Part shown: positions 1 to 64,000 of the stretch, piece by piece
How the letters are laid out: each line of letters opens with the position of its first letter
Position numbering within the stretch: the stretch's first letter is position 1
From: Elusimicrobiota bacterium
GTDB taxonomy: Bacteria > Elusimicrobiota > Elusimicrobia > 2-01-FULL-59-12
Length of the DNA stretch: 64,000 nucleotides
Assembly: GCA_041660185.1 (NCBI GenBank)
Contig: JBAZWU010000011.1
Span: 28,883-92,882 of the forward strand
Direction of reading: 5' to 3'
Position numbers and translations under genes: made by a program
Notes under the pieces: generated by a model
The model's input: the letters and a program-made list of their open reading frames with translations, nothing else
What the model was told of the DNA's origin: nothing
Database searches by the model: none

Positions 1-124
1 GGAAGCCGTGAAGAGATTTACGCCGGGCGCTGACACGATAAAAGGCGGGTGGAGTGCCTTTTATGCCACACTCGCCACCCGCTCGTTAAGTGCCCGATAG
101 AGACACGACACCTCGGCCTGACAT

Positions 125-658
125 TTAACGGGGATGTGTCCGTGGCGCGGATGCCGATGACTCGTCCTTGATGATGGCAAAGACCCGCCGGTTCATTTGT
201 TTTTCGGATTTGGTGAGATTGGTCGCACGCGCTGTGACCTGGCCGTACCCTTCTGCTTTCAAGCGATCTCCATCAATTCCGTACGCATCAATCAAGTACT
301 GGCGAACGACATTTGCCCGGGCTTGAGCCAGCTCGAAATCCGCCGGCTTCCCACTCACCCCGTCGGAATGTCCGAAAATATCGGCCGTCGTTTTGGGATG
401 GGCCTTCAGGTAATCCGCAAATTCCTTCAGGTCCCCGGCATACTTTTGAGAGAGGCGGGTGCTCCCGGCATCAAAAAGGATCAGGAGCCGTGTCCCATTT
501 CGATCATTCACATTCCAGTTTTCATTCACGGATTGGTTCATGGCGTCAATCTTCGCCGCGCTATCAACGTTGGCATTCCCCCGAAGGTCTTCGCCCCAGA
601 TGCGCGAGGATACCAAGAGTATCAGAACCAGGATTTCAAAGGCGGCATATCGATTCAT
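125..658 (-). CDS. OmpA family protein (OmpA/MotB-type C-terminal peptidoglycan-binding domain), secreted
   Basis: 177-aa ORF with an N-terminal hydrophobic signal-like segment. The C-terminal region (ILFDAGSTRL...ARANVVRQYL...DRLKAEGYGQ...RRVFAIIKD) matches the OmpA_C-like fold pattern. Stop TAA confirmed at 125-127. Confidence 0.8.
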   Translation of the reverse strand: MNRYAAFEILVLILLVSSRIWGEDLRGNANVDSAAKIDAMNQSVNENWNVNDRNGTRLLILFDAGSTRLSQKYAGDLKEFADYLKAHPKTTADIFGHSDGVSGKPADFELAQARANVVRQYLIDAYGIDGDRLKAEGYGQVTARATNLTKSEKQMNRRVFAIIKDESSASAPRTHPR

Positions 659-725
659 ATTTTTTGCCTCTCTTACTCTTCCATTTCGCGTAAATAAAGT
701 TGCAGGGGTGAATGACTATACTGAT

Positions 726-1631
726 TCATGGGGTATCCTCCGATGGACTTGCCATGCGGATTTCTGGTGTTGGCGAGGCTTGAAACAGATGGTCTGACAG
801 GACGAATTTCAGGCCCGCGCCCCAGATGGTTTCCTTATTCTGATAAAACTGGCCCTCGTAACGGGGCCCCATTTTGAACTGAACGAAATACGAGATGCCC
901 CGCCCCTTTGAAAACGCATCGCCGGTTTTAAATCCGATCTGCGAGATCCAAGTCACATCCCAATTGGAGCGCTCCCATGCTTGGACATCGTTGGCCCAGT
1001 AGGAATGCCAAAAGCTTTTCTCGGAGGTGTTGAAATAGAGTTCACTCCCCCCCTGGATGGCCTTGCGGCCGCTCCAATTGGGTTTGGTATGGATAGCTTG
1101 CTGGTATCCACCGTAGAACCGCAGTGCCTTATAGACTTGCACGGATAGAGTCTCCCGCCAGGCCTCCCATGAATTGCTTTGGCCTACCAAATTGTTCTCG
1201 CGCAGGTAATCGTCCCCTAAATGCGAACTGTCGTGGTAGAACATCGAACGCAAGGAAAACCACTTGATGCGCAGATCCAATGGCACATTGCCGTAAAAAT
1301 CGACGACCTGCAAATTGTGTGAGGAAGTCGCATCAAAACGCGTATTAATGGCCCCTCCCACATTCAGCTGCAGAACCCCCACATCATCGAGCGCCCAACG
1401 GTATAGTCCTAAATAGTCGCCGATATCGATCCGGGCAATCGCTGTGTGCGAAACGGGAAAACCGAGTTGAAACCCGAAATGGGGCTCAGCGGGATCGGCT
1501 TGAAGTGGCGAGAAGAGCTCATGGGCGGTTGGAAAACTTTGCGTTTCATATCCGGCTGCAGAGAAACATGGAATCGTAAGTACAAGGGCTAGGAGAACAA
1601 ATCGAAAGTTCCTCAAGCTACTCCTATTCAT
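726..1631 (-). CDS. hypothetical secreted/outer-membrane protein
   Basis: 301-aa ORF with a clear signal peptide (MNRSSLRNFRFVLLALVLTIPCFSAAG). It is rich in aromatic residues (W/Y), consistent with a beta-rich envelope protein. No family recognised. Confidence 0.5.
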   Translation of the reverse strand: MNRSSLRNFRFVLLALVLTIPCFSAAGYETQSFPTAHELFSPLQADPAEPHFGFQLGFPVSHTAIARIDIGDYLGLYRWALDDVGVLQLNVGGAINTRFDATSSHNLQVVDFYGNVPLDLRIKWFSLRSMFYHDSSHLGDDYLRENNLVGQSNSWEAWRETLSVQVYKALRFYGGYQQAIHTKPNWSGRKAIQGGSELYFNTSEKSFWHSYWANDVQAWERSNWDVTWISQIGFKTGDAFSKGRGISYFVQFKMGPRYEGQFYQNKETIWGAGLKFVLSDHLFQASPTPEIRMASPSEDTP

Positions 1632-1901
1632 ACGGGCTTACGTCCTTGAATAATCCGAATCGCCATCACCACCAGGGCAACAACAAGCAAGAGATGGATG
1701 ACCCCTCCCAACGTATAGGAAGTGACGAACCCGAGAACCCAAAGAATCAGCAAAACAACAAAGATTGCCCATAGCATAAAAACCTCTTACATGGGTATAT
1801 AGTAGGAGTAATTGATCCGGCTGTCTATATCGGAAGAGAGCTATTTTTCGCGTCTGTCATCCTATTAGGGGGAAGTGTAAGGGAAACATCCGTAACGCGC
1901 C

Positions 1902-2324
1902 TTAAATTCTTTCGATGCTGTTGACCAGCCGGGGCTCAGGGTAATAGTGCACGGTCACACGATCGCCGGGGCGCAATTCTAAAAAGTTGATTTGTCGATT
2001 ATGATCGGTGATCGGTGTATTGGTATCCAGGAAAAACTCCATAGTTGTTCCTGCGGTGCCAATGACTGTGATCTTTTGCAGGACCACGTCAGAAGCGATG
2101 ATGGTCCCGGTGATTTCATTCGACTGGACGATCGGACTTCCCTGCTTCAGCATTTGACCCTCATCCCGCGGCGTACCATAAGAACCCTCATATCCCGCCT
2201 GGACATAGCCTGAAGAGATCAGGAACAAACTCCCCCACATCATCATCCAGAATATGTTTCGCATGATGGCATTCCTCCTCATCCAGCCGAGAACGACGGC
2301 AGATACTATCCGGTGGGTTTCCAC
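1902..2324 (-). CDS. hypothetical small secreted protein
   Basis: 140-aa ORF with a hydrophobic N-terminus. No recognisable family. Confidence 0.4.
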   Translation of the reverse strand: METHRIVSAVVLGWMRRNAIMRNIFWMMMWGSLFLISSGYVQAGYEGSYGTPRDEGQMLKQGSPIVQSNEITGTIIASDVVLQKITVIGTAGTTMEFFLDTNTPITDHNRQINFLELRPGDRVTVHYYPEPRLVNSIERI

Positions 2325-2393
2325 ATATTATTTTACCATTTGCCGACGATGCAAAGCGGGTTTTACCGGCTCCCGGCGGGGAGGATTCTGCGG

Positions 2394-5300
2394 TTAGCCG
2401 AGTTCGATGGTGACGCGTTCGAGCTTGCCGTCCCGCAGGGCGCGGGCCAGGCTATCGGGAAGGAAATGGACTGGATAACGGGATTCTTCCCCGTTGACTT
2501 GAACCACCGTGAAAGCGACCGGTCGGACCGCGCCCGGACCAAACGTGTCCCGCCGCTTGGGGTTGTGATAGACCACCCAGCTCCGGTTAAACAGCCGGAA
2601 ACCAAAGGACTGCGGCGGAAATCCATCCCGCTCTTTTTCACTAAAAAACCACCGGGGCAGCGTCGGTTCCGGCTGGAAATGAAGCTCGCCGTTCACCCAC
2701 CGGAACGGCCAGCGTCCGAGCCCCATATGGAGCAGCATGCTGATCCACTCCGCGGTGGCGCCGGTCAACCGGGCGACAAATCCCATGCCGTGCACGCGTT
2801 GATCGCTGAAACGGCTGCTGGCGATAAAAGACGAATTTTCCAGAATGGACCGGCCATAGCGGTGAGGGTTCTGAAAGGCAACCAGGCCGTTGCGCAGATC
2901 CGAGAAGAATTCTTTGGCCAGGCCGCTACGCAGCGTTTCCAACAGGAACTTATACGCCATGTGCAGAAAAATCGATTCATTCTCGAGCCAACCCGGTGAA
3001 AAGATCTTATTGCGGCCGATCTCATAGGATTCCTTGTCGAGCGACACATTCAACCGATACATCTTCAATTTGCGATCAAACAACGCCGACGCGCGAACCG
3101 CCTGATAAATTTTGCGGGCCTGCTGCGGGCTGCGCACCACCCGCAATGCATGAACGGGACCTTCCAAAAAAGGACTGATCGGGATTTGTTTAAACGTCAG
3201 CGCCTTGACGTACTCGACGGGTTTCCCGTCATCCGGTACGGCAGTCGCCGGCAGCATCTTGTAGTCGACGACCTCGTTAATAAAATAGGTGGGACAGAGC
3301 CCGCGCTTCATCACCTTGGCCAGTCCGGTATCCAGAACAGAAGCCACCGCTGATAAAAGCGCCTCTATATCGCTGCGGCTCAGGGGCACCTCATTGCCGC
3401 TGACGCCGAAACGCACACGCTCACGAAACTGTTCCCGCAAGGACGCCAGTGTATCCCATGTTTTAAAAAAGTCGCCCGGCTGGACCAGGGTCAGCGCTTC
3501 ACGAACCGCGTGAAGGAACTCCGCCACCTCCTCGGCGATGGCATGGGTTTCATTGTCGTCCAGAAATTCCGCCAGATGCTCCTGAAGAAATCGGACCCAG
3601 CGGCGCAACTCAAAGGCCTCACTGGTGGAGGACCCTATCAGCCCGGGCAACCCATTCAGCGCATCACACCATCCCGGTCTTTCGGCTTCCATTTCGATGC
3701 CGACACCGAAGGGATCCAGCGTCGCCGCTTTGATCCCGATGAGCCCCAGGATCTTGGCCAGAAGGGAGGTCTGGTAGATCCGGCCGGCTCCATACTGGGT
3801 CCGGACTTTAAAGGGATCGTCTTTGCGCTGATGCAACCGTTTGGTCTTCTCAGGATCCCGGACAACCGCACCCATTTGACGGATTTGCCTGTCCACGCGA
3901 CGAACATATTTCTTGTGGCGGGGCTGCACCACATGATCATTGTCGTAATAGGTGAAATCCCGGCGTTCCACCAGAAGCCACCGCAGCCGGTCCGGATAAA
4001 CCGCATAAAAACTCTCAAGAAAATCCAGGTTATAGGTCCAGTGATCCACCCAATAACCCTCTCCGTGCGCGGCATCCTGAATTTTCTCTGCCTGCGCCAG
4101 AATGTCGAGAAAATGCTCCTGAGCCCCCTGCCGGTTATCCTCTTCATGCGTTAAACGTTCGAAAAGCTCCCCGGGGCTGAATGGCTTGGTTAAAAAATGA
4201 CGCCACCCGGGCCGGATCTTTGGCGGGAAACCCGCTTCAACGGCGTCTAACCGCTCCGAAGGGACATAGAATTTTTCAAACTGGATCATGAGCGGGTTAT
4301 AGCCGTCCAGCTGGATCAGGTTAAAGAAGGTTTCGATATTGGTGGAATCGATCCCCTGGTACAGGAACGTCTCAGACCGGCGGTTTTGATTGACATCCCG
4401 ATAATTGCCGGTCCCCTGGGAAAAATAGGTCGGCGACAGCTCAAAGAAGTTATAGTCCCGTTCCATATCCCCATGCTTGCGCGAGTAATAATGAAACACC
4501 TTGGGGCGCCCCGGGCCGGAGATCTGAAAGGGCTGTCCGCCGCGCAGCATATTATCCAGAAACGCCTGACGGCTGTACGCATCCAGAACGGGAAGGGCGG
4601 AATGAACTGAAAAGGTATCCATCAACCGGCGGATCAAGGCGGAGTTCTCCGTTCGCTTCTGCTCGGCGTAGCCGGAGGACGATCGAACCAGATCCTGAAA
4701 ATTTTTCGCCTGTTCCCATCCATCGGCCTGACCGTAGTACGATTGAATCGTCGTGGACTGGCCGGGATGCAGCGTCATGGACGTCAGGCTGAGGGCGCAG
4801 GCAGACATCGATTCGGTCTGCATGAAGCCATTGGCCCTTCGATTCGACTGAAAAGCGATCGGATGCTGAAAACTGGTGTCCGAGCCGAAGACCTGAACCG
4901 GATCGACCAGAAGAGGCAATAGCTTCCCCTGGGACAACGAAAACGCAAAGAATCCCCCATGGATCCAGTGCACTTCAGGCTTGTCGGACGGTTCGGTTTT
5001 CAATTTAAAAAACGGCAGGCGATCGTCCGCATGGGTCACCTGGGCAAACGCCTCCATGGTGCGGGACATGTGCTTGCACAACCATTCATTCAACCCATAG
5101 GGAACGACGTGGGGCAGGCCGTCCAGCCAATCCCCTTTGATCACCCGGCGGCCGATGTTCTCGACATGGACCAAACGCACCAGAACCGGAAGCGTTTCAT
5201 TCGGGACATTGAAATAGGTGACACGGATTCGCAAGCCCAGCGCGGGATTCGTTTCTTCTATTTCAATTTCCTCCGGCCGAATCCTCAAAAGTTGAAGGGG

Positions 5301-5426
5301 TTTTCCCGAAGCCGACATCTGGAAGGGTTCATAGATCACTTTGGACGGATGCGACCGGAAAAAGCTTCGAAAACCCAAGAGAGGCGTCGTGATATACGCC
5401 TTATTGGCGGGATAAAACTCCAGCAT
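2394..5426 (-). CDS. large (1010 aa) glycoside hydrolase/phosphorylase-like protein, family not resolved (six-hairpin GH / GH94- or GH36-like suspected)
   Basis: Long uninterrupted ORF next to a glycogen-debranching-type gene. Aromatic- and acidic-rich segments are typical of carbohydrate-active enzymes. I cannot assign a family by eye. Confidence 0.45.
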   Translation of the reverse strand: MLEFYPANKAYITTPLLGFRSFFRSHPSKVIYEPFQMSASGKPLQLLRIRPEEIEIEETNPALGLRIRVTYFNVPNETLPVLVRLVHVENIGRRVIKGDWLDGLPHVVPYGLNEWLCKHMSRTMEAFAQVTHADDRLPFFKLKTEPSDKPEVHWIHGGFFAFSLSQGKLLPLLVDPVQVFGSDTSFQHPIAFQSNRRANGFMQTESMSACALSLTSMTLHPGQSTTIQSYYGQADGWEQAKNFQDLVRSSSGYAEQKRTENSALIRRLMDTFSVHSALPVLDAYSRQAFLDNMLRGGQPFQISGPGRPKVFHYYSRKHGDMERDYNFFELSPTYFSQGTGNYRDVNQNRRSETFLYQGIDSTNIETFFNLIQLDGYNPLMIQFEKFYVPSERLDAVEAGFPPKIRPGWRHFLTKPFSPGELFERLTHEEDNRQGAQEHFLDILAQAEKIQDAAHGEGYWVDHWTYNLDFLESFYAVYPDRLRWLLVERRDFTYYDNDHVVQPRHKKYVRRVDRQIRQMGAVVRDPEKTKRLHQRKDDPFKVRTQYGAGRIYQTSLLAKILGLIGIKAATLDPFGVGIEMEAERPGWCDALNGLPGLIGSSTSEAFELRRWVRFLQEHLAEFLDDNETHAIAEEVAEFLHAVREALTLVQPGDFFKTWDTLASLREQFRERVRFGVSGNEVPLSRSDIEALLSAVASVLDTGLAKVMKRGLCPTYFINEVVDYKMLPATAVPDDGKPVEYVKALTFKQIPISPFLEGPVHALRVVRSPQQARKIYQAVRASALFDRKLKMYRLNVSLDKESYEIGRNKIFSPGWLENESIFLHMAYKFLLETLRSGLAKEFFSDLRNGLVAFQNPHRYGRSILENSSFIASSRFSDQRVHGMGFVARLTGATAEWISMLLHMGLGRWPFRWVNGELHFQPEPTLPRWFFSEKERDGFPPQSFGFRLFNRSWVVYHNPKRRDTFGPGAVRPVAFTVVQVNGEESRYPVHFLPDSLARALRDGKLERVTIELG

Positions 5427-5666
5427 GGCCCCGCCTTATTACGGATCCCGAAACTGGAAAGGCACTGCCCCCGGTTGGTATAGAAAACCCACATCGGCTT
5501 GCCGTATTCGCCGGCGATTCCCGGCAGAAAGCTGGAAAAGGCGTGAGCCTGATTGTACTGCTCGATAACAAAGGAGTCCTTCTGAAAGGAAAATTTGGCG
5601 GGCATCGTTCGGCTATTGTATCAGAAAGTGTTTCCCAGGCAAAAAGTACCGTTTAGAAATAGCGGG

Positions 5667-7709
5667 TTAACGCGCGGACGAAACGGACGAGGCGTTGCTG
5701 AGTTCGGCGGAGCGGGCAGCGGAAGGGTTTTTCGTCCCGAGTTCTTCACACATCACACGCAGGACTTCGGCCACGGACCAGGCTTGAGCGGTGCAACCAC
5801 GAGGGTCATGCGGCAAATCCCCATCAAAAATCTCTGAAATGGTCCCCAGGCCGCCTTCCCACAAATGCGTCAGGAGAAGCGCCAGGTGAGCCCGCAGGTG
5901 TGACTGGGTTTTGGCGGATTTGCCGTTGACCTTCTGGTAAGCGGTCAGGAACGGCCCGATCAGCCACGCCCAGACCGTTCCCTGGTGGTAAGCCGCGTCC
6001 CGGCTCCGGGGATCCCCGGTATAACGCGACGCATAACGCGGGTCCTTCGGATCAAGCGTGCGGAGCCCGAACGGCGTTAAAAGCCGCTCTTCGATCAGAG
6101 AAACGATGCGGGCGGCACGGTCCGGACTGACGCTTTCGAAAGGAAGGCTCACGGCAAATATCTGATTCGGACGCAGGCTGGTGTCGCGCTGCTCGCCGTT
6201 GATCACGTCGTAGAGATACCCCTCCTCCTCAAACCAGAACTGCCGGTTGATGGAAGTCCAGACTTTCTCGGCAAGCCCCACCCATGTTTTGGCCTGTTCT
6301 TTGTCTCCCAGACGTGTTCCGATTTGATCCATGATCCGAAGGGCGTTATACCAGAGCGCCTGAATTTCAATCGGTTTTCCGGTGCGGGGGGTCACCACCC
6401 AGTCGTTTATTTTGGCGTCCATCCAGGTGAGTTGGAGCCCGGGCTGGCCGGCATAAATCAGCCCATCCACATCCATGTGGATCTGATAATGCGTCCCGTT
6501 CTGGTAGTTCAGGAGAATCCCTTTCATTGCCTCCCACAGATGGTCGCGGACAAAATCAAAATCCCGTGTGTAGCGCAGAAAATGAAAAACCGCCAGAATA
6601 AACCACAAACTGGCATCGGCCGTATTGTATTCGGGGTTTCCGGAGGAGTCCGGAAAACGGTTCGGAACAAGCCCGTGATTCATCACCTGGGCATACGCCT
6701 GCAGGATGTCGCGCGCCGCCTGATAACGTTCCGTGACGAGCAGAAGTCCCGGCAGCGAGATGAAGGTGTCCCGACCCCAGTCTTCAAACCAGGGATAACC
6801 GGCGATGACGCTTTTCCCGGAAGCGCCTTCGGCGTCATCGATCTGTCGTTTCACCAAAAACTGATCGGCCGCCGAAACCAGGTGATGCGTCACATCGTCG
6901 GTCGCTTCCCATCCGGTCAGGAGCGCCCGCCGGCGGGCTCGTTCGGCGTTCAATAAATAGGTAGTATCAAAATAACCATCCCCTTCGGTCGTCGCGATCA
7001 GGACGGCTTCCTGATTTCCGCGCAACCGGTAGTGAAACGCACCAGCAGACCAGCAATCTTCACGGGATTCCAGCCCGCGCTCTTCTTCGCGGACGTAGGA
7101 CACATCCCGGTACCAGTTGAACCCCGGAACAAATTCGTCCGCGTTATTATGAAAGTAAACGGTCGGGACACCGGGATAAGGCTGCAGCACGCACACCCCG
7201 TTCCGTTTTTCAACCTGAGGCTGGAGCGCGCTGTTTTCCTTATGAATGGCGTGAAAATCACGGACCGTCAACAGGGGCTGGACCACGAGCTCCGCGACCA
7301 CACCGTCCTTATGCATGGTATAGGTAAGTATCGTCGTGTTCTGGCCATGGATCATCACCAGCGATTTTTCAAGGATCAGGGAGCCGAGCCGGTAGGTCCA
7401 GATCGGCCACGGGTCGATACGGAATCCGATCAGATTCTGGTCGCCGCGCGGATCCACCACTTTCGGGTACTGATGGCAGGAAAGATAATAACGGGTCCCG
7501 TTCAGAACCACCCACTCTTCCAGACCGTTGACCATCATCATCCGGCCGACCGGTGGGCGGGTGGCGGCCACTAAAAAACCATGGTAGCGGCGGGTGTTGC
7601 AGCAGAGAACGGTCGACGAAGCAAAACCGCCCAGCCCATTGGTTTCCAGCCACTCCTTGGACAGGGCGGTCTCAAAATCGCCGCAGGTATCTTTATCAAA
7701 AGCAATCAT
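5667..7709 (-). CDS. amylo-alpha-1,6-glucosidase / glycogen debranching enzyme family protein (GDE_N + GDE_C)
   Basis: N-terminus 'LETNGLGGFASSTVLCCNTRRYHGFLVAA' matches the GDE N-terminal domain. 'GYPWFEDWGRDTFISLPGLLL' matches the GDE_C catalytic-domain motif. Confidence 0.8.
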   Translation of the reverse strand: MIAFDKDTCGDFETALSKEWLETNGLGGFASSTVLCCNTRRYHGFLVAATRPPVGRMMMVNGLEEWVVLNGTRYYLSCHQYPKVVDPRGDQNLIGFRIDPWPIWTYRLGSLILEKSLVMIHGQNTTILTYTMHKDGVVAELVVQPLLTVRDFHAIHKENSALQPQVEKRNGVCVLQPYPGVPTVYFHNNADEFVPGFNWYRDVSYVREEERGLESREDCWSAGAFHYRLRGNQEAVLIATTEGDGYFDTTYLLNAERARRRALLTGWEATDDVTHHLVSAADQFLVKRQIDDAEGASGKSVIAGYPWFEDWGRDTFISLPGLLLVTERYQAARDILQAYAQVMNHGLVPNRFPDSSGNPEYNTADASLWFILAVFHFLRYTRDFDFVRDHLWEAMKGILLNYQNGTHYQIHMDVDGLIYAGQPGLQLTWMDAKINDWVVTPRTGKPIEIQALWYNALRIMDQIGTRLGDKEQAKTWVGLAEKVWTSINRQFWFEEEGYLYDVINGEQRDTSLRPNQIFAVSLPFESVSPDRAARIVSLIEERLLTPFGLRTLDPKDPRYASRYTGDPRSRDAAYHQGTVWAWLIGPFLTAYQKVNGKSAKTQSHLRAHLALLLTHLWEGGLGTISEIFDGDLPHDPRGCTAQAWSVAEVLRVMCEELGTKNPSAARSAELSNASSVSSAR

Positions 7710-7762
7710 ATCTGTCGTGAAGTTTACAAAAGTTTTTTCAGCGAGGCGATGTAAAGTTTAAA

Positions 7763-8128
7763 TTAACGCAACGTTTTAGCCAGGAGCATGCGCAAGCCCG
7801 CGAGCATCAGAAGGCCTCCGAATAAACGCTGCAGCCAAAGCTCCGAAAGACGGGCGGCCAGTTTTCCACCCAGCCACCCCCCAACGATAAAACCGGCGCA
7901 GATGATAACGGCCGCGCGCAGGTCAACATTTCCATTCTTGTAGTATGTCCAGGCGGCCAGTATTCCGATGGGCGGGATCATCAGGGCCAGCGTCGTGCCC
8001 TGCGCCCGATGCTGGGTAAAGTGAAAGAAATAGGTCAGGGCCGGAACGATCAGGATCCCCCCACCGATGCCGATCAGCCCGCTGGCGATTCCGGCAACAC
8101 CTCCGAGAAGCAGATACAGACTGACCAT
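7763..8128 (-). CDS. TSUP (TauE/SafE, DUF81) family membrane protein, single 4-TM repeat unit (half-size)
   Basis: 121 aa. Sequence 'GIASGLIGIGGGILIVPALTYFF...' is characteristic of the TauE/SafE repeat. It is only half the usual length. Confidence 0.55.
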   Translation of the reverse strand: MVSLYLLLGGVAGIASGLIGIGGGILIVPALTYFFHFTQHRAQGTTLALMIPPIGILAAWTYYKNGNVDLRAAVIICAGFIVGGWLGGKLAARLSELWLQRLFGGLLMLAGLRMLLAKTLR

Positions 8129-8364
8129 GTAATTATTTTACCTATTTGCTGATGGCGAAGGGGGTGTCCCAGCGCAAAACGGTCAAGTTTTTGCTGAATG
8201 AAACCACAGTCGTCATCCCCCGCGGTTGTTGGCGGGGGATCTCTCCGTCAATGATGGATCCTCCGCCAGTGGCTGCGGAGGATGACGACGTGAGTGACCG
8301 CGGGGATGACGTCAAGGGCGGCTTACGCATCGGATTATTTAGGTGAATGAAGTAAAATATAGAT

Positions 8365-9054
8365 ATGAAAGATGACTCCCTTTTACGGCAGACCCTGCAG
8401 GAAACGAAAATCCTGAGATCGCCTAAACACAACCTGGCGACTTTCGGAACGACGACGTTTCATTATGTGCTTTTATCTTCGGTGACCGATCCCTCGGAAA
8501 CCTGCCGCCTTCGCGAAGGCGATGTCACCGCCCAGCGGCCCAAAATCCTCACCCCGGACCTCTGGCAGAAACGGTTCGAAGGCTTCGGCCAAGACCAGGA
8601 CGCCTACCGCCGGCAGATGGAGCGCCTCTACGGAGAAGCCCTGCGCGCGCTGGAATACACGTTCCGCAACGAGATCCGGAGCACCTCGCTGGAAAAAAGC
8701 CGGGTTACCGAACTGATCGAGCGGGTCTCTCAAGCCATGGCACGGGAGGATAAACCCCGCACCGCGCTGCTCCAGGGACCAGATGAGACCTGGGGGCTTT
8801 CCATCATGAAATTCATTATCGACATGAGCCTGCGCTCTTTCCCCGTAAATGTCCGTGAACTGGAGGAACACGGCCTCTTTAACCCCGCCCGGCGCGAAGA
8901 AGAAAAACAGCGACAGGCCATCGAGCGTCTTTTCAAGGAAGCGCGGCAGGACGTATCTCGCCTTCCCTCGTTGGCCGCGTTTCTGAAGCAGTCTGGGCTT
9001 TTTGCGGAATACGAAGACCGGTTTTTTTCGCTGATCCCGAATCAACCCTTATGA
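8365..9054 (+). CDS. hypothetical protein (co-transcribed with PduO-type adenosyltransferase; ATGA overlap)
   Basis: 229-aa ORF. Its stop overlaps the start of the next gene (9051). No family recognised. Confidence 0.45.
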   Translation: MKDDSLLRQTLQETKILRSPKHNLATFGTTTFHYVLLSSVTDPSETCRLREGDVTAQRPKILTPDLWQKRFEGFGQDQDAYRRQMERLYGEALRALEYTFRNEIRSTSLEKSRVTELIERVSQAMAREDKPRTALLQGPDETWGLSIMKFIIDMSLRSFPVNVRELEEHGLFNPARREEEKQRQAIERLFKEARQDVSRLPSLAAFLKQSGLFAEYEDRFFSLIPNQPL

Positions 9055-9824
9055 CGATCTACACCAAAACCGGCGATGACGGCACCACCGGCCTGCTCGG
9101 AAACGCGCGCATCCGCAAAGATACGCCGCGCATACGGGCCTGCGGATCCGTCGATGAAACCAACGCCGCTCTGGGCGTGATTCTGGCCCATCTCACCTCC
9201 GATTCTCAATTTGTCCGCGGATGGATGGAGGCCATCCAGAGCGACCTGTTTATTATCGGCGCCATTCTCGCGACAGCCCCCTCCGACAAGAGCCGCCATG
9301 CGGTCCTGGCCGAATCCCAGATTCAGGCGTTGGAAACGCACATCGACAAAATGGAAAAAGACCTGCCTCCGCTGAAAAACTTTATTCTGCCGCAGGGAAC
9401 ACCGGCGGCAGCTTTCGCGTACCTGGCGCGGGCTGTGGCGCGGCGCGCGGAAAGAGACGTTGTGGCCCTAGCCGTCGGAGAAACGGTCGCGCCAACAGTG
9501 ATTCCCTATTTAAACCGCCTGTCGGATTTTCTGTTTGTTCTGGCGCGCTGGATCAACAACCGGGAAAGCGGGGCCGAAACCGCGTGGATCAATCCGTCCG
9601 GCACGGCCCTCTCCCCCCAGGACATGACAGGGGACCGATTGAACGCCACCCTGCAGAAACTGGAAGCGGAAAAAGAACGGCGCAAAACGCTCTTTGAGAA
9701 GGCGTCGTCGGATATCCAGAAGAAAAAAGAAATTGCGGACAAACTGTTCCAGCAGAATGTTGATCAGATCAATAAAGACGGCGGGAAAGTCGAAAAACCG
9801 CTCCGGGACATGGACCTGGACTAA
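9051..9824 (+). CDS. PduO-type ATP:cob(I)alamin adenosyltransferase with ~70-aa charged C-terminal extension
   Basis: N-terminus 'MTIYTKTGDDGTTGLLGNARIRKDTPRIRACGSVDETNAALGV' is the canonical PduO/MMAB signature. The C-terminal K/E-rich tail is not typical of this family. Confidence 0.85.
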   Translation: MTIYTKTGDDGTTGLLGNARIRKDTPRIRACGSVDETNAALGVILAHLTSDSQFVRGWMEAIQSDLFIIGAILATAPSDKSRHAVLAESQIQALETHIDKMEKDLPPLKNFILPQGTPAAAFAYLARAVARRAERDVVALAVGETVAPTVIPYLNRLSDFLFVLARWINNRESGAETAWINPSGTALSPQDMTGDRLNATLQKLEAEKERRKTLFEKASSDIQKKKEIADKLFQQNVDQINKDGGKVEKPLRDMDLD

Positions 9825-10561
9825 ATTTTTATCGCCTGCGGAGCCGAACCATCCGAGGGGAAAGCCACCAGAGTTTTGGTATTCAACGGGGTCCATGTTT
9901 GAGAGAGCGCGGGCAACGGTTCCGAACAAACGACAACGCGGGGACCCACCTGGGCCGCAAAAAGCGAGTATATTTCCCCGCGCTCATCGGGAGATTCATT
10001 TTTGGCGAGTTGGCCGTCCCCCACATCCCGGTAAGCCCACAACGTCCTTCCGTCACTCATCAGAAAATTCAAAGAACTGAAGACGAGGTTCGAACGATGA
10101 TTCTGGAGCGTGGCTGCCAGCGCCTGGGTCGTATTCAAAGCGCTCGCGACATGCTCGAGCATCCACAACCCGAATCGTTCGCTGTCCGATCCCCCCTGCA
10201 GTCGCGCCTCCTGCAGCGGAAGTTCCGGCGCATTAAAGAGTTCCCCGTCGTGAGCAAAAACCCAGTCCCGGCAATGAAACGGCTGGGTCTTGCCGATCTC
10301 ACGGGTTTCGTCAGGCGATTTTCGAAAATGAGCGATAAGCACCGGGCTCTGCGTTTTCACCGTGCGTTCCACCGCACGGTCAAACGCTTCCCGGTTTTCG
10401 CCCGCGGATTCCGCCTGGCGGCCGAAATACACCGCCCGTCGGGCGCTGTATCCGGAAATGCCCCACCCGTCAGGATTCCCTTCCTGGCAAAGCGAATAGA
10501 AAACGGACAGCACGTCGCGGCCCGGGAGCGGCGCTCCCACAAGGCCCAACAAACGGCTCAT
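9821..10561 (-). CDS. class II glutamine amidotransferase (YafJ/EgtC-like), N-terminal nucleophile position is Ser not Cys
   Basis: 'MSRLLGLVG...DGWGISGY' aligns to class-II GATase 'MCELLGM...DGWGI'. ATG at 10559-10561 is followed by AGC (Ser), verified in the DNA. Confidence 0.7.
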   Translation of the reverse strand: MSRLLGLVGAPLPGRDVLSVFYSLCQEGNPDGWGISGYSARRAVYFGRQAESAGENREAFDRAVERTVKTQSPVLIAHFRKSPDETREIGKTQPFHCRDWVFAHDGELFNAPELPLQEARLQGGSDSERFGLWMLEHVASALNTTQALAATLQNHRSNLVFSSLNFLMSDGRTLWAYRDVGDGQLAKNESPDERGEIYSLFAAQVGPRVVVCSEPLPALSQTWTPLNTKTLVAFPSDGSAPQAIKI

Positions 10562-10656
10562 CTACGATTCCTCCTGTAACTTAAGTAACAGGTGCCTTGT
10601 AATCCGTCAACGGAAAAATACATTGAATTTTCGGGCTATTCTGGGCACCCTTAACC

Positions 10657-11445
10657 ATGCGCACGGTCCTTTGGCTTCCTTTATTGCTGTGCACCACACT
10701 GGCCTGCGGATCAGAACCTCTCCGCCGGCCAGCCCAGATGGTTTCCGACTACCACGGCACGTTTCCAGACGCTTTTACGCAGCAATTCGATCGAGTACGT
10801 CTTCTGACCCGCCAAGCTCAACTGGAAGTGTCTTCGCGGCTGGGGCTCTTTCAATACCAGGAAGGATTCCATTACCCTATCCGCATTCGCTTCGAGGATA
10901 ACGCACCGGCAGGTCTTGAAAATACGCTCGCCTTCGTGCGGCTGATGCAGAACAGCCAGGGAGAGTTCAGTCAGGAACTGGTCGTCAATTTAAACGAAAC
11001 TCGCCAGGGTGCCATGGATTTTGACCAGGTATTTTTTCATGAGATGACACATGCCGTTCTAAACGATGCTGTGGGCGGCGAAGCCAGCCTGAAAATTCCG
11101 CATTGGATTCAGGAAGGACTGGCGCAGTATGTGTCGAACGAGGGCGAACCCCGGCTTCGAAAAGCCACCGCCGGGCTGACCCGGCTGACGGTGCATGTGC
11201 TTCTGTGCGACCTGAACGGTCCTTACAGCAGCCGGGCCTACCCGCAGTATTACCTCGCTATCAAATACCTTTATGAAAAATACACTAGCAACGCGATTCA
11301 AGCTCTCGTACGCATGCTGATTGACGGCAAACCCTGCCGAGAAGCGCTCCAGGAAACGACCGGCGTCCCCTGGGAGCGGTTCCAGCAGGACCTTCACGAC
11401 TACAGCCTGAACACCCTCAAGGACATCGTCGGCCCACGCTATTAA
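10657..11445 (+). CDS. putative secreted zinc metalloprotease (HEXXH motif)
   Basis: Signal peptide 'MRTVLWLPLLLCTTLACG'. 'FFHEMTHAVLND' contains HExxH. Confidence 0.5.
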   Translation: MRTVLWLPLLLCTTLACGSEPLRRPAQMVSDYHGTFPDAFTQQFDRVRLLTRQAQLEVSSRLGLFQYQEGFHYPIRIRFEDNAPAGLENTLAFVRLMQNSQGEFSQELVVNLNETRQGAMDFDQVFFHEMTHAVLNDAVGGEASLKIPHWIQEGLAQYVSNEGEPRLRKATAGLTRLTVHVLLCDLNGPYSSRAYPQYYLAIKYLYEKYTSNAIQALVRMLIDGKPCREALQETTGVPWERFQQDLHDYSLNTLKDIVGPRY

Positions 11446-11676
11446 AAAATACTTTGGCGGCAGACGCCGGAGGACCGCTCACTCCGCTGCGGGACCCCGG
11501 CCAGGAGCTGGCCGTCGCTCGGGGGATCGGCCTCTCGGCCCTCCAAAACAACGGTCGGGACCTCGATGGCTGGCCTCCCCCCCTCACTGATCCCGCAAGT
11601 CGTTCGCTTGTCTCCCGCCGCCTGCCGCCCATGATTCCTGTTGCAACATTACCCAACAGAGGTAGGAGATATAAAC

Positions 11677-11997
11677 TCAGGCAGCTGTTTTGAAGGATGA
11701 GTTCTTGCGGGGTTGGAAGGTCAGGTCAATGCCTAGAGCCGTCAGCAGTTTGGTGACGCTGAACCACTCGGGGTTTCCATTTTTGGAGAGCATGACATAC
11801 AGATGCCGACGATCGAGTTTTACCGTACGAGAAATATGAGACATGCCCGAATGCGCATCAATAACATCCTTCAGCGCAAGCAGGAAAACGCGTTTATCGG
11901 CATCCTGGTAGGCGGCACGAAGGTAGCCGGCCGCCTGAACCGGGTCCTTTAAAGATTCCTGTAATTCCTTTTCATAACTACGGGCGCGCTTCATACG
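11677..11997 (-). CDS. type II antitoxin, HTH 'addiction module antidote protein' family (HigA-like)
   Basis: The likely start is the internal Met 'MKRARSYEKELQESLKDP'. 'LLALKDVIDAHSGMSHISRTVKLDRRHLYVMLSKNGNPEWFSVTKLLTALGIDL' matches the antidote-family HTH pattern. It overlaps the upstream toxin stop by a few bases. Confidence 0.7.
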   Translation of the reverse strand, partial: RMKRARSYEKELQESLKDPVQAAGYLRAAYQDADKRVFLLALKDVIDAHSGMSHISRTVKLDRRHLYVMLSKNGNPEWFSVTKLLTALGIDLTFQPRKNSSFKTAA

Positions 11998-12341
11998 TTT
12001 GATCTCCGAAAATCTTCCCAATAGTTTTTTGCCAGTCCGATGTCTTTCCGGGCCTGAGTACTTTTGTCTCCCCCGCAGAGCAGCACGATGAGCGTGTTGC
12101 GCCATTCAGCAAAATAGACCCGGTAACCGGGCCCAACATAAAACTTCAGTTCCCAAATTCCGTCCCCGACGGCACCGCATCGGCCCATAAGCCCAAGACG
12201 GACGCGCGCCAAACGGGCCCGCAGAGCATCCACAAAGACCGGATGTTTGAGTGAGTCTCTCCATTCCAGAAAAGGGCACGTTCCATCCTCTTTTTCGTAA
12301 TAGATGATTTGTCGCGGTGTCGGTTCCAGGCCATCTTCCTT
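11991..12341 (-). CDS. type II toxin, RelE/ParE superfamily 'addiction module killer' (HigB-like); no canonical in-frame start codon upstream of a GTG at 12233
   Basis: My translation of the minus strand gives '...IIYYEKEDGTCPFLEWRDSLKHPVFVDALRARLARVRLGLMGRCGAVGDGIWELKFYVGPGYRVYFAEWRNTLIVLLCGGDKSTQARKDIGLAKNYW'. This is the typical family sequence. The frame is open back to a stop at 12342-12344, but with no ATG/GTG/TTG before residue V at 12233. Confidence 0.6.
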   Translation of the reverse strand, partial: KEDGLEPTPRQIIYYEKEDGTCPFLEWRDSLKHPVFVDALRARLARVRLGLMGRCGAVGDGIWELKFYVGPGYRVYFAEWRNTLIVLLCGGDKSTQARKDIGLAKNYWEDFRRSNV

Positions 12342-12431
12342 TCAAATTGTGTGTTATAAACGACAACTCGTCAAGTCGTTTCTGTTCTACTAATTTAGAG
12401 CACTGAACCATCCAAATATTCATTTCCTCGG

Positions 12432-12440
12432 TGCTATAAT
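12432..12440 (+). promoter_or_regulatory. extended -10 promoter element (TGcTATAAT) for ssrA
   Basis: 'tgctataat' ends 10 nt upstream of the tmRNA 5' end (GGGGCUGA at 12450). Confidence 0.45.
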
Positions 12441-12449
12441 CACTTTATT

Positions 12450-12816
12450 GGGGCTGAATAGGTTCGACAGGATTGGACGGAGCGGACAGTCGCAGGCCCT
12501 GGTTGGTCGAATCCAGGTAAAAAGTCGGCCAAAACACAACTGGCGAATACGCCCTCGCTGCCTAAACAACAGCGTGCCCTCGGCTTTTAAGCTGAGGCGC
12601 TCTCTCCGGCCCCGCCTGTGGGCGGAGTCAGAGCGTCATCATGCAGGCTAGGATCGGTTCTCTCGCCCTGAAGAGCTGATCCGAAATCCAGCAGGGCTAG
12701 TTCTTACGAAGGCCGTTCTCAGCCTGAGTAAGGTCGAAACCTAAAAGGGGACTAAGCTTGTAGGGACCCCGCTAGGCTAATCTTGGACCCGGGTGCAATT
12801 CCCGGCAGCTCCACCA
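12450..12816 (+). ncRNA. ssrA: tmRNA (SsrA), about 367 nt, predicted tag peptide GQNTTGEYALAA
   Basis: The 5' end 'GGGGCUGAAUAGGUUCGACAGG' pairs with the 3' end '...GGACCCGGGUGCAAUUCCCGGCAGCUCCACCA' (a tRNA-Ala-like acceptor/T-arm with a G3:U pair). The internal ORF 'GUC GGC CAA AAC ACA ACU GGC GAA UAC GCC CUC GCU GCC UAA' (12527-12565) ends in the YALAA* degradation tag. Confidence 0.9.
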
Positions 12817-12825
12817 CTTCAATAG

Positions 12826-12870
12826 AAAAGCCGGCACTTCTTCGTCAGAGGAGGTGTCGGCTTTGCTTTT
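12826..12870. terminator. intrinsic terminator after ssrA (possibly bidirectional with the convergent pilin-like gene)
   Basis: 'aaaagccggcac' (12826-12837), a 17-nt loop, then 'gtgtcggcttt' and 'gctttt'. This is an 11-bp stem with one G-U pair followed by a T tract. The opposite strand also has a T-rich tail. Confidence 0.5.
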
Positions 12871-12897
12871 GGACCAACTTAAAAAGGAGGGTAAATC

Positions 12898-13209
12898 CTA
12901 CCGATGGGGCGGGACGTACGCGGAAGGAATTCTGCTGATGTATTTTTGTACCAGAGAGTTGATATCCGTTGGATACGTTCCTGCGTTGTCGCTGTAATAA
13001 ATGCTGAGGGCGGAACGGAGCGCTCCAAGGTTGCCTTTGGTCACTCCCTCCTGTGCTTTAGAAACCATATCGGCAAACCGCGGAATCGCGATCGCGCAAA
13101 GAATGGAGATGATCGCGACCACGATCATGAGTTCAATTAATGTGAATCCGGACTGGCAGGGTCTCTGACAACCGTGGAATCCATCGAAACGAGTTAGTCT
13201 AATATCCAA
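12898..13209 (-). CDS. prepilin-type N-terminal cleavage/methylation domain protein (type IV pilin / T2SS pseudopilin-like)
   Basis: 'QSGFTLIELMIVVAIISILCAIAIPRF' is the canonical G|FTLIE prepilin motif plus hydrophobic helix. The leader before G is unusually long in this ORF, so the true start may be internal. Confidence 0.7.
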   Translation of the reverse strand: MDIRLTRFDGFHGCQRPCQSGFTLIELMIVVAIISILCAIAIPRFADMVSKAQEGVTKGNLGALRSALSIYYSDNAGTYPTDINSLVQKYISRIPSAYVPPHR

Positions 13210-13544
13210 GCTTTCCCTTTCCGGTCGGGATGACCGCAGTTGACACCGATATGTCCGAATCGAGGATCAGCGGGATCGTTATAGTAAACCCAACCTCCGG
13301 TGTCATCCATAAAGCCGTAATTACCCGCTTCATTAACCACTTGACTGGATGCTATATGACCAGGGTTGGTACGGCAGCGGTTCGGATAAGTGTAGTAGGG
13401 AGGGGTTTCGGGAGCGCAATCATTAAACCGAATGATGCATCCATCCCCCATCCGGATATCGTATTCACAGGCCATCGAACTCCGGCTGAAAAGACCCAGG
13501 AGGCTCAGTACCCCTACAACAAAGACAATCCTGTTTTTATCCAT
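13194..13544 (-). CDS. hypothetical small secreted cysteine-rich protein
   Basis: 116 aa with a signal-like N-terminus and 7 Cys. No family recognised. Confidence 0.4.
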   Translation of the reverse strand: MDKNRIVFVVGVLSLLGLFSRSSMACEYDIRMGDGCIIRFNDCAPETPPYYTYPNRCRTNPGHIASSQVVNEAGNYGFMDDTGGWVYYNDPADPRFGHIGVNCGHPDRKGKAWILD

Positions 13545-13679
13545 GGCCGTGATCCTCCTTCGAAAGGGTTGCTACCTTAATCAACAACTCTACTATTGTA
13601 TACCCCCAAAATAGGAGTCAGTCAACGGGGGTACTGCTTATCGTTACAATCACAAAGTAGCTGTATAAATCAACGTGTT

Positions 13680-14273
13680 TTATCGTCTTACTTTTTCAAG
13701 ATCCGAGGCCTTCATAACTGCTATTACGCCTTTGCGCATTCGATTGTCGCCGCTCCACGGACCGCCGTTTTCATCATAGGGGATCTCCGCAACGGTATCC
13801 GGGGAAACAAGATATCGGGTGCGAGAAGAACGCTGTCCTTTTAAATAGCGAGTGGGAAAGACTTTCTCTTCTATTTCACTGCGAGTCATACCCGGCCGGA
13901 TCTGCGAAGACCAATCATTGTCGGGTGGGTATGAATTCTTAGGATGCCGTCTTTGATAAGCCCCCCATAAACCGCTCAAGATACCGGCCGCCAGCATCGC
14001 GATAAGAATGAGGCGTTGAAGCCATGTGGTGTTCTCCAGAGTCCCCAAAAGCGTCGAATCATCCAGTTTCTCCGGCAAAGGCGTTTCCTCGGAAACGGAA
14101 GGGACGTCTGTAACTTCAGGAGCGGATGGGTTGTCTTCCGATGGCCTGGCAGAAACCATAAATAACCCTATTTTTTGAAGCTCCGCGGCCAACGCGTGAG
14201 TGTCCTCCGCCGCCAGGTTTCCCTGGACAGTCTTCCCCTGCAGATCCATCGCTGTGTAATGAAATTCGGTCAT
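13680..14273 (-). CDS. hypothetical single-TM protein with GspF/PilC N-terminal-like domain
   Basis: N-terminus 'HYTAMDLQGKTVQGNLAAEDTHALAAELQKIGLFMVS' resembles the cytoplasmic N-domain of T2SS/T4P platform proteins. One TM (LILIAMLAAGILSGLWGAY) follows. Confidence 0.45.
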   Translation of the reverse strand: MTEFHYTAMDLQGKTVQGNLAAEDTHALAAELQKIGLFMVSARPSEDNPSAPEVTDVPSVSEETPLPEKLDDSTLLGTLENTTWLQRLILIAMLAAGILSGLWGAYQRRHPKNSYPPDNDWSSQIRPGMTRSEIEEKVFPTRYLKGQRSSRTRYLVSPDTVAEIPYDENGGPWSGDNRMRKGVIAVMKASDLEKVRR

Positions 14274-14343
14274 TCCAAGATCTCCTCGTTAAGATTAGCC
14301 CACATGAGAGATGATGTCAAGGAAACCGCAACAGCACCGCGCT

Positions 14344-14850
14344 CTATTTCAGTTGAGACAAAACAGCCTGCAGTTCGGCGCTGTGCGTGGCTGGGGTGAC
14401 GGAGCGGTTGATGTAGACCAGCCGGCCTGCTTTGTCGATGATAAAGCTCTGGCGGCTGGCGAATAAAAGCCCCCCCGCGCCGTAGGCTTTGGCGATGGAT
14501 TTGTCGGTGTCCGAGAGCAGCAGGAAGGGCAGCCGGTACTTCTCGATGAATTTCCGGTGAGATTCGATGGAGTCGAAGCTGATGCCGAAGACCGTGGCCT
14601 TGAGGGTGCGGAACGCGGCGAAATCGTCACGCAGGCCGCAGGCTTCCTTAGTGCATCCAGGAGTATCGTCTTTGGGGTAAAAGTAGAGGACGATCGGCGC
14701 ACGGTTTAACCACTCTTCCAGATGGACCTGGGAACCATCGCTCGCCGGAGCCGTAAACTCCGGCGCCAGGGATCCCACCTTCAGTTCCGCTGCTCCTGCT
14801 TTTGAAAAAACCATGAGAACCACCCCCAGCACGATCCCGATCTTGCCCAT
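14344..14850 (-). CDS. peroxiredoxin (Bcp/AhpC-TSA family thiol peroxidase), with signal peptide
   Basis: 'APEFTAPASDGSQVHLEEW...IVLYFYPKDDTPGCTKEACGLRD' contains the peroxidatic TPGC-T-E motif of Bcp-type peroxiredoxins. Confidence 0.85.
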   Translation of the reverse strand: MGKIGIVLGVVLMVFSKAGAAELKVGSLAPEFTAPASDGSQVHLEEWLNRAPIVLYFYPKDDTPGCTKEACGLRDDFAAFRTLKATVFGISFDSIESHRKFIEKYRLPFLLLSDTDKSIAKAYGAGGLLFASRQSFIIDKAGRLVYINRSVTPATHSAELQAVLSQLK

Positions 14851-15081
14851 ATTTCAGTTTAGCACTTCAGAAGCTTACGGGGCTCTTATTTCTTATGGCA
14901 TAAAACCTCATCACATTCTCACATTGGGTCACCCCTTTGATTGTTAATCTCTGAAACCTTGGATGTAAGGTAATTTTTCTTCGGGCGGTTTCGGTTTTTT
15001 CTTAAGATCCTCGACGTCTCGAATCAGCAGTCGAATGTCGGTGTCATGCACCGAGACTTTCCCCTCCAGTTTTTCGACCCT

Positions 15082-15411
15082 TCAAGCAACGCTTTGATGC
15101 GCCAGGATGGCATGGCGCAATTTCACGAAGGCCCTCATGATCGCGATGTTCACTTGAACGGCTCGTTCGCTTTGAAGAACGCTCGATAACATGGCAATGC
15201 CTTGTTCAGTAAAGGCAAGCACCCGCTTCGAATATTTCAGAGTGTGCGTTCTTCCAGAGGATATCCCAATTTGGGATATCCTCATAATTTCGTAGCGACT
15301 GAGCTCGAACATAAAGTCCAGAGGGAATCTATCCCGGTTGCGCATGACAGCCCAGTTCAGAATGCGGGGTTCAACTCCATAAAGGTCAGCCAAATCCGAA
15401 TCCAACATCAC
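15082..15411 (-). CDS. ORF6N (KilA-N-related) domain protein, N-terminus possibly truncated
   Basis: 'MLDSDLADLYGVEPRILNWAVMRNRDRFPLDFMFELSRYE...SERAVQVNIAIMRAFVKLR' matches the ORF6N domain pattern. A stop lies immediately upstream of the GTG start, so the usual first ~10 residues of the domain are missing. Confidence 0.65.
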   Translation of the reverse strand: MMLDSDLADLYGVEPRILNWAVMRNRDRFPLDFMFELSRYEIMRISQIGISSGRTHTLKYSKRVLAFTEQGIAMLSSVLQSERAVQVNIAIMRAFVKLRHAILAHQSVA

Positions 15412-15690
15412 CTACTGTCCCCTAATCCGGTAGATGCGGCTCTGCACGTTCGGCGTTTTTGTTGCGAGGGGGTGCTGCCCTGCGCAGGAGCGCGACGTGA
15501 GGCCTGCGGCTTGGGAGCGAGGGCGGGTCAGCCGAGGGCTGTCTGAGGCGCCAGACTTCTGGCGCCGAGTTCCGCAGGCTGCTCGAGCGGACAAGACGGA
15601 GCTGTCAGGCCGGTTGGAGCGCTCTAGCGCAGGGCGGCACACCGAGTGGACAACCGCCACCGCGCCAATTACATCAGGAGATACTGGGAG

Positions 15691-16158
15691 TTATTTCGAG
15701 CTTTTGACGGCAGGATTCGCAATCGACAGACACCACAAAAAGAAGCTGCTGACGATTCCACCGGTCAAGCAACCGGAAATCAGCGCTCCGCCCAGACGAA
15801 ACCAGGTCGGGAACTGATGAAACTGGACCGGGAATTGGATCAGGCTGCCAATCATCTGCGTCAGGGATCCAACGATCGCGCCCAAAGAGAAACACCGTCC
15901 AAAATCATACGGTTGATGGAAGTACGTCGTACGCCGGGCCAGGAAAACCGACACAGCCCACAACAGCCCGCCTCCGACCAACGTCGCGAGCCAATTTGTT
16001 TCAATCATCCAACCCAGCAACACCAACGGATGCGTTTGGGCGAAGAGTGGTATACCTTTTATCCGCAGAAGTATCCAAAGAATGACATGCCCAAGAACGA
16101 AATAGGTCAGCCAAAAAACAAAAGACCAGAATTTCGAAAAGCGCATGTTAAATGGCAA
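15691..16158 (-). CDS. hypothetical membrane protein
   Basis: 155 aa with 4 predicted TM segments. No family recognised. Confidence 0.45.
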   Translation of the reverse strand: MPFNMRFSKFWSFVFWLTYFVLGHVILWILLRIKGIPLFAQTHPLVLLGWMIETNWLATLVGGGLLWAVSVFLARRTTYFHQPYDFGRCFSLGAIVGSLTQMIGSLIQFPVQFHQFPTWFRLGGALISGCLTGGIVSSFFLWCLSIANPAVKSSK

Positions 16159-16663
16159 CCGTTTCTAGTTTAGTGATGTCGGCGCCGAAGACGGGCACCA
16201 TACCGAGGTAAACGGTGCTGTCCCGGTGGATCCAGCTGTGGGTGCCCCGCTCGTCCTGGAAGAGAATCTCATAACCGTCACCGTCCCGGTAATCCGTCTC
16301 CAGAACGATCGCGACATGATTAATGCGGGACCGACTGTCCCGGAAGAAAAGAAGATTTCCCGGCTGCACCATCGCCAGCGGCACGGTCGCTCGGAGGGTT
16401 TTAGCGTGATACGCCCAGCGCCGGGCCGATCCATAGGTCGTATAGCGCTTGCCGGTCATGAGATACAGTCCGTAACGCGCGAACGCCGCGCAGTGACGGT
16501 GCCGCCCGTTATAGGGATTGTTTATCCGAAGAACATCCGGAGAGAGGGCGACCGCATTCACCCCCGGCTTATCCGCCCCGGCGAGCCGCGAAGCGCTGAT
16601 CGTAAAAATAAGCGAGCCACTGAGGAGAATCCGTCCGGCTTTTTGAATGATCGATATTCTCAT
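16148..16663 (-). CDS. NlpC/P60 (C40) family peptidase-like secreted protein
   Basis: Signal peptide. The motifs 'HCAAFARYGLY' (Cys), 'GNLLFF' and 'INHVAIVL' (His) follow the order of NlpC/P60 catalytic residues. Confidence 0.55.
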   Translation of the reverse strand: MRISIIQKAGRILLSGSLIFTISASRLAGADKPGVNAVALSPDVLRINNPYNGRHRHCAAFARYGLYLMTGKRYTTYGSARRWAYHAKTLRATVPLAMVQPGNLLFFRDSRSRINHVAIVLETDYRDGDGYEILFQDERGTHSWIHRDSTVYLGMVPVFGADITKLETVAI

Positions 16664-16679
16664 GGGATTTCGCGCTCCA

Positions 16680-17534
16680 TCATACCAAAGTAAGTTTTGC
16701 CCCTAAACGGACTCTTCGCTTGTTGATCAAAGGACGGATCGCGCCGAGAAGCAGTAAGGCGGCTCCAAACGTACAAACGACGGTGGCCCCTGTGGGCGTA
16801 TCGAAGCCGTAAGACGCGTAGATCCCGATCAGGCTGACCAGCGTCCCCATGGTCCATCCGAAGGCGAGGCGCGGCCCGACGCGGTCAAAGAAGAGCATGG
16901 CCCCAACCGCCGGCACAATTAAGAAAGAAAATACCAGCAGCACCCCGGCGATGGCCACCGACGACGTCACCACAAACCCGAAGGTGCCGTAGAAGAGAAA
17001 ATCCCACAACCGGCCCTGGTATCCCGTCTCCTCGGCGGTGTCGTGATGGGTGGAAATGGCGAGAAACGGCTTGCGCCAGATCCAATGCAGCAGGCCGACG
17101 AAGGCATAGACGACCGCGATTTTGACCACCTCCAAAGGGGTGACCGCCAGCAGATTGCCGACCAGGATGTATTTGATATGTTCGCCGCCTTCCGGAAGAC
17201 GGTCCATCACCAGGACCGCGGCGGCCGCGCTGACCGCGTAGACAATCCCGATAAAGGCCTCCTGCGGCACTTTGCCGCGCTGCATGCGCACGAAGGCAAA
17301 GATGGCGGCACCCAACAGCGTGAAGCCCAGCGATGTGACGTAGGTGGTCTGGCTGTGGAGATCAAATCCCGACAAGAGCGCGATGGTGGCTCCCAGCGAT
17401 GCGATCTGGGCCAGGGACAGATCGACAAAAATAACACCGCGCTCAACCACGTGAAGCCCCAGGTAAGCATGAATACCGGTAAGCACCAGGCAGGCCAGCG
17501 CCGGCCACAAAAGGATCTGGATAATTTCAGGCAT
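16680..17534 (-). CDS. metal ABC transporter permease (ABC-3 family, ZnuB/MntB-like)
   Basis: 284 aa, polytopic. 'LWPALACLVLTGIHAYLGLHVVERGVIFVDLSLAQIASLGA' is typical of ABC-3 permeases. Confidence 0.85.
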   Translation of the reverse strand: MPEIIQILLWPALACLVLTGIHAYLGLHVVERGVIFVDLSLAQIASLGATIALLSGFDLHSQTTYVTSLGFTLLGAAIFAFVRMQRGKVPQEAFIGIVYAVSAAAAVLVMDRLPEGGEHIKYILVGNLLAVTPLEVVKIAVVYAFVGLLHWIWRKPFLAISTHHDTAEETGYQGRLWDFLFYGTFGFVVTSSVAIAGVLLVFSFLIVPAVGAMLFFDRVGPRLAFGWTMGTLVSLIGIYASYGFDTPTGATVVCTFGAALLLLGAIRPLINKRRVRLGAKLTLV

Positions 17535-18478
17535 CAGGATTTACCTCCGAGCGTGTTCTTGATTAGATTCAGATCGTAATCAAAAAGGTCAAAGTACGTT
17601 TTGATCGACTGGACGCCTCCCACCGATGGCGGAAACAGGAGCATCCGGGCGCCGGTATCGGCCACGATCTTCTGCGGGAGCTTCTCGTCGAAATAGGGCT
17701 CGATCAGGAGGAGCGGAATTTTTTCGCGCTTGACTTGATTGATCAAGTTCTGCACGTGGACCGGAGAAGGCGGGATGCCGGGTTTGGGCTCCACATGATT
17801 GACGATGTCCAGCCCGAACGTCTCCGCGAAGTTGGGCCAGGAGTTGTGGTAGGTGATGACCCGGGTCCCCTTGAAGGAATCCGCCAGGCGGTGCCACTCT
17901 ATTTCTTTCTCGGTCAGACGGTTTTCAAAGACCTTCAGATTCTCCGCATACACCGCACGGTTCGCCGGATCGAGTTCACTCAGCTTGCCGGCGATATGCC
18001 GGGCGATCACGCGCCCGTTCTCCGGGTCTGTCCAGTAATGCGGATTGCCAAAGGGATGAACATCCCCCATCGACCGGTCCACCGTGCCGGCGGACTTCTG
18101 CAGAACATCGCAGCCTTCGGAGGCATCCAGAAAACCCGGATTGCCGGGAAGAATTTTCGTATTGCGGGCATTCTGCAGAAGCGGCGGCAGCCATCCGGTT
18201 TCCAATTCCAGCCCCACCACCATCAACAGATCCGCCCGATTCAGTTTGAGAAGGTAACTCGGCTTGGGATCGACAAAATGCGGGTCCTGATACCCCTTGG
18301 CGATCGCTTGAACATCGATATGGTCCCGGCCGATCTCGCTGGCGAGCGCGGCCAGATCCTGGGTTGTAGTCACCACCTGCAGTTTGGCGGAGGCGAGCGA
18401 CGGTCCGAGCGAAAGAGCCAGTAAACAAATGAGTAATCGTTGAATGAATTTCATAATTGTTTCTCCCTTAAAAAGCAT
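17534..18478 (-). CDS. metal ABC transporter substrate-binding protein (ZnuA/TroA family)
   Basis: Signal peptide. 'DPHFVDPKPSYLL...HPFGNPHYWTDPENG' matches the cluster A-I SBP pattern. The likely true start is the internal 'MKFIQRLL'. Confidence 0.85.
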   Translation of the reverse strand: MLFKGETIMKFIQRLLICLLALSLGPSLASAKLQVVTTTQDLAALASEIGRDHIDVQAIAKGYQDPHFVDPKPSYLLKLNRADLLMVVGLELETGWLPPLLQNARNTKILPGNPGFLDASEGCDVLQKSAGTVDRSMGDVHPFGNPHYWTDPENGRVIARHIAGKLSELDPANRAVYAENLKVFENRLTEKEIEWHRLADSFKGTRVITYHNSWPNFAETFGLDIVNHVEPKPGIPPSPVHVQNLINQVKREKIPLLLIEPYFDEKLPQKIVADTGARMLLFPPSVGGVQSIKTYFDLFDYDLNLIKNTLGGKS

Positions 18479-19631
18479 GGGCCCCGTGAGGGCCGATATT
18501 AAAGGTCACGCGCAACAACCCGAGGTCTTCCTTCAACCCGTCGGAGCGGTTCACATGACTGCCCTGCAGGCTCAGATGACTGAACTCCGTCGGGGAGTAC
18601 GTGAGAAAGACGAGGCCCCCGTATTCATGGAGCGAGCTGTCCGTGGGGAACTGCGAATAATCGTAGCGCCCGCCAGCGGCCCAGCGCTGGGCAAACTGAT
18701 ACTGGAGCCAGCTCATGAGTCCGCGGCTGTCTTGGGTGTCGGACGTGCTGTTGTCATGCTTGTTCCAGAGCGCCTCGGTCTGCCAGATCAACGAACGGTA
18801 GATGGCGCGCGCCGGGTTCTTCCAGCGGAACGTGACATCGACCGAGTACAACTGGCTGTGAAGGGTGTTGGACGAATTCAGCGTAACCGGATCGAGCTGC
18901 TGACCGGAAGGGCCGTAGGCATAACTCCCGCCATAGGAAACGTTGGCCGCGTCCGTCAGGTCAAAGTAGCTGTTGAGCCGCGCGGTATAGAGCAGGTCTC
19001 TGCGCTGCGCGCGGTCAAAGGCCGGGCTGTCCGTGACCTCCGGAGGCCTGAGCGCCTCAAAATCCGCGTTGAGGTAAACCCAGGGATTGGGAATCAACCA
19101 GGACAAACCCGCGCCGGTGCCGGCGAGGCCGTCTTCGCCAAGGTAATTGCGCTCGACCAGGGGCCGTGTGGCGAAGGGCGTATCATGCGGATGCGTACGG
19201 TTAAACGGACCAAAATAGGATCTGAATTTCCCGCCGCGCAATCCCAAACCAGCCGGGAGATGAAACCACGTGACATACCCCTCTTCCAGTTCGGCATTGC
19301 CGTCCGAATCGAAGCTCAGAAAGAAATCTCCCCGCGCCCAGGGGTCGACGATGGCTTGAAAGGCGATTTCCGTTTCTTTCAGCTGAAGCGCCGGCTCGGC
19401 GTCATGCCCGGGGTCGTGCGGATGGCCTGCTTCGCTCTGGAACCAGCCGACCACGCTGAGATTGGGGTTCAAGATATTGGAACTCAGGAGAGCGCCGGAC
19501 GTGCCGGCACTCGGCGGAGCAGCGGCTGCTCCGGACGGACTGCTCAGACCGGGCGGCTCAGACGTCTGGGCCGCGGCCAGGGATGGTCCAGCGGCCAACA
19601 GGATGCAGATCACAATAAACTTCCGATTCAT
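18468..19631 (-). CDS. putative outer-membrane beta-barrel (porin-like) protein
   Basis: 387 aa with signal peptide 'MNRKFIVICILLAAGPSLAAA'. It has alternating aromatic beta-strand-like segments and a C-terminal '...GPHGAHAF' (terminal Phe). It is preferred over the long antisense ORF 18444..19820. Confidence 0.55.
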   Translation of the reverse strand: MNRKFIVICILLAAGPSLAAAQTSEPPGLSSPSGAAAAPPSAGTSGALLSSNILNPNLSVVGWFQSEAGHPHDPGHDAEPALQLKETEIAFQAIVDPWARGDFFLSFDSDGNAELEEGYVTWFHLPAGLGLRGGKFRSYFGPFNRTHPHDTPFATRPLVERNYLGEDGLAGTGAGLSWLIPNPWVYLNADFEALRPPEVTDSPAFDRAQRRDLLYTARLNSYFDLTDAANVSYGGSYAYGPSGQQLDPVTLNSSNTLHSQLYSVDVTFRWKNPARAIYRSLIWQTEALWNKHDNSTSDTQDSRGLMSWLQYQFAQRWAAGGRYDYSQFPTDSSLHEYGGLVFLTYSPTEFSHLSLQGSHVNRSDGLKEDLGLLRVTFNIGPHGAHAF

Positions 19632-19688
19632 AAGACCTCCTCATTTCAGAGAGAGATGCTCCGGACATCTAATGGAACAGCTTGTGTC

Positions 19689-19964
19689 TCAGAAGGAGAG
19701 GGCGGGAGGAGAAAGGCCGTGGGAAACGAAAACGAAGTGAACGTACGAAGAAGGGCCATCAATAAACAGGGAATCCGTAATCACAACTCCCGGAACGATC
19801 CGCTGCGCGACATCCGTTAAAGCGGGCGTCTGATGAGCGATTTTACAGACAACACAATTCGTTTCGGATTGGACCGCCGGGTGGCGGTGGCACATCTGCA
19901 GCGCGGAGGATCCGAGGAATACGGAAAGGATCAGCAACGGCAAAACCCGGGCGCACTTTTTCAT
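19689..19964 (-). CDS. hypothetical small secreted protein (CxxH/CxxC-containing)
   Basis: 91 aa with a signal-like N-terminus. Weak call. Confidence 0.3.
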   Translation of the reverse strand: MKKCARVLPLLILSVFLGSSALQMCHRHPAVQSETNCVVCKIAHQTPALTDVAQRIVPGVVITDSLFIDGPSSYVHFVFVSHGLSPPALSF

Positions 19965-19999
19965 TACGGAGGGATAATAGCCCGGATCAGCGGATCAAG

Positions 20000-20371
20000 T
20001 CAACTTTTGGGAGGAAAGAGGAGTTGCCGGACGTTTTTCACGAGGTCGTCCGGATCGAAGGGTTTGTCCATGTAATGGACGACATTGGGAACCAGTTTGA
20101 AAATCTCGCGCGAACTGCCTTTGGCCGTCAGAACTAAAATTGGAATCCGGCGCATCTCCGGGTCTTTGAAAAGCGCTCCGCTCACGCAGAAGCCGTCCAT
20201 CCCGGGCATCATCACATCCAGAATAATCAGGTCGGGCCACTCCTCACGGGCCATCTCAATCCCGGACTGGCCGTCGCGCGCCACGCTCACGGTGTGCCCC
20301 TCCTTCACCAGGAGGAAGCCCAGCATCCTCAGAATATTGGGGTCATCGTCTATGATCAGAATCTTAGCCAT
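20000..20371 (-). CDS. single-domain response regulator (CheY-like receiver)
   Basis: 'MAKILIIDDDPNILRMLGFLL...DLIILDVMMPGMDGF...ILVLTAKG...YMDKPFDPDDL' contains the canonical D-D...D...T...K receiver residues. Confidence 0.85.
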   Translation of the reverse strand: MAKILIIDDDPNILRMLGFLLVKEGHTVSVARDGQSGIEMAREEWPDLIILDVMMPGMDGFCVSGALFKDPEMRRIPILVLTAKGSSREIFKLVPNVVHYMDKPFDPDDLVKNVRQLLFPPKS

Positions 20372-20428
20372 GAGTCACCTCTCCAGCAGAGATACCTTAA
20401 TAATCTTCAGATTTCAATGGGAATATTG

Positions 20429-20545
20429 CAAAGGGAAAGCCCGCTTCTGTGCCCAACTGGACTTGACCGCCACACGTCGGGCGGTCACCCGCCTGGTTTG
20501 TGGCGGGTGAACCAGTAACCTCAACTTTCGTGCCTTGAACGGTGA
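20429..20545. repeat. degenerate partial duplicate of the 3' half of tRNA-Arg (anticodon arm to 3' end) carrying a 42-nt nested-hairpin insertion in the T-loop; att-site-like scar
   Basis: 'aagcccgcttctgtgcccaactggacttga' (20429-20460) is near-identical to 20554-20585. 'gaaccagtaacctcaac' (20509-20525) repeats 20584-20600. The insert 'ccgccacacgtcgggcggtcacccgcctggtttgtggcgg' forms stems CCGCCACA/TGTGGCGG and GGCGG/CCGCC. Confidence 0.6.
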
Positions 20546-20565
20546 CCAAAAGAGAAGCCCGCTAC

Positions 20566-20639
20566 TGTGCCCAACTGGACTTGAACCAGTAACCTCAACC
20601 TTCGCAGGGTTGCGCTCTATCCAATTGAGCTATGGGCAC
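20566..20639 (-). tRNA. tRNA-Arg (anticodon GCG as read; A20 identity element present; 3' CCA not encoded)
   Basis: The minus-strand sequence is GTGCCCATAGCTCAATTGGATAGAGCGCAACCCTGCGAAGGTTGAGGTTACTGGTTCAAGTCCAGTTGGGCACA. It folds with a 7-bp acceptor stem, a GCTC/GAGC D-stem, a CAACC/GGTTG anticodon stem with loop CUGCGAA, and a 5-bp T-stem. Confidence 0.8.
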
Positions 20640-20702
20640 AGAAGCGGGCCGTGTAACGCGAAGTCCTATTGTATCACAACATCGGAATTTGGACTTTGGA
20701 AG

Positions 20703-21392
20703 TCAGGACAGAACGCCGCGGACGAGAAGACCGAGCAGGACCACCGCCAGATTTCCCAACAACACATGAACCCACGTCCACTGCTTCTGACGGTAATAAT
20801 GAACATAAACCAGCGAACCCATCCAGGGGAACGCGAGCAGAAACCAGGCGCCCGGCAAGAGCAGCAGGCCTACGGCGACCAAGCGCTCGCCGATGTCCTG
20901 ATATTTCCACTCAACGAGAATGCGGGAATCCCCCCACAGATCATTTTCCAGGAAGAAGATCAGCACCGACAAGAAATGCGACAGGAGCACGCCGCAGAGC
21001 ACCGGTAAAATCCAGGGCTGTGTGGGGACCACGGGAGTCGCCGGAGAAAAAGCCAGGATCATCGTCACATGGACCACCTGGTCCCAGAGCATAAACCCGG
21101 TGTTGTCCGGGCTTCCGGCTTCCTGAATCGACCAGATCCGCCACTCATCCTCCAGCCAGTGGAAAAGCGTCAGGAGTCCCACGCAGACCCAACCGTCCAA
21201 CCGGAACCAGCGCGTCTGGACCCACGGCCACGACAGGTAGGGCCACACCAGAATCGTCATGACCACAGGGTGCGTCAGGATGTGAATCAGCATCCCGCCG
21301 TAATTCTTCCGTTTCGAGCTCGCGACCTTGTTGGTCTGGAGCGTGAAATCCGAGATGAAATGCGCTAAGACGAGACGCCAGAAAATATCCAT
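20703..21392 (-). CDS. DUF3307-like membrane protein
   Basis: N-terminus 'LAHFISDFTLQT' matches the H-x3-DF-x-LQ signature of DUF3307. The protein is polytopic. Confidence 0.55.
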   Translation of the reverse strand: MDIFWRLVLAHFISDFTLQTNKVASSKRKNYGGMLIHILTHPVVMTILVWPYLSWPWVQTRWFRLDGWVCVGLLTLFHWLEDEWRIWSIQEAGSPDNTGFMLWDQVVHVTMILAFSPATPVVPTQPWILPVLCGVLLSHFLSVLIFFLENDLWGDSRILVEWKYQDIGERLVAVGLLLLPGAWFLLAFPWMGSLVYVHYYRQKQWTWVHVLLGNLAVVLLGLLVRGVLS

Positions 21393-21393
21393 G

Positions 21394-23457
21394 TTATTTT
21401 GTTTTCACTTCGAAAACCCCGTCCCAATTCTCGGCTGGCGGATCGGCACGGAACGCCTCCACACGCTGAATATACGTTTCACACGCCTTATCATGCCCGA
21501 GGATTTTCAGGACTTCAAGGAATTTCAACCGGGCCGGCTCAAACTCCCGCTGGGCAAACAGCTGAATCGCCTCGTGATACAACGGCAGCGCCTGCTGCCA
21601 GAGCGAACTCAACGACCCTTTCTCACCCAGCAGCTCATAGGTGATGACCGGTTTCGCTTTTCCCGGCACACGGATTTTATCTAGGAACCGCACGTCGAAT
21701 TTGTCCTGGACCAGCTCGTAGGTGAATTCGCTGATCATGATGCAAGTCCCGAACGCCTTATTGGCCCCTTCCAAGCGGGACCCCAGGTTGACGTTGTCGC
21801 CCATCACCGTGTAATCGGATTTCTGCTGTGACCCCATGTTACCGACCACCATGACCCCGGAGTTGACGCCGATCCGGATGCTTAGGGGGTTCAGTCCTTC
21901 GGCTTTCAGTTCCTGATTCAACTGGTTCAGGCGCTGAATGCTTTTCAAAGCACACCGGCAGGTCCGCTCGGCATGATCGGGCTGCTTCACCGGAGCGTTC
22001 CAGAACGCCATGATCCCGTCGCCCATGTACTTGTTGAGGTAGCCGTCGTATTCGAAAATGACCTCGGTCATGCTCGAGAGATACCGGTTCAGGAGCACCA
22101 CCAGTTCGTCCGGATTCATGCGCTCGGAAATGGACGTAAACCCGGCGATATCCGAGAAGAACACGCTCATTTCGCGTCGCTCGCCGACCAGTTTCAGCTT
22201 GGACGGATCCGCCATCAAAGCATCCAGGACCTTCGGGGAGACATACTGCCCGAAGGCGGCTTTCACCCAGCGTTTCTCTTTCTCTTCCGTAAAAAATCGA
22301 TACAGGACCATCGCCACATAACCGAAGGCCAGCGCCGCCAAAGGCCCGGCCATGTCAATGACCAGGTGGCGCGACGCAAAAAACCACTGTGCGACTCCCG
22401 CGTACAGCAATCCCAGGCTGACCACAGCCAGGGCGCCGGCACCGGCTGAAAAACGAACCAGGACCAGGCCGCAGAGCAAGGCGAAGACGCCGATCGCCGC
22501 GTAGGTCCACCTCAGGCCGGCCTGACGGAGGCTGTTGTGCCACAGCAGATTATCGATGACGTTCGCGTGGAGTTCGACCCCGGGCATGTTCTTGGACATC
22601 GGCGTCGGGTAGTGATCGTACGTGCCGGTCGCTTCGGCTCCAACGAGCACCGCTTTCCCGGCAAAGGTTTCCGCCGGGATTTTTCCGGAGAGAACCGCCG
22701 CGTAAGAATAATACGGGAAGGTGTGTTCCTTCCCCGCAAAATTGACCGTCAAGTGACCCCGGGCATCCCGCGGGAGCTCGGAGACGAGTTTTTCCGGCGT
22801 TTCGCCGAGATAATAACCGGCTCCGATCAGGGACAACAGATTAAACCGTTGATCCTGATACCGCAACGTCGGAATGGCGTTTCGCAAAACCCCGTCGTCA
22901 TCGATCACCGCGTTGACGAAGCCGGCCTCGCGCATCGCCTGGAGCAGCTGGGGGAAAGGCGGGGTAAATCCAACGATCCGTTCATTCTTCAAATCAAAAT
23001 AGAGGCTATGGACCACCCAGGGGTGGCGCGCCGTGGCCCGGCTGAGCAGCTTGTCTCCTTCTTTATCGGACGTAAACGGTTCGATAAAAAAAACGTCGAA
23101 GAGAAGCGCCTTGGGCGGGGCTTTAGCCAGGGTTTCAATCAAGCGGGCGTGAATCCGGCGCGGCCAGGGCCATTGATGCAGGTCTTTCAGCGAGGCATCG
23201 TCGATCGCGATGATGGCGACATCCGGATGCGGGGTCCGGCAGCGGCGCAGTTGAAAACGGATATCCTGAGTGGCCCACTCCGCCCGCTGCACACGGCGCG
23301 CCAGAAAATAGTCCAATCGCCGCAGCGGCGAAGACGCGCTAGTGTCCAGATCTATAGAGGGATTATTAAAGTAAGCGCCGCGGCGCTGCTCCAGAAACGC
23401 ACAGAGGGCGGCAATGGCCAGGGTGAGGATTAGGCTGATCCAGCTATTTTTCCGCAT
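21394..23457 (-). CDS. CHASE2 sensor domain-containing class III adenylate/guanylate cyclase
   Basis: A periplasmic CHASE2-like N-region is followed by TMs. The cyclase core is 'VFFSDIAGFTSISERMNPDELVVLLNRYLSSMTEVIFEYDGYLNKYMGDGIMAFWNAP'. A TPR-like C-terminal tail follows. Confidence 0.85.
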   Translation of the reverse strand: MRKNSWISLILTLAIAALCAFLEQRRGAYFNNPSIDLDTSASSPLRRLDYFLARRVQRAEWATQDIRFQLRRCRTPHPDVAIIAIDDASLKDLHQWPWPRRIHARLIETLAKAPPKALLFDVFFIEPFTSDKEGDKLLSRATARHPWVVHSLYFDLKNERIVGFTPPFPQLLQAMREAGFVNAVIDDDGVLRNAIPTLRYQDQRFNLLSLIGAGYYLGETPEKLVSELPRDARGHLTVNFAGKEHTFPYYSYAAVLSGKIPAETFAGKAVLVGAEATGTYDHYPTPMSKNMPGVELHANVIDNLLWHNSLRQAGLRWTYAAIGVFALLCGLVLVRFSAGAGALAVVSLGLLYAGVAQWFFASRHLVIDMAGPLAALAFGYVAMVLYRFFTEEKEKRWVKAAFGQYVSPKVLDALMADPSKLKLVGERREMSVFFSDIAGFTSISERMNPDELVVLLNRYLSSMTEVIFEYDGYLNKYMGDGIMAFWNAPVKQPDHAERTCRCALKSIQRLNQLNQELKAEGLNPLSIRIGVNSGVMVVGNMGSQQKSDYTVMGDNVNLGSRLEGANKAFGTCIMISEFTYELVQDKFDVRFLDKIRVPGKAKPVITYELLGEKGSLSSLWQQALPLYHEAIQLFAQREFEPARLKFLEVLKILGHDKACETYIQRVEAFRADPPAENWDGVFEVKTK

Positions 23458-24736
23458 TCAAACGAAGAAGATGCGGTATTAACCGCGATTTTTCAAGGGA
23501 TTCCTGTGTGCCGGCTTTGAGCGATTTCAGCGTCACTTGGCCCTGCCGGAGCTCGTCTTCGCCCAGGATCAAACAGTGCGTGGAGCCGATGCGGTCGGCG
23601 AGCGTCAGCTGAGCGCCCAGTTTCTTATCGAAAAATCCCCCCTCGACAAGGACCTGTCGCTGGGACAGCTCCGGAGAAAGGCGCAACTCCTGCAGGAGAC
23701 GATAGGCTTCCAGCGCCGAGGAGTCGCCCAGCGCCGCGACGAAGATTTTGACGGGAGCCTGGGAAACCGGAAGACTCTGTTTCGTCTGCGTAGCCCGGAT
23801 CGCTTCAATCGCGCGCTCCACTCCCATCGCAAACCCCAGCGCCGGGACATCCGGACCGCCCAGATCTTTGACCAATCGGTCGTAGCGGCCGCCCGCGGCC
23901 AGCGCATCCTGCGCGCCGAGAAGCGTGGTCGTGACTTCGAACACCGTCCGCGTGTAGTAATCCAGTCCCCGCACCAGGCGCGGCACTACCTCGAAGGGGA
24001 CGCGGGTTTGCCGGGCCAGTTCTTGGACTTTTTCAAAATGCGCGCGGCAGTCGGCGCACCAGAACGTGTCAATCGTCGGGACCTCCGCCAGCGCCGGCCC
24101 GTCAATCTTACAGTCGAGAACCCGCAGCGGGTTTCGCTCCAGGCGGTGTTGGCAGTCTTCACAGAGGGTCGCGCGCCGGCCCTGGAGAAAAGCTATGAGC
24201 GCTTTCAGGTACGGCGGCCGGCAGCCGGCGCAGCCCAGGCTGTTGATTTTCAACCGCAGCTCCGAAAGGTCGAACCGCTGAAAAAGGGTGTGGACCAGAA
24301 GCAAAAGTTCGGCATCCGCGGCCGGCCCCGCATGGCCAAAGGTCTCCGCCCCGATCTGCCAGAACTCGCGGTAACGTCCGGCCTGCGGCCGTTCGGCCCG
24401 GAACATCGGCCCGATATAAAACAGCTTGCAGAATGGACTCGACTGAGATAAATGATGTTCGATAAACGCGCGGACAACACCGGCGGTGCCTTCGGGCCGG
24501 AGCGCCAGTTTTCGCCCGCCGCGGTCTTCGAAAACGTACATCTCTTTCTGGACCACATCGGTGGTGTCGCCGAGGGAGCGCTGAAAGAGTTCGACGGATT
24601 CAAAGGTGGGCGTGCGGATCTCGGAGTAGCCGAAGCGCTCGAACAACTGCAGGGCCGCTGATTCCAGCGTTTGGAACATCGCCGCATCAACCGGAAGGAT
24701 ATCTTTGGTGCCGCGGACCGCCTGGTAGTGGACCAT
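23444..24736 (-). CDS. hisS: histidine--tRNA ligase
   Basis: 'AVRGTKDILPVDAAMFQ...EIRTPTFE...RPEGTAGVVRAF' is the class IIa HisRS signature. The start is placed at the internal Met (MVHYQAVRG), because the ORF's first 26 residues look non-native. Confidence 0.9.
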   Translation of the reverse strand: MVHYQAVRGTKDILPVDAAMFQTLESAALQLFERFGYSEIRTPTFESVELFQRSLGDTTDVVQKEMYVFEDRGGRKLALRPEGTAGVVRAFIEHHLSQSSPFCKLFYIGPMFRAERPQAGRYREFWQIGAETFGHAGPAADAELLLLVHTLFQRFDLSELRLKINSLGCAGCRPPYLKALIAFLQGRRATLCEDCQHRLERNPLRVLDCKIDGPALAEVPTIDTFWCADCRAHFEKVQELARQTRVPFEVVPRLVRGLDYYTRTVFEVTTTLLGAQDALAAGGRYDRLVKDLGGPDVPALGFAMGVERAIEAIRATQTKQSLPVSQAPVKIFVAALGDSSALEAYRLLQELRLSPELSQRQVLVEGGFFDKKLGAQLTLADRIGSTHCLILGEDELRQGQVTLKSLKAGTQESLEKSRLIPHLLRLNAEK

Positions 24737-26740
24737 GAGCAGGATTATATGAAACAAAATGACGATGACGGCCTCTATCTCCTGAAGCGCAATCCGCTCT
24801 TCGGGCCGCTGCATGAGGACGTCCTGTCGGAGCTGGTAGGGTCCCTCAAAAAGTTAAGCCTGGCCAAAGGCGCCGTTCTCTTCCGGGAAGGCGATCCCGG
24901 CAGCAGTCTCTACCTCATCAAAAACGGGCGCGTCCGGATCAGTTCGCTCGATGCCCAGAACAAAGAGCAGACCGTCGCCTATGTCGGCTGGGGCGATGCC
25001 GTCGGAGAACTGGCGCTTCTCACGGGCGAGCCCCATGCGTTCAGTGTCACCTGTGACACCTCCTGCGAATTCCTGACGCTGACGAAGTCCGATTTCGACC
25101 GCATCCTTGAGAAATTTCCGCTCGTGGGCATTCAGTTGTCGCGCGCGCTCTCCAAACGGCTGGCGGTTTCATTTCATCCCAAGAAAGACAAACCCAAAAC
25201 ACCCAGACTCTTCGCCCTGGTCCCGGCGCTCCCCCATGAAGCGCAGGTAATTTTCACGATTAATCTGTCGATTCAGCTGGTGGAACAGACGCGCCGGAAA
25301 GTCATCCTGGTTGACCTGAGCCCGCGCAGCGGAGACATCGCCCGGGCCCTGGGCCTCAACGCGCCACCGGCCGCCGAAGAACTCTCCGGGGAAGACGACC
25401 TGATGAATCCGGACACGCTGAGCCAGTGGGTAATTTCCCATGTGTCCGGACTGGACATTCTGTCGCTGCATCCCCGGTTGTTCAAAGAGCAGGTTTTTGA
25501 AGGGCTGCCGGCTTTTTTAGGTCTGCTGAAAGACCAATATGATTTCATTCTGCTTCTGCCGCCCGTCGAAAAAAGCCCCTTAAGCCAGAAAGTGCTGCGG
25601 GAAGTCGACAAGGCGATTCTGATTCTCTGGGACCAGGCGGCGGACATCGTCACCGCGGTGCGGCTGGCGCTGGCGGATAACCTCGAGGGATCTTCCGCCG
25701 TCCTGTCCACAATTTTGCTGCAGCACCCTTCGGCCGCCAATACCACGCCCGCCGATTTCCGGGTCCCCTGGACGGAAACACTCCATCAGCCTTTTCGAGG
25801 AACCGGCTCGCCTTTTCTGTCGGACCTGGAAGCGGCTTCCACGCTGGCGGCGCTCGCCCGGATCGCGCGGGCGCTCGGCGGCTTGCGCGTGGGACTCGCG
25901 ATGGGATCCGGCGCGGCTTATGGCTATGCCCTGATCGGGCTCCTGAGCGTGTTCGAGAGGGAAGGGATTCCCATCGACATGATGGCCGGCTCGTCGATGG
26001 GAGCGTTGCTGGGGAGCTTTTACTGCGCCGGCATTTCTCTGGAGCGCATCCGAGAAATTTCCCGGGGTATCACCAAACGCTGGCTGTTTCAAAATATCAT
26101 CGGGGATCTAACGATCCCCCACTCGGGGCTGCTGGCCGGCCAGACCCTTAACGCCTTCTTAAGGAGCGTCCTGGGAGACATCGAATTCCATCAACTTCCG
26201 ATTCCCTTTGCCGCGATCGCTACGGACATCCGGTCGGGGCATGAAATCGTTCTTCAGGAAGGACGCGTGACGGACGCGGTCCGGGCGTCCACCTCGCTGC
26301 CGATCATTTTCACCCCGGTGCTCCACAAAGGCCGCTTCCTGGTGGACGGCGGTCTTGTGAATCCGGTCCCCACCTCCACGGTCGCCAGCATGGGAGCGGA
26401 CCTTTTGATTTCCGTCAATCTGACGGCCAAACCCTCGGTGCGGCGCGGGATGGGACGCTACCGGCGCAATATCCCGCTGGCGCCGCGCTCGCCCAGCATG
26501 CTGGAAGTGCTTTTCAAGATGATTTACACCATGCAGTACGAGATCGCCCAGGCGCGTACGGAAATCGCACACGTGGTGATCGCGCCGGATATGCGGGATT
26601 TTCTATGGACGGAATTCTATCGTTCGGAGGAAATTCTGAAAATCGGCGAAGCAGCCGCCGAAAGAGCCGTCCCCAAAATCAAAGCCCTCCTGCCGTTCTT
26701 CTCCAACCACTGCTCGTCCCCGCTGCATCTGAAACCGTAG
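24671..26740 (+). CDS. cyclic-nucleotide-binding domain + patatin-like phospholipase fusion protein
   Basis: The N-terminal cNMP-binding domain has 'GDAVGELALLTGEPHAFSV'. The C-terminus has the patatin 'GLAMGSGAAYGYALIG...MAGSSMGALLGSFYCAG' (GxSxG) and 'LVDGGLVNPVP' (DGG). The true start is likely the internal 'MKQNDDDGLYLLK' (~24749). Confidence 0.8.
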   Translation: MEHRRINRKDIFGAADRLVVDHEQDYMKQNDDDGLYLLKRNPLFGPLHEDVLSELVGSLKKLSLAKGAVLFREGDPGSSLYLIKNGRVRISSLDAQNKEQTVAYVGWGDAVGELALLTGEPHAFSVTCDTSCEFLTLTKSDFDRILEKFPLVGIQLSRALSKRLAVSFHPKKDKPKTPRLFALVPALPHEAQVIFTINLSIQLVEQTRRKVILVDLSPRSGDIARALGLNAPPAAEELSGEDDLMNPDTLSQWVISHVSGLDILSLHPRLFKEQVFEGLPAFLGLLKDQYDFILLLPPVEKSPLSQKVLREVDKAILILWDQAADIVTAVRLALADNLEGSSAVLSTILLQHPSAANTTPADFRVPWTETLHQPFRGTGSPFLSDLEAASTLAALARIARALGGLRVGLAMGSGAAYGYALIGLLSVFEREGIPIDMMAGSSMGALLGSFYCAGISLERIREISRGITKRWLFQNIIGDLTIPHSGLLAGQTLNAFLRSVLGDIEFHQLPIPFAAIATDIRSGHEIVLQEGRVTDAVRASTSLPIIFTPVLHKGRFLVDGGLVNPVPTSTVASMGADLLISVNLTAKPSVRRGMGRYRRNIPLAPRSPSMLEVLFKMIYTMQYEIAQARTEIAHVVIAPDMRDFLWTEFYRSEEILKIGEAAAERAVPKIKALLPFFSNHCSSPLHLKP

Positions 26741-26756
26741 GATCAGCTATTCATTA

Positions 26757-26886
26757 CCCTCACCCCAACCCTCTCCCTCAGCAGGGGGAGGGAGTTTCAG
26801 ATTCTCTGCACGTTTCCTTTCCCTCTCCCTGTTGAGGGAGAGGGAAAGCCGGACGGCCGCAGGCCGGACAGGCGCGGGTGAGGGCA
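26757..26886. repeat. ~130-bp composite palindromic repeat (P/G/E-coding 'GEG' element), copy A, intergenic between convergent genes
   Basis: 'ccctcaccccaaccctctccctcagcagggggagggag' ... 'ccctctccctgttgagggagaggg' ... 'gggtgaggg'. It contains nested hairpins with 10-bp perfect stems. The family recurs at 49348, 58021, 58447 and 59307. Confidence 0.8.
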
Positions 26887-26904
26887 TCATCCCCATGAAA
26901 TAAC

Positions 26905-27744
26905 TTAAGTCGTTAGTTTTCGGAGTTCGCCCAGGTTGAGGGCGTCGGAACCGGGAGGTTCCTTCGGGGTTTCCAGGATGACGGCCACCTCAGCCAGACG
27001 GGGATCGGCCAGCAGCGCCCGGAACGCGTCACGGCCGATATGGCCCTGGCCGATATGCTCATGCAAATCCCGGTGGGTCCCTCTTTCCGCTCTTGAATCA
27101 TTCGCGTGAATGACCTTTAAATTCGACAGACCGATGAGCCGATCGACGTCGTCCAGGGTTTGCCGGACCTCGTCCGCGTTTGAAAAGGGGTAACCGCTCC
27201 CCAGCGTATGCGCCGTATCTAGGCATAATCCGATGCGGCTTTTGTTCTCAATGCCTCTAATCATTTCCGCCACCTGCTCAAAACGGTCGCCCATCCGGCG
27301 GCCGCCGCCCGCCATATTCTCGATCAAAATGACGGTTTTCCCCTCCGTCTGAAGGGCCCGGTTGAGCGCGGTGGTCAACCGTTCCAGCCCGTCCGCCGGG
27401 GTGGAGGACTCCGAATAGGAACCGGGATGAATCACCAGGAAGTCCGTCCGGATGCGCTCGCAGGTTTCCAGATCCGTCAGGAGCGCGTGATAACTCATTT
27501 TGTAGAGCGCCTCGTCGGCGGTGCAGAGGTTCGGCAGATAGGGCGTATGAACCACGAGCGGATGAAGATCCAGACGGAGCCGTTCCTTATGAAAACGATC
27601 GGCGTCTTCCTGACTGATCCGCGCGCCGCGCCAGAGCCGCGGGGAGTGGGTGAAGATCTGCAGCGACTCACACCCGAGCTGTTCGGCTTCTTCAAGAGCC
27701 GTCATAAAACTGTCCCGGATAGAACAATGGACACCGAGTCTCAT
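26905..27744 (-). CDS. nfo: endonuclease IV (AP endonuclease family 2)
   Basis: 'MRLGVHCSIRDSFMTALEEAEQLGCESLQIFTHSPRLWRG...HTPYL.NL...ILIENMAGGG' matches the Nfo TIM-barrel pattern. Confidence 0.85.
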   Translation of the reverse strand: MRLGVHCSIRDSFMTALEEAEQLGCESLQIFTHSPRLWRGARISQEDADRFHKERLRLDLHPLVVHTPYLPNLCTADEALYKMSYHALLTDLETCERIRTDFLVIHPGSYSESSTPADGLERLTTALNRALQTEGKTVILIENMAGGGRRMGDRFEQVAEMIRGIENKSRIGLCLDTAHTLGSGYPFSNADEVRQTLDDVDRLIGLSNLKVIHANDSRAERGTHRDLHEHIGQGHIGRDAFRALLADPRLAEVAVILETPKEPPGSDALNLGELRKLTT

Positions 27745-27792
27745 GCCTCTATCATGGCTTGAATCGCGCCGCGGTGCAACCCGAAATTAGTC

Positions 27793-28230
27793 TTGCAATC
27801 GACCACGCCAAAGGTTATTCTCTGTCCACAGATCATGTCGCCCAAACCCAGCACGGCCAAAGGGAATATTCTTGTCGTGGACGACGAAGCGGTCGTCCGG
27901 AACCTGCTCCTGCGGGCGCTGATATCCGTCGGTTTTGAAGTCCGCGCGGCCGAATCAGGCGAAAAAGCGCTGGAAGAAGCCGGCCAGCACCGTTTTGACC
28001 TGGTTCTTCTGGATATCGCCCTGCCGGGCCTCGACGGGCTTCAGGTTTTGCAGCGCCTCCGGGCCTTGTATCCCGAGTGCCTCGTGATCATGCTGACCGC
28101 CAAAGAAGATCTCGAACTGGCCAGAACCGCGATGACCCTCGGCGCTTGCGACTATCTGACCAAACCCATTGAGATCGATACGATCCGCAAAGTGCTCCGG
28201 ACCCACCTCGCTTTTTCGTCTAACCCTTGA
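27793..28230 (+). CDS. single-domain response regulator (CheY-like receiver)
   Basis: 'GNILVVDDEAVVRNLL...DLVLLDIALPGLDGLQV...VIMLTAKEDLE...CDYLTKP'. The true start is probably the internal Met at ~27835. Confidence 0.8.
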   Translation: MQSTTPKVILCPQIMSPKPSTAKGNILVVDDEAVVRNLLLRALISVGFEVRAAESGEKALEEAGQHRFDLVLLDIALPGLDGLQVLQRLRALYPECLVIMLTAKEDLELARTAMTLGACDYLTKPIEIDTIRKVLRTHLAFSSNP

Positions 28231-30233
28231 ATCCTTTGAATCCTTCGACCACCTCATCGGCTCTCCGGGCTCAATTCCTTAAGCTGTTGGAGGAAACATC
28301 CACCTTCTTTTCGCTGGACAGCCAACCGCACGAGCACGACTCCGGCCGCGTGAATCAAATCCGCTCGTCGGCGCTGACGCTGGCCGGCATGGTCGTGCAT
28401 CCCCACTTCGACCGCTTTCTGGTTTATCTTCTGGGATCCACCGCATCCGACGCGGATTATCCTCTGCAGGCAATCCGGATGTTGTGCCTGGTGGCTTATG
28501 TGTCACGCAATGAACACCTGGCCCCGGAGCAGCGCGAAGAACTGCTGACCGCGGCGTTTCTGGCGGATACCGGGTTTCGCCCGGCCTGGCTGGGACATCA
28601 CGGGACACACTCGGAAGTCGCCATTTACCATTTAAGAACTCCAGGCATCCCCTGGATCACCCCCACGCTCGAACGCCTGATTTCCAATCACCATCAACCG
28701 CTCACGGATCCGTCGCCAAACCGAATTCTCTCCTTGGTCGCGCGCTACCTTGGTCTGGTGTACGGCACCGGCCAGGACGATGTCGGCCATGCCGGAGTGC
28801 TGCCGGCCCGCGCCATCGAAACCCTCATCGAAGAAACGGAGCGGGGCGCTCCCGGCCTGAATCTATTCATGAAGACGCTCTCGGCTTTTCCCCTTGGCAG
28901 CTGGGTCCAGCTGAACGCAGGGGTTGCCGCCCTGGTCATCGGCGGAAACCCGAGCAATCCGTTGCGGCCCCGGGTGGGCCTGTATCGGGCGGAACCGTCC
29001 GGAATCGGGCGATGGTTGGAGCATGACTTGGGCAAAGAGATGACGTTGTACATCTCCCGGGAAATCGTGCCTACGCCCGCTCAATTATCACTGGTTAATA
29101 TCCCTGAAATTTTTCTCCCCGGATGGATGGGCGCTTCCAGCGAAGCCTCGCGGGATATCCGTTTGCCCCCTCCGGAAATCGTGAGCGCGGTGGGAGCCGA
29201 AGGGAATGCCGGGCAGACGCTGCCGTCTTCCATCAAAACAATCGACGATTACCGCTCGCACATTCTGGGCCATGGAAAACCCGCCCCGACGGGACCGGCG
29301 CCTGCCGGAGCCCCGCTGGCGGCAACGGGTTCTCATCCGGCAGCCGATTTGACTCTCTCCTCGACTCTTTCAAAGCAGGACGTGCTGAAATTTTACCGGG
29401 ACGAACTGGCCAAACTACGGGCGGAATGGGAACAAAAGCTCTCAGCCGCCGAGCAGGTCAGCAGCAGCCTAAAAGCGCCGCTGATCGACAGCTACCGGCG
29501 GGAGAACCAGCTCATGGCGACGATTCTGGACCGGATCGATTGGATGGACGCCACCGCCGCCAAAACACCGGAACCGCCTTCCGCCTCACTGGTTCTCGAA
29601 GAAGACGCGCACGGAAGCGTGGTTGACCTGGGATTTGAGACTCCGGCGGCCCCTGCGCCAGTCCCACCCAGACAACCGGAGCCGGAACCCATTTTGCCGC
29701 CCGTCAAGGAAATCGCTATTGACGATGAGTTGCCCACCGGTCTGGAAGAACTTCCTGAAGAAACAACGTCCGGCCTGACACGCGTCGAAACCTATTTCAA
29801 CGAACTCCAGCGGCTCGCCGGCCGGGACCGCGCGGTCCTGGCGCAGCTTCGCGAAAGTCTGCTCAGCATCCGGCAGGCGCTGGAAAACGCGTCTAAGGAC
29901 CCGGCCACGGGCTCACTTCTTTCCTTAATTACCCACTGGCTGCAGAAACTGGACGAAACAGACGCCTCTCTGGCGCAAACCGCTGATCGGATCAGCATCC
30001 TGGCGGAAGGATGGCAGGGGTTGGCTCAAAAACTTCGCGCGCTGCTGGAGGAATCCGGAGAAGACGTCCACCGGTCCTGGAAAGAACCCATCCGTCCGAA
30101 GATGGAGAACACACTGAAGAACCTCTGGAAGGAACTCTCCGTCAGGCACCGGCACGTGGCCGCTCACGCGAAGCTCATCAATCAATTTACTGCTGAGGCC
30201 AGACAGATTAGGGTTTCAAAAACGGCAGGCTGA
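28227..30233 (+). CDS. hypothetical large signalling-associated protein (668 aa), co-transcribed with receiver; N-region weakly HD/HD-GYP-like, C-region low-complexity/coiled-coil
   Basis: Its start overlaps the receiver gene stop. The middle is Pro/Ala-rich. There are C-terminal heptad-like segments. No confident family assignment. Confidence 0.4.
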   Translation: MNPLNPSTTSSALRAQFLKLLEETSTFFSLDSQPHEHDSGRVNQIRSSALTLAGMVVHPHFDRFLVYLLGSTASDADYPLQAIRMLCLVAYVSRNEHLAPEQREELLTAAFLADTGFRPAWLGHHGTHSEVAIYHLRTPGIPWITPTLERLISNHHQPLTDPSPNRILSLVARYLGLVYGTGQDDVGHAGVLPARAIETLIEETERGAPGLNLFMKTLSAFPLGSWVQLNAGVAALVIGGNPSNPLRPRVGLYRAEPSGIGRWLEHDLGKEMTLYISREIVPTPAQLSLVNIPEIFLPGWMGASSEASRDIRLPPPEIVSAVGAEGNAGQTLPSSIKTIDDYRSHILGHGKPAPTGPAPAGAPLAATGSHPAADLTLSSTLSKQDVLKFYRDELAKLRAEWEQKLSAAEQVSSSLKAPLIDSYRRENQLMATILDRIDWMDATAAKTPEPPSASLVLEEDAHGSVVDLGFETPAAPAPVPPRQPEPEPILPPVKEIAIDDELPTGLEELPEETTSGLTRVETYFNELQRLAGRDRAVLAQLRESLLSIRQALENASKDPATGSLLSLITHWLQKLDETDASLAQTADRISILAEGWQGLAQKLRALLEESGEDVHRSWKEPIRPKMENTLKNLWKELSVRHRHVAAHAKLINQFTAEARQIRVSKTAG

Positions 30234-31386
30234 GCAGCTGCGCCATCACTGTACGCGACGTTAAGAACGAAACGACATTCTTCGAGTGCCAATCAAAATT
30301 CGCCTGATGCTGCACCAGCTGATTCACCGATGGATGACCGCACGCCCGGACCAGGCCATCCAGCTTTTTATCGCTGAGGCACTCGAATACCTTGCGCACG
30401 ATCCGTCCCAGCCACAGCTCTTTTCGAAGAACGCTTCGCCAGCGGCGGTTATAGGAGGCCAGGGTCCGTTGATCAAAGCGGCCGAGGGCAAACGCCTTCT
30501 CCAAAGTCTGAGCCGCGGCCGTTGCTCCGACCAGCCCGTAATAAATTCCTCCGCCGGTGGTGGGCTTGACCTGGCCCGCCGCATCCCCGACAAGCAGAAC
30601 GCGCTCAGTTGCGCCGCAGGGAACCGCGTCAATCGGCACCGGACGTTTCTGGACCAGCACATTGTCCCGCCAGATCCGGTCTTTCAGCGCAGGACTTAAC
30701 AGCAGGGTTTCCAGACAATGAGCGGCATGCTGGGTGGCGGTCACGCCGATGCGCAGCCGTCCATTTCCGATTGGCACAACCCAGGCAAAAGACCCCGGCG
30801 CCACCTTGCGCCCGATATAAACCTCCGCTTCCTGCACAAAATTCGATTCTACTTCCGTCTGCGCGCAGATCAAATGGCGCTTCGGCGGTTCAAGACCCAG
30901 CTGTGAATGCAGCCGGTATGAAATACCTCCGGCCACCACGACCGCCTGGCAGCGGACGGACTCTGTCTGGCCGGCCCCCCGCTCGACCGCGAGCGTGACG
31001 CTCTCCGGCTCCCGATGAATCTGCGACACCCGGCTTCCGGTCCACAAGGTGACGCCCGCCTGGCAAGCTCTCTCCGCCAGGATCCGGTCGAAACGCGCCC
31101 GGTCCATAATGAATGCTTTTCCGTCAAACCAGTTTGTGCGCACGCGCGTGCCCAGCGGCGAGACAATCCAAGTCGGCGGTAAACTTGATTGGATCGCCTC
31201 ACGGGGCAGATCCGGGAATCGGTCAAAGGCCTCCTGCCCGAGGATGCCGGTACAGTGGCGGGGCTCGCCGACTTGCTCGTGTTCCTCCAGCAGAAGGACA
31301 CGCAAGCCCTGACGGGCCAGAAGAAACGCGGTCCGGCTTCCCGCCGGTCCGGCTCCGATGATGCCTACATCCCAAACAGGACTCAT
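30208..31386 (-). CDS. geranylgeranyl reductase family FAD-dependent oxidoreductase
   Basis: 'VWDVGIIGAGPAGSRTAFLLARQGLRVLLLE' is a Rossmann GxGxxG FAD motif. The architecture is typical of the GGR/ChlP family. The start is placed at 'MSPVWD'. Confidence 0.75.
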   Translation of the reverse strand: MSPVWDVGIIGAGPAGSRTAFLLARQGLRVLLLEEHEQVGEPRHCTGILGQEAFDRFPDLPREAIQSSLPPTWIVSPLGTRVRTNWFDGKAFIMDRARFDRILAERACQAGVTLWTGSRVSQIHREPESVTLAVERGAGQTESVRCQAVVVAGGISYRLHSQLGLEPPKRHLICAQTEVESNFVQEAEVYIGRKVAPGSFAWVVPIGNGRLRIGVTATQHAAHCLETLLLSPALKDRIWRDNVLVQKRPVPIDAVPCGATERVLLVGDAAGQVKPTTGGGIYYGLVGATAAAQTLEKAFALGRFDQRTLASYNRRWRSVLRKELWLGRIVRKVFECLSDKKLDGLVRACGHPSVNQLVQHQANFDWHSKNVVSFLTSRTVMAQLLSLPFLKP

Positions 31387-31442
31387 CCTAAAACCCTCTT
31401 TTGAAGATCGCACATATCGTCACCCCCGAGCACCACCCTAGC

Positions 31443-31568
31443 CGTCATCCCCGGCAGCCACTGGCCGGGGATCCAAACAGTCTTGACGTCAACGTATAGA
31501 TTCCCCGCCAGTACCCGCGGGGAATGACGAATGATTGGCAGCGCCAGAATCCGCGGGGGATGACGTTT
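31443..31568. repeat. tandem double-hairpin repeat, family 'CGTCATTCCCCGCGG...CCGCGGGGAATGACG', copy 1 (intergenic)
   Basis: 'gtcatccccggcagccactggccggggatcc' ... 'ttccccgccagtacccgcggggaatgacg' ... 'ccgcgggggatgacg'. Related copies are at 33432-33490 and 44037-44127. Confidence 0.75.
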
Positions 31569-31570
31569 TA

Positions 31571-33424
31571 TCATCGGGCCACCCCCACGTTTTCCCACCG
31601 GGCGAAGAGTGAATTCCACCCCGAACGCAGGATGAGAGCGATGTCCAGCCAGAGGCTTTGCCGCTTCACGTAAAGCAGGTCATAACGAAATTTATTCCGG
31701 CGCTTGACATCCCGCGCGGCAAAGACCTGCGCGACGCCCGTGAGCCCGGGACGTAAACGGACCCGCTTCTGGTAACCGGGAATTTTTTCCAGGGAGATCT
31801 CGTCTTTGATCCACCCCCGGGCTTCAATCTCACTCGGCATCAGCGCCCGCGGCCCGACAAAACTCATATCGCCTTTGAGAATGTTCCAAAGCTGCGGAAT
31901 CTCATCCATGGCGGTGCGGCGGCACCACTGGCCGACGCGCGTGATGCGGGGATCCCCTCGGTGCGCCTGGCGGCGGTCGTACTCGGGCAACTCCATTCTG
32001 ACCATCGAGCGGAATTTGAGCGCCAGAAAAGGAATCCCGAACCGTCCCACGCGCTCCTGGCGATAAAAAACCGGGCCGCGATCCTCCAGGACGATGGCCA
32101 GAGGAATCACCAGCCAGAAAGGTAGTGAGACCACAAACCCGGCCATGGCCAGAACGATGTCGAGGCACCGCTTGAGCGGGTATTCGCGGAACAATTCCGC
32201 ATCCGAGCGCAAGGTCTGTTCGAGCAACCCGGGAACGGTGGCCAGTAACCGGTCGCGGCTCGCTTCTTTTTCGATATGGGTTCGCGCGGCCTTTCCCATG
32301 GCAGCCACCCGCTCCGGGGCGCTGGCAAGCTCCAGAATCGCCATTTCGAGAAGCTGGGCATTCCCCGGAGACACCACGACACCGGCTTCGGTTTCTTTCA
32401 CCAGACGGCTGAGCGCTGTTTCAGGAGAAGAAACCGCGATCAGGGGCCGGCCGCACGCCATCTGGTTCAGAATCTTGGAGGACAGGCTCAGGTCCGCCAT
32501 CCGGCGCAGCTCCATCACGATTCCCACGTCCGCGCTGGAAAGGACTTCGGCCAGGCGTTCTTTCGGCTGAAGCGGCAGGAGCGTCACATTCGGGAGCGGA
32601 TGCTCGGACAGACGCTTCTCCAGCGCGGCCCGGTAGTTGCCGTCTCCGATAATGACAAAAGCGATCGAAGGGCGGTCCCGCAGCCCAGCGGCCACGTCAA
32701 TCAGTTCATCCAGCCCCTGATGAATCCCGAGACTGCCCGCGTAAAGCACGACAAATTTTCCCTCCAGTTTGTGTTCCCGGCGGAAAGCGGTTTCCCTGGG
32801 CATTGGTCGCATGGTGTGGGTGTCCACCCAATTCGGCAAGAGCGCCAGGGAAGTGGCGGAGATCTCTTTCGTCTGAACACGATCCCGCATGGGAACGCTG
32901 ATGGTGGAGATGAGGTCCGCCCGACGTAAAATCCAGCGCTCGATTGTCGTCAACACCGCCACCAGCCCCCGGCCGCGCAAAAATCCGACGGCCTGGCCGG
33001 CGTCCACCTGCAGGTCTTGAAGATGCAGCCACAGCCGGCTTTTGTTGAACTGCCGGTGGATAGCGGCGGCCAGCCCTACGCCAAAGGGAGGTGAAACCGC
33101 CAACACCACATCGGCGCGGCAGCGAAAGAGCGCGGGCAGGGAGGTGAGCATGAACGACAATTCGCAGAAGAAACGCCCCAGCGCGGTCTGGCGGGACGGG
33201 ACATAGAGCCATCGCCGCCACACATCCGCGGCTCCGACTTTTTCGTGAACCTGCCACCGTCCCCGGTAACCCTCCCGGATGCGCCACTGCGGATAATACG
33301 GCAGCGCGGTCAGAACCTGAACGGTGTGACCGAGTTTGAGAAGGTGTTCGACGAGCTCGGTGTTGTAGTAGGCGATGCCGATCGAATCAGGATAAAAGGA
33401 ATTGGTGTAGAGAAGAATCTTCAT
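31571..33424 (-). CDS. bifunctional fusion: GT4 (group 1) glycosyltransferase + C-terminal polyprenyl-phosphate sugar-phosphate transferase (WbaP/WcaJ-type 'bacterial sugar transferase' domain)
   Basis: The N-terminal part is 'MKILLYTNSFYPDSIGIAYYNTELVEHL' (GT4 fold), ending about '...GRPLIAVSSPETAL'. The C-terminal part is 'VGRFGIPFLALKFRSM...DEIPQLWNILKGDMSFVGPRALMPSEI...RPGLTGVAQV', the sugar transferase catalytic motif. The start is placed at MKILL; the upstream ORF extension reads through a hairpin repeat. Confidence 0.8.
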   Translation of the reverse strand: MKILLYTNSFYPDSIGIAYYNTELVEHLLKLGHTVQVLTALPYYPQWRIREGYRGRWQVHEKVGAADVWRRWLYVPSRQTALGRFFCELSFMLTSLPALFRCRADVVLAVSPPFGVGLAAAIHRQFNKSRLWLHLQDLQVDAGQAVGFLRGRGLVAVLTTIERWILRRADLISTISVPMRDRVQTKEISATSLALLPNWVDTHTMRPMPRETAFRREHKLEGKFVVLYAGSLGIHQGLDELIDVAAGLRDRPSIAFVIIGDGNYRAALEKRLSEHPLPNVTLLPLQPKERLAEVLSSADVGIVMELRRMADLSLSSKILNQMACGRPLIAVSSPETALSRLVKETEAGVVVSPGNAQLLEMAILELASAPERVAAMGKAARTHIEKEASRDRLLATVPGLLEQTLRSDAELFREYPLKRCLDIVLAMAGFVVSLPFWLVIPLAIVLEDRGPVFYRQERVGRFGIPFLALKFRSMVRMELPEYDRRQAHRGDPRITRVGQWCRRTAMDEIPQLWNILKGDMSFVGPRALMPSEIEARGWIKDEISLEKIPGYQKRVRLRPGLTGVAQVFAARDVKRRNKFRYDLLYVKRQSLWLDIALILRSGWNSLFARWENVGVAR

Positions 33425-33431
33425 AAGAACC

Positions 33432-33490
33432 CCGTCATCCTCCGCGACCGCTGGCGGAGGATTCCCCGCCAGAACCCGCGGGGAATGACG
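33432..33490. repeat. double-hairpin repeat (CGTCATTCCCCGCGG family), copy 2, between carbamoyltransferase stop and GT-fusion start
   Basis: 'ccgtcatcctccgcgaccgctggcggaggattccccgccagaacccgcggggaatgacg'. Confidence 0.75.
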
Positions 33491-35219
33491 CGCGAGAGGG
33501 CTTCTCAATCCAGTAATCGCCGAGCACGAGCAGGTCCATCTGCGTGCGCAAAAAGCAGTCGATCGCTTCCTCGGGACGGCACACGATGGGCTCGTCTTCG
33601 TTGAACGACGTATTGAGAACGACCGGAACGCCCGTGAGGCGCTCAAAAGCGCTGATCAGCTCCCAGTAACGCGGGTGCGTCTGACGATGCACCGTCTGGA
33701 CCCTCGCGGTCCCGTCCACATGTGTAATCGCAGGAACGCTGGCACGACGTTCGGGCTTCACGATGTAATTCATGAGCATGAACGGAGACTCGGCAGGCCC
33801 GTCGAACCACTCACGGCATTTTTCCGCCAGCACCGACGGGGCAAACGGCCGGAACGCTTCCCGGTTCTTGATGCGGGCATTCAAAACGCTCTTCATATTC
33901 GCCCGGCGGGGATCGGCCAGAATGCTGCGGCTCCCCAGCGCGCGCGGCCCGGCTTCCATGCGGCCCTGGAACCAGCCCGTAATTTTTCCGTCGGCGATTG
34001 CCTGCGCGGTCCGGCCGCAAATCTCCGGGTCCTTCTGCACCGCCATACCGCGCTCACGAAGCGCCGCTTCAATCTGCGCGTCGGAATACTGAGGACCCCA
34101 ATACACGTGGTCCATATGAAAACGCGGCGGCGGCTCGGCCTGCGTGTAGGCGTGATAAAGCGCCCCGCCCAGCGACGTTCCCCCGTCTCCCGCATCCGGC
34201 TGAATGTATACCTGCTCGAAGGGGGTTTCTGTCTGAATTTTCCCGTTCATCACGCAGTTCAGCGCGACCCCGCCAGCGAAACACAACCGTTTCTCCCCGG
34301 TCTCGCGGTGCAGGGTGTGCAGCAGATGAAAAAAGAGCTCTTCGGTGACCGCCTGGACCGCAAAGGCCAGGTCTTCGTGCTCCGGGTTCAGCGCGGATTT
34401 CGGCATGCGCGCCGGTCCGAGCAATTGGTTAATCTTGGATGAGAAAAGCGGGCCGTAGGACGGTGTTTTTTCCCAGACCTCAGCGACCGATCCGTTCTGG
34501 TGTTGAAAGTAATCCAGATTGAGAGACAAAAGACCGTTGGCGAGCGGATGGATCAGCCGGCGGACCTCGGGAACCCGGCTGGCCCGGCCATAAGCCGCCA
34601 GCCCCATCACTTTCCCCTCATCCCCGTAATGGGTAAAACCAAGATGCTGGCTGATCGCCGTATACAGAAATCCGAGCGAATGCGGGAAATAGACGCGCTT
34701 CAAGATGCGGATCTGGTTGCCTTCGCCCAAGGCGAGAATAGCGCTGACGCCATCGCCCATCCCGTCGATAGTGAGAATCGCCGCCCGGTCAAAGGACGAC
34801 GCGTAGTATGCACTGGCAACATGGGCGACATGATGTTCCACATGCACGATCGGCAGAGAGATTCCGTTAAAGCCCGGAGCGAACGCTTGAACCAGCGCCT
34901 GCCGCACATCCAGGACGTGCCGGCCCTGCGACAGACGGCTGCGCAAGAAGGACGGTGACAGGATTTTCGGATGGGTCACGACGTGAGCGGCTTTCGCCCA
35001 GAAATTGGCTTTTGGATCTTTTGAAACGGTAATGACGGAGAGATCTTTCGGCTGAAGCCCCGCCTCGCTCAGACAATACCGGATGGCTTTCTCCGGAAAA
35101 CCGGCGCAATGCTTGATCCGGTTAAAGCGTTCTTCCGCGGCAAAAGCCATGAGCTTCCCGTCAACAAGCAGGGCCGCCGAAGCATCTCCGTGGTAAGCGT
35201 TTATCCCAAGGATCTTCAT
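33435..35219 (-). CDS. carbamoyltransferase (NodU/CmcH family)
   Basis: 'MKILGINAYHGDASAALLVDGKLMAFAAEERFNRIKHCAGFPEKAIRYCL' is the canonical NodU/CmcH N-terminus. The C-terminal 'YVxD' region is conserved. Confidence 0.85.
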   Translation of the reverse strand: MKILGINAYHGDASAALLVDGKLMAFAAEERFNRIKHCAGFPEKAIRYCLSEAGLQPKDLSVITVSKDPKANFWAKAAHVVTHPKILSPSFLRSRLSQGRHVLDVRQALVQAFAPGFNGISLPIVHVEHHVAHVASAYYASSFDRAAILTIDGMGDGVSAILALGEGNQIRILKRVYFPHSLGFLYTAISQHLGFTHYGDEGKVMGLAAYGRASRVPEVRRLIHPLANGLLSLNLDYFQHQNGSVAEVWEKTPSYGPLFSSKINQLLGPARMPKSALNPEHEDLAFAVQAVTEELFFHLLHTLHRETGEKRLCFAGGVALNCVMNGKIQTETPFEQVYIQPDAGDGGTSLGGALYHAYTQAEPPPRFHMDHVYWGPQYSDAQIEAALRERGMAVQKDPEICGRTAQAIADGKITGWFQGRMEAGPRALGSRSILADPRRANMKSVLNARIKNREAFRPFAPSVLAEKCREWFDGPAESPFMLMNYIVKPERRASVPAITHVDGTARVQTVHRQTHPRYWELISAFERLTGVPVVLNTSFNEDEPIVCRPEEAIDCFLRTQMDLLVLGDYWIEKPSRASFPAGSGGESSASGRGG

Positions 35220-35272
35220 CGCTTGGGATATAACAGGACAACTGTGCGATTTCCAGCGTTTTTTAAACAAAA

Positions 35273-36937
35273 TTGGTATATTTTTACCTGATGATTTGGA
35301 CAAAAAATAGAGTCGGATTTCTCTTTGTCTTTCTGGGTTTACTTCAAGCCTGGGCGAACCGGTTTTACATGAATTCCGACGGGATCTCCTACATCGAGAT
35401 CGCGCAGGCGTACGCCCGGGGTCAGTGGCAGCAAGCCTTCAACACCTATTGGAGTCCGCTGTACTCCTGGATTCTCGCCATTGTGTTCCGGCTCTTTAAG
35501 CCTTCTTTGTTCTGGGAGTTCCCCCTGGTCCATCTGGTTAATTTTCTGATCTACCTGTTTACGCTGGCCGCTTTCAGCTATCTGCTGAAGCAATTTCTCA
35601 GGTGGCAAGGAGTACAAGAACCTTCCTTGCGCCGGGTTTGGATCTGGCTGGGATATTCACTCTTTCTCTGGTGCGCCTTAAGCGCCGTCAGTCTCTATTT
35701 GGTCAGCCCGGATCTGCTGACGGCCGGCATCATTTTCCTGGCCGCGGGACTCTGGATTCGTCTTCAGCAAGGCGAGACCACCTGGACCCTCTTCGGTTTA
35801 TGGGGTGCGGTTTTAGGGATCGGGTATCTGGCCAAAACCTTCATGTTCATTTTCGGTTTCTTGTGGATCGTCGCCGGCGTCGGCTGGGCGGTCTGGAAAC
35901 GGAATTCCAACATCAACCGCTACAGCGCTGCTTTGGCAGGATTTCTCTTCATCGCCGTTCCTTTCGTCGGAGCGATCTCCAAAGCCAAAGGTCAATGGAC
36001 TCTGGGAGAAGCCGCCCCGATCAATTACGCCTTTCATGTTAACCGGGCGCCAATTCTCCCTTTCTGGCGCGGGGATTTTCCGCCGGGCAGCAAGGGAACG
36101 CATCCCCCCCGCTTGATCATGTCCATGCCGCGCGTTTATGCGTACGACCGGGACATCCCCGCTAGTTATCCCATCTGGTATGACCCCTCTTACTGGATGG
36201 AGGGACTGCGGCCCCGCTATGGCCTGATCGATCACTGGCGCTCGCTGCGGATGCGTTTCAACGACGATACCCACCTGCTTTTGTACTCGCAAGGGAGTCT
36301 ATGGGCGGGAGCTCTGATTCTTCTCTGGGGTGCTAAAAGACGGAAACCCGGAGCGATGCTTCTGCTTCCGGGCCTTTTGGGAGTGGCGATCTTTGCGATA
36401 GTTCTGGTGGAACCCCGTTATATCGGTCCCTTTGTCGTTTTAATCTGGTTCGGCGTATTTTCGGGGATGGAAGTCCCGACGGAAGAGATGGCCCGGAAGT
36501 GGTTCGGCTGCGTGGTATGGGCGATGCTTCTCAACCCGCTGGTCTATGTAGGATATGAAACCGCTAACGCGCTCCAAAGAACGGTACGGCAGACGCTGAC
36601 CTTTCCGCACACCCGGAATCATGCGTACTGGCAGGTCGCGCAAGACCTGCACCAGTTGGGACTCAGGGAACACGACCGCGTGGCCTGCATGTTTGAAAAA
36701 GGTTATGGACAATATTGGGCACATCTCGGGGCGTTTCGCTTGGTGGCAGAAATTCCTTTTCCGGACGATGTGTCGCAAGCCCAACCGCCGCTCATGGCCG
36801 CCATCGCCGATGTCCTGCGGCAGGAAGGGATCCGCGCCATCGTGGCATGGCCTCACGCGGTTTCCCCCCACGTTTTAAAAAACCTTGGCGGTTGGCAAGA
36901 GCTGAAAGACGCCCCTTTTGTCGTTTATCTCCTATGA
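35273..36937 (+). CDS. GT-C fold membrane glycosyltransferase (ArnT/PMT-like), paralogue 1
   Basis: Polytopic N-region with 'NSDGISYIEIAQAYARGQWQQAFNTYWSPLYSW' (D-x-x-Y-x-x-A ... W-x-x-P motif of PMT/ArnT family) and a soluble C-domain. About 40% identical by eye to the next gene. Confidence 0.6.
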   Translation: MVYFYLMIWTKNRVGFLFVFLGLLQAWANRFYMNSDGISYIEIAQAYARGQWQQAFNTYWSPLYSWILAIVFRLFKPSLFWEFPLVHLVNFLIYLFTLAAFSYLLKQFLRWQGVQEPSLRRVWIWLGYSLFLWCALSAVSLYLVSPDLLTAGIIFLAAGLWIRLQQGETTWTLFGLWGAVLGIGYLAKTFMFIFGFLWIVAGVGWAVWKRNSNINRYSAALAGFLFIAVPFVGAISKAKGQWTLGEAAPINYAFHVNRAPILPFWRGDFPPGSKGTHPPRLIMSMPRVYAYDRDIPASYPIWYDPSYWMEGLRPRYGLIDHWRSLRMRFNDDTHLLLYSQGSLWAGALILLWGAKRRKPGAMLLLPGLLGVAIFAIVLVEPRYIGPFVVLIWFGVFSGMEVPTEEMARKWFGCVVWAMLLNPLVYVGYETANALQRTVRQTLTFPHTRNHAYWQVAQDLHQLGLREHDRVACMFEKGYGQYWAHLGAFRLVAEIPFPDDVSQAQPPLMAAIADVLRQEGIRAIVAWPHAVSPHVLKNLGGWQELKDAPFVVYLL

Positions 36938-38592
36938 GACTGAATTTTAGACGAACCTTCTGGCTTCTGGCTGTTCCCCTTGGATTTTTCCAAGCCTGGG
37001 CCCTCCGGTTTAACATGGACCCCGACGGGATTTCTTATCTCGAAGTGGCTCAAGCCTATGCGCAAGGCCGATGGAACGACGCCTTCAACGCCTACTGGAG
37101 CCCGCTCTTTTCATGGATCCTGGCGGTCTTCCTGAAAGTGGTACATCCTTCCTCTTACTGGGAATTTCCGCTGATTCACCTGATCATTTTTTTCATTTAC
37201 CTGTTTGTGCTGGCAAGCTTTGACGACCTGCTCCGGCAGTTCCTGGCCTGGCACAAGACCCCCGCCGCCGATGCGGATCCCGGCTGGCACACGCTTCCGG
37301 AAGCGCTCTGGGAATGGATCGGGTACGCTCTGATTCTCTGGTGCACACTCTGGGCCCTGGGCCTGGCGCAAGCCACACCCAACCTGCTGGTGAGCGGATT
37401 TATTTTTCTGTCGGTCGGAATCGCTTTCCGTCTGCAGCGGGAAAATGTCTCCGGATGGCTTTATGTTTTATCGGGAGTCGTCCTTGGATTCGCTTATTTT
37501 GCCAAAGCCTATGCGTTCCTTTTCGGAGTGGCCTGGATCCTGGGGATGACGGGCGCGGCCTTTCTTCAGCGGCGGCCTATTCGACGTTATGCGCTGACCT
37601 TGGCTGTTTTTATTATCGTAACCGGCCCTTATATAGGCCTGTTGTCCCGGACGAAAAAACACTGGACCTTTGGCGACGCTTCATCCATCAATTACGCGGT
37701 CCATGTCAATCAAGCCCTTCCCTTGCCTTTCTGGACCGGGGATTTCCCGCCTGGCAGCGTGGCCAAACGCCTGGTTCGACAAATCATGAACCATCCGACG
37801 ATTTATGAATTTGATCGAGACATTCCTGCCAGTTTTCCCCTCTGGTATGACCCGGCTTACTGGATGGACGGCTTACGGCCCCGTTTTTCTGTCCGGGATC
37901 ACCTGAGCGCCTGGCGCGGGCATCTGAATGAATACACCCGGCTTCTTTTTTATGAACAGATCAGTCTCTGGACCGGAACGTTGATTCTCTTCGGGATGGC
38001 CCGGCGCTGGAAGCGGCTGATCAAACACGGGTGGCCGCTGCTGGTGCCGGCGCTGATCGGCTTTGGCATCTTCGCTCCGGTGCTGATGGCCAACAGCTAC
38101 ATCGCGCCGTTTATTGTTCTCGGCTGGCTGGGGATTCTGGCTGGGTTGGAATTTCCAACCGATGGGGTCACTTCGCGATGGTTGAGGCGCGTCGCGGGCG
38201 TTATGATCGCTGTCCCGCTTCTGCAAGTCGGTTACCGAATCGTCTCAGTTGTGCCGACGCGTTCAACCCCGTTCCACTGGCAGGTGGCGCAGAAGCTGCA
38301 CGAGTTAGGCCTGCGTCCGGGGGACCGGGTGGCGAGCTTTGACACCGGCTTTGGACAGTTCTGGGCGCATATCGGCGGATTTCGCCTGATCGCTGAAATT
38401 ACCGTTCCTGAGGAAGTGACCCTTATTACTCCGTCGAAGATGACGGAAATCGTTGGGGTCTTACGGGCGAAGGGCATTCGCGCATTCGTGGGACGGCAGG
38501 AACTGATTCCAGAAGACAGCCTCGGCGGCTGGCAACAACTTCACAACACACCTTACGCCGTTTACCTGATCAACCCAACTGAGGGGACGTAG
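36934..38592 (+). CDS. GT-C fold membrane glycosyltransferase (ArnT/PMT-like), paralogue 2 (ATGA overlap with paralogue 1)
   Basis: 'MRLNFRRTFWLLAVPLGFFQAWALRFNMDPDGISYLEVAQAYAQGRWNDAFNAYWSPLFSW' parallels paralogue 1. Its ATG at 36934 overlaps the TGA of the upstream gene. Confidence 0.6.
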   Translation: MRLNFRRTFWLLAVPLGFFQAWALRFNMDPDGISYLEVAQAYAQGRWNDAFNAYWSPLFSWILAVFLKVVHPSSYWEFPLIHLIIFFIYLFVLASFDDLLRQFLAWHKTPAADADPGWHTLPEALWEWIGYALILWCTLWALGLAQATPNLLVSGFIFLSVGIAFRLQRENVSGWLYVLSGVVLGFAYFAKAYAFLFGVAWILGMTGAAFLQRRPIRRYALTLAVFIIVTGPYIGLLSRTKKHWTFGDASSINYAVHVNQALPLPFWTGDFPPGSVAKRLVRQIMNHPTIYEFDRDIPASFPLWYDPAYWMDGLRPRFSVRDHLSAWRGHLNEYTRLLFYEQISLWTGTLILFGMARRWKRLIKHGWPLLVPALIGFGIFAPVLMANSYIAPFIVLGWLGILAGLEFPTDGVTSRWLRRVAGVMIAVPLLQVGYRIVSVVPTRSTPFHWQVAQKLHELGLRPGDRVASFDTGFGQFWAHIGGFRLIAEITVPEEVTLITPSKMTEIVGVLRAKGIRAFVGRQELIPEDSLGGWQQLHNTPYAVYLINPTEGT

Positions 38593-38658
38593 TTGCAACT
38601 TTGCATCGACTACGCCTCTCGTTGGCAAAGACAGCTGCAAAGTTGCAACTACGTCCCC
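38583..38658. repeat. REP pair (BIME-like): 23-bp 'GGGGACGTAGTTGCAACTTTGCA' and its inverted copy separated by 30 bp
   Basis: Forward copy 38583-38605, inverted copy 38636-38658. They sit between convergent gene ends. Confidence 0.85.
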
Positions 38659-39158
38659 TCCCCCAGACCCATCAGATCGACCATCGCTTGTTCGACGAGG
38701 CGGATCATGGGTGAGGGTTCTGTGCTGGGGCTTGGCGGCGGAGGATTATGGCTGGCTTTTCGGATCGCTTCCCGTAAATCAAAAATCTCATAGGCGGGGA
38801 TGACCCGCCCTTCATCGGCCAGTGCGCGGATCAACTGAAGCTGATGGTTATTCACATGCTCGCCATAGCGAGCCAGGCGCGGCACCACAATGGGGACTTT
38901 ACCGAGTGAGATCGCCTGCAGAAGCGTCCCGCAGCCGCCGTGACAGATGATGAGCCGGGCCTCCTTCAGGCACTCGAGAAAACGGTCCGCGGAAAGAAAA
39001 GCTTCGGTCCGGCTGTGACGGGGTTGGAAGTTTTCATTATGGCCCGTCTGCATAAAGACCGGCTCGCCTTGAAAGAGCGGGGTACCGGCCAGCGCGTCGA
39101 CCGCTTCCAACAGCCGGGAGAACCCCTGAGTCGCGTTGCCGACGGTCACAAAGATCAT
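38649..39158 (-). CDS. Alg13-like glycosyltransferase subunit (GT28 C-terminal domain; PssE-like)
   Basis: 'MIFVTVGNATQGFSRLLEAVDAL...LIICHGGCGTLLQAISLGKVPIVVPR...HQLQLIRALADEG' matches the Alg13/MurG-C pattern. The start is placed at MIFVTVG; an earlier in-frame Met at ~39260 is possible. Confidence 0.7.
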   Translation of the reverse strand: MIFVTVGNATQGFSRLLEAVDALAGTPLFQGEPVFMQTGHNENFQPRHSRTEAFLSADRFLECLKEARLIICHGGCGTLLQAISLGKVPIVVPRLARYGEHVNNHQLQLIRALADEGRVIPAYEIFDLREAIRKASHNPPPPSPSTEPSPMIRLVEQAMVDLMGLGEGT

Positions 39159-39240
39159 GGTTCGACTCCGTGGTTCGACAGGCTCACCACTCTGAGCGTA
39201 GTCGAAGAGCTCACCATGACCCTGAGCGATTGTCGAAGGG

Positions 39241-39684
39241 TCACAACAACAACCCTCCATAAACGGCTTTGGGAAAGTAACGTCCAAGCGGTTTCCACTG
39301 ATAAAAAAAGCGGTCAGCCAGATAGTACATGACACGGCCCGTGAGTGAAGGCTCCGTCACCTGAGCCGAAATTTCCACAAAGATAACAGGGATACGGAGC
39401 AGTTTGGCAACCAGCGCAAAAGGCACCGCTGGTCCCGCTCCGGTGCTCAACAGAAGTCCGGGCCGTTCCCGGCGGAGGATGCGCCACGCTTCCCACAGAT
39501 TCACCAAAAATAGCCAGTCTCGCTCGGAATGACGGATGAAACAGGTCTTCCCTTCCATGTCCGGCGGCAGTGTGATCCGGTCGTTGATGACAAAGAAGTG
39601 GTCATCCTTCCCGTAGACGGGACGCAGGCGCCTGGCCTCGGTCAAGTGACCGCCGCACGAAGCGATGATGGCAATTTTTTTCAT
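39241..39684 (-). CDS. Alg14-like glycosyltransferase membrane-anchor subunit (PssD-like)
   Basis: 'MKKIAIIASCGGHLTEARRLRP...LLLSTGAGPAVPFALVAKLLRIPVIFVEI' matches the Alg14 pattern. It pairs with the downstream Alg13-like gene. Confidence 0.7.
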   Translation of the reverse strand: MKKIAIIASCGGHLTEARRLRPVYGKDDHFFVINDRITLPPDMEGKTCFIRHSERDWLFLVNLWEAWRILRRERPGLLLSTGAGPAVPFALVAKLLRIPVIFVEISAQVTEPSLTGRVMYYLADRFFYQWKPLGRYFPKAVYGGLLL

Positions 39685-40292
39685 TACTTTTGAGCCGTTA
39701 AGATCATCGACTTCCAAAAATACGGGAAACGTCCCACTCCCCTGAAGCGAAGATTCTTGAAACCTGCCTTTTGCGCCATCTCCGCCAGCGTGCCTTTCGA
39801 GAAGAATTTAATGTGACCGCCGTCCCAATCCACCCCATGGTGCCGGTCCCAGCCACCCAGAACAGCGAGCGCCAGATTTTTCCAGTAGCCGTGGTAGGGT
39901 GTTGAAAGGATCAGGTGCCCGCCTTCCTCGAGCAGCCGGTAGCTCTGCGCGAAAAACGCCTTCGGGTCAAAGAGATGCTCCACGACCTCCAGCGCCACGA
40001 CACCGTCCACAGGGCCCTTCCAGCGCTCGACGATATCCTCGTCGTAAACCGAGGCCACTTCCAAGCGAAGATCCGGGTGGGACTGGCGGGCTCGCTGGAT
40101 TTCCTCCTCAGAAGCGTCGAACCCCTGGACGGTGTGTCCGGCCGCGCTGTAGCAGGCCGCGCCGTAGCCGTCTCCGCATCCGACATCCACTAAACGCAGA
40201 CCCCGGCCACGTGAAATCCGATTCAGAATTTCCAGAATAACCGGGACCAGGTACTGGTCCGCGTAATGATGTTCGGCTCCGTGCTGACTCAT
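39684..40292 (-). CDS. class I SAM-dependent methyltransferase
   Basis: 'LRLVDVGCGDGYGAACYSAAGHTVQGFDASEEEI' is motif I, followed by an acidic residue. Confidence 0.8.
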   Translation of the reverse strand: MSQHGAEHHYADQYLVPVILEILNRISRGRGLRLVDVGCGDGYGAACYSAAGHTVQGFDASEEEIQRARQSHPDLRLEVASVYDEDIVERWKGPVDGVVALEVVEHLFDPKAFFAQSYRLLEEGGHLILSTPYHGYWKNLALAVLGGWDRHHGVDWDGGHIKFFSKGTLAEMAQKAGFKNLRFRGVGRFPYFWKSMILTAQK

Positions 40293-41443
40293 GACGGCTC
40301 TCCTATCCGGCGCAACTGGTGGCTTGTTTGAAGCGTCCGATATCCGTCCATGACCTGTGCGGCCAGACGCTCCCAGCTGAATTCCTGCCGGACCCAGGCG
40401 CGGCCCCGTTCCCCCATGGGACGACGGTCATTGCGGCGCATTTGTTCCATCGCCTCAAAAAGATAGGTCGGATGATTGGAAACCCAGAACCCGCACCGTT
40501 TCTCCTCCAGGCGCGACCAGGGGGTTCCCGTGCTGGCGATGACCGGCACGCCATGCGCCAGGGCTTCGGCGATCACAATCCCGAAGCTTTCCGAGTGAGA
40601 CGGGACCACGGCGGCATCCGCCCGGGCAAACAACTCTCCCTTTTGCGCGGAAGAAACAGCTCCCAGCCACCGCACGCGCCGCCCCACTCCAAGCTCGACA
40701 GCCAATGCCTTCAGTGCGGCGACGTAATCAGACGTACCGTCCCCGGCAATCGTCAGAGTCCAATTCCCTGTTTCCGGACGATCAAACAGGCGGCAAGCTT
40801 GCAGCAGATTCTCCAATCCCTTGATCGGATTAATCCGGCCAAGATAAACCATTCGAAATTGCCCTTCAGCCGGAACATGACCCGGCGCCTCCGGGATCTC
40901 CACGCCGTTGGGAATAACCAGCGACTCTTTCCCGGGGAAACGCGCCAGACTTTGTTTCTTTTCGTCCTCAGAGGTGAAATGGAACAGGAAATCGGCCGGG
41001 AGCATCCAGCGACAGCCGCCTTCCCACGCGCGTTTCAGACCCACATGCCGGGTGTGTTCCCAGCGCTGCAACGCGCCCCGTGGCGACCACAGGACCGGCT
41101 TACGCATGACTTTCGCCAGCGCCAGTGTCGGTATCACCGGGAAGGAATATACCGCCATGAGATGAACCACATCCGCCCAGCGTAGAATTTCCGGCAAGCG
41201 TCCCAGGAGTTCCAGTGAAATTGATTCCGGCGCTAACCGGCGGCAGTAGCGAACGGGGAAACCGGAAACATCCCGGGTCTCCGCCGCTTTCAGCGTATCG
41301 GAGGGACCGTTGGCATTCGTCGTAAGCACGCGGATCCGGCAACCCTGCCGCGACAGCGCCTGGCAGAGCCGGTAAACAGACTGCGTCGGTCCGCCGTAAA
41401 CCGTGGCCGGGAAGAAGGAGGGAACGATGTGCGCCACGTTCAA
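40289..41443 (-). CDS. glycosyltransferase family 4 (group 1)
   Basis: 'MNVAHIVPSFFPATVYGGPTQSVYRLCQALSRQGCRIRVLT' and a C-terminal 'ESFGIVIAEALAHGVPVIAS' (E-x7-E motif region). Confidence 0.85.
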   Translation of the reverse strand: MNVAHIVPSFFPATVYGGPTQSVYRLCQALSRQGCRIRVLTTNANGPSDTLKAAETRDVSGFPVRYCRRLAPESISLELLGRLPEILRWADVVHLMAVYSFPVIPTLALAKVMRKPVLWSPRGALQRWEHTRHVGLKRAWEGGCRWMLPADFLFHFTSEDEKKQSLARFPGKESLVIPNGVEIPEAPGHVPAEGQFRMVYLGRINPIKGLENLLQACRLFDRPETGNWTLTIAGDGTSDYVAALKALAVELGVGRRVRWLGAVSSAQKGELFARADAAVVPSHSESFGIVIAEALAHGVPVIASTGTPWSRLEEKRCGFWVSNHPTYLFEAMEQMRRNDRRPMGERGRAWVRQEFSWERLAAQVMDGYRTLQTSHQLRRIGEPS

Positions 41444-42921
41444 GGGTTGGCCCTCCGTTCGCGCACCCAGCGCAGCGCCACAATGTAAATGATGATGCTC
41501 TGGAGAATGGAACCAAAGGATGGCGCCAACGCCGTCTCGATATTAATCAGGCTGGTGAGAATAACGGCAAAGATGGCGATGCCGCCTTCGCCGGCGTTCT
41601 CATGATTAAACAGACGTTCCATCGTGGCATAGACCATACCCAGAATCCCCATGATGAACAGCACCCCCAGCGCTCCAAAATTGACGTAGCTTTCAACCAG
41701 GTGCGGCATGCCGATGGAGGTTGTCCCGATGCTGGCCGGGTCCTGTAAGCCGTAGGCCACACCAAAAAATTCGTTCGCCACCTGGGCATTCGGCTTCTTG
41801 GGCCAGATGGCCCGCGGGATTAAGGTGTAAATAAAATAGTCGTACGTTTTCCCTAATTGGAACGGAACATGGCGCGGCGTCATGGTCAACACATGGCCGA
41901 ACAGATGAATACAGTCCGTCCGCTGGATGGAACTTCGGGTACTCGATTGAACGCTCCGGCGGCCGTGCAGCAGGTCATTCCAACTGGTCACAGACAGAGT
42001 CGACCAGATCGCGATGCGGTCAAAGATACTGGTACTGGCCATCCCCTGTTTCCAGACCATATTCCGGTATTCCCCTTTTATCGGCTGGATAAAAGCGAAG
42101 AAAAGGACACCGATCATCGCAAAGTGCCAGGGGAACTTCTTCCGTGCCATCCAGTTAACAGACGTCACGATCAGGATCGGATCCAATAGATTTCGCACGT
42201 TGCCCATCGCCATTCCCAGCATGACCAGGATGGCGAAGATGACGACATAAGCCAGCCGCCCCCACCACCGCAGATTTCCCTTCAGAAAGTACCAGTACAA
42301 CAGGCCAAAACCGAGCAGCGACAATTTAATCATGAGACCGTACACGGCAAACAGGCGCGGCGGAATGACGACGCGTTCAGTCAGGCCAAGCCACAAGAGC
42401 GCGCTGCCGGTGATCCCCATCACGGTGGCGAGCGGCTGCGCCCGGACCGCCTCAAGTGTCAGGCGTACCTTAGGGACCAGAAGATTCAGTATGGAAAAAC
42501 GGAAGAACCAGAAACCGCACTCCAGCGCGATGATTCCCGCAAGCGTCAGCCGCAACGCCCTCTCGGTATATCGCGCGGGGACGATCAGGATCCCCCCTCC
42601 CCAGGAGGATTCGACCAAGGGTTCAGCATAGAAGGCGGGCAGGGCGTAACTGGCCGCATAAACCAGACAGATAATCGGGAACACCGGCACGCCCGGCTGA
42701 CGTTTGGCCAGATGAATGACGCTCGGCAAAAGACAAACCAGCACGACCAGATAGGCCAACCCCTGCTGCACGATCGAGACGTCCGGCCGCGTCACGTAAC
42801 GGAGGATCGGGATTAAAATCAAACTCAACAGAAAATAGCCGAACCAGACCTGGAACGCCCGGCCCTCGATGGGCCGCTGGGGCAGGCGGCTAAAACGGAT
42901 GTTGGTCACGGCATTATTCAC
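41440..42921 (-). CDS. polytopic membrane protein, O-antigen/EPS polymerase-like (Wzy-type) candidate
   Basis: 493 aa with more than 10 TM segments and a larger loop. It sits in the glycan locus between a GT and an amidotransferase. Assigned by context only. Confidence 0.45.
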   Translation of the reverse strand: MNNAVTNIRFSRLPQRPIEGRAFQVWFGYFLLSLILIPILRYVTRPDVSIVQQGLAYLVVLVCLLPSVIHLAKRQPGVPVFPIICLVYAASYALPAFYAEPLVESSWGGGILIVPARYTERALRLTLAGIIALECGFWFFRFSILNLLVPKVRLTLEAVRAQPLATVMGITGSALLWLGLTERVVIPPRLFAVYGLMIKLSLLGFGLLYWYFLKGNLRWWGRLAYVVIFAILVMLGMAMGNVRNLLDPILIVTSVNWMARKKFPWHFAMIGVLFFAFIQPIKGEYRNMVWKQGMASTSIFDRIAIWSTLSVTSWNDLLHGRRSVQSSTRSSIQRTDCIHLFGHVLTMTPRHVPFQLGKTYDYFIYTLIPRAIWPKKPNAQVANEFFGVAYGLQDPASIGTTSIGMPHLVESYVNFGALGVLFIMGILGMVYATMERLFNHENAGEGGIAIFAVILTSLINIETALAPSFGSILQSIIIYIVALRWVRERRANP

Positions 42922-45900
42922 AACACTTCTTTCCTTCCGTCCAGAATGGTTTCAAGACGCTGACGAAAACGCTCAACGGAAAACGTTTGTTCCAAGTGTT
43001 CCCGGCCCGCTTCTCCGAACCGGCTGGCCAGTGCCGCGTCTTTCAACAACAACACCAGAGCCGCGACCAGGGACGATCCCTGGCGGGGTTCCACGAGCAG
43101 CCCGGTCACATCATGAACAACCACTTCCGGAACACCACCGGCCCGCGCGCCCACACAGGGCTTGCCATGCGACATCGCTTCCAGAAAAACGATCCCGAAT
43201 CCTTCGCCTTCGCTCGGCAGGGCGAACACATCGCAGGCCTCGTAATAGGATGGAAGATCGGCTCCGGATACACGGCCGGCAAATATAACCTGTTGATTAA
43301 CTCCACAGCGCCGGGCCAAGGCTTCCAGACGGGAACGGTCAGGACCGTCGCCGACCACCACCAGAAAAGCCGCTGGGACGTCCCGCCGGACATCCGAAAG
43401 ACGTTCGATCATCCAGTCGATATTTTTGTAATGTTCCGCATCCGACAGCCGGGAAACAGTCAGAATCATCGGGCCCTCGGGAAGAGACAACTCCCGCCGT
43501 GTTTTCATGACCACGCGGTTGTTAAAAGCAGGATCGATCGTATCCGGAAAAACATCCCCCTGCTCCGGCGATAGCCCATTGCGCGAGAGCATCTGATCGA
43601 GCGTATACCGGCTGACCGCCAGAATCCGTGACATCTTTCGCAAACCCAGACGGCGCAAAAGCGGCAGCTTCTGCCAGACATCTATTCCATGAGCGATCGC
43701 ATAGGACTGGCTGTTCTTTTTTTGCATCCAGACGAGCGGCGAGAAATGCGCATGGCCAAAGAACGCACCGTCCGCTTTTCGTAAGGAACAAACCGCCTGT
43801 TTGAAGAACCTGAGCCGGCTTCCTCCAAAAGAACGCACGTCGGCACCGGCCAGCCGCCGGGCGGTCGGGGCATCATGCAAGACCAGAAACTGCAGCGCCC
43901 ATCCTCGCTCTTTGGCGATGGCGCGCAAGGCCGCCACCAAAGCTCGATTGAAGGTCGTAATACCGCCCAGCGCTCCAAAGAGATCCGTCAGCAAGACAAC
44001 CCATTGCGGTTTGGGGACAAATCGAAAGGTCCTGAAGTCGTCATTCCCCGCGGCCACTGGCGGGGAATCCAAAATTGTCGTACGGCATTGCTGGATCCCC
44101 GGCCAGTTACCGCCGGGGATGACGTCATTTGATCCGCCATAAAATCGAGCCACAATCACCGTGGCCCAGGCGCGGGACCAGTGCAGGCGGCCGGCGCGAA
44201 CCCCGGCCCAGATGGCTTGCACCGCTTTCCGTTCCAGCGGCGTATGCTCCAGCGCCATGGCTTCGAAATCATCCGCTTTTTGACGGAACCACTCGCCGAA
44301 AGGAAACGTGAAACCTTGCTTCGGGCGATCCCACACCTCCCGCGGAAACTCCGGGCCCATCGCTTCGACCAGAAGCCCTTTGGACTGGCTGGACCGCCGG
44401 ACGTCCGGCGGCAGGCGCAGGATTTCCTCAACCAGACGATGGTCTAGAAACGGCACACGCAGCTCCAGCGAATGGGCCATGCTCATCACATCGCTGTCTT
44501 TCAGCAACTGGTTCTGGAGATAGTGATCGAACTCCAAAAGTCGCAGGCGTTCTTCCTCCGGGAAGCGCTTGAGGACGTCGACCCCTTCAGGAACCCAGCG
44601 CGCGCGTTCGGTATCGCGTACGCTTACACCGAGAAGCCCGGCGATGCGTTCCGGCGGAAAAAGAGCTCGGAAAAGACGATACGGAGAGGCCGGATCCATA
44701 TCCCTCAGACACCAGAGCTTGTCCGCAACACCGGGATGGGACGGACGGCTCAGGGATTCCACCAGGCTCAGCAAAGGACCCCGCACACCCGGCGGCACGC
44801 ACGAAATCCCACGCACAGCAGCGCCGATCCACCGGGCGTGATGGAGATGGCGGTATCCCGAAAACAGCTCGTCCCCCCCCAGTCCGGAGAGGACCACTTT
44901 GAGTCCGGCCTCGTGCGCGGCTTTGGACACGACATAGGTATTGATGCCGTCGAGTGTGGGCTGGTCCATCGCCGCCAGCATCCGGGGCAGTTCGTCTTCA
45001 AACGCCTGCCGGCGCACCCGGATTTCCCGGTGGTCTGTGCCGTACTGGCGCGCCACCAGGCGCGCGTAACGCCCCTCATCGTAGGCGGGTTCATCGAAGA
45101 GGACCGACAACGTCGTGACATGCCCCGGCTGAAGACGGCTGGCCAGCGCCGTCAGTGAAGAGGAATCAATGCCTCCGCTGAGGAAAATTCCAAGCGGGAC
45201 ATCGCTGATCAAGTGCCCTTGAACCGCGTCCAGCAGCTGCCGGCGTGTTTCTTCCACGGCTTCCAGACGGGTGACGGGCCGGACGGGTTGATCCAAAACT
45301 CGAGCCAGGTCCCAGTAGTTTGTGGGTTCCACCGGACCGCGGCCCAACGACAGATAATGTCCGGCTGGAAGACTCCAGACCTTTTGAACGGTGGTTAGAG
45401 GAGCAGGGACCGATCCAAGCTCCAAAAATCGCAGGAGGCTCTCGGCGTTTAGCCGGTCGGGGATAAGCCCGCTGGCTTGCATGGCCCGCACCTCGGAGGC
45501 AAAAAGAATTTTCTCGTGGTCTTGATAGTAGTAAAGCGGTTTAATGCCGAAACGGTCACGGGCCAGAAACAGGCGCGGGCCGGAGCGAGCCGACAGATCC
45601 AAGAGCGCGAAAGCGAACATTCCCCGCAGGTGTTCCAGAAGCCCTTCCATCCCCCACGCTTCATATCCGTGCACCAGGACCTCGGTATCGGTGCGCGAAA
45701 CGAAACGATGGCCCGCGGTTTCCAGTTCCCGGCGCAGATCCTGAAAATTGTAGATTTCCCCGTTGAAAACAACCTGAACGGTCTGGTCTTCATTGGCCAT
45801 CGGTTGGCGGCCGGCGGAGGAGGTGTCCAGAATGGAGAGACGGCGGTGGCCCAGGAGCGCCTGCGGATGGCGGAATAACCCCTGATCGTCAGGGCCGCGG

Positions 45901-45992
45901 TGAAGCTGTGCATCCAGCATCCGCTCGACGCCCTGAATCTCCGGCGGCGCTACAACTCCCTGGGTGCGAAAGAGGCCAGCGATGCCGCACAT
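42918..45992 (-). CDS. fusion protein: asparagine synthetase (glutamine-hydrolysing, AsnB/WbpS-like amidotransferase) + GT4 glycosyltransferase
   Basis: The N-terminus 'MCGIAGLFRTQGV' is a class-II GATase Cys2. 'FLSGGIDSS' is a PP-loop. The C-terminal ~380 aa is 'RFVPKPQWVVLLTDLFGALGGITTF...EGFGIVFLEAMSHGKPCVGARAGGVPEVV' (GT4). The inter-domain linker is encoded by a hairpin repeat. Confidence 0.8.
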   Translation of the reverse strand: MCGIAGLFRTQGVVAPPEIQGVERMLDAQLHRGPDDQGLFRHPQALLGHRRLSILDTSSAGRQPMANEDQTVQVVFNGEIYNFQDLRRELETAGHRFVSRTDTEVLVHGYEAWGMEGLLEHLRGMFAFALLDLSARSGPRLFLARDRFGIKPLYYYQDHEKILFASEVRAMQASGLIPDRLNAESLLRFLELGSVPAPLTTVQKVWSLPAGHYLSLGRGPVEPTNYWDLARVLDQPVRPVTRLEAVEETRRQLLDAVQGHLISDVPLGIFLSGGIDSSSLTALASRLQPGHVTTLSVLFDEPAYDEGRYARLVARQYGTDHREIRVRRQAFEDELPRMLAAMDQPTLDGINTYVVSKAAHEAGLKVVLSGLGGDELFSGYRHLHHARWIGAAVRGISCVPPGVRGPLLSLVESLSRPSHPGVADKLWCLRDMDPASPYRLFRALFPPERIAGLLGVSVRDTERARWVPEGVDVLKRFPEEERLRLLEFDHYLQNQLLKDSDVMSMAHSLELRVPFLDHRLVEEILRLPPDVRRSSQSKGLLVEAMGPEFPREVWDRPKQGFTFPFGEWFRQKADDFEAMALEHTPLERKAVQAIWAGVRAGRLHWSRAWATVIVARFYGGSNDVIPGGNWPGIQQCRTTILDSPPVAAGNDDFRTFRFVPKPQWVVLLTDLFGALGGITTFNRALVAALRAIAKERGWALQFLVLHDAPTARRLAGADVRSFGGSRLRFFKQAVCSLRKADGAFFGHAHFSPLVWMQKKNSQSYAIAHGIDVWQKLPLLRRLGLRKMSRILAVSRYTLDQMLSRNGLSPEQGDVFPDTIDPAFNNRVVMKTRRELSLPEGPMILTVSRLSDAEHYKNIDWMIERLSDVRRDVPAAFLVVVGDGPDRSRLEALARRCGVNQQVIFAGRVSGADLPSYYEACDVFALPSEGEGFGIVFLEAMSHGKPCVGARAGGVPEVVVHDVTGLLVEPRQGSSLVAALVLLLKDAALASRFGEAGREHLEQTFSVERFRQRLETILDGRKEVL
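44037..44127. repeat. double-hairpin repeat (CGTCATTCCCCGCGG family), copy 3, located in-frame inside the AsnB-GT4 fusion as the interdomain linker
   Basis: 'gtcattccccgcggccactggcggggaatcc...ccccggccagttaccgccggggatgacg'. It is translated (minus strand) as '...NDVIPGGNWPGIQQCRTTILDSPPVAAGNDD'. Confidence 0.75.
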
Positions 45993-46000
45993 GGGGGGCC

Positions 46001-47899
46001 TTACTCCGGCTTTGGCTTCGGCGCCGGTGGTTCTTCTTCGTAATGCTTGTAGGCGCCGTAGTAGCCGCCGTAGTCCGCCACGTCGGTTTGGACGATATCG
46101 TTGACCACGACCCCTATGATCTTCGCGTTCGAAGAGATCAGCTGGTTATGCGCCCGGCGCAAGACTTCGCGGCCGGTATGGCCGAAACGGTACACGAGTA
46201 CCACGCCGTCAGCCAGCGGCCCCATAATGGAGGAATCCGCGAACAGGAGTGCGGGCGCGCCGTCCATGATGATCAGTGGAAACCGCTGGCGCATGGCCTG
46301 CATCAACTGTTTCAGGCGGTCCGAACTGAAAAGGGAAATCGGATTGGTCGGCAGTTTGCCGGACGTCAACACATGCAGATTCGTGATCCCCGAAAGATTG
46401 ATGGCCTCCCCGAGATGGGCCGTTCCCCTGGCAATCTGCTCCCAGCGGGCGATGGAGGTCTCCCAGTGCGGAGACGAATAAAAATAATTTGTCAGCCCCG
46501 GCTCCGCCGGCAAACCAAAAAGCTTGGATACCATGGGCTTGCGCAGGTCCGCTTCCACCAGAAGCGTCGGCAGGCCGGCCTGGGCCGCTGCAATGGCGAA
46601 ATTGGCGGCGGTGATGCTTTTCCCCTCCCCGTTGATGGCGCTGGTGAACAGATAAATCTGGCTGTGGCCGCTTTGAACATCCTTCATCAGGTTGTTGCGG
46701 AGCAGATGATGAACCTCTGCGTTGGAAGACTGTGGCGGGAAATGAAGGATCAGGCGCGAACGCATTTCGCCCAACGGATCCGGCTTCCGCAAAACAGGTC
46801 CGGCCGGCTTGTTCGACGAGGTCTGCCGCCGCTCAATATGGGAAATGGCCGCCAGCACCGGCAATTGAAGAAACTGCTCGATCTCCTCGGGAGTTACCAT
46901 CGACGTATCAAAGTGCTGGTGGACCAGCACAACGATCAAGGAGATCAACAACCCGATCAGCAACCCCGCGACTAAATTGAATTTCTTGTTCGGTGATTCG
47001 GGGAGGGTCGGCTCAACCGCTTCATAGACGATGGAAATCGGAGCGATCCGTGCGGACTCAATAATATTGGCGTCTTCCAAACGCTTGGCCAGCATCGTAA
47101 AAAGCTCTTCATTCAAACGCACCTCGCGGGTGATCCGTCCGATATCAATTTCCTGATTGGGCAGCTCCTGCACCTGTTTTTCAAGAGTCCGTATTTCAGC
47201 GTTCAGCTGTTTAACCGTCGGGTGAGACCCGGTGTATTTTTGGAGCAGTTCGGTCCGCCGGCCGCGCAGCTCCATCAGCTTCCCGATCAAATAACTCCCG
47301 GCGGATTGAGGGTCAATCCGCTCCCGCAACCGGCGCAGCCGGTCCTCGGAATCACGGAGTTTTTTGGCCACTTCCTTCAGCTGGGATTCCACAAACTGCT
47401 TGGTCCGGTGCTGCTTGGCGGTGAGGTCCTGGCCGACCACCTTCACCGCGGCATGCGCCAGCGCATTGGCCTCCGTCATCGCTTTGACCGGCACGGGCGA
47501 TACGACCGAAAGAGAAACCATCTGGCGTTCGCGATCCTCATACTGGGCGCGGACTCGTCTTTCAAACGTCACGGTCAATTCATCGAGTTGGGTCCGGCCC
47601 AGGCGAACCCCTGGATTCAGACGGGCCAGAGCGTCCTCAAACACCTGCGGCGAAATTAATTGCTCCACATTGAAGGTTGGCTGAGAGGTCACCAGATTGA
47701 TGGCTCCCTCCATCGTGCGGCTGTTGTCCTCCGACATCTGGACATGCAGGTAGGCATCCGCCCGGTAGAGCGGCGTCACCGAAAAGGTGTAGATGGCCAC
47801 CGCGCTGAAAATGACGGCCCAGCAGACAAAAAACTCCTTCCGCCGCCGGCGGACTAAGTGGAGAAAATCCCGGATCGTCAGTTCTTCTTGAAGTTCCAA
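46001..47899 (-). CDS. polysaccharide co-polymerase / tyrosine autokinase (Wzc/GumC-like: Wzz domain + BY-kinase ATPase)
   Basis: An N-terminal TM plus periplasmic coiled-coil region is followed by a second TM. Then comes 'IYLFTSAINGEGKSITAANFAIAAAQAGLPTLLVEADLRKP' (Walker A) and a C-terminal Tyr-rich tail 'YGGYYGAYKHY'. Confidence 0.8.
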   Translation of the reverse strand: MELQEELTIRDFLHLVRRRRKEFFVCWAVIFSAVAIYTFSVTPLYRADAYLHVQMSEDNSRTMEGAINLVTSQPTFNVEQLISPQVFEDALARLNPGVRLGRTQLDELTVTFERRVRAQYEDRERQMVSLSVVSPVPVKAMTEANALAHAAVKVVGQDLTAKQHRTKQFVESQLKEVAKKLRDSEDRLRRLRERIDPQSAGSYLIGKLMELRGRRTELLQKYTGSHPTVKQLNAEIRTLEKQVQELPNQEIDIGRITREVRLNEELFTMLAKRLEDANIIESARIAPISIVYEAVEPTLPESPNKKFNLVAGLLIGLLISLIVVLVHQHFDTSMVTPEEIEQFLQLPVLAAISHIERRQTSSNKPAGPVLRKPDPLGEMRSRLILHFPPQSSNAEVHHLLRNNLMKDVQSGHSQIYLFTSAINGEGKSITAANFAIAAAQAGLPTLLVEADLRKPMVSKLFGLPAEPGLTNYFYSSPHWETSIARWEQIARGTAHLGEAINLSGITNLHVLTSGKLPTNPISLFSSDRLKQLMQAMRQRFPLIIMDGAPALLFADSSIMGPLADGVVLVYRFGHTGREVLRRAHNQLISSNAKIIGVVVNDIVQTDVADYGGYYGAYKHYEEEPPAPKPKPE

Positions 47900-47902
47900 G
47901 CC

Positions 47903-49234
47903 CTATTTCCTCGTCGCTAAGATCACGGTGGCCACCGTCATGAGGATCATGGTAATGGGCGACAACGCGTTGGCAAAGGCGCTGGCGGCCCAGATGGAGC
48001 GCTGCGGCACGTAGACGACGTCTCCCGGTTGAAGCTTGATATTGCCGTCCGAACGGTTTCGCAGCACGCTATTAAAACGGACAACCGTCATGGTCTGATG
48101 GGGAGGCTCTCCCCGGATAATGGTGATGCGCCGCAGATTGGCGCTATCCTGGAAACCATGGCACAGCGAAACCAGGTCCAGCATGCGCATGTCGTGGATA
48201 TAGTCATAGGAACCGGGTCTCATGACTTGCCCGAAGATCGTAATCCCCGTAGTGCCCCGCGGCACTTCGATGATATCGCCGGCTTCCAGAAGGACATCTT
48301 TACTCGTATCGCCGCTCACCAGAGCTTCTTCAGCGTTCACCAGAATCAGCCGCCGCTCAGCCCCGCTGCGCCGCAGGAGACGGATCTGCCGTTTATTGGC
48401 GCTGGGAAGAAAACCGCCGGCCAGCGCGATCAAGTCGAGCAGCCTCATATTCGGTCGTAACGCGTAGGAGTTCGGCGAACCGACCTGGCCTGAAACACCC
48501 ACCTGCTTATTGCTGGATTGTTTAAGAAAGATGTCCACCTTCGGCGAACTGACATAGCGGGACAACTCCTGCGTGATCTTCCGGCTTAACTCATCCGTGG
48601 ACAGGCCGGCCGCCGGGATCGCGCCGATCAGAGGGATGGAGATTTTGCCGTTTTGGTCCACGACCAGATCACGCGACAGCTCTTCGGCCGGACTGACCGC
48701 AAAATACAGGCTGTCTCCGGACTGCACGAGCTGATCGGACTTGATCAGAGCGGCCGGATCCGGCTTGGCTTGAGAAGGCCGACTGTCTCGCGGAACCAGA
48801 TTGCCTTTTTTCTCCACTTCCACCGTTATCTCACGGCCGCTGCGAACCTGCGAAGGCCAGTCCGCGGCCAGGTCGATCACCACCTGCGAAATCGGCGAGG
48901 GTTTGTCCGTCACAAGACTGGCCTGAAGGGAGGCGACCGCGCCTTTGCCCGGCTGCATGCCGGCGAGCTTTTCCGACAACGCGGTGTCGTAGATGACCAG
49001 AAAAACTTTTGGGAGATTCCGGCCTTTCGGGTCTTTCATGGTGACCGGCTGGCAGGAACCCAGACGGTCGCCGCGGATATGAACCACGGTGCTTCGTTCG
49101 CTGTCGGTAATCTCGATCTGGTCAATCATCCCGGCGCGGGAGCGTGCCTGCAGCTCCGGAACCGGCAACAGATCGCACAACAACAAAACGGTCATTGTAA
49201 CCGTGATTGATTTTTTGGCGGTAATCCAATTCAT
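47903..49234 (-). CDS. polysaccharide export protein (Wza/KpsD-like; Poly_export + SLBB domains)
   Basis: Signal peptide. Repeated 'V.V.G.V..PG...L..G.RLLDLIALAGGF' SLBB-type units are present. Confidence 0.75.
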   Translation of the reverse strand: MNWITAKKSITVTMTVLLLCDLLPVPELQARSRAGMIDQIEITDSERSTVVHIRGDRLGSCQPVTMKDPKGRNLPKVFLVIYDTALSEKLAGMQPGKGAVASLQASLVTDKPSPISQVVIDLAADWPSQVRSGREITVEVEKKGNLVPRDSRPSQAKPDPAALIKSDQLVQSGDSLYFAVSPAEELSRDLVVDQNGKISIPLIGAIPAAGLSTDELSRKITQELSRYVSSPKVDIFLKQSSNKQVGVSGQVGSPNSYALRPNMRLLDLIALAGGFLPSANKRQIRLLRRSGAERRLILVNAEEALVSGDTSKDVLLEAGDIIEVPRGTTGITIFGQVMRPGSYDYIHDMRMLDLVSLCHGFQDSANLRRITIIRGEPPHQTMTVVRFNSVLRNRSDGNIKLQPGDVVYVPQRSIWAASAFANALSPITMILMTVATVILATRK

Positions 49235-49347
49235 TTTGACTGGTTCTCCCCTCTTAACGGCCTAGGGGAAGTCTAAGGGGTGCTTTGGGTTTTCGCAAGG
49301 TAAATTTTTCGCAGGAAACCACTAAATCCGCGGGGATTTGAAGTATA

Positions 49348-49436
49348 CCCTCACCCCTACCCTCCCCCTCCGCAGGGGGAGGGAGCACAACCTATCTTCC
49401 CCCTCTCCCTCAGGAGGGAGAGGGCTGGGGTGAGGG
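49348..49436. repeat. P/G/E-coding palindromic 'GEG' repeat, copy B (intergenic, upstream of wza-like gene)
   Basis: 'ccctcacccctaccctccccctccgcagggggagggag...ccccctctccctcaggagggagagggctggggtgaggg'. Confidence 0.8.
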
Positions 49437-49452
49437 CAGAGTTGAGTTATTC

Positions 49453-49926
49453 TTACGGTTTTTGACTATTAGCAGGCGCGCCAAGGACCTTCATCGGGAT
49501 GACTTTCCCCTTGGGGGGCGATTCATCCGGCTGGCTTTTAGTAATAGGAAGGGGGCCATCATCAAAATATCCATCAAACCGGAAGGTGAAACAGGCCAGC
49601 GTCCCGAGCGCCACACCAAGCCCATCGGCCATCAGATCATTGACACTGGGATTGGAATCCACCAAGAACTCTTTGGCGACTCCGACTCCTAATACGCCGG
49701 TGGCGGCGACCCAGGTCGCCGGTAGTCGAGGGACATTCATCAGTCGCAGGGTTTGCGTCCCGATAAACGTCCCCCCTGCGCCCAGCCAAAAATGTTCCTG
49801 GGAATCCGTCCGGGTGAAAACAAATTTTTTCTCCACATACTCAACAGCCCCGGCATTCGTTCCCCAGAATAAGCACACCGCCAGAAAGCAGGACGGCGCG
49901 CCGCGCCGAACGTTCATCAGCGCCAC
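49453..49926 (-). CDS. hypothetical secreted protein
   Basis: 157 aa with a signal peptide. It is Gly/aromatic-rich. No family recognised. Confidence 0.35.
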   Translation of the reverse strand: MALMNVRRGAPSCFLAVCLFWGTNAGAVEYVEKKFVFTRTDSQEHFWLGAGGTFIGTQTLRLMNVPRLPATWVAATGVLGVGVAKEFLVDSNPSVNDLMADGLGVALGTLACFTFRFDGYFDDGPLPITKSQPDESPPKGKVIPMKVLGAPANSQKP

Positions 49927-52166
49927 TCACTCCGAAGAGCGCTCTGGCCGAAATAGTATTCGCAGCGCGGTTTCCAGTCTTCATTGACCGGAGCACCGGC
50001 GCCCATCGACCGGACAACCGCCCGATCCCCGATATACTCGCGAGCCGCCAGAATCCGCTTCTGGTCTTCCCGGCTGAAGGACGACAGGATGGCTTTTTCC
50101 CGCGCCTCGTTTTTGACCATGGGTTGAAGCGAAGCCAGGCAGAAATGGCTGTACGCCCGCATATAAGGGAATACCGAGGCCAGCGTGTAGGGGATCACAC
50201 GGTGTTCGCTGGACCAGACCATCAGAACTCCCTGAGGGGTGAGACGCCGGCTGGCCAGTTCAAAGAATTGGCGGGAGTAGAGGTTGTTGCTGTACACCGT
50301 GCTGTGGTAGATCGGATCCATTTGAATCGCGTCATATTTTTCCGTCTGGCGGATGAGAAAACGCCGGCCGTCGTCCATGACCAGGCGAAGACGATGATCC
50401 GCCAGCGACGACTGGATCAACGGGATCTTGCGGAGATTCGTCATCAAGGTGTGATTGAGCTCGACCACCACCAGTTCTTCGATTTCCCGCGATCGCAGGA
50501 TGATGTCGCACAATTCTCCGGTACCGTACCCGATCAGGAGAATTTTCCGGGGGTTTGGCGTATAGAGCAGGGTTTCAACCGCTTCCTGCATGAAGTCATA
50601 ATTGGGCCGGCCGCCGTGAACCAAACCGTTGATGTAATTGATCAGCCGTTCCCCTTTCGAATAGGTCACCACGACCCCTTCCCGTCCCTCTTCAATGAAG
50701 CAGGTGCCGTAATCGAAGTTGGGGTGAATCGCCCCGTAGAGCGCTTGCCGTCGCGGGAATAGCCCGGCAGCGACCAGGCCGACCATCACCACGGTCAGCA
50801 CCGCTTTCCCATACGGAAGAGCGATCTGGAACCGCCGGTAAAACGGGAAAATAAACACCAGCCCTCCGGCGATGAAAAGCAGGAGGGTATTTTCCGTTCC
50901 CCAGCGCGGCAGAAAATAAAATCCGGTGACAAGCCCCCCCAGCACATTGCCCAGAATGGTCCAGGCGTATACCCCGCCGACCGTTGAAGCCTCCCGGTTG
51001 GGGTCTCTCAGGCTCAACGCCGACACGAGCGGGAAACTGGCGCCCATCAGGACGGTGGGCAGGAAAATAAATAAGAACGGCCACGTCACGATATCCACCG
51101 TCAAATAGAGATCCCGGGCATACTGCATCCAACTCACAAAATGCGGCCAGTGCGCCGGCGGATGCATCATGTACCCGAACGAAATGGCATGCAGCCATTT
51201 AAACGGCCGGATCCCGCTTAAATGGAAAAATCCCGCAAAGGAAACCAGCATGTAACAGGCGATCGCGAGCTGGATACCGAAGAAAAACCGTTCCCGCTGG
51301 GCCGCTTGCGGATGGCGGGCCAGCATCCCGGACATCCAGAAACTGCCCACCGCCAGTCCCACGAGATACACCGCCAGCACCGTGGCAAACGCGTAGGGCG
51401 ATTCTTTGACGATCACCCCCAGCACCCGGTACCAGATAATCTCATACCCGATGGCAGCAAAACCGGTAAAGAAAACCCACAACCGCACCCACCGCATCGG
51501 GAAGGACGAAGACTCTGCGGCGACCGGTTGAGGCGGACGATCCGTCCGGGACCAGCGCCAGCGGCAGACGAGGATCAGAATCGCCATCACTCCGTTGACG
51601 GCGGCCGCGACAGTCAGCGCCGTATCGAGCCCGCCGAAAGTGATCAACCCATAAGCGGCGGTCAGCGACCCGATGGCCGCACCGATCGTATTGATGAAGT
51701 ACAGATGGCTGATGGTTTGGCCAAAATCCGGCAGGAGTGAACCGTATATTTTGGTGAGCATCGGCAAGGTCATCCCCATGAGCGTCGTCGGGATGAGCAA
51801 GAAGAGACTGACGCAGAGAAACGTGACCGGCAGCGAGCAGCCCGCGCTCACGCGTCCGAGCGCGTCCAAAATCTGAAAACTGGCCAGACCAAAGACGCCG
51901 ATCAGAAGTTCAATCCCGGCATACAAAAACATCCGGTCGCGTTTTTTTTCCGCCAGCCGCCCGCCGATCAACGCCCCGAGGCCCAGCCCTCCCATGAAAA
52001 CGGAAATGATCAGGGTAATGGAGACCGAGCCGACGCCGTAATACAGCGTCAGCAGTCTCTGCCAAACCACTTGATAGATGAGAGCGGTAAATCCGGAGAG
52101 GAAAAAAACAGACGTCAACAGTCTGCTCACGGATATCGGCGGCCGCTGAAGGGGTGCGTTGTCCAT
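49917..52166 (-). CDS. fused membrane (MFS-like multi-TM) / spermidine synthase-family (PABS) protein
   Basis: The N-region is polytopic (~12 TM, 'FFLSGFTALIYQVVWQRLL'). The C-region 'ILLIGYGTGELCDIIL...VVVELNHTLM...RLVMDDGRRFL...YDAIQMDP' matches the spermidine synthase/aminopropyltransferase fold. Confidence 0.7.
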   Translation of the reverse strand: MDNAPLQRPPISVSRLLTSVFFLSGFTALIYQVVWQRLLTLYYGVGSVSITLIISVFMGGLGLGALIGGRLAEKKRDRMFLYAGIELLIGVFGLASFQILDALGRVSAGCSLPVTFLCVSLFLLIPTTLMGMTLPMLTKIYGSLLPDFGQTISHLYFINTIGAAIGSLTAAYGLITFGGLDTALTVAAAVNGVMAILILVCRWRWSRTDRPPQPVAAESSSFPMRWVRLWVFFTGFAAIGYEIIWYRVLGVIVKESPYAFATVLAVYLVGLAVGSFWMSGMLARHPQAAQRERFFFGIQLAIACYMLVSFAGFFHLSGIRPFKWLHAISFGYMMHPPAHWPHFVSWMQYARDLYLTVDIVTWPFLFIFLPTVLMGASFPLVSALSLRDPNREASTVGGVYAWTILGNVLGGLVTGFYFLPRWGTENTLLLFIAGGLVFIFPFYRRFQIALPYGKAVLTVVMVGLVAAGLFPRRQALYGAIHPNFDYGTCFIEEGREGVVVTYSKGERLINYINGLVHGGRPNYDFMQEAVETLLYTPNPRKILLIGYGTGELCDIILRSREIEELVVVELNHTLMTNLRKIPLIQSSLADHRLRLVMDDGRRFLIRQTEKYDAIQMDPIYHSTVYSNNLYSRQFFELASRRLTPQGVLMVWSSEHRVIPYTLASVFPYMRAYSHFCLASLQPMVKNEAREKAILSSFSREDQKRILAAREYIGDRAVVRSMGAGAPVNEDWKPRCEYYFGQSALRSEWR

Positions 52167-52209
52167 AAATGAGACTTGGGTAGTTTAGCACAACATAAAA
52201 AACTTTGCT

Positions 52210-53367
52210 TTGATGTCTTTGGCTATGAAATCCCCTCACAAACCGGCGTTCGAGCTTCAACTCCTATGCAAACTCCTGGCTTTGCGGCCAAGCCAGGAGG
52301 AATGTCTTTCAGACCTCCGCGCACCAGGTTTTTGCTGGGATCTATTCCTTCAGTTGGCGGAGTACCACGGGGTGATCGGATTTCTCTACGAGGCCCTGAC
52401 CGAAACCGGCCTGGCCCGGGAAGTTCCACCCAAGCTCCTGGAAGCGCTGCGGCATTCCACTCTGGTTCTCCTGGAAGAGCACCTGCAGCACAGGAGCGCG
52501 ATCCGGAAAACGCTGGAAACCCTGAACGCGGCCGGGTTGGAATTTATCGTTATTAAAGGGTGGTCACACGCCGAATCACTTCATGGGAACCCCTGCGCCC
52601 GTCCCATCACGGACCTGGACCTTCTCGTACACGACACGAAGGCGGCTCAAGCCCTGCTGAAACAACAGAGACTGCCGGACCCATCGATCGTAGACTGGCA
52701 TATCTATCCCACAAACACGTCGGATCTGCCGTCCCGCATGCGGTGCCTGCAGCTCGACATCCAGACGCTCTGGGCGGATTCGCGCCTCGCCACGATCACA
52801 GACACGCCGGCGCGCGTTCTTTCTCCGGCTGACCAGGTCATCGCCCTGGTGATCGACTTCACGATTTCGCATGGGTTCGGGAGGCTACTCCTTTTAAAGG
52901 AGATCCTGCTTCTGGCTGAAAAAGTCGGATGGGATGCGCTGGTGAAGAGGGCTCAACTATTCCAGGCTGACATTTTGCTGTACTTGACCCTCCGCATGGG
53001 AGAGGAACTTCTGCGATTCCCGGTTCCCCTCGATATTTTAAAAATCTTAGGGACTCGCTTAAGGCAAGAAGAACACTGGCTGGAAAAACGGCTGATTCAA
53101 AATCCGCTTTTTACCCCGGCCCGGTATTTCTGTATTCCGATTCTCCTGCCTTCCTGGGCCGATCGCCTGAGTTTTGCCAAAGAACTGCTCTGGCCTCCCC
53201 CCTATTGGTTCGAGCTCCGCAGCGAAAAACCGTCTCTCTGGCGCCACCTCATCCATGACGCGACGCTTATCGGCAAGGCATGCGCCATTTTATGGAACGT
53301 CAGGGGACGTAGTTGCAACTTTGCAAAAGGTGCCGGAAAAAATCCTTTTTTCCCCAAGACCGGGTAA
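52210..53367 (+). CDS. uncharacterised nucleotidyltransferase family protein (PF14907/NTP_transf_5-like), RiPP-cluster accessory type
   Basis: 'LNAAGLEFIVIKGWSHAESLHGNPCARPITDLDLLVHDTKAAQALLKQQ' matches the IKG...R..DIDLLV...D signature of this family. Confidence 0.65.
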   Translation: MMSLAMKSPHKPAFELQLLCKLLALRPSQEECLSDLRAPGFCWDLFLQLAEYHGVIGFLYEALTETGLAREVPPKLLEALRHSTLVLLEEHLQHRSAIRKTLETLNAAGLEFIVIKGWSHAESLHGNPCARPITDLDLLVHDTKAAQALLKQQRLPDPSIVDWHIYPTNTSDLPSRMRCLQLDIQTLWADSRLATITDTPARVLSPADQVIALVIDFTISHGFGRLLLLKEILLLAEKVGWDALVKRAQLFQADILLYLTLRMGEELLRFPVPLDILKILGTRLRQEEHWLEKRLIQNPLFTPARYFCIPILLPSWADRLSFAKELLWPPPYWFELRSEKPSLWRHLIHDATLIGKACAILWNVRGRSCNFAKGAGKNPFFPKTG

Positions 53368-53423
53368 AACAAGAAATATAGGCCATTTCCTGTCTCGTTG
53401 TGCAAAGTTGCAACTACGTCCCC
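53303..53423. repeat. REP pair: forward 23-bp REP (53303-53325) and inverted copy (53401-53423) with 75-bp spacer
   Basis: Exact matches to GGGGACGTAGTTGCAACTTTGCA and its reverse complement. They sit between the nucleotidyltransferase and ABC ATPase genes. Confidence 0.85.
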
Positions 53424-53446
53424 TGACGTTTTATATACTCAAACGT

Positions 53447-54190
53447 GTGACTTGTTCCATCGACGTACGGGGTGTTTCGAAATCGTTTTTCCCGCGGCTC
53501 TCTTTATTAAAACCCTGGCAGCCGAGGCCCCCCGTCCGCGCGCTCAATCACGTGAACCTCCGGGTGGAAACAGGAACGGTTTTCGCCCTGCTGGGCCCGA
53601 ATGGTTCCGGCAAAACGACCCTCCTCAAAATCATCAGCACGCTTCTGATGCCGGATGCCGGGACGCTTCGCGTGCTGGGTCACGTCCTGCCGGGGCAGGA
53701 GGAACGCGTCAAAACGCGAATCAGTTTCGCCATGGGAGACGAGCGAAGTTTCTACTGGCGCCTGACCGCCCGGCAGAACTTGATGTTTTTTGCTGCGCTC
53801 TATGATCTTTCCCCCCGGCAATCCGAACAAAAGATCGCTGAACTGGGTGACGTGTTCAGCCTGAAAGACTACCTTGACCGCCCCTACGAAGAACTCTCAT
53901 CCGGGATCCGGCAGCGCCTGGCGATCGCGCGATCCTTTCTGAACGACGCGGCCCTCCTGCTGGCCGATGAACCCACCCGCAGCCTCGATGCGGCCGCCAG
54001 AAACGCGCTTCACGGACTTCTTCAAAAACTCGTGCGGGAACACGGAAAAACGATTCTCTTCACAACGCATAATTTTGAGGAAGCCCGACGGGTGGCGGAC
54101 ACGGTAGGGATTTTGAATCAGGGCCGGCTTTGTTACTCCGGAAAATGGAAAGACGGCCTGGAGAGTTACCTCAATGCCCCCGCTTCGTAA
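53447..54190 (+). CDS. ABC transporter ATP-binding protein
   Basis: 'LLGPNGSGKTTLLKII' is Walker A, 'LSSGIRQRLAIARSF' the signature, 'LLLADEPTRSLD' Walker B. A GTG start at 53447 is chosen downstream of the REP; the listed ORF starts earlier inside repeat DNA. Confidence 0.85.
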   Translation: MTCSIDVRGVSKSFFPRLSLLKPWQPRPPVRALNHVNLRVETGTVFALLGPNGSGKTTLLKIISTLLMPDAGTLRVLGHVLPGQEERVKTRISFAMGDERSFYWRLTARQNLMFFAALYDLSPRQSEQKIAELGDVFSLKDYLDRPYEELSSGIRQRLAIARSFLNDAALLLADEPTRSLDAAARNALHGLLQKLVREHGKTILFTTHNFEEARRVADTVGILNQGRLCYSGKWKDGLESYLNAPAS

Positions 54191-54989
54191 ACTCTGGGCT
54201 TTTTCCCTCCGGGACTGGCAGCTCGCCCAGACGTATCGCTTTACTTTTTTGTTTGAGGTGGTCCGCACGCTGATCTTGCTGCTCTCGTTTTATTTCATCG
54301 GCAAATTGGTCCGGAGCAGCGGTGTTCACCCATCCCTGGCTGTATACGGAGGCGATTACTTTCGCTTCGTCCTTTTGGGCATCGTGTTCAGCGGCTTCAT
54401 GTCCACCGCTCTGGGCAGCGTGCGGCAGACGATTGAATTTGAACGGGGGCATGGGACATTGGAAGCCATTTTACTGACCCCCACTCCCCTGATCACGCTC
54501 GTGATCAACAAAACCCTGTGGGATCTCGGCATGGTCACAGCCAAGGCCGTCCTGTATCTCCTGGCAGGAGTTTACTTTTTTCGAGTGGATCTCTCGCACG
54601 TTTATTGGACCAGCACGCTGGTGGCCATCGCTTTGACAGTCAGCACCTTTTTTGGTTTAGGGCTGATCTCCGCCGGTATTCATTTACTCATCCGGGAAGA
54701 CAGCCCTTTGGACCTGATTTTGGAAGGAGCCTCGCGCTTCCTGGGAGGCGTTTATTTCCCGGTGGCGGTTCTTCCCGCGCCTCTTCTCGCGCTGTCCCGC
54801 TGGGTGCCGCTCACCTATGCGCTCGACGCGATCCGAAAATCCATGATTCTTGGAGCTTCGCTTCAAACCATCCGGATGGAACTACTGGTGCTGGCAGGGT
54901 GTTCGATCGTTCTGGTTCCGATCGGCGTGATCTGTTTTCAGAGCGCTTTCAAGACCGCCCGACGCAGGGGAATTCTCAGCTTCGAGTAG
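54174..54989 (+). CDS. ABC-2 type transporter permease
   Basis: 271 aa, 6 TM. Overlaps the ATPase stop. The ABC-2 family topology is typical. Confidence 0.75.
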   Translation: MPPLRKLWAFSLRDWQLAQTYRFTFLFEVVRTLILLLSFYFIGKLVRSSGVHPSLAVYGGDYFRFVLLGIVFSGFMSTALGSVRQTIEFERGHGTLEAILLTPTPLITLVINKTLWDLGMVTAKAVLYLLAGVYFFRVDLSHVYWTSTLVAIALTVSTFFGLGLISAGIHLLIREDSPLDLILEGASRFLGGVYFPVAVLPAPLLALSRWVPLTYALDAIRKSMILGASLQTIRMELLVLAGCSIVLVPIGVICFQSAFKTARRRGILSFE

Positions 54990-55745
54990 GGTTTTACAAA
55001 GAAAGGCCATCGGCGCTGAAGGTTCCCCAGCCTGCTGGAAACCCAGGGACCGGTAAAGTCGGAGGGCAGCTTGATTATCCGATTCCACCGTTAAACAAAG
55101 TTCTCTGACCCCTTGTTGGCGTGCCGTCCGTATCAGCTCCCCTAACAACAAAGTCGCGATTCCGCCGCCGCGGACCCAAGCGCGGACAAGCAGGTCTTTG
55201 ATGTTTTCCTTTTGATTCGGCTTGACGACGAGAAAAACATAACCGGCTTTCCAAGAACCGATAAAGGCCTGAAAAACAAAGGCGCCCTCTTCTTCCATCC
55301 GATTAATCCGGACCCGCGAAGCCAAATAAACCCTGAACAACACACGGTATAAATGGAAAGACTGGACCCAGGACAAAACCCGGATTCCCGCCATTTTCAC
55401 TTGTCGCTTCATCCAGGAAGGCCCGTATCGAATGAACAGAAAAAGGAAATACCGTCTCCGAAGATCTTTTTCAAGGAAAATTCGGCTTCCCCGTTTGACC
55501 ATTTCCAAGCGACCGATCAATTGATCTTCGCGGATCCATTCGATCGCTAGCGGAAGCTCATCTCCTGCTACTCCGAAATAATTTGGCCCAGCCGACAATC
55601 GCCTGATGCACCTCAACCGGTGAGCCACCGGGTTATCGTGTTCCGTCTGGCGATAAAGCAGGATGTCTCCAATTTTGAGGGTGGTTGATGATGAGAAGGC
55701 CCGGACAAAAAGCTCATCGCCCGGGCGAAGGAAGGGCTGCATACT
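54882..55745 (-). CDS. fusion: S24/S26-type (signal-peptidase/LexA-like) serine peptidase domain + GNAT N-acetyltransferase domain
   Basis: The N-region 'GGSMQPFLRPGDELFVRA...IGDILLYRQ' matches the GDSMxPTL..GD box of Ser-Lys dyad peptidases. The C-region 'VRGGGIATLLLGELIRTARQQGVRELCLTVESDNQAALRLYRSLGF' is the GNAT acetyl-CoA binding motif. The start is placed at the internal Met; the ORF's first residues are REP-encoded. Confidence 0.55.
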   Translation of the reverse strand, partial: SMQPFLRPGDELFVRAFSSSTTLKIGDILLYRQTEHDNPVAHRLRCIRRLSAGPNYFGVAGDELPLAIEWIREDQLIGRLEMVKRGSRIFLEKDLRRRYFLFLFIRYGPSWMKRQVKMAGIRVLSWVQSFHLYRVLFRVYLASRVRINRMEEEGAFVFQAFIGSWKAGYVFLVVKPNQKENIKDLLVRAWVRGGGIATLLLGELIRTARQQGVRELCLTVESDNQAALRLYRSLGFQQAGEPSAPMAFLCKTLLEAENSPASGGLESALKTDHADRNQNDRTPCQHQ

Positions 55746-55785
55746 GCCACCCTCGGCCCGGCAGAAAAACGAGCCGGGAGCACTA

Positions 55786-55863
55786 GGGGACGTAGTTGCA
55801 ACTTTGCATAAGGTATTCATATGACACAAGATACCTTTGATGCAAAGTTGCAACTACGTCCCC
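55786..55863. repeat. REP pair: forward REP (55786-55808) and inverted copy (55841-55863) around a palindromic 32-bp spacer
   Basis: Exact 23-bp matches. The spacer 'taaggtattcatatgacacaagatacctttga' is itself an inverted repeat. Confidence 0.85.
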
Positions 55864-55887
55864 TGGCGGTCTTTCGCGACATCTCCG

Positions 55888-56091
55888 TCAGGACGTGGTG
55901 GCGCCGGAATCCCGGGCGGTTGTCACGCTTGCCCGCCGGCAACCGTTGGAGGTCCGACATCCCTTTGTTCCTCTGACAGACAAGCTGGTGCCGCTTCGTG
56001 TGCATGTGCTGAGAATGGCCTGCTCCCGGCGGAGCACAACTTGGGTGATTTGCGGGGACTGATACGGCTTTTTTTCAGTTACAGTCGTCAT
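55888..56091 (-). CDS. candidate RiPP precursor peptide (67 aa: leader MTTVTEKKPYQSPQITQVVLRREQAIL; Cys/Ser/Thr/Arg-rich core)
   Basis: The ATG starts immediately after the TAA of the upstream radical SAM gene. A strong SD 'AGAGGGAGAG' lies 5-14 nt upstream. My translation gives MTTVTEKKPYQSPQITQ... as listed. The core has 3 Cys and 18 Ser/Thr. Confidence 0.5.
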   Translation of the reverse strand: MTTVTEKKPYQSPQITQVVLRREQAILSTCTRSGTSLSVRGTKGCRTSNGCRRASVTTARDSGATTS

Positions 56092-57141
56092 TTAGCTCTC
56101 CCTCTGTGCGATAAACATCGCTTTTTTCTCCGCGACTTCCCGAAAATAGGGCATGCAAGGGGCATCAAATGCTTTTTGGTCCAACCAACCATCCATGCTT
56201 CCCCGATCGCAATGAAACGCGATCGGACAGGATGAGCACGCGTAGGCAGGGCCCGGCTTCTGCGCCGCGACAAACTTCACCAACGTTTGCCAGCCTTTTT
56301 CAACCGACCCCGCCGTCACATCATACGACGGATGATGGATGCAGACACAAAGATTCATCCGGCCATGAGGCGTCAAAGCGGCGTTGCTCTTGCCACAAAG
56401 ACAATCGAACAGTTTCCCGGCGGAACCGCATTTCCCCTCCAAGGATCCGCCGGCCTCTTGCATTGGCTTTCCGCTATTTTCACGCCATATCTCGAAAACC
56501 CTGGCAGGCGACAACCGGTACATCAAGGGTTCTTTTGAACCGTCCACTCTGGGATAGATGTCCGTGCCGATCCGATAGGGCAGTTGACGGGACCGGGCGA
56601 AGTCTTTCATGGGCTCCAGTTCGTGTTCATTCAGCGTCATCAAAACGAGTTTCAGCAGGATGGGGATATGCCTTTCTTTCAGCCAATCAACCCCCTCGAC
56701 AAAATGAGCGTAGGAACCGGGGATGCGCGTCACAGATTCATAACTGTCAGCCGTGGCGCCATAAACGGAAATTTCCACCAGATAAGGATCCAACTCCGCC
56801 ATCTGATCCGCCAGCGCCGGCGTGATCAGAGTGGCGTTCGTAGTGATCGTAATCACCATCCCAAGTGAGCGGGCATACCGCATAATCTCACAGGCATCCC
56901 GCCGGGTGAACACCTCTCCTCCGGTGAAACCGATCCACAGGCATCCCTGAGCCGCCATCTCATCTAACAGTCGGTAAACCTGTTCCGTGGTCAGTTCCTG
57001 TTTCGCTTCGTGGGTTGTGTTATAACAGTGCACGCAGCGCAGGTTGCAGCCGTACGTCAGCTCCACCGTGGCCTGAATCCACTGCGGACGGGCCTTGGCG
57101 TCCTCACTCAGCTGATCGATGAATTGATCAAACTCTTTCAT
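56092..57141 (-). CDS. radical SAM/SPASM domain peptide-modifying enzyme (rSAM-1)
   Basis: 'TYGCNLRCVHCY' is CxxxCxxC. The C-terminal Cys-rich SPASM region is 'CGSAGKLFDCLCGKS...CVCIHH...CSSCPIAFHCDRG'. The start is placed at 'MKEFDQ' (14-nt overlap with the kinase gene). Confidence 0.85.
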   Translation of the reverse strand: MKEFDQFIDQLSEDAKARPQWIQATVELTYGCNLRCVHCYNTTHEAKQELTTEQVYRLLDEMAAQGCLWIGFTGGEVFTRRDACEIMRYARSLGMVITITTNATLITPALADQMAELDPYLVEISVYGATADSYESVTRIPGSYAHFVEGVDWLKERHIPILLKLVLMTLNEHELEPMKDFARSRQLPYRIGTDIYPRVDGSKEPLMYRLSPARVFEIWRENSGKPMQEAGGSLEGKCGSAGKLFDCLCGKSNAALTPHGRMNLCVCIHHPSYDVTAGSVEKGWQTLVKFVAAQKPGPAYACSSCPIAFHCDRGSMDGWLDQKAFDAPCMPYFREVAEKKAMFIAQRES

Positions 57142-58012
57142 AAAGATAACGGACGATACGGTTGTCTTGAGTAAAGCGCAGTTCGCCGCTGGGAACATCC
57201 TTGACCAGGCGGGTCGCTGCCTCCACGAGCCGTGCCATGGCTTCCTGATTCCAAAGAGGCAAATACGCTTCCGTGAAAATCGATTTCAATACGGGCTGAG
57301 GCGGCCGCGGGAGAAACTGATTGTCCGTCGCCTGGACCAGAACTGAAAAACGCTTGAGAAGCGCTGCCCCCTTGGAAACCTGCCGAAGCTCGCCGTGCCA
57401 GGGCGTTCCCGCTACGTGCCAGTGTTTTCCCTCCCGCCAGAGAAGAATACGCTCGTCATTCAGCACCTGAGCGGAAGAATGTGTCCGGAAGAGCCTGGAA
57501 ATCGTGGTCTTGCCGGCGCCGGAGTGACCGATGAATGCCAGCCCCTTGCCCGACAGAGAAACCGCTGCCCCATGCAAAATCATCCCTTTCCTCCGAAGCG
57601 CCAGCCAGCCGGTCAGCCACCATTGGATCAAAGGCTCGGCCACATCTCCCAGGTACCACCCCTTCTGGCGAAGCCCGGGTGACCGGTACGTGAGCGGAAT
57701 CAGATGGAGATCGATTTGATCCCACTTCGGGGTGATGAAACACACCTGCCTGGGCAGAAAATGCATTTGTTCCAGAATTTCCAATCGCACTCTGCCCCTC
57801 TCCTGGTAGACGCGCCATTGATTGGGAAGCTCATAAAGGAAGCGGGGCTTCCCATGCGGCTTGGGCGCATCGGTCCGGACCTGGATGGTCACGGTCGGCG
57901 GGAGAGAATTTCTGTCTTCAAAGACACCGCAAAATTCATGCGGCCAATCATGCGGCGGGGTATCCGCGATAAATCGAATGACGGCAGGGCCGATTTTGAT
58001 AGTGAGCTTCAT
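57128..58012 (-). CDS. HPr kinase/phosphorylase C-terminal-domain-like protein (HprK-related kinase)
   Basis: 'GMILHGAAVSLSGKGLAFIGHSGAGKTT' is a P-loop in the HprK-C context. It overlaps the rSAM-2 stop (ATGA) and the rSAM-1 start. Confidence 0.7.
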   Translation of the reverse strand: MKLTIKIGPAVIRFIADTPPHDWPHEFCGVFEDRNSLPPTVTIQVRTDAPKPHGKPRFLYELPNQWRVYQERGRVRLEILEQMHFLPRQVCFITPKWDQIDLHLIPLTYRSPGLRQKGWYLGDVAEPLIQWWLTGWLALRRKGMILHGAAVSLSGKGLAFIGHSGAGKTTISRLFRTHSSAQVLNDERILLWREGKHWHVAGTPWHGELRQVSKGAALLKRFSVLVQATDNQFLPRPPQPVLKSIFTEAYLPLWNQEAMARLVEAATRLVKDVPSGELRFTQDNRIVRYLYERV

Positions 58013-59274
58013 GACGATGCCCCCTCACCCCTACCCTCCCCCTCAACAGGGGGAGGGAGCGTAAGATTTTTCGCGGATGTATCCCCTCTCCCTGCTGAGG
58101 GAGAGGGGCTGGGGGTGAAGGTCAAGATGCTGGCAGTTTGCCGAGCTTTCGCTACTTCACAGAAATAAGGGACCGGCGCTTCCATGGACCCTGCCTCATG
58201 GATCGCCATCACGGGATTTTTGTCGCAGAACAGATGGGAGGAACAACTCCGGCACGCCGACTCCCCGGTGTAGCGGGCCTGATTGATTTCCTCGGCTGAG
58301 CGCTGGAACGCCTCGGAAACAGGGATCGTTTTCAGATCATACGACGGCCAGGTGGTGAACGTGCAGGGGCGAAACACACCGTACGGACTGACCGTCAATT
58401 GATTGGTCCCGCATCCGCAGCGAAAGAGCCGGTCATCCGGGGGGGGACCCTCACCCCAACCCTCCCCCTCAACAGGGGGAGGGAGTATGAAATCTGCGGG
58501 GGATCCCCCCTCTCCCTGTTGAGGGAGAGGGCAAGCAGGACGACCGCTAGGTCGGACAGGCGCGGGTGAGGGTTTACACTCCTCTGCCACCTCCAGTTCA
58601 GCCACCTCGGCTCCAGATAACCGGTACTGCGTGGAGGAAAGGTCCCCGTTCAAACGCGGGTAAATCGTGGGATAGAGACTGAAATCCACCCCCAATCCTT
58701 CCACGTACGCTCTGATCTCGCCCAATTCCTGACGATTAACGGTCATGGCCTTGGTTTTGATCGCCACCGACAAACGCCGGTCCAGTAACCGGCGGATCCC
58801 TGCCTGAAAACACGCGTAGGAACCCGGCACCTGGGTCACCCGCTCAAAGGTCTCGGCACGAACGCCATGCAAACTCACCTCCAACTGAAAGGGAGGGTCC
58901 TTGGCGAGAAAATCCGCGATCTCGTCCGTGATCGTTGTCCCGTTGGTGAATAACGCGATCAGGAATCCTCTCTCCTTGGCCGCACGATATATATCCTTGA
59001 ATCGCGGATGAAGTACCGCTTCTCCTCCGGTGAGGGTAAGCCAGAGCACGCCGGCGGAGGCCAGGTCGTCAAGAATCCGGATCATTCCCGGCAGCGGCAA
59101 TTCCCGCGACAACGCCGTCGGGGTGTTAAAGGGGTCTGTAAAACAATGGACGCAATGGAGATTACATCGGTAAGTCAGTTCCAACTGTGCCTTGAGAGGA
59201 CTCCGATTTTCGACGCTCCGGGAAAAGACCCGGGCGCTGAACACACTGTACATTTCTTCTTGAAACTTGCTCAT
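58009..59274 (-). CDS. radical SAM/SPASM domain enzyme (rSAM-2) carrying in-frame repeat-encoded P/G/E-rich linker and C-terminal tail
   Basis: 'TYRCNLHCVHCF' is the rSAM motif. SPASM 'CGCGTN...CTFTT...CRSCSSHLFCDK'. The segment 'PLPQQGEGGSPADFILPPPVEGEGWGEGPPP' between the rSAM and SPASM domains and the tail 'LPPPVEGEGRGEGASS' are encoded by the palindromic repeats at 58447-58572 and 58021-58120. Confidence 0.8.
   Translation of the reverse strand: MSKFQEEMYSVFSARVFSRSVENRSPLKAQLELTYRCNLHCVHCFTDPFNTPTALSRELPLPGMIRILDDLASAGVLWLTLTGGEAVLHPRFKDIYRAAKERGFLIALFTNGTTITDEIADFLAKDPPFQLEVSLHGVRAETFERVTQVPGSYACFQAGIRRLLDRRLSVAIKTKAMTVNRQELGEIRAYVEGLGVDFSLYPTIYPRLNGDLSSTQYRLSGAEVAELEVAEECKPSPAPVRPSGRPACPLPQQGEGGSPADFILPPPVEGEGWGEGPPPDDRLFRCGCGTNQLTVSPYGVFRPCTFTTWPSYDLKTIPVSEAFQRSAEEINQARYTGESACRSCSSHLFCDKNPVMAIHEAGSMEAPVPYFCEVAKARQTASILTFTPSPSPSAGRGDTSAKNLTLPPPVEGEGRGEGASS
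58021..58120. repeat. P/G/E-coding palindromic 'GEG' repeat, copy C (overlapping rSAM-2 3' end / HprK-like start)
   Basis: 'cccctcacccctaccctccccctcaacagggggagggag...cccctctccctgctgagggagaggggctgggggtgaagg'. Confidence 0.8.
58447..58572. repeat. P/G/E-coding palindromic 'GEG' repeat, copy D (long variant), inserted in-frame inside rSAM-2
   Basis: 'ccctcaccccaaccctccccctcaacagggggagggag...cccccctctccctgttgagggagagggcaagcaggacgaccgctaggtcggacaggcgcgggtgaggg'. It shares its tail with copy A (26757-26886). Confidence 0.8.
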
Positions 59275-59306
59275 TTCCTAAACCCTCTAACGAACACATC
59301 TACGGA

Positions 59307-59396
59307 ACCCTCATCCGGCCTGCGGCCACCTTCCCTCTCAACAGGGGGAAGGACATTCTCCCTCTCCCTGTTGAGGGAGAGGGGACGGGGGTGAGG
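59307..59396. repeat. P/G/E-coding palindromic 'GEG' repeat, copy E (intergenic between rSAM-3 and rSAM-2)
   Basis: 'ccttccctctcaacagggggaagga...ccctctccctgttgagggagaggggacgggggtgaggg'. Confidence 0.8.
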
Positions 59397-59397
59397 G

Positions 59398-61575
59398 TTA
59401 AATGGTTTGGACAGCACCGATCGCCCGAAGTTCCGACAAATACGTCGCGACGTCCTGTTCGGCAACAGCGGAATCCACTGTAAATGCTTTTCCCAGCAAC
59501 GCTGTCAGTTCCCGGCCCGTACGCCGGCCGTCAATCTGTTCCCACAGGAAAGCGCCGACCTCATTCAACGTATAAAGAGATGGCTCCTGATTCGGCTGCC
59601 GGTTCGCGGGAACCAGAACCATCTCCCCCGCCACCCGGCGGGCCACCATCGTCGGGCACTTTTGAAACCGAAAATCCAGCTGTTCTGTTGAAGCCGCCAT
59701 GATCGTTCCTCCGCTTTTTTTCAGGTTCTGTATGATGCTGTTCCAGTTCTGTCGGGCGGCCGGCCACTCCGGGTCCAACTCCATCAAGCGCTCGTATTCC
59801 CGCAGGGCCGGTTCCCACTGTTTGAGAAATTCTTCCTTGTAAGCGGGCGTAGCATACAACGTTCGATAAGAGGGGTCCAGGGAAATCATCCGCTCCCAGG
59901 CTTCCCGGGCCGACGGGACATCGTTCCGCCCGAGGGCTTCGCAGACTTGCTCATAAACGCGCGCCGCCGAGCCGGCAGGCGGTTGATCCTCGACGAGAGC
60001 AGCGGGATCCAGCAGCGCGCGCTGAATGAGATCGCCGAAATATTTGTACCGCAGCGGCGTGTATCCTTTATTGACCGAGTACGAAAGGGTCACAAAGTCC
60101 GTCGGCAGCTCAACGGCCCGGAGACGCCGGAGAAAGTGACTCGGCTGCAGCCAGGGACCGGCGTAGTCGCTGTCAAAATACGGAAACAATCCAGTCCCGT
60201 CGATGTGGCGAGTCAGGAGATAATCCACATCGATGTCCAGGAGAACCGGTTTTATAAAGCGGGGCAGCGACTCCAGCCGGCACACCGTCAACGGGCATCC
60301 CATCAATAGGAGATGAATCCCTGTCTCGGAAACCCGTAAAGGGCCTGCCGAATCCGGTCTCGCATGAATCATTTCGTTAATCCATTGAATGAGTTTCTGC
60401 CGTTGGTCAGGGGTTTCCCAAAAACCATCAGGGATGACCCAATAAAGCTCGCGGATGAAGCCTTCCCGGATGGCTGGATAAAGGAAATTACCACTGTCCA
60501 TCGCTTTATGCGGAGGATGGTCATCGATCCAGAAAAAATCCAGATGACCGTCCAGATGAATCAGGGTTCGGCCCTGGACTCCAGCGTCTTTCCAGAGGGT
60601 GTAGGCCGTCTCATGATCTTCCATCAGATGGATCGACTTCGAAGGAATCGGATCAGCCGCCGCCAGGGATTTCTTTCGGGGGCAGGGAAAGCTCGGCAGC
60701 GCTTTGTAAAACCCTTCCAGAAAGGAGCCTCGTCTCAAGTCGTAGCTGGCCCGCCGGTTGTTGGAACACAGCTGAAGCTGCCCGTACGCATCGATGTGGA
60801 ATTTGTAGCGTCCCCCCTGACAGGGGAAGTCATCGGGGTATGTGGCGTGGCCGTCACGCTCCCGCTCCGCCCAGAGCTGAGGGTCCTGACGCTCGATGGC
60901 CGCCAGGTCTTTGTCGGACAACTGGAATCGCAGAGGGGCTCCACTGCCGGTCAGATCATCGAGCAGGTGTTCTCCAAACTGAAAAGACACGCCGGGACCG
61001 AAGTCGTCCACATAACGTTTGATCGCCAAAATCTCGTCCCGGTTCAGCGTCGTCCCCACTGTTTTCAACGTCACCGGGATCTGCCGTTCCATCAAAAGCC
61101 GAACCGCCTCCACATTCAGGGGACGTAGTTGCAACTTTGCACAAACAGCATCAGAGATCGCATGAAGGCTGATTTCCACCCGCACGGGAGGCATCCTGGC
61201 CCATTGATCGGCGATCTCGCGCGTGATGAGCGTTCCATTGGAGAAAACCGTAATGAGAAATCCAAAACGGTGAGCGGTTTCATAAATCTCCATGAAATCA
61301 GGCCGGCACAGCGGCTCCCCGCCGGTGAACGTGACTTCCAGGCAACCCGCGGCCTGGATCTCATGGAGAATGCGAAGGATGTCAGCGGTAGGAAGCTCCT
61401 GACGGATCCGCTCCGGCGTATTGAAACAATCCGTATAGCACATGGCACACGTCAGATTGCACCGGCAGGTGAGTTCCCACTGGCCGACCAAAGGAGCGCG
61501 ACCCTGGAGAGAACGGGCCAAGACTTGATCGCCGAAAACCTGCGATGAGCGGGTCGGGAAAGCGGGGATGGCCAT
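59398..61575 (-). CDS. multidomain protein: radical SAM (twitch/SPASM-like) domain + ~300-aa uncharacterised domain + TPR-like segment + C-terminal PqqD-like (RRE) domain (rSAM-3)
   Basis: 'LTCRCNLTCAMCY' is the rSAM cluster motif. The middle has a 'HLDGHLDFFWIDD' metal-site-like motif. The C-terminus 'LYTLNEVGAFLWEQIDGRRTGRELTALLGKAFTVDSAVAEQDVATYLSELRAIGAV' matches the PqqD fold pattern. The start is placed at 'MAIPAF'; the listed ORF starts within a REP. Confidence 0.75.
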   Translation of the reverse strand: MAIPAFPTRSSQVFGDQVLARSLQGRAPLVGQWELTCRCNLTCAMCYTDCFNTPERIRQELPTADILRILHEIQAAGCLEVTFTGGEPLCRPDFMEIYETAHRFGFLITVFSNGTLITREIADQWARMPPVRVEISLHAISDAVCAKLQLRPLNVEAVRLLMERQIPVTLKTVGTTLNRDEILAIKRYVDDFGPGVSFQFGEHLLDDLTGSGAPLRFQLSDKDLAAIERQDPQLWAERERDGHATYPDDFPCQGGRYKFHIDAYGQLQLCSNNRRASYDLRRGSFLEGFYKALPSFPCPRKKSLAAADPIPSKSIHLMEDHETAYTLWKDAGVQGRTLIHLDGHLDFFWIDDHPPHKAMDSGNFLYPAIREGFIRELYWVIPDGFWETPDQRQKLIQWINEMIHARPDSAGPLRVSETGIHLLLMGCPLTVCRLESLPRFIKPVLLDIDVDYLLTRHIDGTGLFPYFDSDYAGPWLQPSHFLRRLRAVELPTDFVTLSYSVNKGYTPLRYKYFGDLIQRALLDPAALVEDQPPAGSAARVYEQVCEALGRNDVPSAREAWERMISLDPSYRTLYATPAYKEEFLKQWEPALREYERLMELDPEWPAARQNWNSIIQNLKKSGGTIMAASTEQLDFRFQKCPTMVARRVAGEMVLVPANRQPNQEPSLYTLNEVGAFLWEQIDGRRTGRELTALLGKAFTVDSAVAEQDVATYLSELRAIGAVQTI
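61119..61141. repeat. single REP copy lying in-frame inside the rSAM-3 coding sequence (encodes ...AKLQLRPL...)
   Basis: Exact 23-bp 'ggggacgtagttgcaactttgca'. Protein length around it appears normal for the rSAM fold. Confidence 0.8.
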
Positions 61576-61592
61576 GCCGTTATCGTAGGACG

Positions 61593-62621
61593 TCAGGGGA
61601 CGTAGTTGCAACTTTGCATATTGAGTCTTTCCTTAAGCTCAAACCGATGGGCCAGGCGCTGACCTCGTTCAAATGCCCTGCTGGCGGTGCTCGTTGATAG
61701 AACGAGTTGCTTCCCCATCCCGGTGACAGATTGCTTAAACCAGACTACTCCGGCATATACCGCCATGGCCTTCGCATCTGACAGCGCGCGCCGCTGACCC
61801 GTTTCGGAAAAGTAATGGGGGTCTTCTCCGGTCAGATCGGCAATAAGATCCAATACCTTTTCAAAATTGATTGATTTTGGAATGGGCGTTTCATCACAAC
61901 CGTCTTTCGCCTTGCGCAGGGTTTCTTCCACAAAAGCACTGTCCCCCAGCAAACGTAGGTCGTACGCGTAGGCTTCACCGCTTCTGATGGCCTGCAGAGC
62001 AGGACCTCCCCCTCCCCAACTACGAATAAGTCCGCCTCCTTCTAACTGGTCCTGTCGTTTCTGACTCCAAGCCTCCATTACAAATAATTCGTAGTTTGCC
62101 CGCGCCTGGCGCAAAGTCGGGCCAAAACGTTCAAGAACTTTCCCGGCAACCTGCCAGGGCCTGTCTAAGGTACCCATCAGAGCCGAGTGGCTTGTCCAAG
62201 GATAGACAGCCAGTTCAGAAGGCGATCGGACAATTCCCGCGCGCACTGGGTTAAGAGCGATATAACGTATCAGCTCCAGAAAATAGGGATCCTCCTGACA
62301 GATGATGTCCTTGTATCGGTTTTGAAACAAATGACCGGCGCGCTGATAGCGCAGGTTAAATGAGACGGCATACCCAGTCAAAAGCTTTTGCATGACCCGA
62401 GAAATGCGCGTGGAAGCCGTCTGGAGCAACAGGTGCAGGTGATTAGGCATGAGCGCCCAGGCGTAACAGAGGGTTTTCGTTTCTTGGAGGATGCGACCTA
62501 ACCGGTCGGCGAATTCGGAGTAATCTCGATTTGATCTAAAAATAGAGCGTTTTTCAATTCCCCTCGCGATTACGTGATGAAAGAGTCCAGGGAAGTCGAT
62601 ACGAGGTAAACGTGGCATCAC
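61593..62621 (-). mobile_element. REP-associated tyrosine transposase (RAYT; IS200/IS605-family Y1 HUH transposase) with ~190-aa C-terminal extension, flanked by inverted REPs (61596-61618 and 62665-62687)
   Basis: 'MPRLPRIDFPGLFHHVIARGIEKRSIFRSNRDYSEFADRL...YAWALMPNHLHLLLQT' contains the HuH motif (HLH) and the Y1 architecture. The REP at its 3' end encodes the C-terminal '...MQSCNYVP'. An inverted REP with 1 mismatch lies 44 bp upstream of the start. Confidence 0.75.
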
Positions 62622-62697
62622 TTACTTAGATAAAGTTTTTGGCGATATATTCGAGGGGGTGCTATGAAAAGTTGCAACTACGTCCCCTGACGTTGGT

Positions 62698-63900
62698 TTA
62701 GCGCATCAGGTTCAGGACGTATTGCTGGCCTTCTTCGAATTGACCGCGATGAACAGGGTTTAAATCCCGGATAAATAGTTCCGCCTGCCATTGTTCAAAA
62801 ATCACGAAGTCAAACACCCGGTTCATGCCGCATTCGATCCCTGTCCCGCGAAAAAGACCGGCCTGCAGGGAAGCCGGGAACCGCTCCAACTGCCGGGGGA
62901 ACCGGGCAGAGCAACGCATGTCGGTTCTCCACAAGTCGTACAAAAACCCTCCGACTCCTTCGAGAAAGGGGTCCCGCTGCGAAGCCGCCAGATGACTGAC
63001 CCGCTCGTCCAACCAGGGGGCCATGCGGGCGAAGCTCGGATCCATGCTGTACCAATAGCGGGCCGACAATCGGCCGGCTGTCCTCAAAAATGAATGGGCC
63101 CTGGGATCATCCGGCAGAGAAGGAATGGCCCGCCGCAATTTGATCAAGTGTTCGGACCGCAGAGGAAATTCCTTCCCTTCCCCAAATGACAACCCCAGGA
63201 ATGCCTGCTCCGAGCAGCGAGGTGAAATTCGATCAAAGACCCGGCCTGTCTCCAAAGCCCTTTTTGGAACCCAGGCGTCCCGCCGCAAGACCGGCTCAGC
63301 CAGAGAGAAGCAGAGATAGTTTTTCCACATGTCCGGCGCCTTCTCCGCCTCTTCGATCAAAATCGCCTCGCCATGGGGCTGAGGATTGTTCCACGCAACG
63401 AACTGCGTGACCGCGGCGGTTAACTCGGCGGCGTCTTCCGGCCCCAGACGTCCGATCAGGCGCTCGTAGTAGCGCCGGCAGGCTTCGCTGGAGGAAGCAA
63501 AAACCGCCGGCAGATACTGGTACGTGTATCCCTTGGCCGTCAGGCAGCGCCCGATGCTGGCTGTCGAGAAAAATGAAATGCTGGACAGGATGCCGCCGCT
63601 GATCAACAAACCCACGACCCACTTTGCGTTCAAACAACTCATCGCCCAGGCCGCCGCCAGGAAGATAAACGGCAGCGCGGGGATCCGGTACCGCATAATA
63701 TCCAACTCCGGACTCGCCGACTGCAGCACGACAACAAAAATAAATAGAGTCAGGACACTCAACCGGATGAGGGGAGGAACAGCTTTTTTCACCCGCCAGA
63801 CCGATAAGGCGGTCATCCCCCCAAACAAAACGCTATAGAGAGCATCCACCCAAAGACGCTGTCGGGAAGGCCACTCTTCGCTGGCAAACGATTTAGCCAA
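62698..63900 (-). CDS. hypothetical membrane-anchored protein
   Basis: 400 aa. N-terminal TMs ('LSVLTLFIFVVVLQ', 'ALPFIFLAAAWAM', 'VVGLLISGGILSSISFF') are followed by a large soluble domain. No family recognised. Confidence 0.4.
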   Translation of the reverse strand: MAKSFASEEWPSRQRLWVDALYSVLFGGMTALSVWRVKKAVPPLIRLSVLTLFIFVVVLQSASPELDIMRYRIPALPFIFLAAAWAMSCLNAKWVVGLLISGGILSSISFFSTASIGRCLTAKGYTYQYLPAVFASSSEACRRYYERLIGRLGPEDAAELTAAVTQFVAWNNPQPHGEAILIEEAEKAPDMWKNYLCFSLAEPVLRRDAWVPKRALETGRVFDRISPRCSEQAFLGLSFGEGKEFPLRSEHLIKLRRAIPSLPDDPRAHSFLRTAGRLSARYWYSMDPSFARMAPWLDERVSHLAASQRDPFLEGVGGFLYDLWRTDMRCSARFPRQLERFPASLQAGLFRGTGIECGMNRVFDFVIFEQWQAELFIRDLNPVHRGQFEEGQQYVLNLMR

Positions 63901-64000
63901 CCGGTAAATACCGCTCTGGCGAAGGTGCGTGAACCCATCAAGAAAATAGTGTCCGCTGAAAAAGGACCAGAGAGACCCTGATTCGCCGATAAATAACCCG

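Follow-up and report, generated by a model that had tools for sequence, protein, structure and literature searches.

Positions 52210-61611 of the window, by which we mean the whole 64,000-nucleotide stretch of DNA that was analysed, hold a gene cluster that is real, widely conserved and unstudied, and whose combination of enzymes is without earlier description: three radical SAM (rSAM) enzymes, a kinase, a nucleotidyltransferase, a PqqD domain, an ABC-2 exporter, a peptidase-GNAT protein and a 67-residue ORF. Judging from sequence, we assign a probability of roughly 0.6 to the reading that this is a RiPP cluster of a widespread undescribed family, in which a peptide with three cysteines and a terminal serine would be turned into a cross-linked, phosphorylated and further decorated product. 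An earlier note had proposed a peptide-modification cluster here. Its observation is confirmed and its interpretation supported: all nine ORFs are present, with coordinates as it gave them or close to them, and when checked with HMMs its domain calls hold at the family or fold level, but those for SPASM, HprK and S24/S26 rest on motifs or fold with no threshold-level Pfam match. The source of this part of the window is an Elusimicrobiota MAG.

The precursor peptide (MTTVTEKKPYQSPQITQVVLRREQAILSTCTRSGTSLSVRGTKGCRTSNGCRRASVTTARDSGATTS; 67 residues; 55888-56091, minus strand) is encoded next to rSAM and kinase genes, and the strong ribosome-binding site claimed for it is present as GGGAGAG on the 5′ side. 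It consists of a leader with a YxxPxI motif followed by three cysteines, a DSG motif and a C-terminal serine. We found 199 relatives at E≤0.01, and among the best 120 of these, 118 have exactly three cysteines and 118 end in serine. Their common leader, KKPYxxPQIxRVxLxxEQAILSxC, is lasso-like. Positions Y10, P13, L20, C30, C45 and C51 are invariant in the alignment, and E23, Q24, A25, L27 and S28 in the leader are nearly so. The stretches between the cysteines are widely variable, and the most conserved features of the core are the C-terminal motif (...DSGxRPS) and the final serine. We conclude that the 67-residue ORF, which the earlier note took for a precursor, belongs to a genuine precursor family. 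RiPP clusters in general pair genes for modifying enzymes with a short precursor gene whose leader is conserved and whose core varies, and the same is seen here.

The genes of the cluster occur together far beyond chance. Homologous loci were regarded as well covered when at least 5 kb was available on both sides, which gave 19 loci. In 17 of them, from several phyla, the precursor, PqqD, rSAM types A, B and C and the kinase are all encoded together, in line with the co-localisation proposed earlier; the other two are orphan extra copies of the precursor. The nucleotidyltransferase is found in 16-17 of the 19 and the peptidase in 16. Of the 29 loci with at least 1.5 kb on both sides, 27 have the precursor adjoining genes for rSAM enzymes and the kinase. 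Named carriers are Nitrospira, Nitrospirota, Bdellovibrionota and Elusimicrobiota, and Nitrospira-type loci form the majority. There are up to four tandem precursors in some loci, and several loci have two to four divergent copies. Tandem precursors are typical of RiPP clusters. Within the window, the reported coupling of rSAM-1, kinase and rSAM-2 is borne out by a 4-nt ATGA overlap and a 14-nt overlap. Two minimal relatives (L010 and L012) have one rSAM gene visible on the stretch, the contig of L010 beginning just upstream, and still have three to four cysteines in the peptide; a scheme of one enzyme per cysteine is therefore unsupported.

The three rSAM enzymes are of types C (rSAM-1; 56092-57141, minus strand; PF04055 E=1.9e-24), B (rSAM-2; 58009-59274, minus strand; E=4.7e-16) and A, the last forming the N-terminal part of a 737-residue protein (rSAM-3; 60637-61575, minus strand; E=6e-22). 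All have the Radical_SAM domain and a CxxxCxxC motif that is invariant in the family alignments. They had been described as carrying SPASM or twitch C-termini; the alignments do show conserved C-terminal cysteines, but the Pfam SPASM threshold is not reached. The reference motif (PF13186) is Cx9-15Gx4C ... Cx2Cx5Cx3C ... C. In the alignment, types B and C have a SPASM-like C-terminal domain with seven cysteines, CxC-G-x10-G-x4-C ... Cx2Cx5C ... C, without the Cx3C element; rSAM-2 scores 16.2 bits against a PF13186 cut-off of 21.5, and searches of rSAM-1 and rSAM-3 with PF13186 gave no match. Type A has Cx13Gx4C and only one further cysteine, and is twitch-like. The nearest solved relatives of the three are SkfB, PqqE and CteB, all of them peptide-modifying. 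SkfB is the best for every one of the three, its match to rSAM-3 running through the twitch region (E=1.1e-22), and SkfB and PqqE are the best PDB relatives of rSAM-1. The best NCBIfam match of rSAM-1 is MftC (TIGR03962; 101 bits over 12-315 of 339, cut-off 265). Membership of the mycofactocin or PQQ systems was rejected, as no enzyme exceeds 101 bits for MftC or 73 bits for PqqE (TIGR02109, cut-off 381).

The C-terminus of the 737-residue protein is, as stated earlier, a PqqD-like domain, that is, a RiPP recognition element of the kind expected for leader recognition (residues 663-733; 59398-59625, minus strand; PF05402 E=6.6e-14). The Nitrospira orthologue of this domain scores 26.8 bits against the lasso PqqD chaperone model NF033536. 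Two further parts of the protein had been overlooked: TPR repeats (59720-59980, minus strand; TPR_2, TPR_9 and TPR_14 at E~1e-3) and a peptide-arginase-like domain (PF12640/UPF0489; 60010-60624, minus strand). A profile of six homologues of the latter has PDB 8brp, 'Peptide arginase', as its only significant PDB match (E=5.2e-9). PF12640 is matched by five of the six (best E 9.7e-7), and a PF12640 search with the window copy gave no match. The metal-ligand motifs EDH, DGHLD and DIDVD are invariant in six sequences and present in the window, at 60624-60607, 60558-60538 and 60240-60220, respectively; the binuclear Mn site of OspR is formed by His12, Asp39, His41, Asp43, Asp165 and Asp167 (PMC10028609). 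Relative to its homologues the window domain has a deletion of about 29 residues, and alignment shows the TPR region, much longer in the homologues, to be shortened. The residue following the third cysteine of the precursor is Arg in all nine precursors from arginase-bearing loci, compared to Lys in 23 of 29 from others, a contrast to be read with the relatedness of the arginase-bearing loci to one another. Locus L063 has Lys at this position, although an arginase domain, or at any rate its end, is encoded there.

The kinase (57128-58012, minus strand) is a ScmC-like P-loop protein with an HprK/PEPCK fold. PF27840 ('ScmC') has precomputed matches to the window kinase and 23 of 25 relatives. 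Its AlphaFold model (pLDDT 93.1) was compared with known structures using Foldseek, which returned PEPCK and HprK/P (1knx, 1kkl, 1jb1 and 2qmh) at E values of 6e-6 to 2e-4 and a probability of 1.0; the model thus has the HprK/PEPCK-type P-loop fold of the HPr kinase/phosphorylase superfamily. The earlier designation as HprK-related holds in this sense, but none of the 26 kinase members matches Pfam Hpr_kinase_C (PF07475) at E≤0.1. Below their cut-offs, HprK_rel_B is matched by 24 of the 26, HprK_rel_A by 15 and ScmC by 9; scores for HprK_rel_A (TIGR04352) and HprK_rel_B (TIGR04355) are at most 31 bits against 200, the window kinase reaching 26 bits for HprK_rel_B. Invariant elements are H147, GxSxAGKT (with K168), D186-E187-R188 and TPW, position 187 being occupied by Glu in 22 of the 26 and by Asp in the other four. 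A His-Lys-Asp-Asp tetrad is required in lasso kinases (PMC9266682), and its positions are kept here as His, Lys, Asp and Glu/Asp, the first three without exception. In lasso systems such kinases phosphorylate a conserved C-terminal serine, and the phosphate receives hexoses from the nucleotidyltransferase encoded nearby (PMC8498205). Even distant relatives of the kinase (27-32% identity; L010 and L012) adjoin leader-similar peptides that end in serine.

The nucleotidyltransferase (52210-53367, plus strand) matches PF14907 (NTP_transf_5), as proposed, with E=3.2e-26 and 92.8 bits against a cut-off of 31.2. Its Pol-beta-type signature, KG ... RPxxDxDLL ... D, is intact, and K, G, R, D, D and L are invariant across eight orthologues; a REP copy supplies the codons of its C-terminal tail. 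The association of kinase, PqqD protein and nucleotidyltransferase, which the earlier note described as recurring, corresponds to the set of tailoring proteins that has been studied by experiment in phosphorylated lasso peptides (PMC8498205, PMC9266682).

A SipW/Sec11-type (S26-like) peptidase with a C-terminal GNAT domain is encoded at 54882-55820 on the minus strand, with an uncertain start at ATG 55820 or TTG 55853. It had been called a fusion of an S24/S26 peptidase and GNAT starting at 55745; the GNAT domain (PF00583 E=4.5e-12) and the Ser and His motifs are found, but 55745 is an AGT codon and not a start, and the peptidase models are matched below threshold (TIGR02228 signal peptidase I, 37-39 bits with 37.3 for the window copy, against 51.85; PF00717 E=0.004). 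The annotated ATG at 55742 drops the putative catalytic serine, which both upstream starts retain. A six-locus alignment shows SM..P, GD, HRL and GR motifs, of which SM..P and HRL are kept in four to five of the six, and both are present in the window copy if its start lies upstream of 55745. The fusion, unique to the source genome among the loci compared, is a candidate leader peptidase and N-acetyltransferase.

The proposed exporter is recognisable from matches to both ABC_tran and ABC2_membrane. Its DrrA/NodI-like ATPase has a GTG start (53447-54190, plus strand; PF00005 E=4.8e-29) and scores 194 bits with TIGR01188 drrA, below the cut-off; the ABC-2 type permease follows (54174-54989, plus strand; PF01061 E=9.2e-9), its 3′ end overlapping the convergent peptidase-GNAT gene by 108 nt. 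ATPase homologues adjoin the cluster in eight other loci (L002, L005, L006, L007, L008, L017, L040 and L055), and ABC-2 genes occur in five of the 19 well-covered loci, as well as in several loci with less flanking sequence.

A literature search found no paper describing the cluster, and none of its proteins reaches the curated NCBIfam cut-offs for SCM, GeoRSP, HprK-rel-A/B or mycofactocin. Both results are consistent with the suggestion that no described RiPP class fits. Since these system-specific models are far below cut-off, enzymology cannot be transferred from an equivalog. Sister systems had already come to the attention of curators in silico, as the Pfam 'ScmC' family and the TIGRFAM models for SCM, GeoRSP and HprK-related proteins show.

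The phosphorylated and phosphoglycosylated lasso peptides (paeninodin PadeK/ThcoK, SyanK; pseudomycoidin PsmK/PsmN) share with this cluster an HprK-related kinase, a nucleotidyltransferase-fold protein, a PqqD-type leader binder and an ABC exporter, as well as a YxxPx(L/I) leader motif, a strictly conserved C-terminal serine and the His-Lys-Asp-Asp/Glu residues. However, three rSAM enzymes and three invariant cysteines here replace the cyclase and B2 protease, and the cluster kinase lies below the Pfam Hpr_kinase_C and TIGR04352 thresholds. The Pfam content listed for 13 related loci includes neither the lasso cyclase (an Asn-synthase homologue) nor the B2 transglutaminase-like protease, and membership of the lasso clusters was rejected on these grounds. 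The sole Asn_synthase of the window (42918-45992) belongs to the exopolysaccharide (EPS) locus, where it forms part of a GATase-AsnB-glycosyltransferase fusion.

The SynChlorMet (SCM) cassette of TIGRFAMs/NCBIfam (ScmC, ScmE and ScmF with a PqqD homologue) likewise combines PqqE-like rSAM enzymes with SPASM or SPASM-like domains, PqqD and a ScmC-family protein, but the present family is distinguished by its three rSAM types, by a nucleotidyltransferase and a peptidase, and by a precursor family that has been identified. No precursor is known for SCM. As candidates for SCM components, the proteins were rejected: with ScmC (TIGR04249, 125 bits) the window kinase has no match at E≤0.01 and its Nitrospira orthologue scores 27.8 bits, while with ScmE (TIGR04250) and ScmF (TIGR04251), both requiring 400 bits, rSAM-2 and rSAM-3 score 66-73 bits and rSAM-1 57-69 bits. 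In GeoRSP (TIGR04303, TIGR04355), too, an HprK-related kinase accompanies rSAM/SPASM and PqqD proteins, and HprK_rel_B, which we take to belong to the GeoRSP context, is the NCBIfam model most often matched by the kinase family; however, the kinases score 26-31 bits against 200 and the rSAM enzymes 47-69 bits against 400.

Sactipeptide and ranthipeptide systems (SkfB, AlbA, CteB, PapB) have rSAM enzymes with twitch-like or SPASM-like C-termini, a PqqD-like recognition element and cysteine-containing precursors in common with the cluster. They differ from it in that it has not one dedicated rSAM enzyme but three distinct ones, an additional C-terminal serine module and an arginase, and a SPASM-like motif without Cx3C; thioether formation here is putative. 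The peptide arginases (OspR of landornamide; PF12640) resemble our domain in the 8brp homology, with all six Mn ligands and the Glu kept, but here the domain is fused to TPR and PqqD, in the window to an rSAM domain as well, and lies in an rSAM/kinase cluster rather than in a proteusin or lanthipeptide-type one. A 2025 survey of arginase clusters makes no mention of a kinase, PqqD or TPR.

Other readings of the product and of the kinase have to be weighed. Instead of a bioactive peptide for export, the product could be a peptide-derived cofactor or small metabolite like PQQ or mycofactocin, which we consider improbable. The mycofactocin maturase as the best NCBIfam match of rSAM-1, PqqE among its top PDB relatives, the conservation of the C-terminal motif and final serine, and the lack of an adjoining transporter in Nitrospira-type loci would suit such a product, but the scores lie far under the MftC and PqqE cut-offs, the sequences between the cysteines vary widely, divergent tandem precursors and orphan copies occur, many loci encode the ABC-2 exporter, and no conserved redox partner enzymes are found nearby. 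In such a pathway the ...DSGxRPS end would be processed by the rSAM enzymes together with PqqD, trimmed by the peptidase, and then decorated by the kinase and nucleotidyltransferase, much as mycofactocin is glycosylated by MftF.

Also improbable, in our estimate, is a peptide linked to the cell surface or EPS, whose phosphoserine would be a site of glycan attachment or priming, so that in the TPR/arginase clade the cluster would be functionally part of the EPS locus. In this clade it lies beside or inside EPS genes in five independent loci: in the window (Wza, a GNVR tyrosine kinase, Wzy and glycosyltransferases), in L005, which is syntenic with the window, in L016 and L058 with a GNVR kinase in each, and in L067/L068 (GNVR, Wzy_C, Bac_transf, GT4 genes and a carbamoyltransferase on both sides). 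PsmN-type enzymes place hexoses on phosphoserine (PMC8498205), again as this reading would have it. However, the Nitrospira-type majority has no EPS genes within 10 kb, no glycosyltransferase is conserved family-wide, and the adjacency could be explained by common ancestry. It is also unlikely that the ScmC-like protein is something other than a peptide kinase, acting as an ATP-dependent scaffold or phosphorylase or on another substrate, with the C-terminal serine kept for some other reason such as export or protease recognition. The invariant Walker A, His and Asp argue for a kinase, as do its closest named relatives (HprK-related kinases A and B and ScmC, all in RiPP contexts) and the co-occurrence of the C-terminal serine with the kinase even in distant variants, which parallels the lasso case where this serine is the phosphorylation site. 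Set against these are the failure of any match to a characterised kinase family to reach threshold, the Glu at the fourth tetrad position in most members, and a structural match to PEPCK, a small-molecule kinase, as good as that to HprK/P.

The state of the local copy is a separate matter. REP elements are present inside two rSAM genes of the source MAG. Family 1 inverted pairs (GCAAAGTTGCAACTACGTCCCC) lie between the nucleotidyltransferase and ABC ATPase genes (53291-53435) and between the precursor and peptidase genes (55778-55871; 32-nt arms, 91% complementary), one arm of the latter falling within the 5′ end of the peptidase ORF. A family 2 pair (CCTCCCCCTGTTGAGGGGGAGGGT) occupies the gap between rSAM-3 and rSAM-2 (59328-59384), and rSAM-2 holds two such pairs in frame, in a variable linker (58459-58532) and at the 3′ end (58033-58108). 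In the type-A rSAM a family 1 copy (61119-61140) replaces a conserved segment (consensus VFExVTxxPGSxxxCxxGI) that is kept in all seven homologues. This replacement, together with the deletions in the arginase and TPR regions, means that the local copy may be impaired. It is rather unlikely that it is a decaying remnant, inactivated by REP invasion in the source MAG while the family functions elsewhere. The REP-derived codons at the ends of several ORFs and a RAYT-like transposase adjoining the cluster would fit decay, as would the REP pairs and deletions just described, but all nine reading frames are open, including the 737-codon frame across the REP copy, the rSAM-2 insertions are confined to the linker and C-terminus, and the catalytic motifs are intact (CxxxCxxC, auxiliary cysteines, kinase tetrad, arginase ligands and the nucleotidyltransferase DxD).

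What the sequences themselves establish is which genes are present, their homologies, their conserved order across loci and the conservation of the precursor. For the RiPP reading that we prefer, we infer the chemical steps, their order and the biological role as follows. The PqqD domain would bind the 67-residue precursor via its N-terminal leader (KKPYxxPxIxxVxLxxEQAIL), presenting a core on which the three rSAM enzymes, one twitch-type and two SPASM-like, would act around the three invariant cysteines, most likely to form thioether cross-links of the sactionine or ranthionine type. The HprK-fold kinase would phosphorylate the invariant C-terminal serine, and the PF14907 nucleotidyltransferase may extend the phosphate with a sugar or nucleotide, by analogy with PadeK/ThcoK and PsmN on paeninodin and pseudomycoidin. 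In the TPR/arginase clade, the peptide-arginase domain is predicted to convert at least one Arg to ornithine. The signal-peptidase-like protease would cut off the leader, the fused GNAT of the source genome would probably acetylate the new N-terminus, and the ABC-2 transporter would export the product.

Nine open reading frames lie within 52210–61611 of the window, whose source is a 94,663-bp contig of an Elusimicrobiota MAG. The plus strand carries a PF14907 nucleotidyltransferase (E = 3.2e-26), an ABC ATPase and an ABC-2 permease. Convergent with these, the minus strand carries a 737-aa radical SAM fusion protein (rSAM-3, 59398–61575, start ATG 61575), a second radical SAM gene (rSAM-2, 58009–59274), a P-loop protein referred to here as the kinase (57128–58012), a third radical SAM gene (rSAM-1, 56092–57141), a 67-aa ORF (55888–56091) and a peptidase-GNAT fusion. 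The kinase gene and rSAM-2 overlap by ATGA, rSAM-1 follows with a 14-nt overlap, and the 67-aa ORF, preceded by GGGAGAG, begins directly past the stop of rSAM-1. Both the kinase and the small ORF are annotated as “hypothetical protein” by NCBI. An ORF scan found the nine frames and both overlaps as described in the earlier note, which had proposed a candidate RiPP-like cluster here and whose description was right in substance.

The 67-aa ORF had been put forward as the precursor, and it does belong to a real precursor family: small ORFs that occupy the corresponding position in six other loci can be aligned with it, and 199 proteins were matched by a profile at E ≤ 0.01. Among the best 120 of the 199, a C-terminal Ser was present in 118, and exactly three Cys likewise in 118. 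Positions Y10, P13, L20, C30, C45 and C51 are invariant, while E23, Q24, A25, L27 and S28, together with a DSG motif near the C-terminus, are nearly so. The leader motif YxxPx(I/L) resembles that bound by the PqqD-type B1 proteins of lasso systems. No NCBIfam model matches the precursor peptide, and all of its named relatives are annotated “hypothetical protein”. Some clusters have two to four divergent precursors in tandem; these are the homologous loci L002 (four, at 12094–13140), L023 (9757–10437), L021, L042, L045, L047 and L052.

Homologous loci in other genomes and metagenomes were collected by means of the kinase and precursor (10 independent loci) and by a metagenome scan with the precursor profile (45 more), and all were scored with HMMs built from the first loci. 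Components were counted in the 19 loci with at least 5 kb on both sides of the precursor. In 17 of these, PqqD, the kinase and all three types of radical SAM enzyme (type A, the N-terminal domain of rSAM-3; type B, rSAM-2; type C, rSAM-1) occur together, which upholds their co-localisation; the two exceptions, L029 and L030, are additional, orphaned copies of the precursor. In sequence they are of Nitrospira type, and they lie on a 128-kb contig (L029, 10001–10201 of the locus) and on a 66-kb contig (L030), with no enzyme of the cluster within 10 kb. The nucleotidyltransferase was found in 16/19 loci (17 with L002, where it is more than 9 kb away), the peptidase in 16/19, and the ABC-2 permease and the arginase-TPR part in 5/19 each. 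The sources with names are Nitrospira, Nitrospirota, Bdellovibrionota and Elusimicrobiota; they include the complete Nitrospira genome AP038805.1, in which an intact orthologous cluster (L014) lies at about 1,470,400–1,475,900. The kinase profile matched 1,529 representatives among 1.84 billion at E ≤ 1e-30, or some 1,500 clusters (at 50% identity) matched over the full length. Scanning genome contigs with the same profile was dominated by the P-loop pattern and recovered only two distant loci.

That the precursor is a chance ORF is excluded by its 199 conserved relatives, and a chance adjacency of the genes by the 19-locus census. The cluster could instead be taken for that of a lasso peptide. 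In lasso peptides, the linear precursor is phosphorylated on its conserved C-terminal Ser by homologues of HPr kinase, after which an enzyme of nucleotidyltransferase fold, encoded nearby, puts hexoses on the phosphate; the leader is bound by a PqqD-type protein (PMC8498205, PMC9266682). The window-type family shares with these systems the kinase, the nucleotidyltransferase, PqqD and the invariant C-terminal Ser, but where those have a lasso cyclase and B2 protease, radical SAM enzymes and invariant Cys, three of each, are found here. Membership is excluded by the absence of the cyclase and B2 protease from the related loci, the asparagine synthase in the window being part of an EPS-type fusion. 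The kinase falls in “ScmC” at the Pfam level; membership of the SynChlorMet (SCM), GeoRSP, HprK-rel-A/B, mycofactocin or PQQ systems is excluded on curated cut-offs. We class this as a probable radical SAM RiPP cluster with an RRE, representing a large, testable and undescribed family with an unusual combination of enzymes. Full-text searches of the openly accessible literature found no paper on this system.

SPASM/twitch regions had been assigned to all three radical SAM enzymes. The conserved Cys pattern is present in rSAM-1 and rSAM-2: in an alignment with orthologues of seven other loci, types B and C conserve CxC-G-x10-G-x4-C, Cx2Cx5C and one more Cys, making seven. In the same alignment type A has just Cx13Gx4C and one Cys, so that rSAM-3 has the twitch-like half only. 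The Pfam SPASM threshold was not reached by any of them (16.2 bits for rSAM-2 against a cut-off of 21.5, and no score for rSAM-1 or rSAM-3). SkfB and PqqE are the nearest solved relatives of all three enzymes; next come BlsE, CteB or MoaA.

The description of the kinase as HprK-like holds for its fold. Its AlphaFold model (pLDDT 93.1) matches PEP carboxykinases and HprK/P with E about 1e-5; there is no match to Pfam Hpr_kinase_C, and the protein carries PF27840 “ScmC”. Compared with the PDB by sequence alone, its profile gave chiefly P-loop matches, with HprK at E = 0.03, and the fold search was needed for the assignment. The kinase conserves His147, Lys168 and Asp186, with Glu or Asp at position 187; a His-Lys-Asp-Asp tetrad is required in the lasso-peptide kinases (PMC9266682).

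The peptidase has SM..P and HRL motifs in common with homologues in five other loci, and scores 37 bits against archaeal/SipW-type signal peptidase I, below the 51.85 cut-off. The codon at its proposed start, 55745, is AGT. The annotated ATG at 55742 would remove the putative catalytic Ser, and ATG 55820 or TTG 55853 is therefore the more likely start. Fusion of the peptidase to GNAT is confined to this genome, which excludes GNAT as a feature of the family; in the window it suggests acetylation of the new N-terminus. The ORFs of the convergent ABC-2 permease and peptidase-GNAT share 108 nt at their 3′ ends (54882–54989), and the final 40 or so residues of the GNAT ORF, outside the domain, may be read-through. 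A scan for promoters and terminators gave nothing exceeding shuffles.

A peptide-arginase-like domain had been missed in the 737-aa protein, at about residues 330–535 (60010–60624). A profile of this domain from six loci has only one match in the PDB, namely 8brp (“Peptide arginase”, at E = 5.2e-9), and five of the six homologues match PF12640, the peptide arginase family (PMC12703449). The EDH, DGHLD and DIDVD motifs of the window domain correspond to the Mn ligands of OspR, which are His12, Asp39, His41, Asp43, Asp165 and Asp167 (PMC10028609). TPR repeats and then a PqqD domain follow on its C-terminal side. Since the same parts are encoded by separate genes in other loci, in the order rSAM-A, arginase-TPR, PqqD, PqqD, the protein in the window counts as a fusion of four domains. 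Directly after their third Cys, all 9 precursors from the six arginase-bearing loci have Arg, and 23 of the 29 from arginase-less loci have Lys, a sequence pattern that would fit a requirement for a primary amine (Lys or Orn) at this position; the arginase-bearing loci are mutually related, which weakens the Arg signal. A strict rule of arginase if and only if Arg follows the third Cys is weakened by L063, which has Lys there and yet the final 72 residues of an arginase domain at the contig edge. L067 has Arg, a complete arginase domain and a PRMT-like methyltransferase. The gene for the latter (PRMT/PrmA-like, protein arginine methyltransferase-like) adjoins the precursor at L067 10603–11646 and is also found in L068; extra methyltransferases occur in L007 (5632–6774) and L016 (10772–11545) as well.

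Kinase variants with 27–32% identity, in loci L010 and L012, adjoin peptides that have a similar leader and end in Ser; the Ser is therefore tied to the kinase and not to the radical SAM set. A scheme of one radical SAM enzyme per Cys is not supported, the stretches examined in L010 and L012 having one such gene with three to four Cys. L012 (9572–12764, a Nitrospirae MAG) is a minimal distant variant, in which a 58-aa peptide with the ending PSPSS is accompanied by one radical SAM enzyme, PqqD, an ScmC-like protein (27% identity), an S26-like peptidase and an MsbA-like ABC exporter. It adjoins genes for cysteate synthase and sulfopyruvate decarboxylase, and no gene for a nucleotidyltransferase was detected in it. 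In L010 (3208–6417) the kinase and a small S26-like gene are followed by a 1069-aa Peptidase_C25 (gingipain-like) gene. At L002 13287–19906, two B12-binding radical SAM genes and GDSL-lipase-like genes lie between the four precursors and an ABC transporter, and may constitute an extended pathway variant.

In the window the cluster neighbours genes for Wza, a GNVR-type tyrosine kinase, an AsnB-glycosyltransferase fusion, Wzy, GT4, a methyltransferase and GT28. Such exopolysaccharide (EPS) genes are also adjacent in L005 (syntenic), L016, L058 and L067/L068, the last with the cluster between GNVR/Wzy_C and Bac_transf, glycosyltransferase and carbamoyltransferase genes. This adjacency was not found in the Nitrospira-type loci. 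The EPS link is clade-specific, and may be functional or inherited. The AsnB-containing fusion within the EPS locus is a 1024-aa protein (42918–45992, minus strand) that combines glutamine amidotransferase, asparagine synthase and a GT1 glycosyltransferase; a homologue is encoded among the EPS genes of L005, which are syntenic. Another fusion, a 749-aa protein encoded between the cluster and the genes for EPS export (49917–52166, minus strand), joins an MFS-like membrane domain to a spermidine/spermine-synthase-like domain; it was not found beside the cluster in any other locus compared.

Two families of REP-like repeats occur throughout the cluster, which adjoins an IS200/RAYT-like (IS200/Y1-transposase) gene at 61593–62621. 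Family 1 is the 22-mer GCAAAGTTGCAACTACGTCCCC, with nine copies against zero expected by chance, mostly in inverted pairs 30–80 nt apart (38583–38658, 53303–53423, 55786–55863, 61119–61140, 61596–61617 and 62666–62687). Its copies flank the transposase gene and supply codons at the ends of several ORFs (CKVATTSP, AKLQLRP or QSCNYVP). Family 2 is the palindromic repeat CCTCCCCCTGTTGAGGGGGAGGGT, in inverted pairs (26768–26845, 49359–49382, 58033–58108, 58459–58532 and 59328–59384). Two of its pairs are in frame in rSAM-2, encoding PPPVEGEGxGEG, one in a variable linker and the other at the 3′ end, which it lengthens up to the ATGA overlap with the kinase. In the 737-aa protein, the REP copy at 61117–61140 (residues 158–165) replaces, with the frame kept, a segment conserved in all seven type-A homologues (consensus VFExVTxxPGSxxxCxxGI), and may impair the enzyme. 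In addition, 29 aa are missing from the arginase domain, and the TPR region is shortened. We nevertheless consider it unlikely that the local copy is inactivated, because all reading frames are open and all catalytic motifs intact.

In the proposed pathway, PqqD would bind the precursor leader, the radical SAM enzymes would act at or near the Cys residues, with thioethers the most likely products given the kinship to SkfB, CteB and AlbA, and the C-terminal Ser would be phosphorylated. The nucleotidyltransferase would then elaborate the Ser phosphate, Arg would be converted to Orn where the arginase is present, the S26-like peptidase would remove the leader, and the product would be exported. 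By analogy, the cluster would combine the workings of a sacti-/ranthipeptide pathway with the module that tailors phosphorylated lasso peptides, and would add a peptide arginase to them. A bolder reading, which is tentative and has a probability of roughly 0.3, is that the cluster represents an undescribed class of RiPP that is widespread in Nitrospira and further uncultured lineages. Its three-Cys core would be locked by three dedicated radical SAM enzymes, and its invariant C-terminal Ser would receive a phospho-glycosyl or phospho-nucleotidyl group from a kinase and nucleotidyltransferase of lasso type. Peptides of the Elusimicrobiota-type clade would also contain ornithine and be linked in function to the export of exopolysaccharide, for instance by bearing a glycan or by associating with EPS.

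If this is true, a pathway that curators had flagged in silico only, through the ScmC and HprK-related kinase families, would gain a concrete precursor and a set of enzymes that can be tested; to our knowledge, the TIGRFAM text assigns no substrate to the SCM cassette. The C-terminal Ser phosphorylation and glycosylation module of lasso peptides would be portable to radical SAM peptides, and peptide arginases would be known from one more context and in a novel fusion architecture. The family was found by genome mining of a kind that regularly yields such families, and the size of the kinase family implies that the biology is not rare. It would represent a natural product from Nitrospira, which are key nitrifiers, and from poorly studied phyla. 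In one clade the cluster repeatedly lies beside genes for polysaccharide export, which hints at a cell-surface role.

Follow-up and report, generated by a model that had tools for sequence, protein, structure and literature searches.

A SEC11-like serine peptidase fused to a GNAT acetyltransferase, a candidate maturation enzyme of a radical-SAM peptide cassette in uncultured bacteria

A minus-strand open reading frame in the window (the whole 64,000-nucleotide stretch of DNA analyzed) is a genuine gene that encodes an N-terminal peptidase domain of the S26 fold, a helical linker and a C-terminal GNAT acetyltransferase (hereafter S26-GNAT). We consider it, with a probability of roughly 55%, to be a bifunctional maturation enzyme of the radical-SAM, RiPP-like cassette in which it is embedded. 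Peptidase-GNAT fusions of this type form a widespread family that is unnamed, unstudied and found only in uncultured bacteria. The fusion had already been proposed in an initial annotation of this DNA, and is confirmed by the same full-length architecture in more than 100 cluster representatives. The gene and its immediate surroundings are organized as follows (positions in the window):

54882..55853, minus strand: longest present S26-GNAT ORF, at most 323 codons
55473..55772, minus strand: S26B-like (SEC11/SipW/archaeal-type) serine peptidase domain
55320..55472, minus strand: helical linker, approximately residues 117-167 counted from ATG 55820
54981..55319, minus strand: GNAT acetyltransferase core
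54882..54980, minus strand: C-terminal tail of 33 residues plus stop codon, non-conserved and predicted to be disordered
54882..54989: convergent overlap between the S26-GNAT ORF and an ABC-2 permease gene, 108 nt including both stop codons
55785..55864: REP doublet (REPIN-like) of 80 nt, with two inverted 24-nt AGGGGACGTAGTTGCAACTTTGCA units and a 32-nt spacer
55817..55882, minus strand: presumed native start ATG 55882, now opening a 21-codon mini-ORF, MSRKTARGRSCNFASKVSCVI

The initial annotation had placed the gene at 54882-55745, where there is indeed a gene, but position 55745 belongs to the catalytic Ser codon and provides no start codon. The 3′ overlap with the convergent permease gene, estimated at ~100 bp, is 108 nt long and recurs in a Logan contig from a separate assembly that is 100% identical over window positions 54032..58477 (and may stem from the same reads), which makes an assembly artefact unlikely for both the overlap and the REP doublet. 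This overlap had been described as unusual; it involves only the tail, which is longer than in >90% of relatives, and the conserved GNAT core stops exactly at the permease stop codon. Since the overlapping part is non-conserved and predicted to be disordered, we reject a functional meaning for it. The permease C-terminus, for its part, is homologous to that of an Omnitrophota cassette permease up to residue 268 of 271. A full-length AlphaFold model of S26-GNAT reached a pLDDT of 85.8, and a scan for promoters and terminators around the gene returned nothing informative.

The peptidase domain carries the nucleophile motif GGSMQPFLRPGD (Ser codon AGT at 55743-55745, within G-G-S-M-Q-P), a His in V-A-H-R-L (codon 55620-55622) and the Asp of a GD box (codon 55560-55562). 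Across 153 family sequences, the nucleophile position is occupied by Ser in 135 and by Cys in 4, and is gapped in 12, most of which are proteins called from the next Met; 149 have the general-base His, 150 the adjoining Arg and 148 the Asp of the GD box. A second acidic position, 6-7 residues after the GD box, holds Glu in 87 sequences, Asp in 10 and is otherwise variable, with both D and E present in the window protein (GDELPLAIE). Taken as a single sequence, the domain falls below curated cut-offs, both for Pfam Peptidase_S24 (E 0.013, 15.6 bits vs. 23.3) and for its best NCBIfam match, sigpep_I_arch (TIGR02228, E 2.3e-9, 37.3 bits vs. 51.85). The relationship is clear at the family level, as a profile of 21 N-domain sequences matched human SEC11C (E 1.6e-10) and SEC11A (E 2.9e-10), the SM-P, HR and GD boxes all being in register, with GGSMQP opposite SEC11 GSMEP and VAHRL opposite IVHRV of SEC11A/C. 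Structurally, the AlphaFold model of the N-domain (pLDDT 90.4) had SpsB, SEC11A (TM 0.61, rmsd 3.7), SEC11C, SipA, lambda cI and UmuD′ as best Foldseek matches. The N-domain is thus shown to adopt the type I signal-peptidase fold with the Ser/His pair of the ER/archaeal S26B type, and homologues, profile and fold all lead us to reject a chance occurrence of the motif. A Ser/Lys dyad, as in LexA or bacterial SPase I (S26A), is likewise rejected, since the general base aligns with the SEC11 His and is followed by an invariant Arg. Hence, of the earlier assignment to the Ser/Lys-dyad peptidases, the S24/S26-like fold, the nucleophile Ser and the SM-P and GD boxes stand, while the conserved partner of the Ser in the family alignment is a His.

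Known S26B enzymes (SEC11A/C, yeast Sec11, Bacillus SipW, archaeal SPase I) share this fold and these boxes, but S26-GNAT lacks their N-terminal membrane anchor and signal-peptidase-complex partners, and further differs by its GNAT fusion, its location in a radical-SAM peptide cassette, its scores below curated cut-offs and its only partly conserved second acidic residue. No hydrophobic N-terminus was found (maximal 19-residue Kyte-Doolittle means are mostly <1.6), nor any convincing transmembrane segment in the linker; we therefore reject a membrane-anchored signal peptidase, and S26-GNAT is probably cytoplasmic. A soluble, anchor-less S26 peptidase has a precedent in SodX, the small nickel superoxide dismutase maturation protease, which removes the N-terminal propeptide from one dedicated substrate. 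S26-GNAT weakly matches the SodX model (TIGR02754, E 0.0019); similarity between the two is very low, and SodX, which lacks a GNAT, acts on an unrelated substrate and lies in an unrelated gene neighborhood.

Unlike the peptidase, the GNAT domain is recognized above the Pfam cut-off from the single sequence (Acetyltransf_1, residues 187-272, 46.7 bits vs. 20.7, E 4.5e-12). The acetyl-CoA motif noted initially (R/Q-x-x-G-x-G/A) reads R-G-G-G-I-A at 55155-55172, with R217 conserved in 140 and G220 in 137 of the 153 sequences, and Foldseek matched the whole model to GNATs. The Acetyltransf_1 match begins at profile position 31: a short subfamily that includes the window protein lacks the alpha1-alpha2 insert, which is present in a ~340-aa subfamily. 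On the structural model, the helices of the linker may substitute for this missing segment; the linker contains a conserved Q...YR motif, and stand-alone S26 versions share the first linker helices. GNATs of other RiPP pathways (microviridin MdnD, goadsporin GodH, albusnodin AlbT, HaaN) are similar in combining a GNAT fold and acetyl-CoA box with a peptide maturation cluster. This similarity (including a weak match to the HaaN model NF041716, E 6e-4) is limited to the GNAT-superfamily level, the S26-GNAT subfamily being distinct in its lack of the alpha1-alpha2 segment, and none of these four GNATs is, to our knowledge, fused to a protease.

A word-indexed homologue search yielded few relatives, and the size of the family was taken from an exhaustive search of cluster representatives, with 361 members at E ≤ 1e-10. 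Public databases label them just “GNAT family N-acetyltransferase” or “signal peptidase I,” and the protease is often hidden because starts are placed one codon past the catalytic Ser: 8 of the 153 representatives are annotated exactly from the Met after the Ser, which suggests a bias of gene callers toward that Met. The GNAT is itself optional. Many cassettes keep the S26 domain without it, those with a GNAT-bearing version invariably encode the HprK-like protein ScmC as well, and three proteins (P0013, P0029 and P0094) are S26-GNAT-NTP_transf_5 triple fusions.

The conserved cassette consists of PqqD, a radical SAM (rSAM)/SPASM protein, a precursor, ScmC and S26, with or without GNAT and NTP_transf_5, followed by an ABC exporter. 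In the window, the corresponding genes and an associated exopolysaccharide (EPS) gene are:

42918..45992: Asn-synthase-GT fusion, in the EPS locus
52210..53367, plus strand: NTP_transf_5 (PF14907) nucleotidyltransferase-like protein, which runs into a further REP doublet at the 3′ end
53174..54190, plus strand: ABC transporter ATPase
54174..54989, plus strand: ABC-2 permease
55888..56091, minus strand: precursor peptide gene, 67 aa, MTTVTEKKPYQSPQITQVVLRREQAILSTC...C...C...S
56092..57198, minus strand: radical SAM/SPASM maturase
57128..58012, minus strand: ScmC-family HprK-like P-loop protein, 294 aa, with GHSGAGKTT and a precomputed Pfam match to PF27840
58009..59274, minus strand: second radical SAM/SPASM maturase
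59398..61611, minus strand: single ORF in which a long middle region separates a radical SAM domain from a C-terminal PqqD (RRE) domain

Several of these genes also bear repeat insertions, an observation compatible with a decaying cluster: a second family of palindromic repeats has inserted in frame into the second rSAM/SPASM maturase, and a REP doublet ending at 53424 probably precedes the true start of the ABC ATPase. Beyond the window, an Omnitrophota locus encodes PqqD, rSAM, a 54-aa ORF, ScmC, S26-GNAT, NTP_transf_5 and an ABC system, and ~30 more loci (from Nitrospirota, Desulfobacterales, Terriglobia, Aminicenantes and others), retrieved with a tight subfamily alignment rather than broad family alignments, have the same neighbors. 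The cassette is thus spread across Elusimicrobiota, Omnitrophota, Nitrospirota, Desulfobacterota and Acidobacteriota, and the co-occurrence with rSAM/HprK clusters that had been suggested as a check holds, with rSAM, ScmC and precursor in nearly every locus recovered.

The window’s precursor gene begins immediately after the upstream rSAM gene, TAA stop and ATG together forming TAAATG. Precursors of this family, for which neither NCBIfam nor Pfam holds a model, share a conserved leader with the motif KKP-Y/W-x-x-P-x-L, an invariant E-E-A-V-L-x-x-C junction, a CK motif (its Lys replaced by Thr in the window’s precursor), three Cys, and a C-terminal Ser present in nearly all 32 aligned sequences, with no removable C-terminal tail. 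As for the presumed cleavage junction, neither L-x-x|C nor A-V-L|x cleanly fits the classical -3/-1 small-residue rule, and the residue preceding the junction Cys is often His or Asn.

Two known systems resemble parts of this cassette. The SynChlorMet set (SCM; ScmC/D/E/F, TIGR04248-04251) likewise combines PqqD, rSAM/SPASM and a ScmC-family HprK-like protein (PF27840), but no SCM equivalog model comes near its cut-off here (TIGR04249 at 12.4 bits vs. 125; TIGR04250/04251 at ~57-73 vs. 400) and the described set, as far as the models show, lacks S26-GNAT, NTP_transf_5 and this precursor family. [quoted passage not shown] As in the paeninodin/pseudomycoidin set, HprK-like and nucleotidyltransferase-like proteins accompany a Ser-ending precursor, and by analogy phosphorylation is predicted; the Y/W-x-x-P-x-L leader paired with PqqD/RRE is also lasso-like, and the triple fusion parallels the lasso nucleotidyltransferase-B2 fusion, the window’s nucleotidyltransferase-like protein being assigned to PF14907. 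In contrast to lasso clusters, the cassette uses radical SAM/SPASM enzymes and an S26-type protease, and neither a lasso cyclase (Asn-synthetase-like C) nor B1 or transglutaminase-type B2 proteins are encoded within 52-62 kb. A literature search on the components (SynChlorMet/ScmC, PF14907, S24/S26 peptidase-GNAT RiPPs) returned no account of the cassette.

Judging from sequence and gene context, the S26 family probably trims the rSAM-modified peptide product: no other protease is encoded in the window’s cassette, from which we infer leader removal as the best assignment for the S26 domain. In the maturation pathway that we propose, PqqD would bind the leader through the KKP-Y/W-x-x-P-x-L motif, the rSAM/SPASM enzymes would cross-link the Cys-containing core, and ScmC and NTP_transf_5 would modify the nearly invariant C-terminal Ser, as do their equivalents in paeninodin and pseudomycoidin. 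The S26 domain would then cut off the leader near the E-E-A-V-L-x-x-C junction, the fused GNAT would acylate an amine on the same substrate (the new N-terminus being the simplest candidate), and the ABC-2 system would export the product. The absence of the GNAT from many cassettes that keep S26 suggests that acetylation is an accessory step.

Whether the enzyme of this particular genome retains its catalytic Ser depends on the REP doublet, which sits six codons into the 5′ coding region of S26-GNAT. Precise excision of the doublet restores an in-frame ATG at 55882, 5 nt past the precursor stop codon, and the REP-free reconstruction encodes 306 aa beginning MSRKTASAPGSFF. In the present sequence the doublet splits the 5′ end, making translation of the catalytic Ser uncertain here; three candidate starts come into question: TTG 55853 within the stem of the REP, ATG 55820 within the spacer of the doublet and, one codon past the Ser, the publicly annotated ATG 55742 (P0001, 286 aa). 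A real possibility, which we place short of an even chance, is that translation from ATG 55742 leaves out the Ser and the first beta-strand, and that the GNAT works alone or the gene is a recent pseudogene. The upstream REP arm contains an in-frame stop, from the doublet to the Met next to the Ser there is no in-frame ATG, GTG or TTG, and GAGG, the best Shine-Dalgarno-like sequence, is found 8 nt upstream of ATG 55742, with all earlier starts confined to the repeat’s RNA hairpin (folding at -60.5 kcal/mol), so that the peptidase may be dead in this genome. The REP copies are all identical, which suggests recent spread, and the insertions in other cluster genes also favor an inactive peptidase. 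However, the ORF is otherwise open throughout the repeat, the GAGG is partly a by-product of conserved Gly codons, and the public start shares the callers’ bias noted above. Moreover, the TGA (55817-55819) of the mini-ORF, which keeps the native ATG, overlaps ATG 55820-55818 as ATGA, a classical arrangement for translational coupling, and translating ribosomes would melt the hairpin. A Ser-bearing, full-length bifunctional enzyme would thus need initiation inside the repeat, most plausibly by termination-reinitiation at this ATGA, an overlap that, on sequence grounds, might rescue translation.

Equally worth considering, if still less than probable, is that the S26 domain is a leader peptidase whose GNAT partner acylates a side chain, or a group such as an amino sugar installed by ScmC and NTP_transf_5 on the C-terminal Ser. 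An optional GNAT that is confined to ScmC-containing cassettes and at times fused directly to NTP_transf_5 makes such acceptors just as possible as the new N-terminus, and there are precedents in the hexoses on the phosphoserine of pseudomycoidin and in albusnodin, in which a GNAT acetylates a Lys (PMC8498205). Against this, the CK-motif Lys is a Thr in the window’s precursor, the sugar moiety is purely hypothetical, and the simplest explanation for direct fusion to a protease is that the GNAT acts on the cleavage product.

The cassette could also be an accessory module of EPS biosynthesis, with the modified peptide as primer, anchor or regulator. EPS genes (Poly_export, GNVR/tyrosine kinase, Wzy, glycosyltransferases) flank it in the window and at other recovered loci (L002/L003, L007 and L023), but most loci have none within 10 kb and the cassette has its own ABC exporter, making this reading unlikely. 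Highly improbable, finally, is a role of the S26-like domain other than leader removal, i.e., TraF-like transpeptidation or cyclization, LexA-like self-cleavage, or a peptide-binding module: S26C TraF does cyclize pilin, the LexA clan does self-cleave and the junction residues misfit classical signal-peptidase rules, but the near-invariant Ser/His/Arg/Asp, with Cys as the sole recurrent substitute for Ser, argue for catalysis, the precursor ends in its conserved Ser with no tail to remove, the cassette offers no second leader protease, and the S26 domain has the same place in its fusions as the B2 protease in those of lasso-peptide clusters.

Leader removal is the least understood step in many radical-SAM peptide pathways. 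We know of no S26-type enzyme that acts as a radical-SAM peptide leader peptidase, and none was found in the literature searched either; the S26 family described here offers a testable candidate, for which the precursor family is defined and the cassette compact. Fusions of protease and GNAT, at times with a nucleotidyltransferase, suggest a trim-then-cap assembly line that could serve peptide engineering, and the REP insertion illustrates how a mobile repeat can split a gene and yet may leave it open to translation. It is tempting, if speculative, to see in this anchor-less, cytoplasmic SEC11-type homologue the dedicated leader peptidase of a new and broad class of radical-SAM-cross-linked peptides modified at a C-terminal Ser, with the fused GNAT and, in some members, a fused NTP_transf_5 domain receiving the cleaved peptide for acylation and further tailoring. 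If true, S26 would constitute a new leader-peptidase family in RiPP biosynthesis, and the pathway may tie to exopolysaccharide loci.

Read as a single frame, the S26-GNAT gene, a putative peptidase-acetyltransferase fusion, ends at TAG 54882-54884. Its N-terminal half translates as ...CRAEGG-S-M-QPFLRPGDELFV...GDILLY...VAHRL...GVAGDE..., and its C-terminal half is GNAT-like and contains VRAWVRGGGIATLL.

Genes and repeats of the window considered here
54882..55853, minus strand: S26-GNAT ORF, at most 323 codons (ORF reading)
55888..56091, minus strand: 67-aa ORF (precursor), upstream of the S26-GNAT gene
minus strand: second radical SAM/SPASM protein, upstream of the S26-GNAT gene
minus strand: HprK-like P-loop protein, 294 aa (Pfam PF27840 'ScmC' in precomputed matches), upstream of the S26-GNAT gene
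minus strand: radical SAM/SPASM protein, upstream of the S26-GNAT gene
59398..61611, minus strand: radical SAM protein with C-terminal PqqD, 737 aa, upstream of the S26-GNAT gene
61593..62621, minus strand: RAYT-like gene (REP-associated tyrosine transposase; NF047646, E 3e-17; Pfam Y1_Tnp)
55785..55864, no strand: REP doublet, a perfect palindrome of two inverted 24-nt units AGGGGACGTAGTTGCAACTTTGCA with a 32-nt spacer, immediately upstream of the conserved domain
38582-38659, 53302-53424, 55785-55864, 61118-61141, 61595-61618, 62661-62684: REP/REPIN-like copies (24-nt unit AGGGGACGTAGTTGCAACTTTGCA)
26769-26844, 49360-49424, 58034-58107, 58460-58531, 59329-59383: second palindromic repeat family, CCCTCCCCCTCAACAGGGGGAGGG-like doublets

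The HMM searches proposed by the initial annotation placed the GNAT domain (residues 187-272) above the Pfam cut-off (Acetyltransf_1, 46.7 vs. 20.7 bits). Searched as one sequence, the N-terminal half stayed below threshold, both in Pfam (Peptidase_S24, E 0.013) and in NCBIfam (TIGR02228, archaeal-type signal peptidase I, 37.3 bits vs. a cut-off of 51.85, E 2.3e-9; weaker matches to bacterial SPase I, SipW and the Ni-SOD maturation protease). As a family profile it was clear, matching the catalytic subunits of the human signal peptidase complex (SEC11C, 7p2q, E 1.6e-10; SEC11A, 7p2p, E 2.9e-10), with bacterial SPase I and LexA/UmuD ranking far below. This alignment sets SM-P on GSMEP, HR on IVHRV and GD on KGDNN of SEC11, so that the Ser/Lys dyad initially proposed does not hold: the general base is His. 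AlphaFold2 (40-sequence alignment) gave a confident two-domain model of the full-length protein (pLDDT 85.8, pTM 0.73), with a beta-rich N-domain, helices at 117-167, the GNAT core, and a last ~30 residues below pLDDT 55. Modeled alone, the N-domain reached pLDDT 90.4, and its best PDB matches were SpsB, SEC11A (TM 0.61, rmsd 3.7 A), SEC11C, SipA, lambda cI and UmuD'; the whole-protein model matched GNATs, including RimI and NatD-type protein N-acetyltransferases.

A word-indexed homologue search found nothing beyond P0001 (the public annotation of this gene) and one 29%-identical relative. Exhaustive HMMER searching of 1.84 billion cluster representatives retrieved 361 proteins at E <= 1e-10, and both halves were matched in >100 of the top 150 representatives, typically 270-350 aa long; with the SEC11 and PDB matches, this bears out the suggested fusion of a peptidase-type domain to a GNAT. 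Near-invariant columns of the 40-sequence alignment were G-x-S-M-x-P, G-D, G-D, H-R, D, G and R in the N-domain, Q...Y-R in the linker, and R-x-G-I and Y...G-F in the GNAT. Among 153 family sequences, the general base is His in 149, followed by Arg in 150, the GD-box Asp is kept in 148, and the GNAT box retains Arg in 140 and Gly in 137. The nucleophile position holds Ser in 135 and Cys in 4, Cys being the sole recurrent substitute, as expected for a nucleophile. No hydrophobic N-terminal anchor was found in the S26-GNAT protein. Together, profile match, conserved residues, fold and missing anchor identify the N-domain as a predicted Ser/His enzyme with the signal-peptidase fold and of the ER/archaeal (S26B) type, in a protein predicted to be soluble or peripherally attached.

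All family members come from metagenomes or MAGs, and their public names are limited to 'GNAT family N-acetyltransferase', 'signal peptidase I' and 'RimI-like'; P0001 itself (286 aa) is named 'GNAT family N-acetyltransferase [Elusimicrobiota bacterium]'. In eight of the 153 (P0001, P0012, P0013, P0030, P0106, P0107, P0123 and P0141) annotation begins at the conserved S-M box Met and so drops the catalytic Ser, probably through a recurrent, systematic start-calling error that masks the peptidase domain in public records. Judged by sequence, the fusion is a real, widespread, phylogenetically broad and uncharacterised family.

Convergent to the minus-strand cassette lie genes for an NTP_transf_5 protein, an ABC ATPase and an ABC-2 permease. 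GTDB species representatives yielded 37 loci, whose ORFs were then searched with the window's proteins: PqqD and rSAM/SPASM adjoin the S26 domain in essentially all loci having it, many have ScmC, and NTP_transf_5 plus ABC genes appear wherever the contig is long enough; the co-occurrence with rSAM/HprK clusters raised initially is thus borne out. An Omnitrophota MAG has the order Poly_export, PqqD, rSAM, a 54-aa ORF, ScmC, S26-GNAT, NTP_transf_5, with convergent ABC permease and ATPase. The S26 domain takes four forms: fused to GNAT, alone (~150 aa), fused to GNAT and NTP_transf_5 (P0013, P0029 and P0094, 649-788 aa), or heading giant DUF11/Peptidase_C25 proteins in Terriglobia; every GNAT-bearing form seen came from a cassette that also has ScmC. 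The Terriglobia ORFs (~2100-2400 aa; loci L013 9848-16975, L015 6718-13131 and L016 9893-16318) directly follow PqqD, rSAM, precursor and ScmC, and carry DUF11 repeats and a C-terminal, gingipain-like Peptidase_C25. In some loci the S26-like sequence is present twice: just upstream of the S26-GNAT gene of L001, and overlapping it, is a short ORF with GCSMSPALRTGD (327-566, plus strand), and one cluster of L028 contains a pair of stand-alone copies (5630-6142 and 10484-11005). The window's 737-aa ORF comprises a radical SAM domain, a ~400-aa region without family matches, a weak TPR match and the C-terminal PqqD, which in other loci is a separate ~95-aa protein. Exopolysaccharide genes (Poly_export, GNVR/tyrosine kinase, Wzy, GT4, an Asn-synthase-GT fusion) repeatedly adjoin the cassette (window 38000-52200; L002/L003, L007, L023), and a link between its peptide and EPS production is possible. 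In the window, a fused MFS/spermidine synthase adjoins it as well.

The window's 67-aa ORF (MTTVTEKKPYQSPQITQVVLRREQAILSTC...) aligns with the Omnitrophota 54-aa ORF (MMTKKTYQKPALSQVDLVPQEALLTGC...). Iterated HMM searching found 32-34 such precursor-like ORFs in the recovered loci, sharing the pattern K-K-P-[YW]-x-x-P-x-L-x-x-h-x-L-x-x-E-E-A-V-L-x-x-C-K, then at least two further Cys and a C-terminal Ser, often as G-S; no Pfam or NCBIfam model covers them. A single copy occurs in the window (E 2.9e-16), with a good Shine-Dalgarno and an ATG abutting the upstream rSAM stop as TAAATG. In one bacterial MAG, unclassified in its record, L004 (8066-9125) has four tandem precursor-like ORFs with near-identical leaders and divergent or truncated cores.

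Domain identities, catalytic residues, cassette and precursor family are directly supported, and from here we infer the pathway. The PqqD/RRE domain would read the leader motif Y/W-x-x-P-x-L, the rSAM/SPASM enzymes would cross-link the Cys-rich core, and ScmC and NTP_transf_5 would modify the invariant C-terminal Ser. PMC8498205 describes counterparts among lasso peptides: an HPr-kinase homologue places a phosphate on the C-terminal Ser in the paeninodin type, hexoses are attached to this phosphate by a nucleotidyltransferase in pseudomycoidin, and some clusters encode the nucleotidyltransferase as a fusion with the B2 leader protease. The S26-GNAT-NTP_transf_5 fusions parallel this last arrangement and would put S26 in the leader protease's place; moreover, the window's cassette encodes no other protease and its ABC system no C39 domain, so that leader peptidase is the best-supported role for the S26 domain, although the precursor alignment does not by itself place the scissile bond. 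For the GNAT, the simplest reading of a protease-GNAT fusion is that the new N-terminus would be the acceptor; a side chain or appended group is equally allowed, given the association of GNAT with ScmC and NTP_transf_5.

In this genome the 5' end of the gene is split by the REP doublet (RNA fold -60.5 kcal/mol, z = -10). The first 23 codons of the ORF are repeat-encoded, the upstream REP arm holds an in-frame stop, and the stretch from the repeat to the Met after the Ser offers no start codon, so the public annotation (start 55742) omits the nucleophile. In-silico removal of exactly 80 nt joins ATG 55882, 5 nt after the precursor stop, in frame and restores a family-typical N-terminus (MSRKTASAPGSFFCRAEGGSMQPFL..., 306 aa; cf. 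P0006, MSAAPPASDIRRFRASGFSM), which places the insertion six codons into the gene. As it stands, ATG 55882 opens a 21-codon ORF whose TGA (55817-55819) overlaps ATG 55820-55818 as ATGA, where termination-reinitiation could yield a product of 312 aa that keeps the whole peptidase domain. That the product is instead Ser-less, or the gene a young pseudogene, is a tentative but serious alternative. A Logan contig, assembled separately but possibly from the same reads, is identical over 4446 bp, REP doublet and permease overlap included.

The 20-nt core of the REP unit (GACGTAGTTGCAACTTTGCA) is matched nine times across the window, eight times exactly and once with a single mismatch (0.01 expected by chance); units occur as inverted doublets with variable spacers, and two single copies flank the RAYT-like ORF; the near-identity of copies suggests recent activity. 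The single unit 61118-61141 sits, in frame, within the 737-aa protein's radical SAM domain (...HAISDAV-CAKLQLRPL-NVEAV...), replacing a segment present in two paralogous rSAM proteins, and may impair this enzyme. The 123-nt doublet at the NTP_transf_5/ABC ATPase junction (53302-53424) encodes the last 22 residues of the former ORF and an apparent N-terminal extension of the latter. The second family has nine matches vs. 0 expected; two of its doublets lie in frame in the 421-aa rSAM/SPASM gene, in the SPASM region and at the C-terminus, and encode its PPPVEGEG[WR]GEG insertions.

The ~100-bp convergent overlap pointed out initially was measured at 108 nt (permease ORF end, 54989), with the Logan contig identical across it. 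Permease homology to the Omnitrophota counterpart extends through residue 268 of 271, and plus-strand coding is therefore genuine. Conservation of the minus-strand GNAT runs out at ...CKTL, level with the permease stop codon; the tail past this point has 33 residues (153 sequences: median 1, 90th percentile 20). From alignment and model, the overlap is best read as ORF run-on through the antisense of the permease gene, not as a functional feature: the GNAT core ends at that stop and only this non-conserved, AlphaFold2-predicted disordered tail is involved.

Membership in curated signal peptidase I families was rejected (scores below cut-offs, no anchor, no Sec substrate); the N-domain resembles S26B signal peptidases in its predicted working type, but is joined to a GNAT. 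The cassette likewise resembles SynChlorMet, yet fails its equivalog models (NCBIfam), and we found no literature description of fusion or cassette. From the S26-GNAT family we predict a RiPP leader peptidase of a new type, one coupled to acylation.

Follow-up and report, generated by a model that had tools for sequence, protein, structure and literature searches.

Introduction

Two groups of RiPPs provide the closest background to the locus considered here. The linear polyphosphorylated peptides (LPPs) are made with a kit of four parts, shown experimentally, that consists of a SpI-like leader peptidase, an RRE, an HprK-like kinase and an NTP transferase (Popov et al., Nat Commun 2026; PMC13381572). 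The LPP kinase targets Ser3 of the core and not a C-terminal Ser, and the motif by which leaders bind their RRE is [Y/W]xxPx[L/V/I/F/A] (PMC13381572). In lasso peptides, for their part, the kinase target is a conserved C-terminal Ser, and the phospho-Ser is the substrate of PsmN (PMC9266682).

A further line of RiPP chemistry is Cys crosslinking of the SPASM type. In characterised systems, SPASM enzymes together with Cys-bearing cores usually yield thioethers. The two lines are separate in the literature that we searched, which contained no paper joining HPr kinase or HprK with radical SAM enzymes in PqqD or RiPP systems, or with SPASM, and they are joined in the cluster described below. Orphan radical SAM/PqqD cassettes usually miss their precursor; here the precursor has been found, with a sharp sequence signature, and the cluster suggests a kind of modified peptide natural product that has not been described. 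The window, as we call the whole stretch of DNA analysed, comprises 64,000 nucleotides of an Elusimicrobiota bacterium (contig JBAZWU010000011.1), and the positions below are counted within it.

The precursor gene

The gene at the centre of this work lies directly behind a radical SAM gene. The relevant features are:

55888..56091, minus strand: precursor peptide gene, 67 codons plus TGA, based on its translation, family membership and purifying selection
56091-56008, minus strand: predicted leader, residues 1-28
56007-55891, minus strand: predicted core, residues 29-67
56098..56103, minus strand: Shine-Dalgarno (SD) motif AGGGAG within the final codons of rSAM-1, 6 nt 5' of the ATG
56092..57141, minus strand: rSAM-1, radical SAM/SPASM (Pfam Radical_SAM), 349 aa by the gene callers; the ORF reaches 57198

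Databases list the gene only as a hypothetical protein (WC859_09165). A first-pass annotation of the window had proposed a RiPP precursor abutting rSAM-1, with a hydrophilic, Pro/Gln-containing leader that ends near EQAIL-S and a Cys-containing core, and family conservation supports this reading. Its particulars largely stand: the ATG (56091-56089) follows the rSAM-1 TAA (56094-56092) with no gap, AGGGAG occupies 56103-56098, re-translation gives the identical peptide, and the three Cys fall at residues 30, 45 and 51. Two figures had to be corrected, as the 18 Ser/Thr ascribed to the core become 17 in residues 28-67 on recounting, and the supposedly high-GC genome measures about 55% GC in this region. 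The same 67-aa gene call was made on a Logan contig from a separate assembly (run SRR18595301), which is identical to window positions 54032-58477.

On its own, an ORF of this size is within what chance would produce. Similar frames are common locally, with 96 ORFs of at least 50 aa overlapping 48-64 kb in the window's ORF list, and a single-sequence protein search with the 67-aa peptide matched only the peptide itself. Both facts would suit a chance open frame 3' of a radical SAM gene, although the second arises from the limited word index of that search and not from orphan status. Conservation is what raises the ORF above chance. A homologous ORF of 63-76 aa is present in all six syntenic loci examined, and a profile of these ORFs returned 206 matches down to E 1e-24 against 5.8 billion proteins, every one of them 46-84 aa long, free of Pfam domains and named only as hypothetical. 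Frame, length, Cys positions and terminal Ser are kept by hundreds of homologues in at least five phyla. Within this frame the family's dN/dS is 0.16 over the leader and 0.29 over the core, and an SD-like motif precedes 46 of 52 family genes. The earlier judgement that the ORF is unlikely to be spurious is thus upheld by its homologues, and not by the ORF taken alone. An equivalent small ORF accompanies every homologous cluster examined and its frame is maintained across phyla, so the refuting outcome that the first-pass annotation had named did not materialise. The 67-codon ORF is a real gene and a member of a large unnamed precursor family; judged by these alignments, conservation already refutes a chance origin, to which we assign practically no probability.

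A large unnamed family

In a representative library clustered at 50% identity, the profile identified 685 clusters, mainly from Nitrospira and other uncultured lineages. Nitrospira are the main nitrite oxidisers, and their loci carry one to three tandem precursor paralogues. Further members come from Elusimicrobiota, Acidobacteriota and bdellovibrio-like bacteria. Pfam matched neither the window peptide (E up to 1) nor 69 family members, NCBIfam matched neither the window peptide nor seven members (E up to 10), and the window peptide matched none of the curated precursor families. Our literature search found nothing relevant on Nitrospira ranthipeptides or radical SAM RiPPs (a WasteFams preprint proved unrelated), so that Pfam, NCBIfam and the searched literature hold no model or paper for the family.

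Genome loci were retrieved through the peptide alone, with a seven-sequence alignment as the query, which gave 35 loci. The small ORF nevertheless lies in or beside a cluster of modifying enzymes in 33 of the 35, and these carry a PqqD-type RRE, rSAM-3, rSAM-2, the precursor, an HprK-like protein and rSAM-1. The family signature is KKPYxxPx[ILV]xRVxLxxEQA[IV]L[S/G/A]xC, followed by a variable core. The alignment is information-rich between the third residue ahead of the Tyr and the residue after the first Cys, and the core is information-poor outside its Cys, K/R and terminal Ser positions; together with the dN/dS values, this is the conserved leader and more variable core of a RiPP precursor. 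A Pfam or NCBIfam model built from this signature could keep such genes from being missed or called 'hypothetical protein'.

Predicted leader recognition and cleavage

Two short segments of the leader, and the putative partner of the first, are located as follows:

56047..56073, minus strand: leader motif KKPYQSPQI (residues 7-15), matching the lasso-type [Y/W]xxPx[L/V/I] RRE-binding motif
56008..56025, minus strand: leader end EQAILS (residues 23-28), predicted cleavage after Ser28
59398..61575, minus strand: rSAM-3 with a middle region and a C-terminal PqqD-type RRE (Pfam Radical_SAM, PqqD; RRE at about 59413-59625)

Across the family, the Tyr of the motif is conserved in 99% of sequences, the Pro in 100% and the following I/L/V in 97%. 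In the PDB the family profile picks out a single chain, the leader of the lasso precursor TfuA, MEKKKYTAPQLAKV, at E 0.92. A PqqD-type RRE is encoded in the same cluster, its PqqD domain being at the C terminus of a 737-aa protein; this RRE is fused to rSAM-3 in the window and is discrete in relatives. The best PDB matches of the RRE family profile are TbiB1, PbaB1, LppB and TfuB1, all RREs of lasso or LPP systems. By sequence, then, leader and RRE appear lasso/LPP-like, and the RRE would bind the KKPYxxPx[ILV] leader and present the peptide to the enzymes.

The leader end is equally well kept, with Q in 100% of the family, A in 97%, I/V in 99%, L in 99% and S/G/A/T at the last position in 99%. 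This pattern fits the -3/-1 site of a signal peptidase, and cleavage after [IV]-L-[S/G/A] is predicted on that basis. If so, the precursor family would carry the use of signal-peptidase-like leader peptidases, a recently reported feature, beyond Bacillota.

The Cys triad and the radical SAM enzymes

55939..56004, minus strand: three Cys codons (C30 56004-56002; C45 55959-55957; C51 55941-55939, then Arg52)
58009..59274, minus strand: rSAM-2, radical SAM/SPASM, from Pfam/NCBIfam searches and its Cys pattern; best solved relative SkfB

The three Cys are the most conserved positions of the core. They follow the leader in 268 of 291 sequences (92%), and K/R stands directly after the third in 95% of the family. 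Their spacing is conserved as well, with 15-16 residues between the first and second in 220 of the 268 and 4-8 between the second and third in 232. Ser is frequent (82-84%) immediately before and after the first Cys. The first-pass annotation had paired the three Cys one-to-one with the three radical SAM enzymes. This idea was rejected because these same three-rSAM clusters also hold paralogues with five Cys; in addition, only two of the enzymes have the full SPASM pattern. These are rSAM-1 and rSAM-2, each with CxxxCxxC and eight conserved C-terminal Cys, whereas rSAM-3 has CxxxCxxC and only three, with a middle region that is TPR-like in orthologues. The cluster thus holds radical SAM enzymes with the SPASM-type auxiliary-cluster pattern of sacti- and ranthipeptide maturases. 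None of the matches to named HMMs for RiPP maturases, HprK-related kinases or signal peptidases reaches its curated cutoff. For example, in the curated sacti- and ranthipeptide families (SCIFF, AlbA, SkfB, PapB, StsB and others) the maturases score 46-101 bits against cutoffs of 265-850.

Most likely, these enzymes use the three conserved Cys to build thioether bridges within the peptide, as in sacti- and ranthipeptides. Alternatively, the precursor may be genuine while the chemistry of its radical SAM enzymes is C-C crosslinking, epimerisation or Cys oxidation; the Cys would then act as metal ligands, disulfides or recognition residues. Modelled folds cannot separate these chemistries. The AF2 model of rSAM-1 (pLDDT 89.7) has PqqE, MoaA, CteB, SuiB, SkfB and anSME as its best PDB folds, and its similarity to PqqE and SuiB, which form C-C crosslinks, to the oxidising anSME and to the epimerase EpeE is about equal to its similarity to CteB and SkfB. 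The spacing of the Cys also differs from that of classic sactipeptide hairpins, and the thioether-maturase HMMs are among those that stayed below cutoff. Against this stand the unmatched conservation of the triad within the core, the closest solved sequence relatives (SkfB for rSAM-2, and for rSAM-1 SkfB almost level with PqqE) and the usual outcome of combining SPASM enzymes with Cys-bearing cores. We therefore regard the non-thioether chemistries as rather unlikely, and thioether formation remains our working assignment for the core. A lanthipeptide-like route (phosphorylation, elimination and Michael addition) was rejected because the cluster showed neither a lyase nor a cyclase domain.

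Proposed phosphorylation, processing and export

55891..55911, minus strand: C-terminal tail DSGATTS, terminal Ser67 at 55893-55891
57128..58012, minus strand: HprK-related/ScmC-like P-loop protein, putative peptide kinase (PF27840 ScmC on record)
54882..55820, minus strand: fusion of a GNAT acetyltransferase with a signal-peptidase-I-like domain of the archaeal/SipW type; start called at 55742
54174..54989, plus strand: ABC-2 type transporter permease (Pfam ABC2_membrane), syntenic in loci L001-L005 and L024
53174..54190, plus strand: ABC transporter ATPase (Pfam ABC_tran 1e-28, residues 124-268 of the ORF)
52210..53367, plus strand: NTP_transf_5 nucleotidyltransferase-fold protein (PF14907 3e-26)

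The similarity of the kinase-like protein to HprK-type kinases is remote. Among 12 orthologues, HprK_rel_B matched 12, HprK_rel_A 11 and ScmC 9, all below cutoff, with a best HprK_rel_B value of 1e-9, and the family profile reached PDB HPr kinase/phosphorylase at E 0.004 over 59 residues. GPSGAGKT and [N/S/G]DER are invariant in the family. A single-sequence AF2 model had a pLDDT of 33 and was unusable for the fold.

As to its substrate, the C-terminal residue of the precursor is Ser in 282 of 291 sequences (97%), with D/N-S-G enriched at positions -6 to -4 of the C terminus. General phosphorylation of Ser/Thr appears less likely than one defined site, since this is the only near-invariant Ser outside the leader, and the HprK-related protein would phosphorylate it as paeninodin-type lasso kinases do. 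A different target has to be weighed, namely a Ser at the junction of leader and core (Ser28, or the Ser after the first Cys in most members). In LPPs the phospho-Ser lies 18 residues past the motif Tyr (YxxPxVLxHQxIxFETxxS), the very position of Ser28 here, LppK acts on core Ser3, and the residue after the first Cys is Ser in 82% of our family. However, the Tyr+18 position is Ser in only 84% and otherwise G, A or T, a variation that fits the -1 position of a protease site better than a phospho-acceptor. In the window peptide the first Cys is followed by Thr, while the terminal Ser is conserved as in kinase-associated lasso precursors. Modification at the junction therefore seems improbable, and the C-terminal Ser is the preferred site.

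The peptidase gene has matches to TIGR02228 (8e-10) and SipW (2e-3), both below cutoff, as well as the GNAT domain, and its GSM...HRL...GD residues align with those of orthologues. Its fusion partner is GNAT in the window and a methyltransferase in relatives. A signal-peptidase-I-like peptidase is found in 33 of 41 loci and an NTP_transf_5 homologue in 35 of 41.

REP elements in the local cluster

61119..61142, plus strand: REP copy inside rSAM-3, replacing the conserved F-E-x-[IV]-T-x-x-x-G-S-Y-x-R-C segment
55778..55871, no strand assigned: REPIN (inverted REP pair) between the precursor and peptidase genes
53303-53423: REPIN within the ABC ATPase ORF 53174..54190

The segment lost from rSAM-3 is strongly conserved in orthologues (F 34/34, T 32/34, G 32/34, S 33/34, C 31/34). 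The REPIN next to the precursor has a predicted RNA hairpin of -62.9 kcal/mol (z -9.7), and the true start of the ABC ATPase probably lies downstream of the other REPIN. REP elements have overwritten the beginning of the peptidase gene as well as this piece of rSAM-3, and the local cluster may be decaying. With damage at these two points, the pathway in this genome could be partly disabled while the precursor gene is intact. Carried further, the cluster would be a remnant with an intact precursor and no mature product. Besides the displaced rSAM-3 segment, this reading draws on the peptidase gene, where the REPIN overlaps the start and the gene callers begin past the putative catalytic Ser, and on a RAYT gene within the cluster. 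Yet every reading frame is still open, the REP replacement in rSAM-3 is in frame, and the precursor retains all family hallmarks and its SD motif. A remnant is thus possible, though on balance doubtful.

A proposed maturation pathway

Taken together, the ORF likely encodes a genuine RiPP precursor, for which we propose the following radical SAM/RRE/kinase/peptidase pathway. Translation of the precursor would be coupled to that of rSAM-1 through the SD motif in the 3' end of rSAM-1, with the adjacency and the motif themselves observed. Leader recognition by the RRE would be followed by Cys crosslinking and by phosphorylation of the terminal Ser, which the NTP_transf_5 protein may decorate further. 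The signal-peptidase-I-like protease would then cut the leader, the fused GNAT may modify the new N terminus, and the ABC-2 transporter would export the product. On sequence grounds, that product is probably a Cys-crosslinked peptide phosphorylated on its C-terminal Ser.

The same genes could be read as a pathway that converts the peptide into a small redox cofactor, by the logic of PQQ or mycofactocin, and does not export it as a peptide. The RRE is of the PqqD type, PqqE is among the closest solved relatives, the mycofactocin maturase and PqqE appear among the sub-threshold NCBIfam matches, and the C-terminal motif is conserved. Variable cores and tandem paralogues speak against a cofactor, as do the conserved ABC exporter and leader peptidase, the absence of cofactor-pathway genes and an RRE that is nearer to lasso/LPP RREs than to PqqD. 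A cofactor precursor is accordingly very unlikely. With precursor and signature identified for the exported, crosslinked peptide that we favour, a widespread uncharacterised cluster becomes directly testable.

Comparison with known systems

The SynChlorMet (SCM) cassette, for which our literature search found no paper, also has two PqqE-like radical SAM/SPASM proteins, a PqqD homologue and a ScmC-like protein. ScmE, ScmF, ScmD and ScmC are among the sub-threshold matches of the cluster, and the PF27840 record of the window protein bears the ScmC name. However, the four equivalog models failed by wide margins (12.4 bits against a cutoff of 125, 23.6 against 100, 69.4 against 400 and 73.3 against 400), which indicates a sister system and not an SCM cassette.

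Sacti- and ranthipeptides (SkfA/SkfB, CteA/CteB, SCIFF, PapA/PapB) resemble the locus in having a small Cys-bearing precursor beside radical SAM/SPASM maturases, and SkfB is close by sequence while CteB is among the best fold matches of rSAM-1. They differ in that the maturases here have no fused N-terminal RRE, the RRE being discrete or, in the window, fused to rSAM-3, and in that each cluster has three paralogous radical SAM enzymes plus a kinase-like protein, an NTase and a SpI-like peptidase.

With the paeninodin and pseudomycoidin lasso systems the locus shares a lasso-type leader (TfuA being its only PDB match) and a B1-type RRE, as well as the conserved C-terminal Ser, HprK-like kinase and nucleotidyltransferase (PMC9266682). 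In contrast, three core Cys and their radical SAM partners replace the macrolactam acceptor, and Pfam found neither a lasso cyclase (the asparagine-synthetase-like C protein) nor a B2 cysteine protease among the cluster genes scanned at 52.2-63.9 kb.

The likeness to LPPs extends to the leader YxxPx[V/L/I], which has a Lys two or three positions ahead of its Tyr, to one to three precursor genes per cluster and to the place of LppB among the top PDB hits for the RRE. The LPP core genes (SpI-like peptidase, RRE, HprK-like kinase and NTP transferase) all have counterparts here, by similarities that are remote and sub-threshold throughout. LPP clusters, however, are without radical SAM enzymes, none being mentioned in PMC13381572, whereas three are conserved here, so phosphorylation would not be the primary, class-defining modification that it is in LPPs. 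The leader follows YxxPx[ILV] with xRVxLxxEQA[IV]LSxC, and only YxxPx[ILV] is common to the LPP consensus YxxPxVLxHQxIxFETxxS. Furthermore, the LPP transporter is MsbA-like and the one here is of the ABC-2 type, LPP cores have neither a conserved Cys triad nor the C-terminal Ser, and LPPs are reported from Bacillota while the members of this family come from Nitrospirota, Elusimicrobiota and others.

Tentatively, and with a confidence somewhat short of even, we propose that the peptide family and its eight-gene cluster form a new RiPP class, in which three radical SAM enzymes that work on an invariant Cys triad have joined the recognition, phosphorylation and cleavage kit of lasso peptides and LPPs. 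Its product would carry thioether bridges and a C-terminal phosphate, perhaps with glycosylation as well, and would be the characteristic RiPP of Nitrospira.

The precursor gene and its surroundings

A RiPP precursor gene had been proposed on the minus strand at 55888-56091, and rereading the sequence agrees with this description. Its ATG (56091-56089) abuts the stop codon (TAA, 56094-56092) of rSAM-1, the radical SAM gene lying upstream, with zero gap, and a Shine-Dalgarno (SD) motif, AGGGAG at 56103-56098, lies 6 nt 5' of the ATG within the final codons of rSAM-1 (…Q R E S *). The translation, MTTVTEKKPYQSPQITQVVLRREQAILSTCTRSGTSLSVRGTKGCRTSNGCRRASVTTARDSGATTS, has Cys residues at 30, 45 and 51. 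Two details need amending: the region is ~55% GC rather than high-GC, and residues 28-67 hold 17 Ser/Thr, not 18. The peptide is annotated as a hypothetical protein (WC859_09165, Elusimicrobiota MAG), and a second assembly (run SRR18595301) is identical across 54032-58477, with the 67-aa ORF called identically. An ORF by itself is no proof of a gene, since 48-64 kb of the window is overlapped by 96 ORFs that are 50 aa or longer. Its neighbourhood is as follows, with the minus-strand features in order from upstream to downstream.

61593-62621, minus strand: RAYT (REP-associated tyrosine transposase)
59398-61575/61611, minus strand: rSAM-3 fusion, 737 aa (radical SAM domain, middle region, C-terminal PqqD domain)
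58009-59274, minus strand: rSAM-2, second radical SAM protein
57128-58012, minus strand: P-loop protein, 294 aa
56092-57141, minus strand: rSAM-1
55888-56091, minus strand: precursor ORF, 67 aa, directly downstream of rSAM-1
55778-55871: 94-nt inverted repeat (REPIN) between the precursor ORF and the peptidase-GNAT gene
54882-55820, minus strand: signal-peptidase-like domain fused to GNAT
52210-53367, plus strand: NTP_transf_5, convergent with the minus-strand cluster genes
plus strand: ABC ATPase and ABC-2 permease, likewise convergent

Upstream of the RAYT gene, a 400-aa ORF at 62698-63900 (minus strand) has no Pfam or NCBIfam match. The window's only Rfam matches above gathering score are a tmRNA gene at 12450-12816 (plus strand, 139 bits) and a tRNA gene at 20566-20639 (minus strand).

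A large precursor family

Searching with the peptide alone returned no match but itself, so homologues were sought through the neighbouring rSAM-1, which has many at 45-61% identity. All six contigs of rSAM-1 homologues that were opened are syntenic, each with a 63-76 aa ORF bearing the same leader. This ORF follows rSAM-1 in L001-L004, precedes it in L005 and precedes the P-loop gene in L006; the copy in L004 had been missed by gene calling. A seven-peptide profile searched against 5.8 billion sequences matched 206 proteins at E <= 1 (best near 1e-24), and the 120 of these that were listed are 46-84 aa long, lack a Pfam domain and are unnamed or called 'hypothetical protein'. With a 69-member profile, 685 of 1.84 billion cluster representatives matched at E <= 1e-3, of which 141 reached E <= 1e-10; the top 150 of the 685 range from 43 to 103 aa in length. 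The family has no matching model in Pfam or NCBIfam.

The family combines a conserved leader with a variable core, and its signature was drawn from 291 unique sequences. The leader reads [KR][KR]P-Y-x-x-P-x-[ILV]-x-R-V-x-L-x-x-E-Q-A-[IV]-L-[S/G/A/T]-x-C, with Tyr conserved at 99%, Pro at 100%, Gln at 100%, Ala at 97% and Leu at 99%. Against the PDB, the peptide profile matches a single chain, the lasso leader TfuA, MEKKKYTAPQLAKV; at E 0.92 the match is below significance and serves as a lead, though it falls exactly on the RRE-binding motif. Beyond the leader, 92% of the family have three Cys. Their spacing, which the first-pass annotation had singled out for checking, is conserved: C1 and C2 are 15-16 residues apart in 220/268, and C2 and C3 4-8. 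C3 is followed by K/R in 95%, positions -6 to -4 from the C-terminal end are enriched in D/N-S-G, and 282/291 (97%) end in Ser. On every point the window peptide agrees (C30, C45, C51-R52, DSGATTS).

When 50 genes of the retrieved loci were compared codon by codon, dN/dS in close pairs was 0.16 in the leader and 0.29 in the core, and an SD-like motif lies upstream of 46/52 precursor genes. The ORF is conserved and under purifying selection; neither a lack of conservation nor a lost reading frame, the two outcomes named beforehand as speaking against it, is found.

Co-occurrence with a conserved gene set

Scanning one genome per species with the peptide pattern alone yielded 35 loci, mainly from Nitrospira/Nitrospiraceae MAGs, but also from Elusimicrobiota, Bacteriovoracaceae, one deltaproteobacterium and one acidobacterium. 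The same genes (PqqD, rSAM-3, rSAM-2, one or more precursors, P-loop protein and rSAM-1) surround the peptide in 33/35. By local HMMs (with a Pfam check on locus L014), the gene set extends to a signal-peptidase-like protein in 33/41 loci and NTP_transf_5 in 35/41; loci lacking either are mostly truncated contigs or two orphan copies. The orphans have no cluster gene within 10 kb, one being intact (L025, 9932-10186) and the other frameshifted in the core (L040, 10001-10240). In Nitrospira loci the precursor genes number 1-3 in tandem; their leader is shared, their cores differ, and some have five Cys. Such paralogues lie at about 9.6-10.4 kb, in locus coordinates, in L007, L009, L011-L013, L023, L026, L029, L031 and L033; the five-Cys subtype (75-76 aa) is found in L007, L013, L019, L021 and L023. 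The window peptide belongs to a precursor family that is large, has no name as yet and is linked to a conserved cluster, and the first-pass interpretation was essentially right; that the ORF is a genuine precursor can be stated with high confidence.

Partner enzymes

Both rSAM-1 and rSAM-2 have CxxxCxxC and, towards the C-terminus, eight conserved Cys arranged in a SPASM-like pattern; in rSAM-3 the conserved C-terminal Cys number three. SkfB and PqqE are the nearest solved relatives at the sequence level. An AlphaFold model of rSAM-1 (pLDDT 89.7) best matches PqqE, MoaA, CteB, SuiB, BlsE, SkfB and anSME, and this predicted fold, which leaves the chemistry unfixed, places the enzyme with peptide-modifying SPASM/twitch enzymes.

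The P-loop protein has a PF27840 (ScmC) match on record. Among 12 orthologues, below-cutoff matches were obtained to HprK-related kinase B in 12/12 (best 1e-9), kinase A in 11/12, ScmC in 9/12 and HPr kinase itself in 4/12. Searched against solved structures, the family profile reaches HPr kinase/phosphorylase at E 0.004 across 59 residues, and GPSGAGKT and [N/S/G]DER are invariant. The PqqD (RRE) family profile matches, in order, TbiB1, PbaB1, LppB, TfuB1 and then PqqD; by profile, the RRE is nearest to lasso/LPP recognition elements. The peptidase comes closest to signal peptidase I of the archaeal type and to SipW, and its orthologues keep Ser, His and Asp at aligned positions. Its tailoring partner varies by lineage: a GNAT fusion in the window (54882-55820), a methyltransferase fusion in L002 (9248-10438) and two separate methyltransferases in L006 (9139-10742).

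REP elements and the state of the local cluster

Nine copies of the REP 24-mer GGGGACGTAGTTGCAACTTTGCAT lie in the window, where 0 would be expected, and most form inverted pairs (REPINs). Sites lie at 38583-38658, 53303-53423, 55778-55871, 61119-61142, 61596-61619 and 62664-62687, and two copies flank the RAYT gene inside the biosynthetic cluster. The copy at 61119-61142 is in frame within rSAM-3 (about aa 157-166), and the reading frame is still open. It replaces F-E-x-[IV]-T-x-x-x-G-S-Y-x-R-C, with four residues deleted, a segment in which 34 orthologues keep F in 34/34, T in 32/34, G in 32/34, S in 33/34 and C in 31/34. The window's rSAM-3 is probably inactivated.

The REPIN at 55778-55871 forms a predicted hairpin of -62.9 kcal/mol. 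The peptidase-GNAT ATG at 55820 lies within its loop, and one arm codes for aa 4-12, a stretch at which the N-terminal sequence of relatives is different. Gene callers start the protein at ATG 55742, with its own SD-like GAGGGTGG, which is beyond the putative catalytic Ser of GGS-MQPF and drops it. Owing to the REP in rSAM-3, the REPIN over the peptidase start and this later gene call, the local cluster may be partly inactive; the precursor gene itself is intact.

Proposed pathway and comparison with known systems

The observed basis for a pathway is the adjacency to rSAM-1 with its SD, purifying selection, a conserved leader with a variable core, and co-occurrence with the enzyme set. The RRE would bind KKPYxxPx[ILV] of the leader, and the SPASM enzymes would crosslink the three Cys, with thioethers the likeliest outcome. 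The HprK-related protein would phosphorylate the C-terminal Ser, as in paeninodin-type lasso peptides, where an HprK-like kinase phosphorylates the precursor's highly conserved C-terminal Ser and the phospho-Ser is acted on by a nucleotidyltransferase-like protein (PMC9266682). Alternatively, the target could be a Ser where leader and core meet; it sits at Tyr+18, the same position as in the linear polyphosphorylated peptides (LPPs) of Bacillota, in which core residue Ser3 is polyphosphorylated by the kinase (Popov et al., Nat Commun 2026, PMC13381572). NTP_transf_5 may add further decoration to the peptide. The SpI-like peptidase is predicted to cleave after [IV]-L-[S/G/A]; I/V at -3 and a small residue at -1 fit a signal-peptidase site, and the remaining core would begin x-C. 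The fused GNAT may modify the new N-terminus, with a methyltransferase as the partner in relatives, and the ABC-2 transporter would export the product. Confidence in this specific chemistry is moderate to low.

The LPP leader motif is YxxPxVLxHQxIxFETxxS, and the LPP peptidase requires the RRE; the LPP paper mentions no radical SAM enzymes, Nitrospira or Elusimicrobia (PMC13381572). To the complete kit of the lasso and LPP systems, made up of RRE, HprK-like kinase, NTP transferase and signal-peptidase-like peptidase, the cluster described here adds a Cys triad and three radical SAM enzymes, a combination for which no describing paper was found in open-access text. The cluster brings this kit together with radical SAM chemistry of the SPASM type, and the peptide is a candidate new RiPP family.
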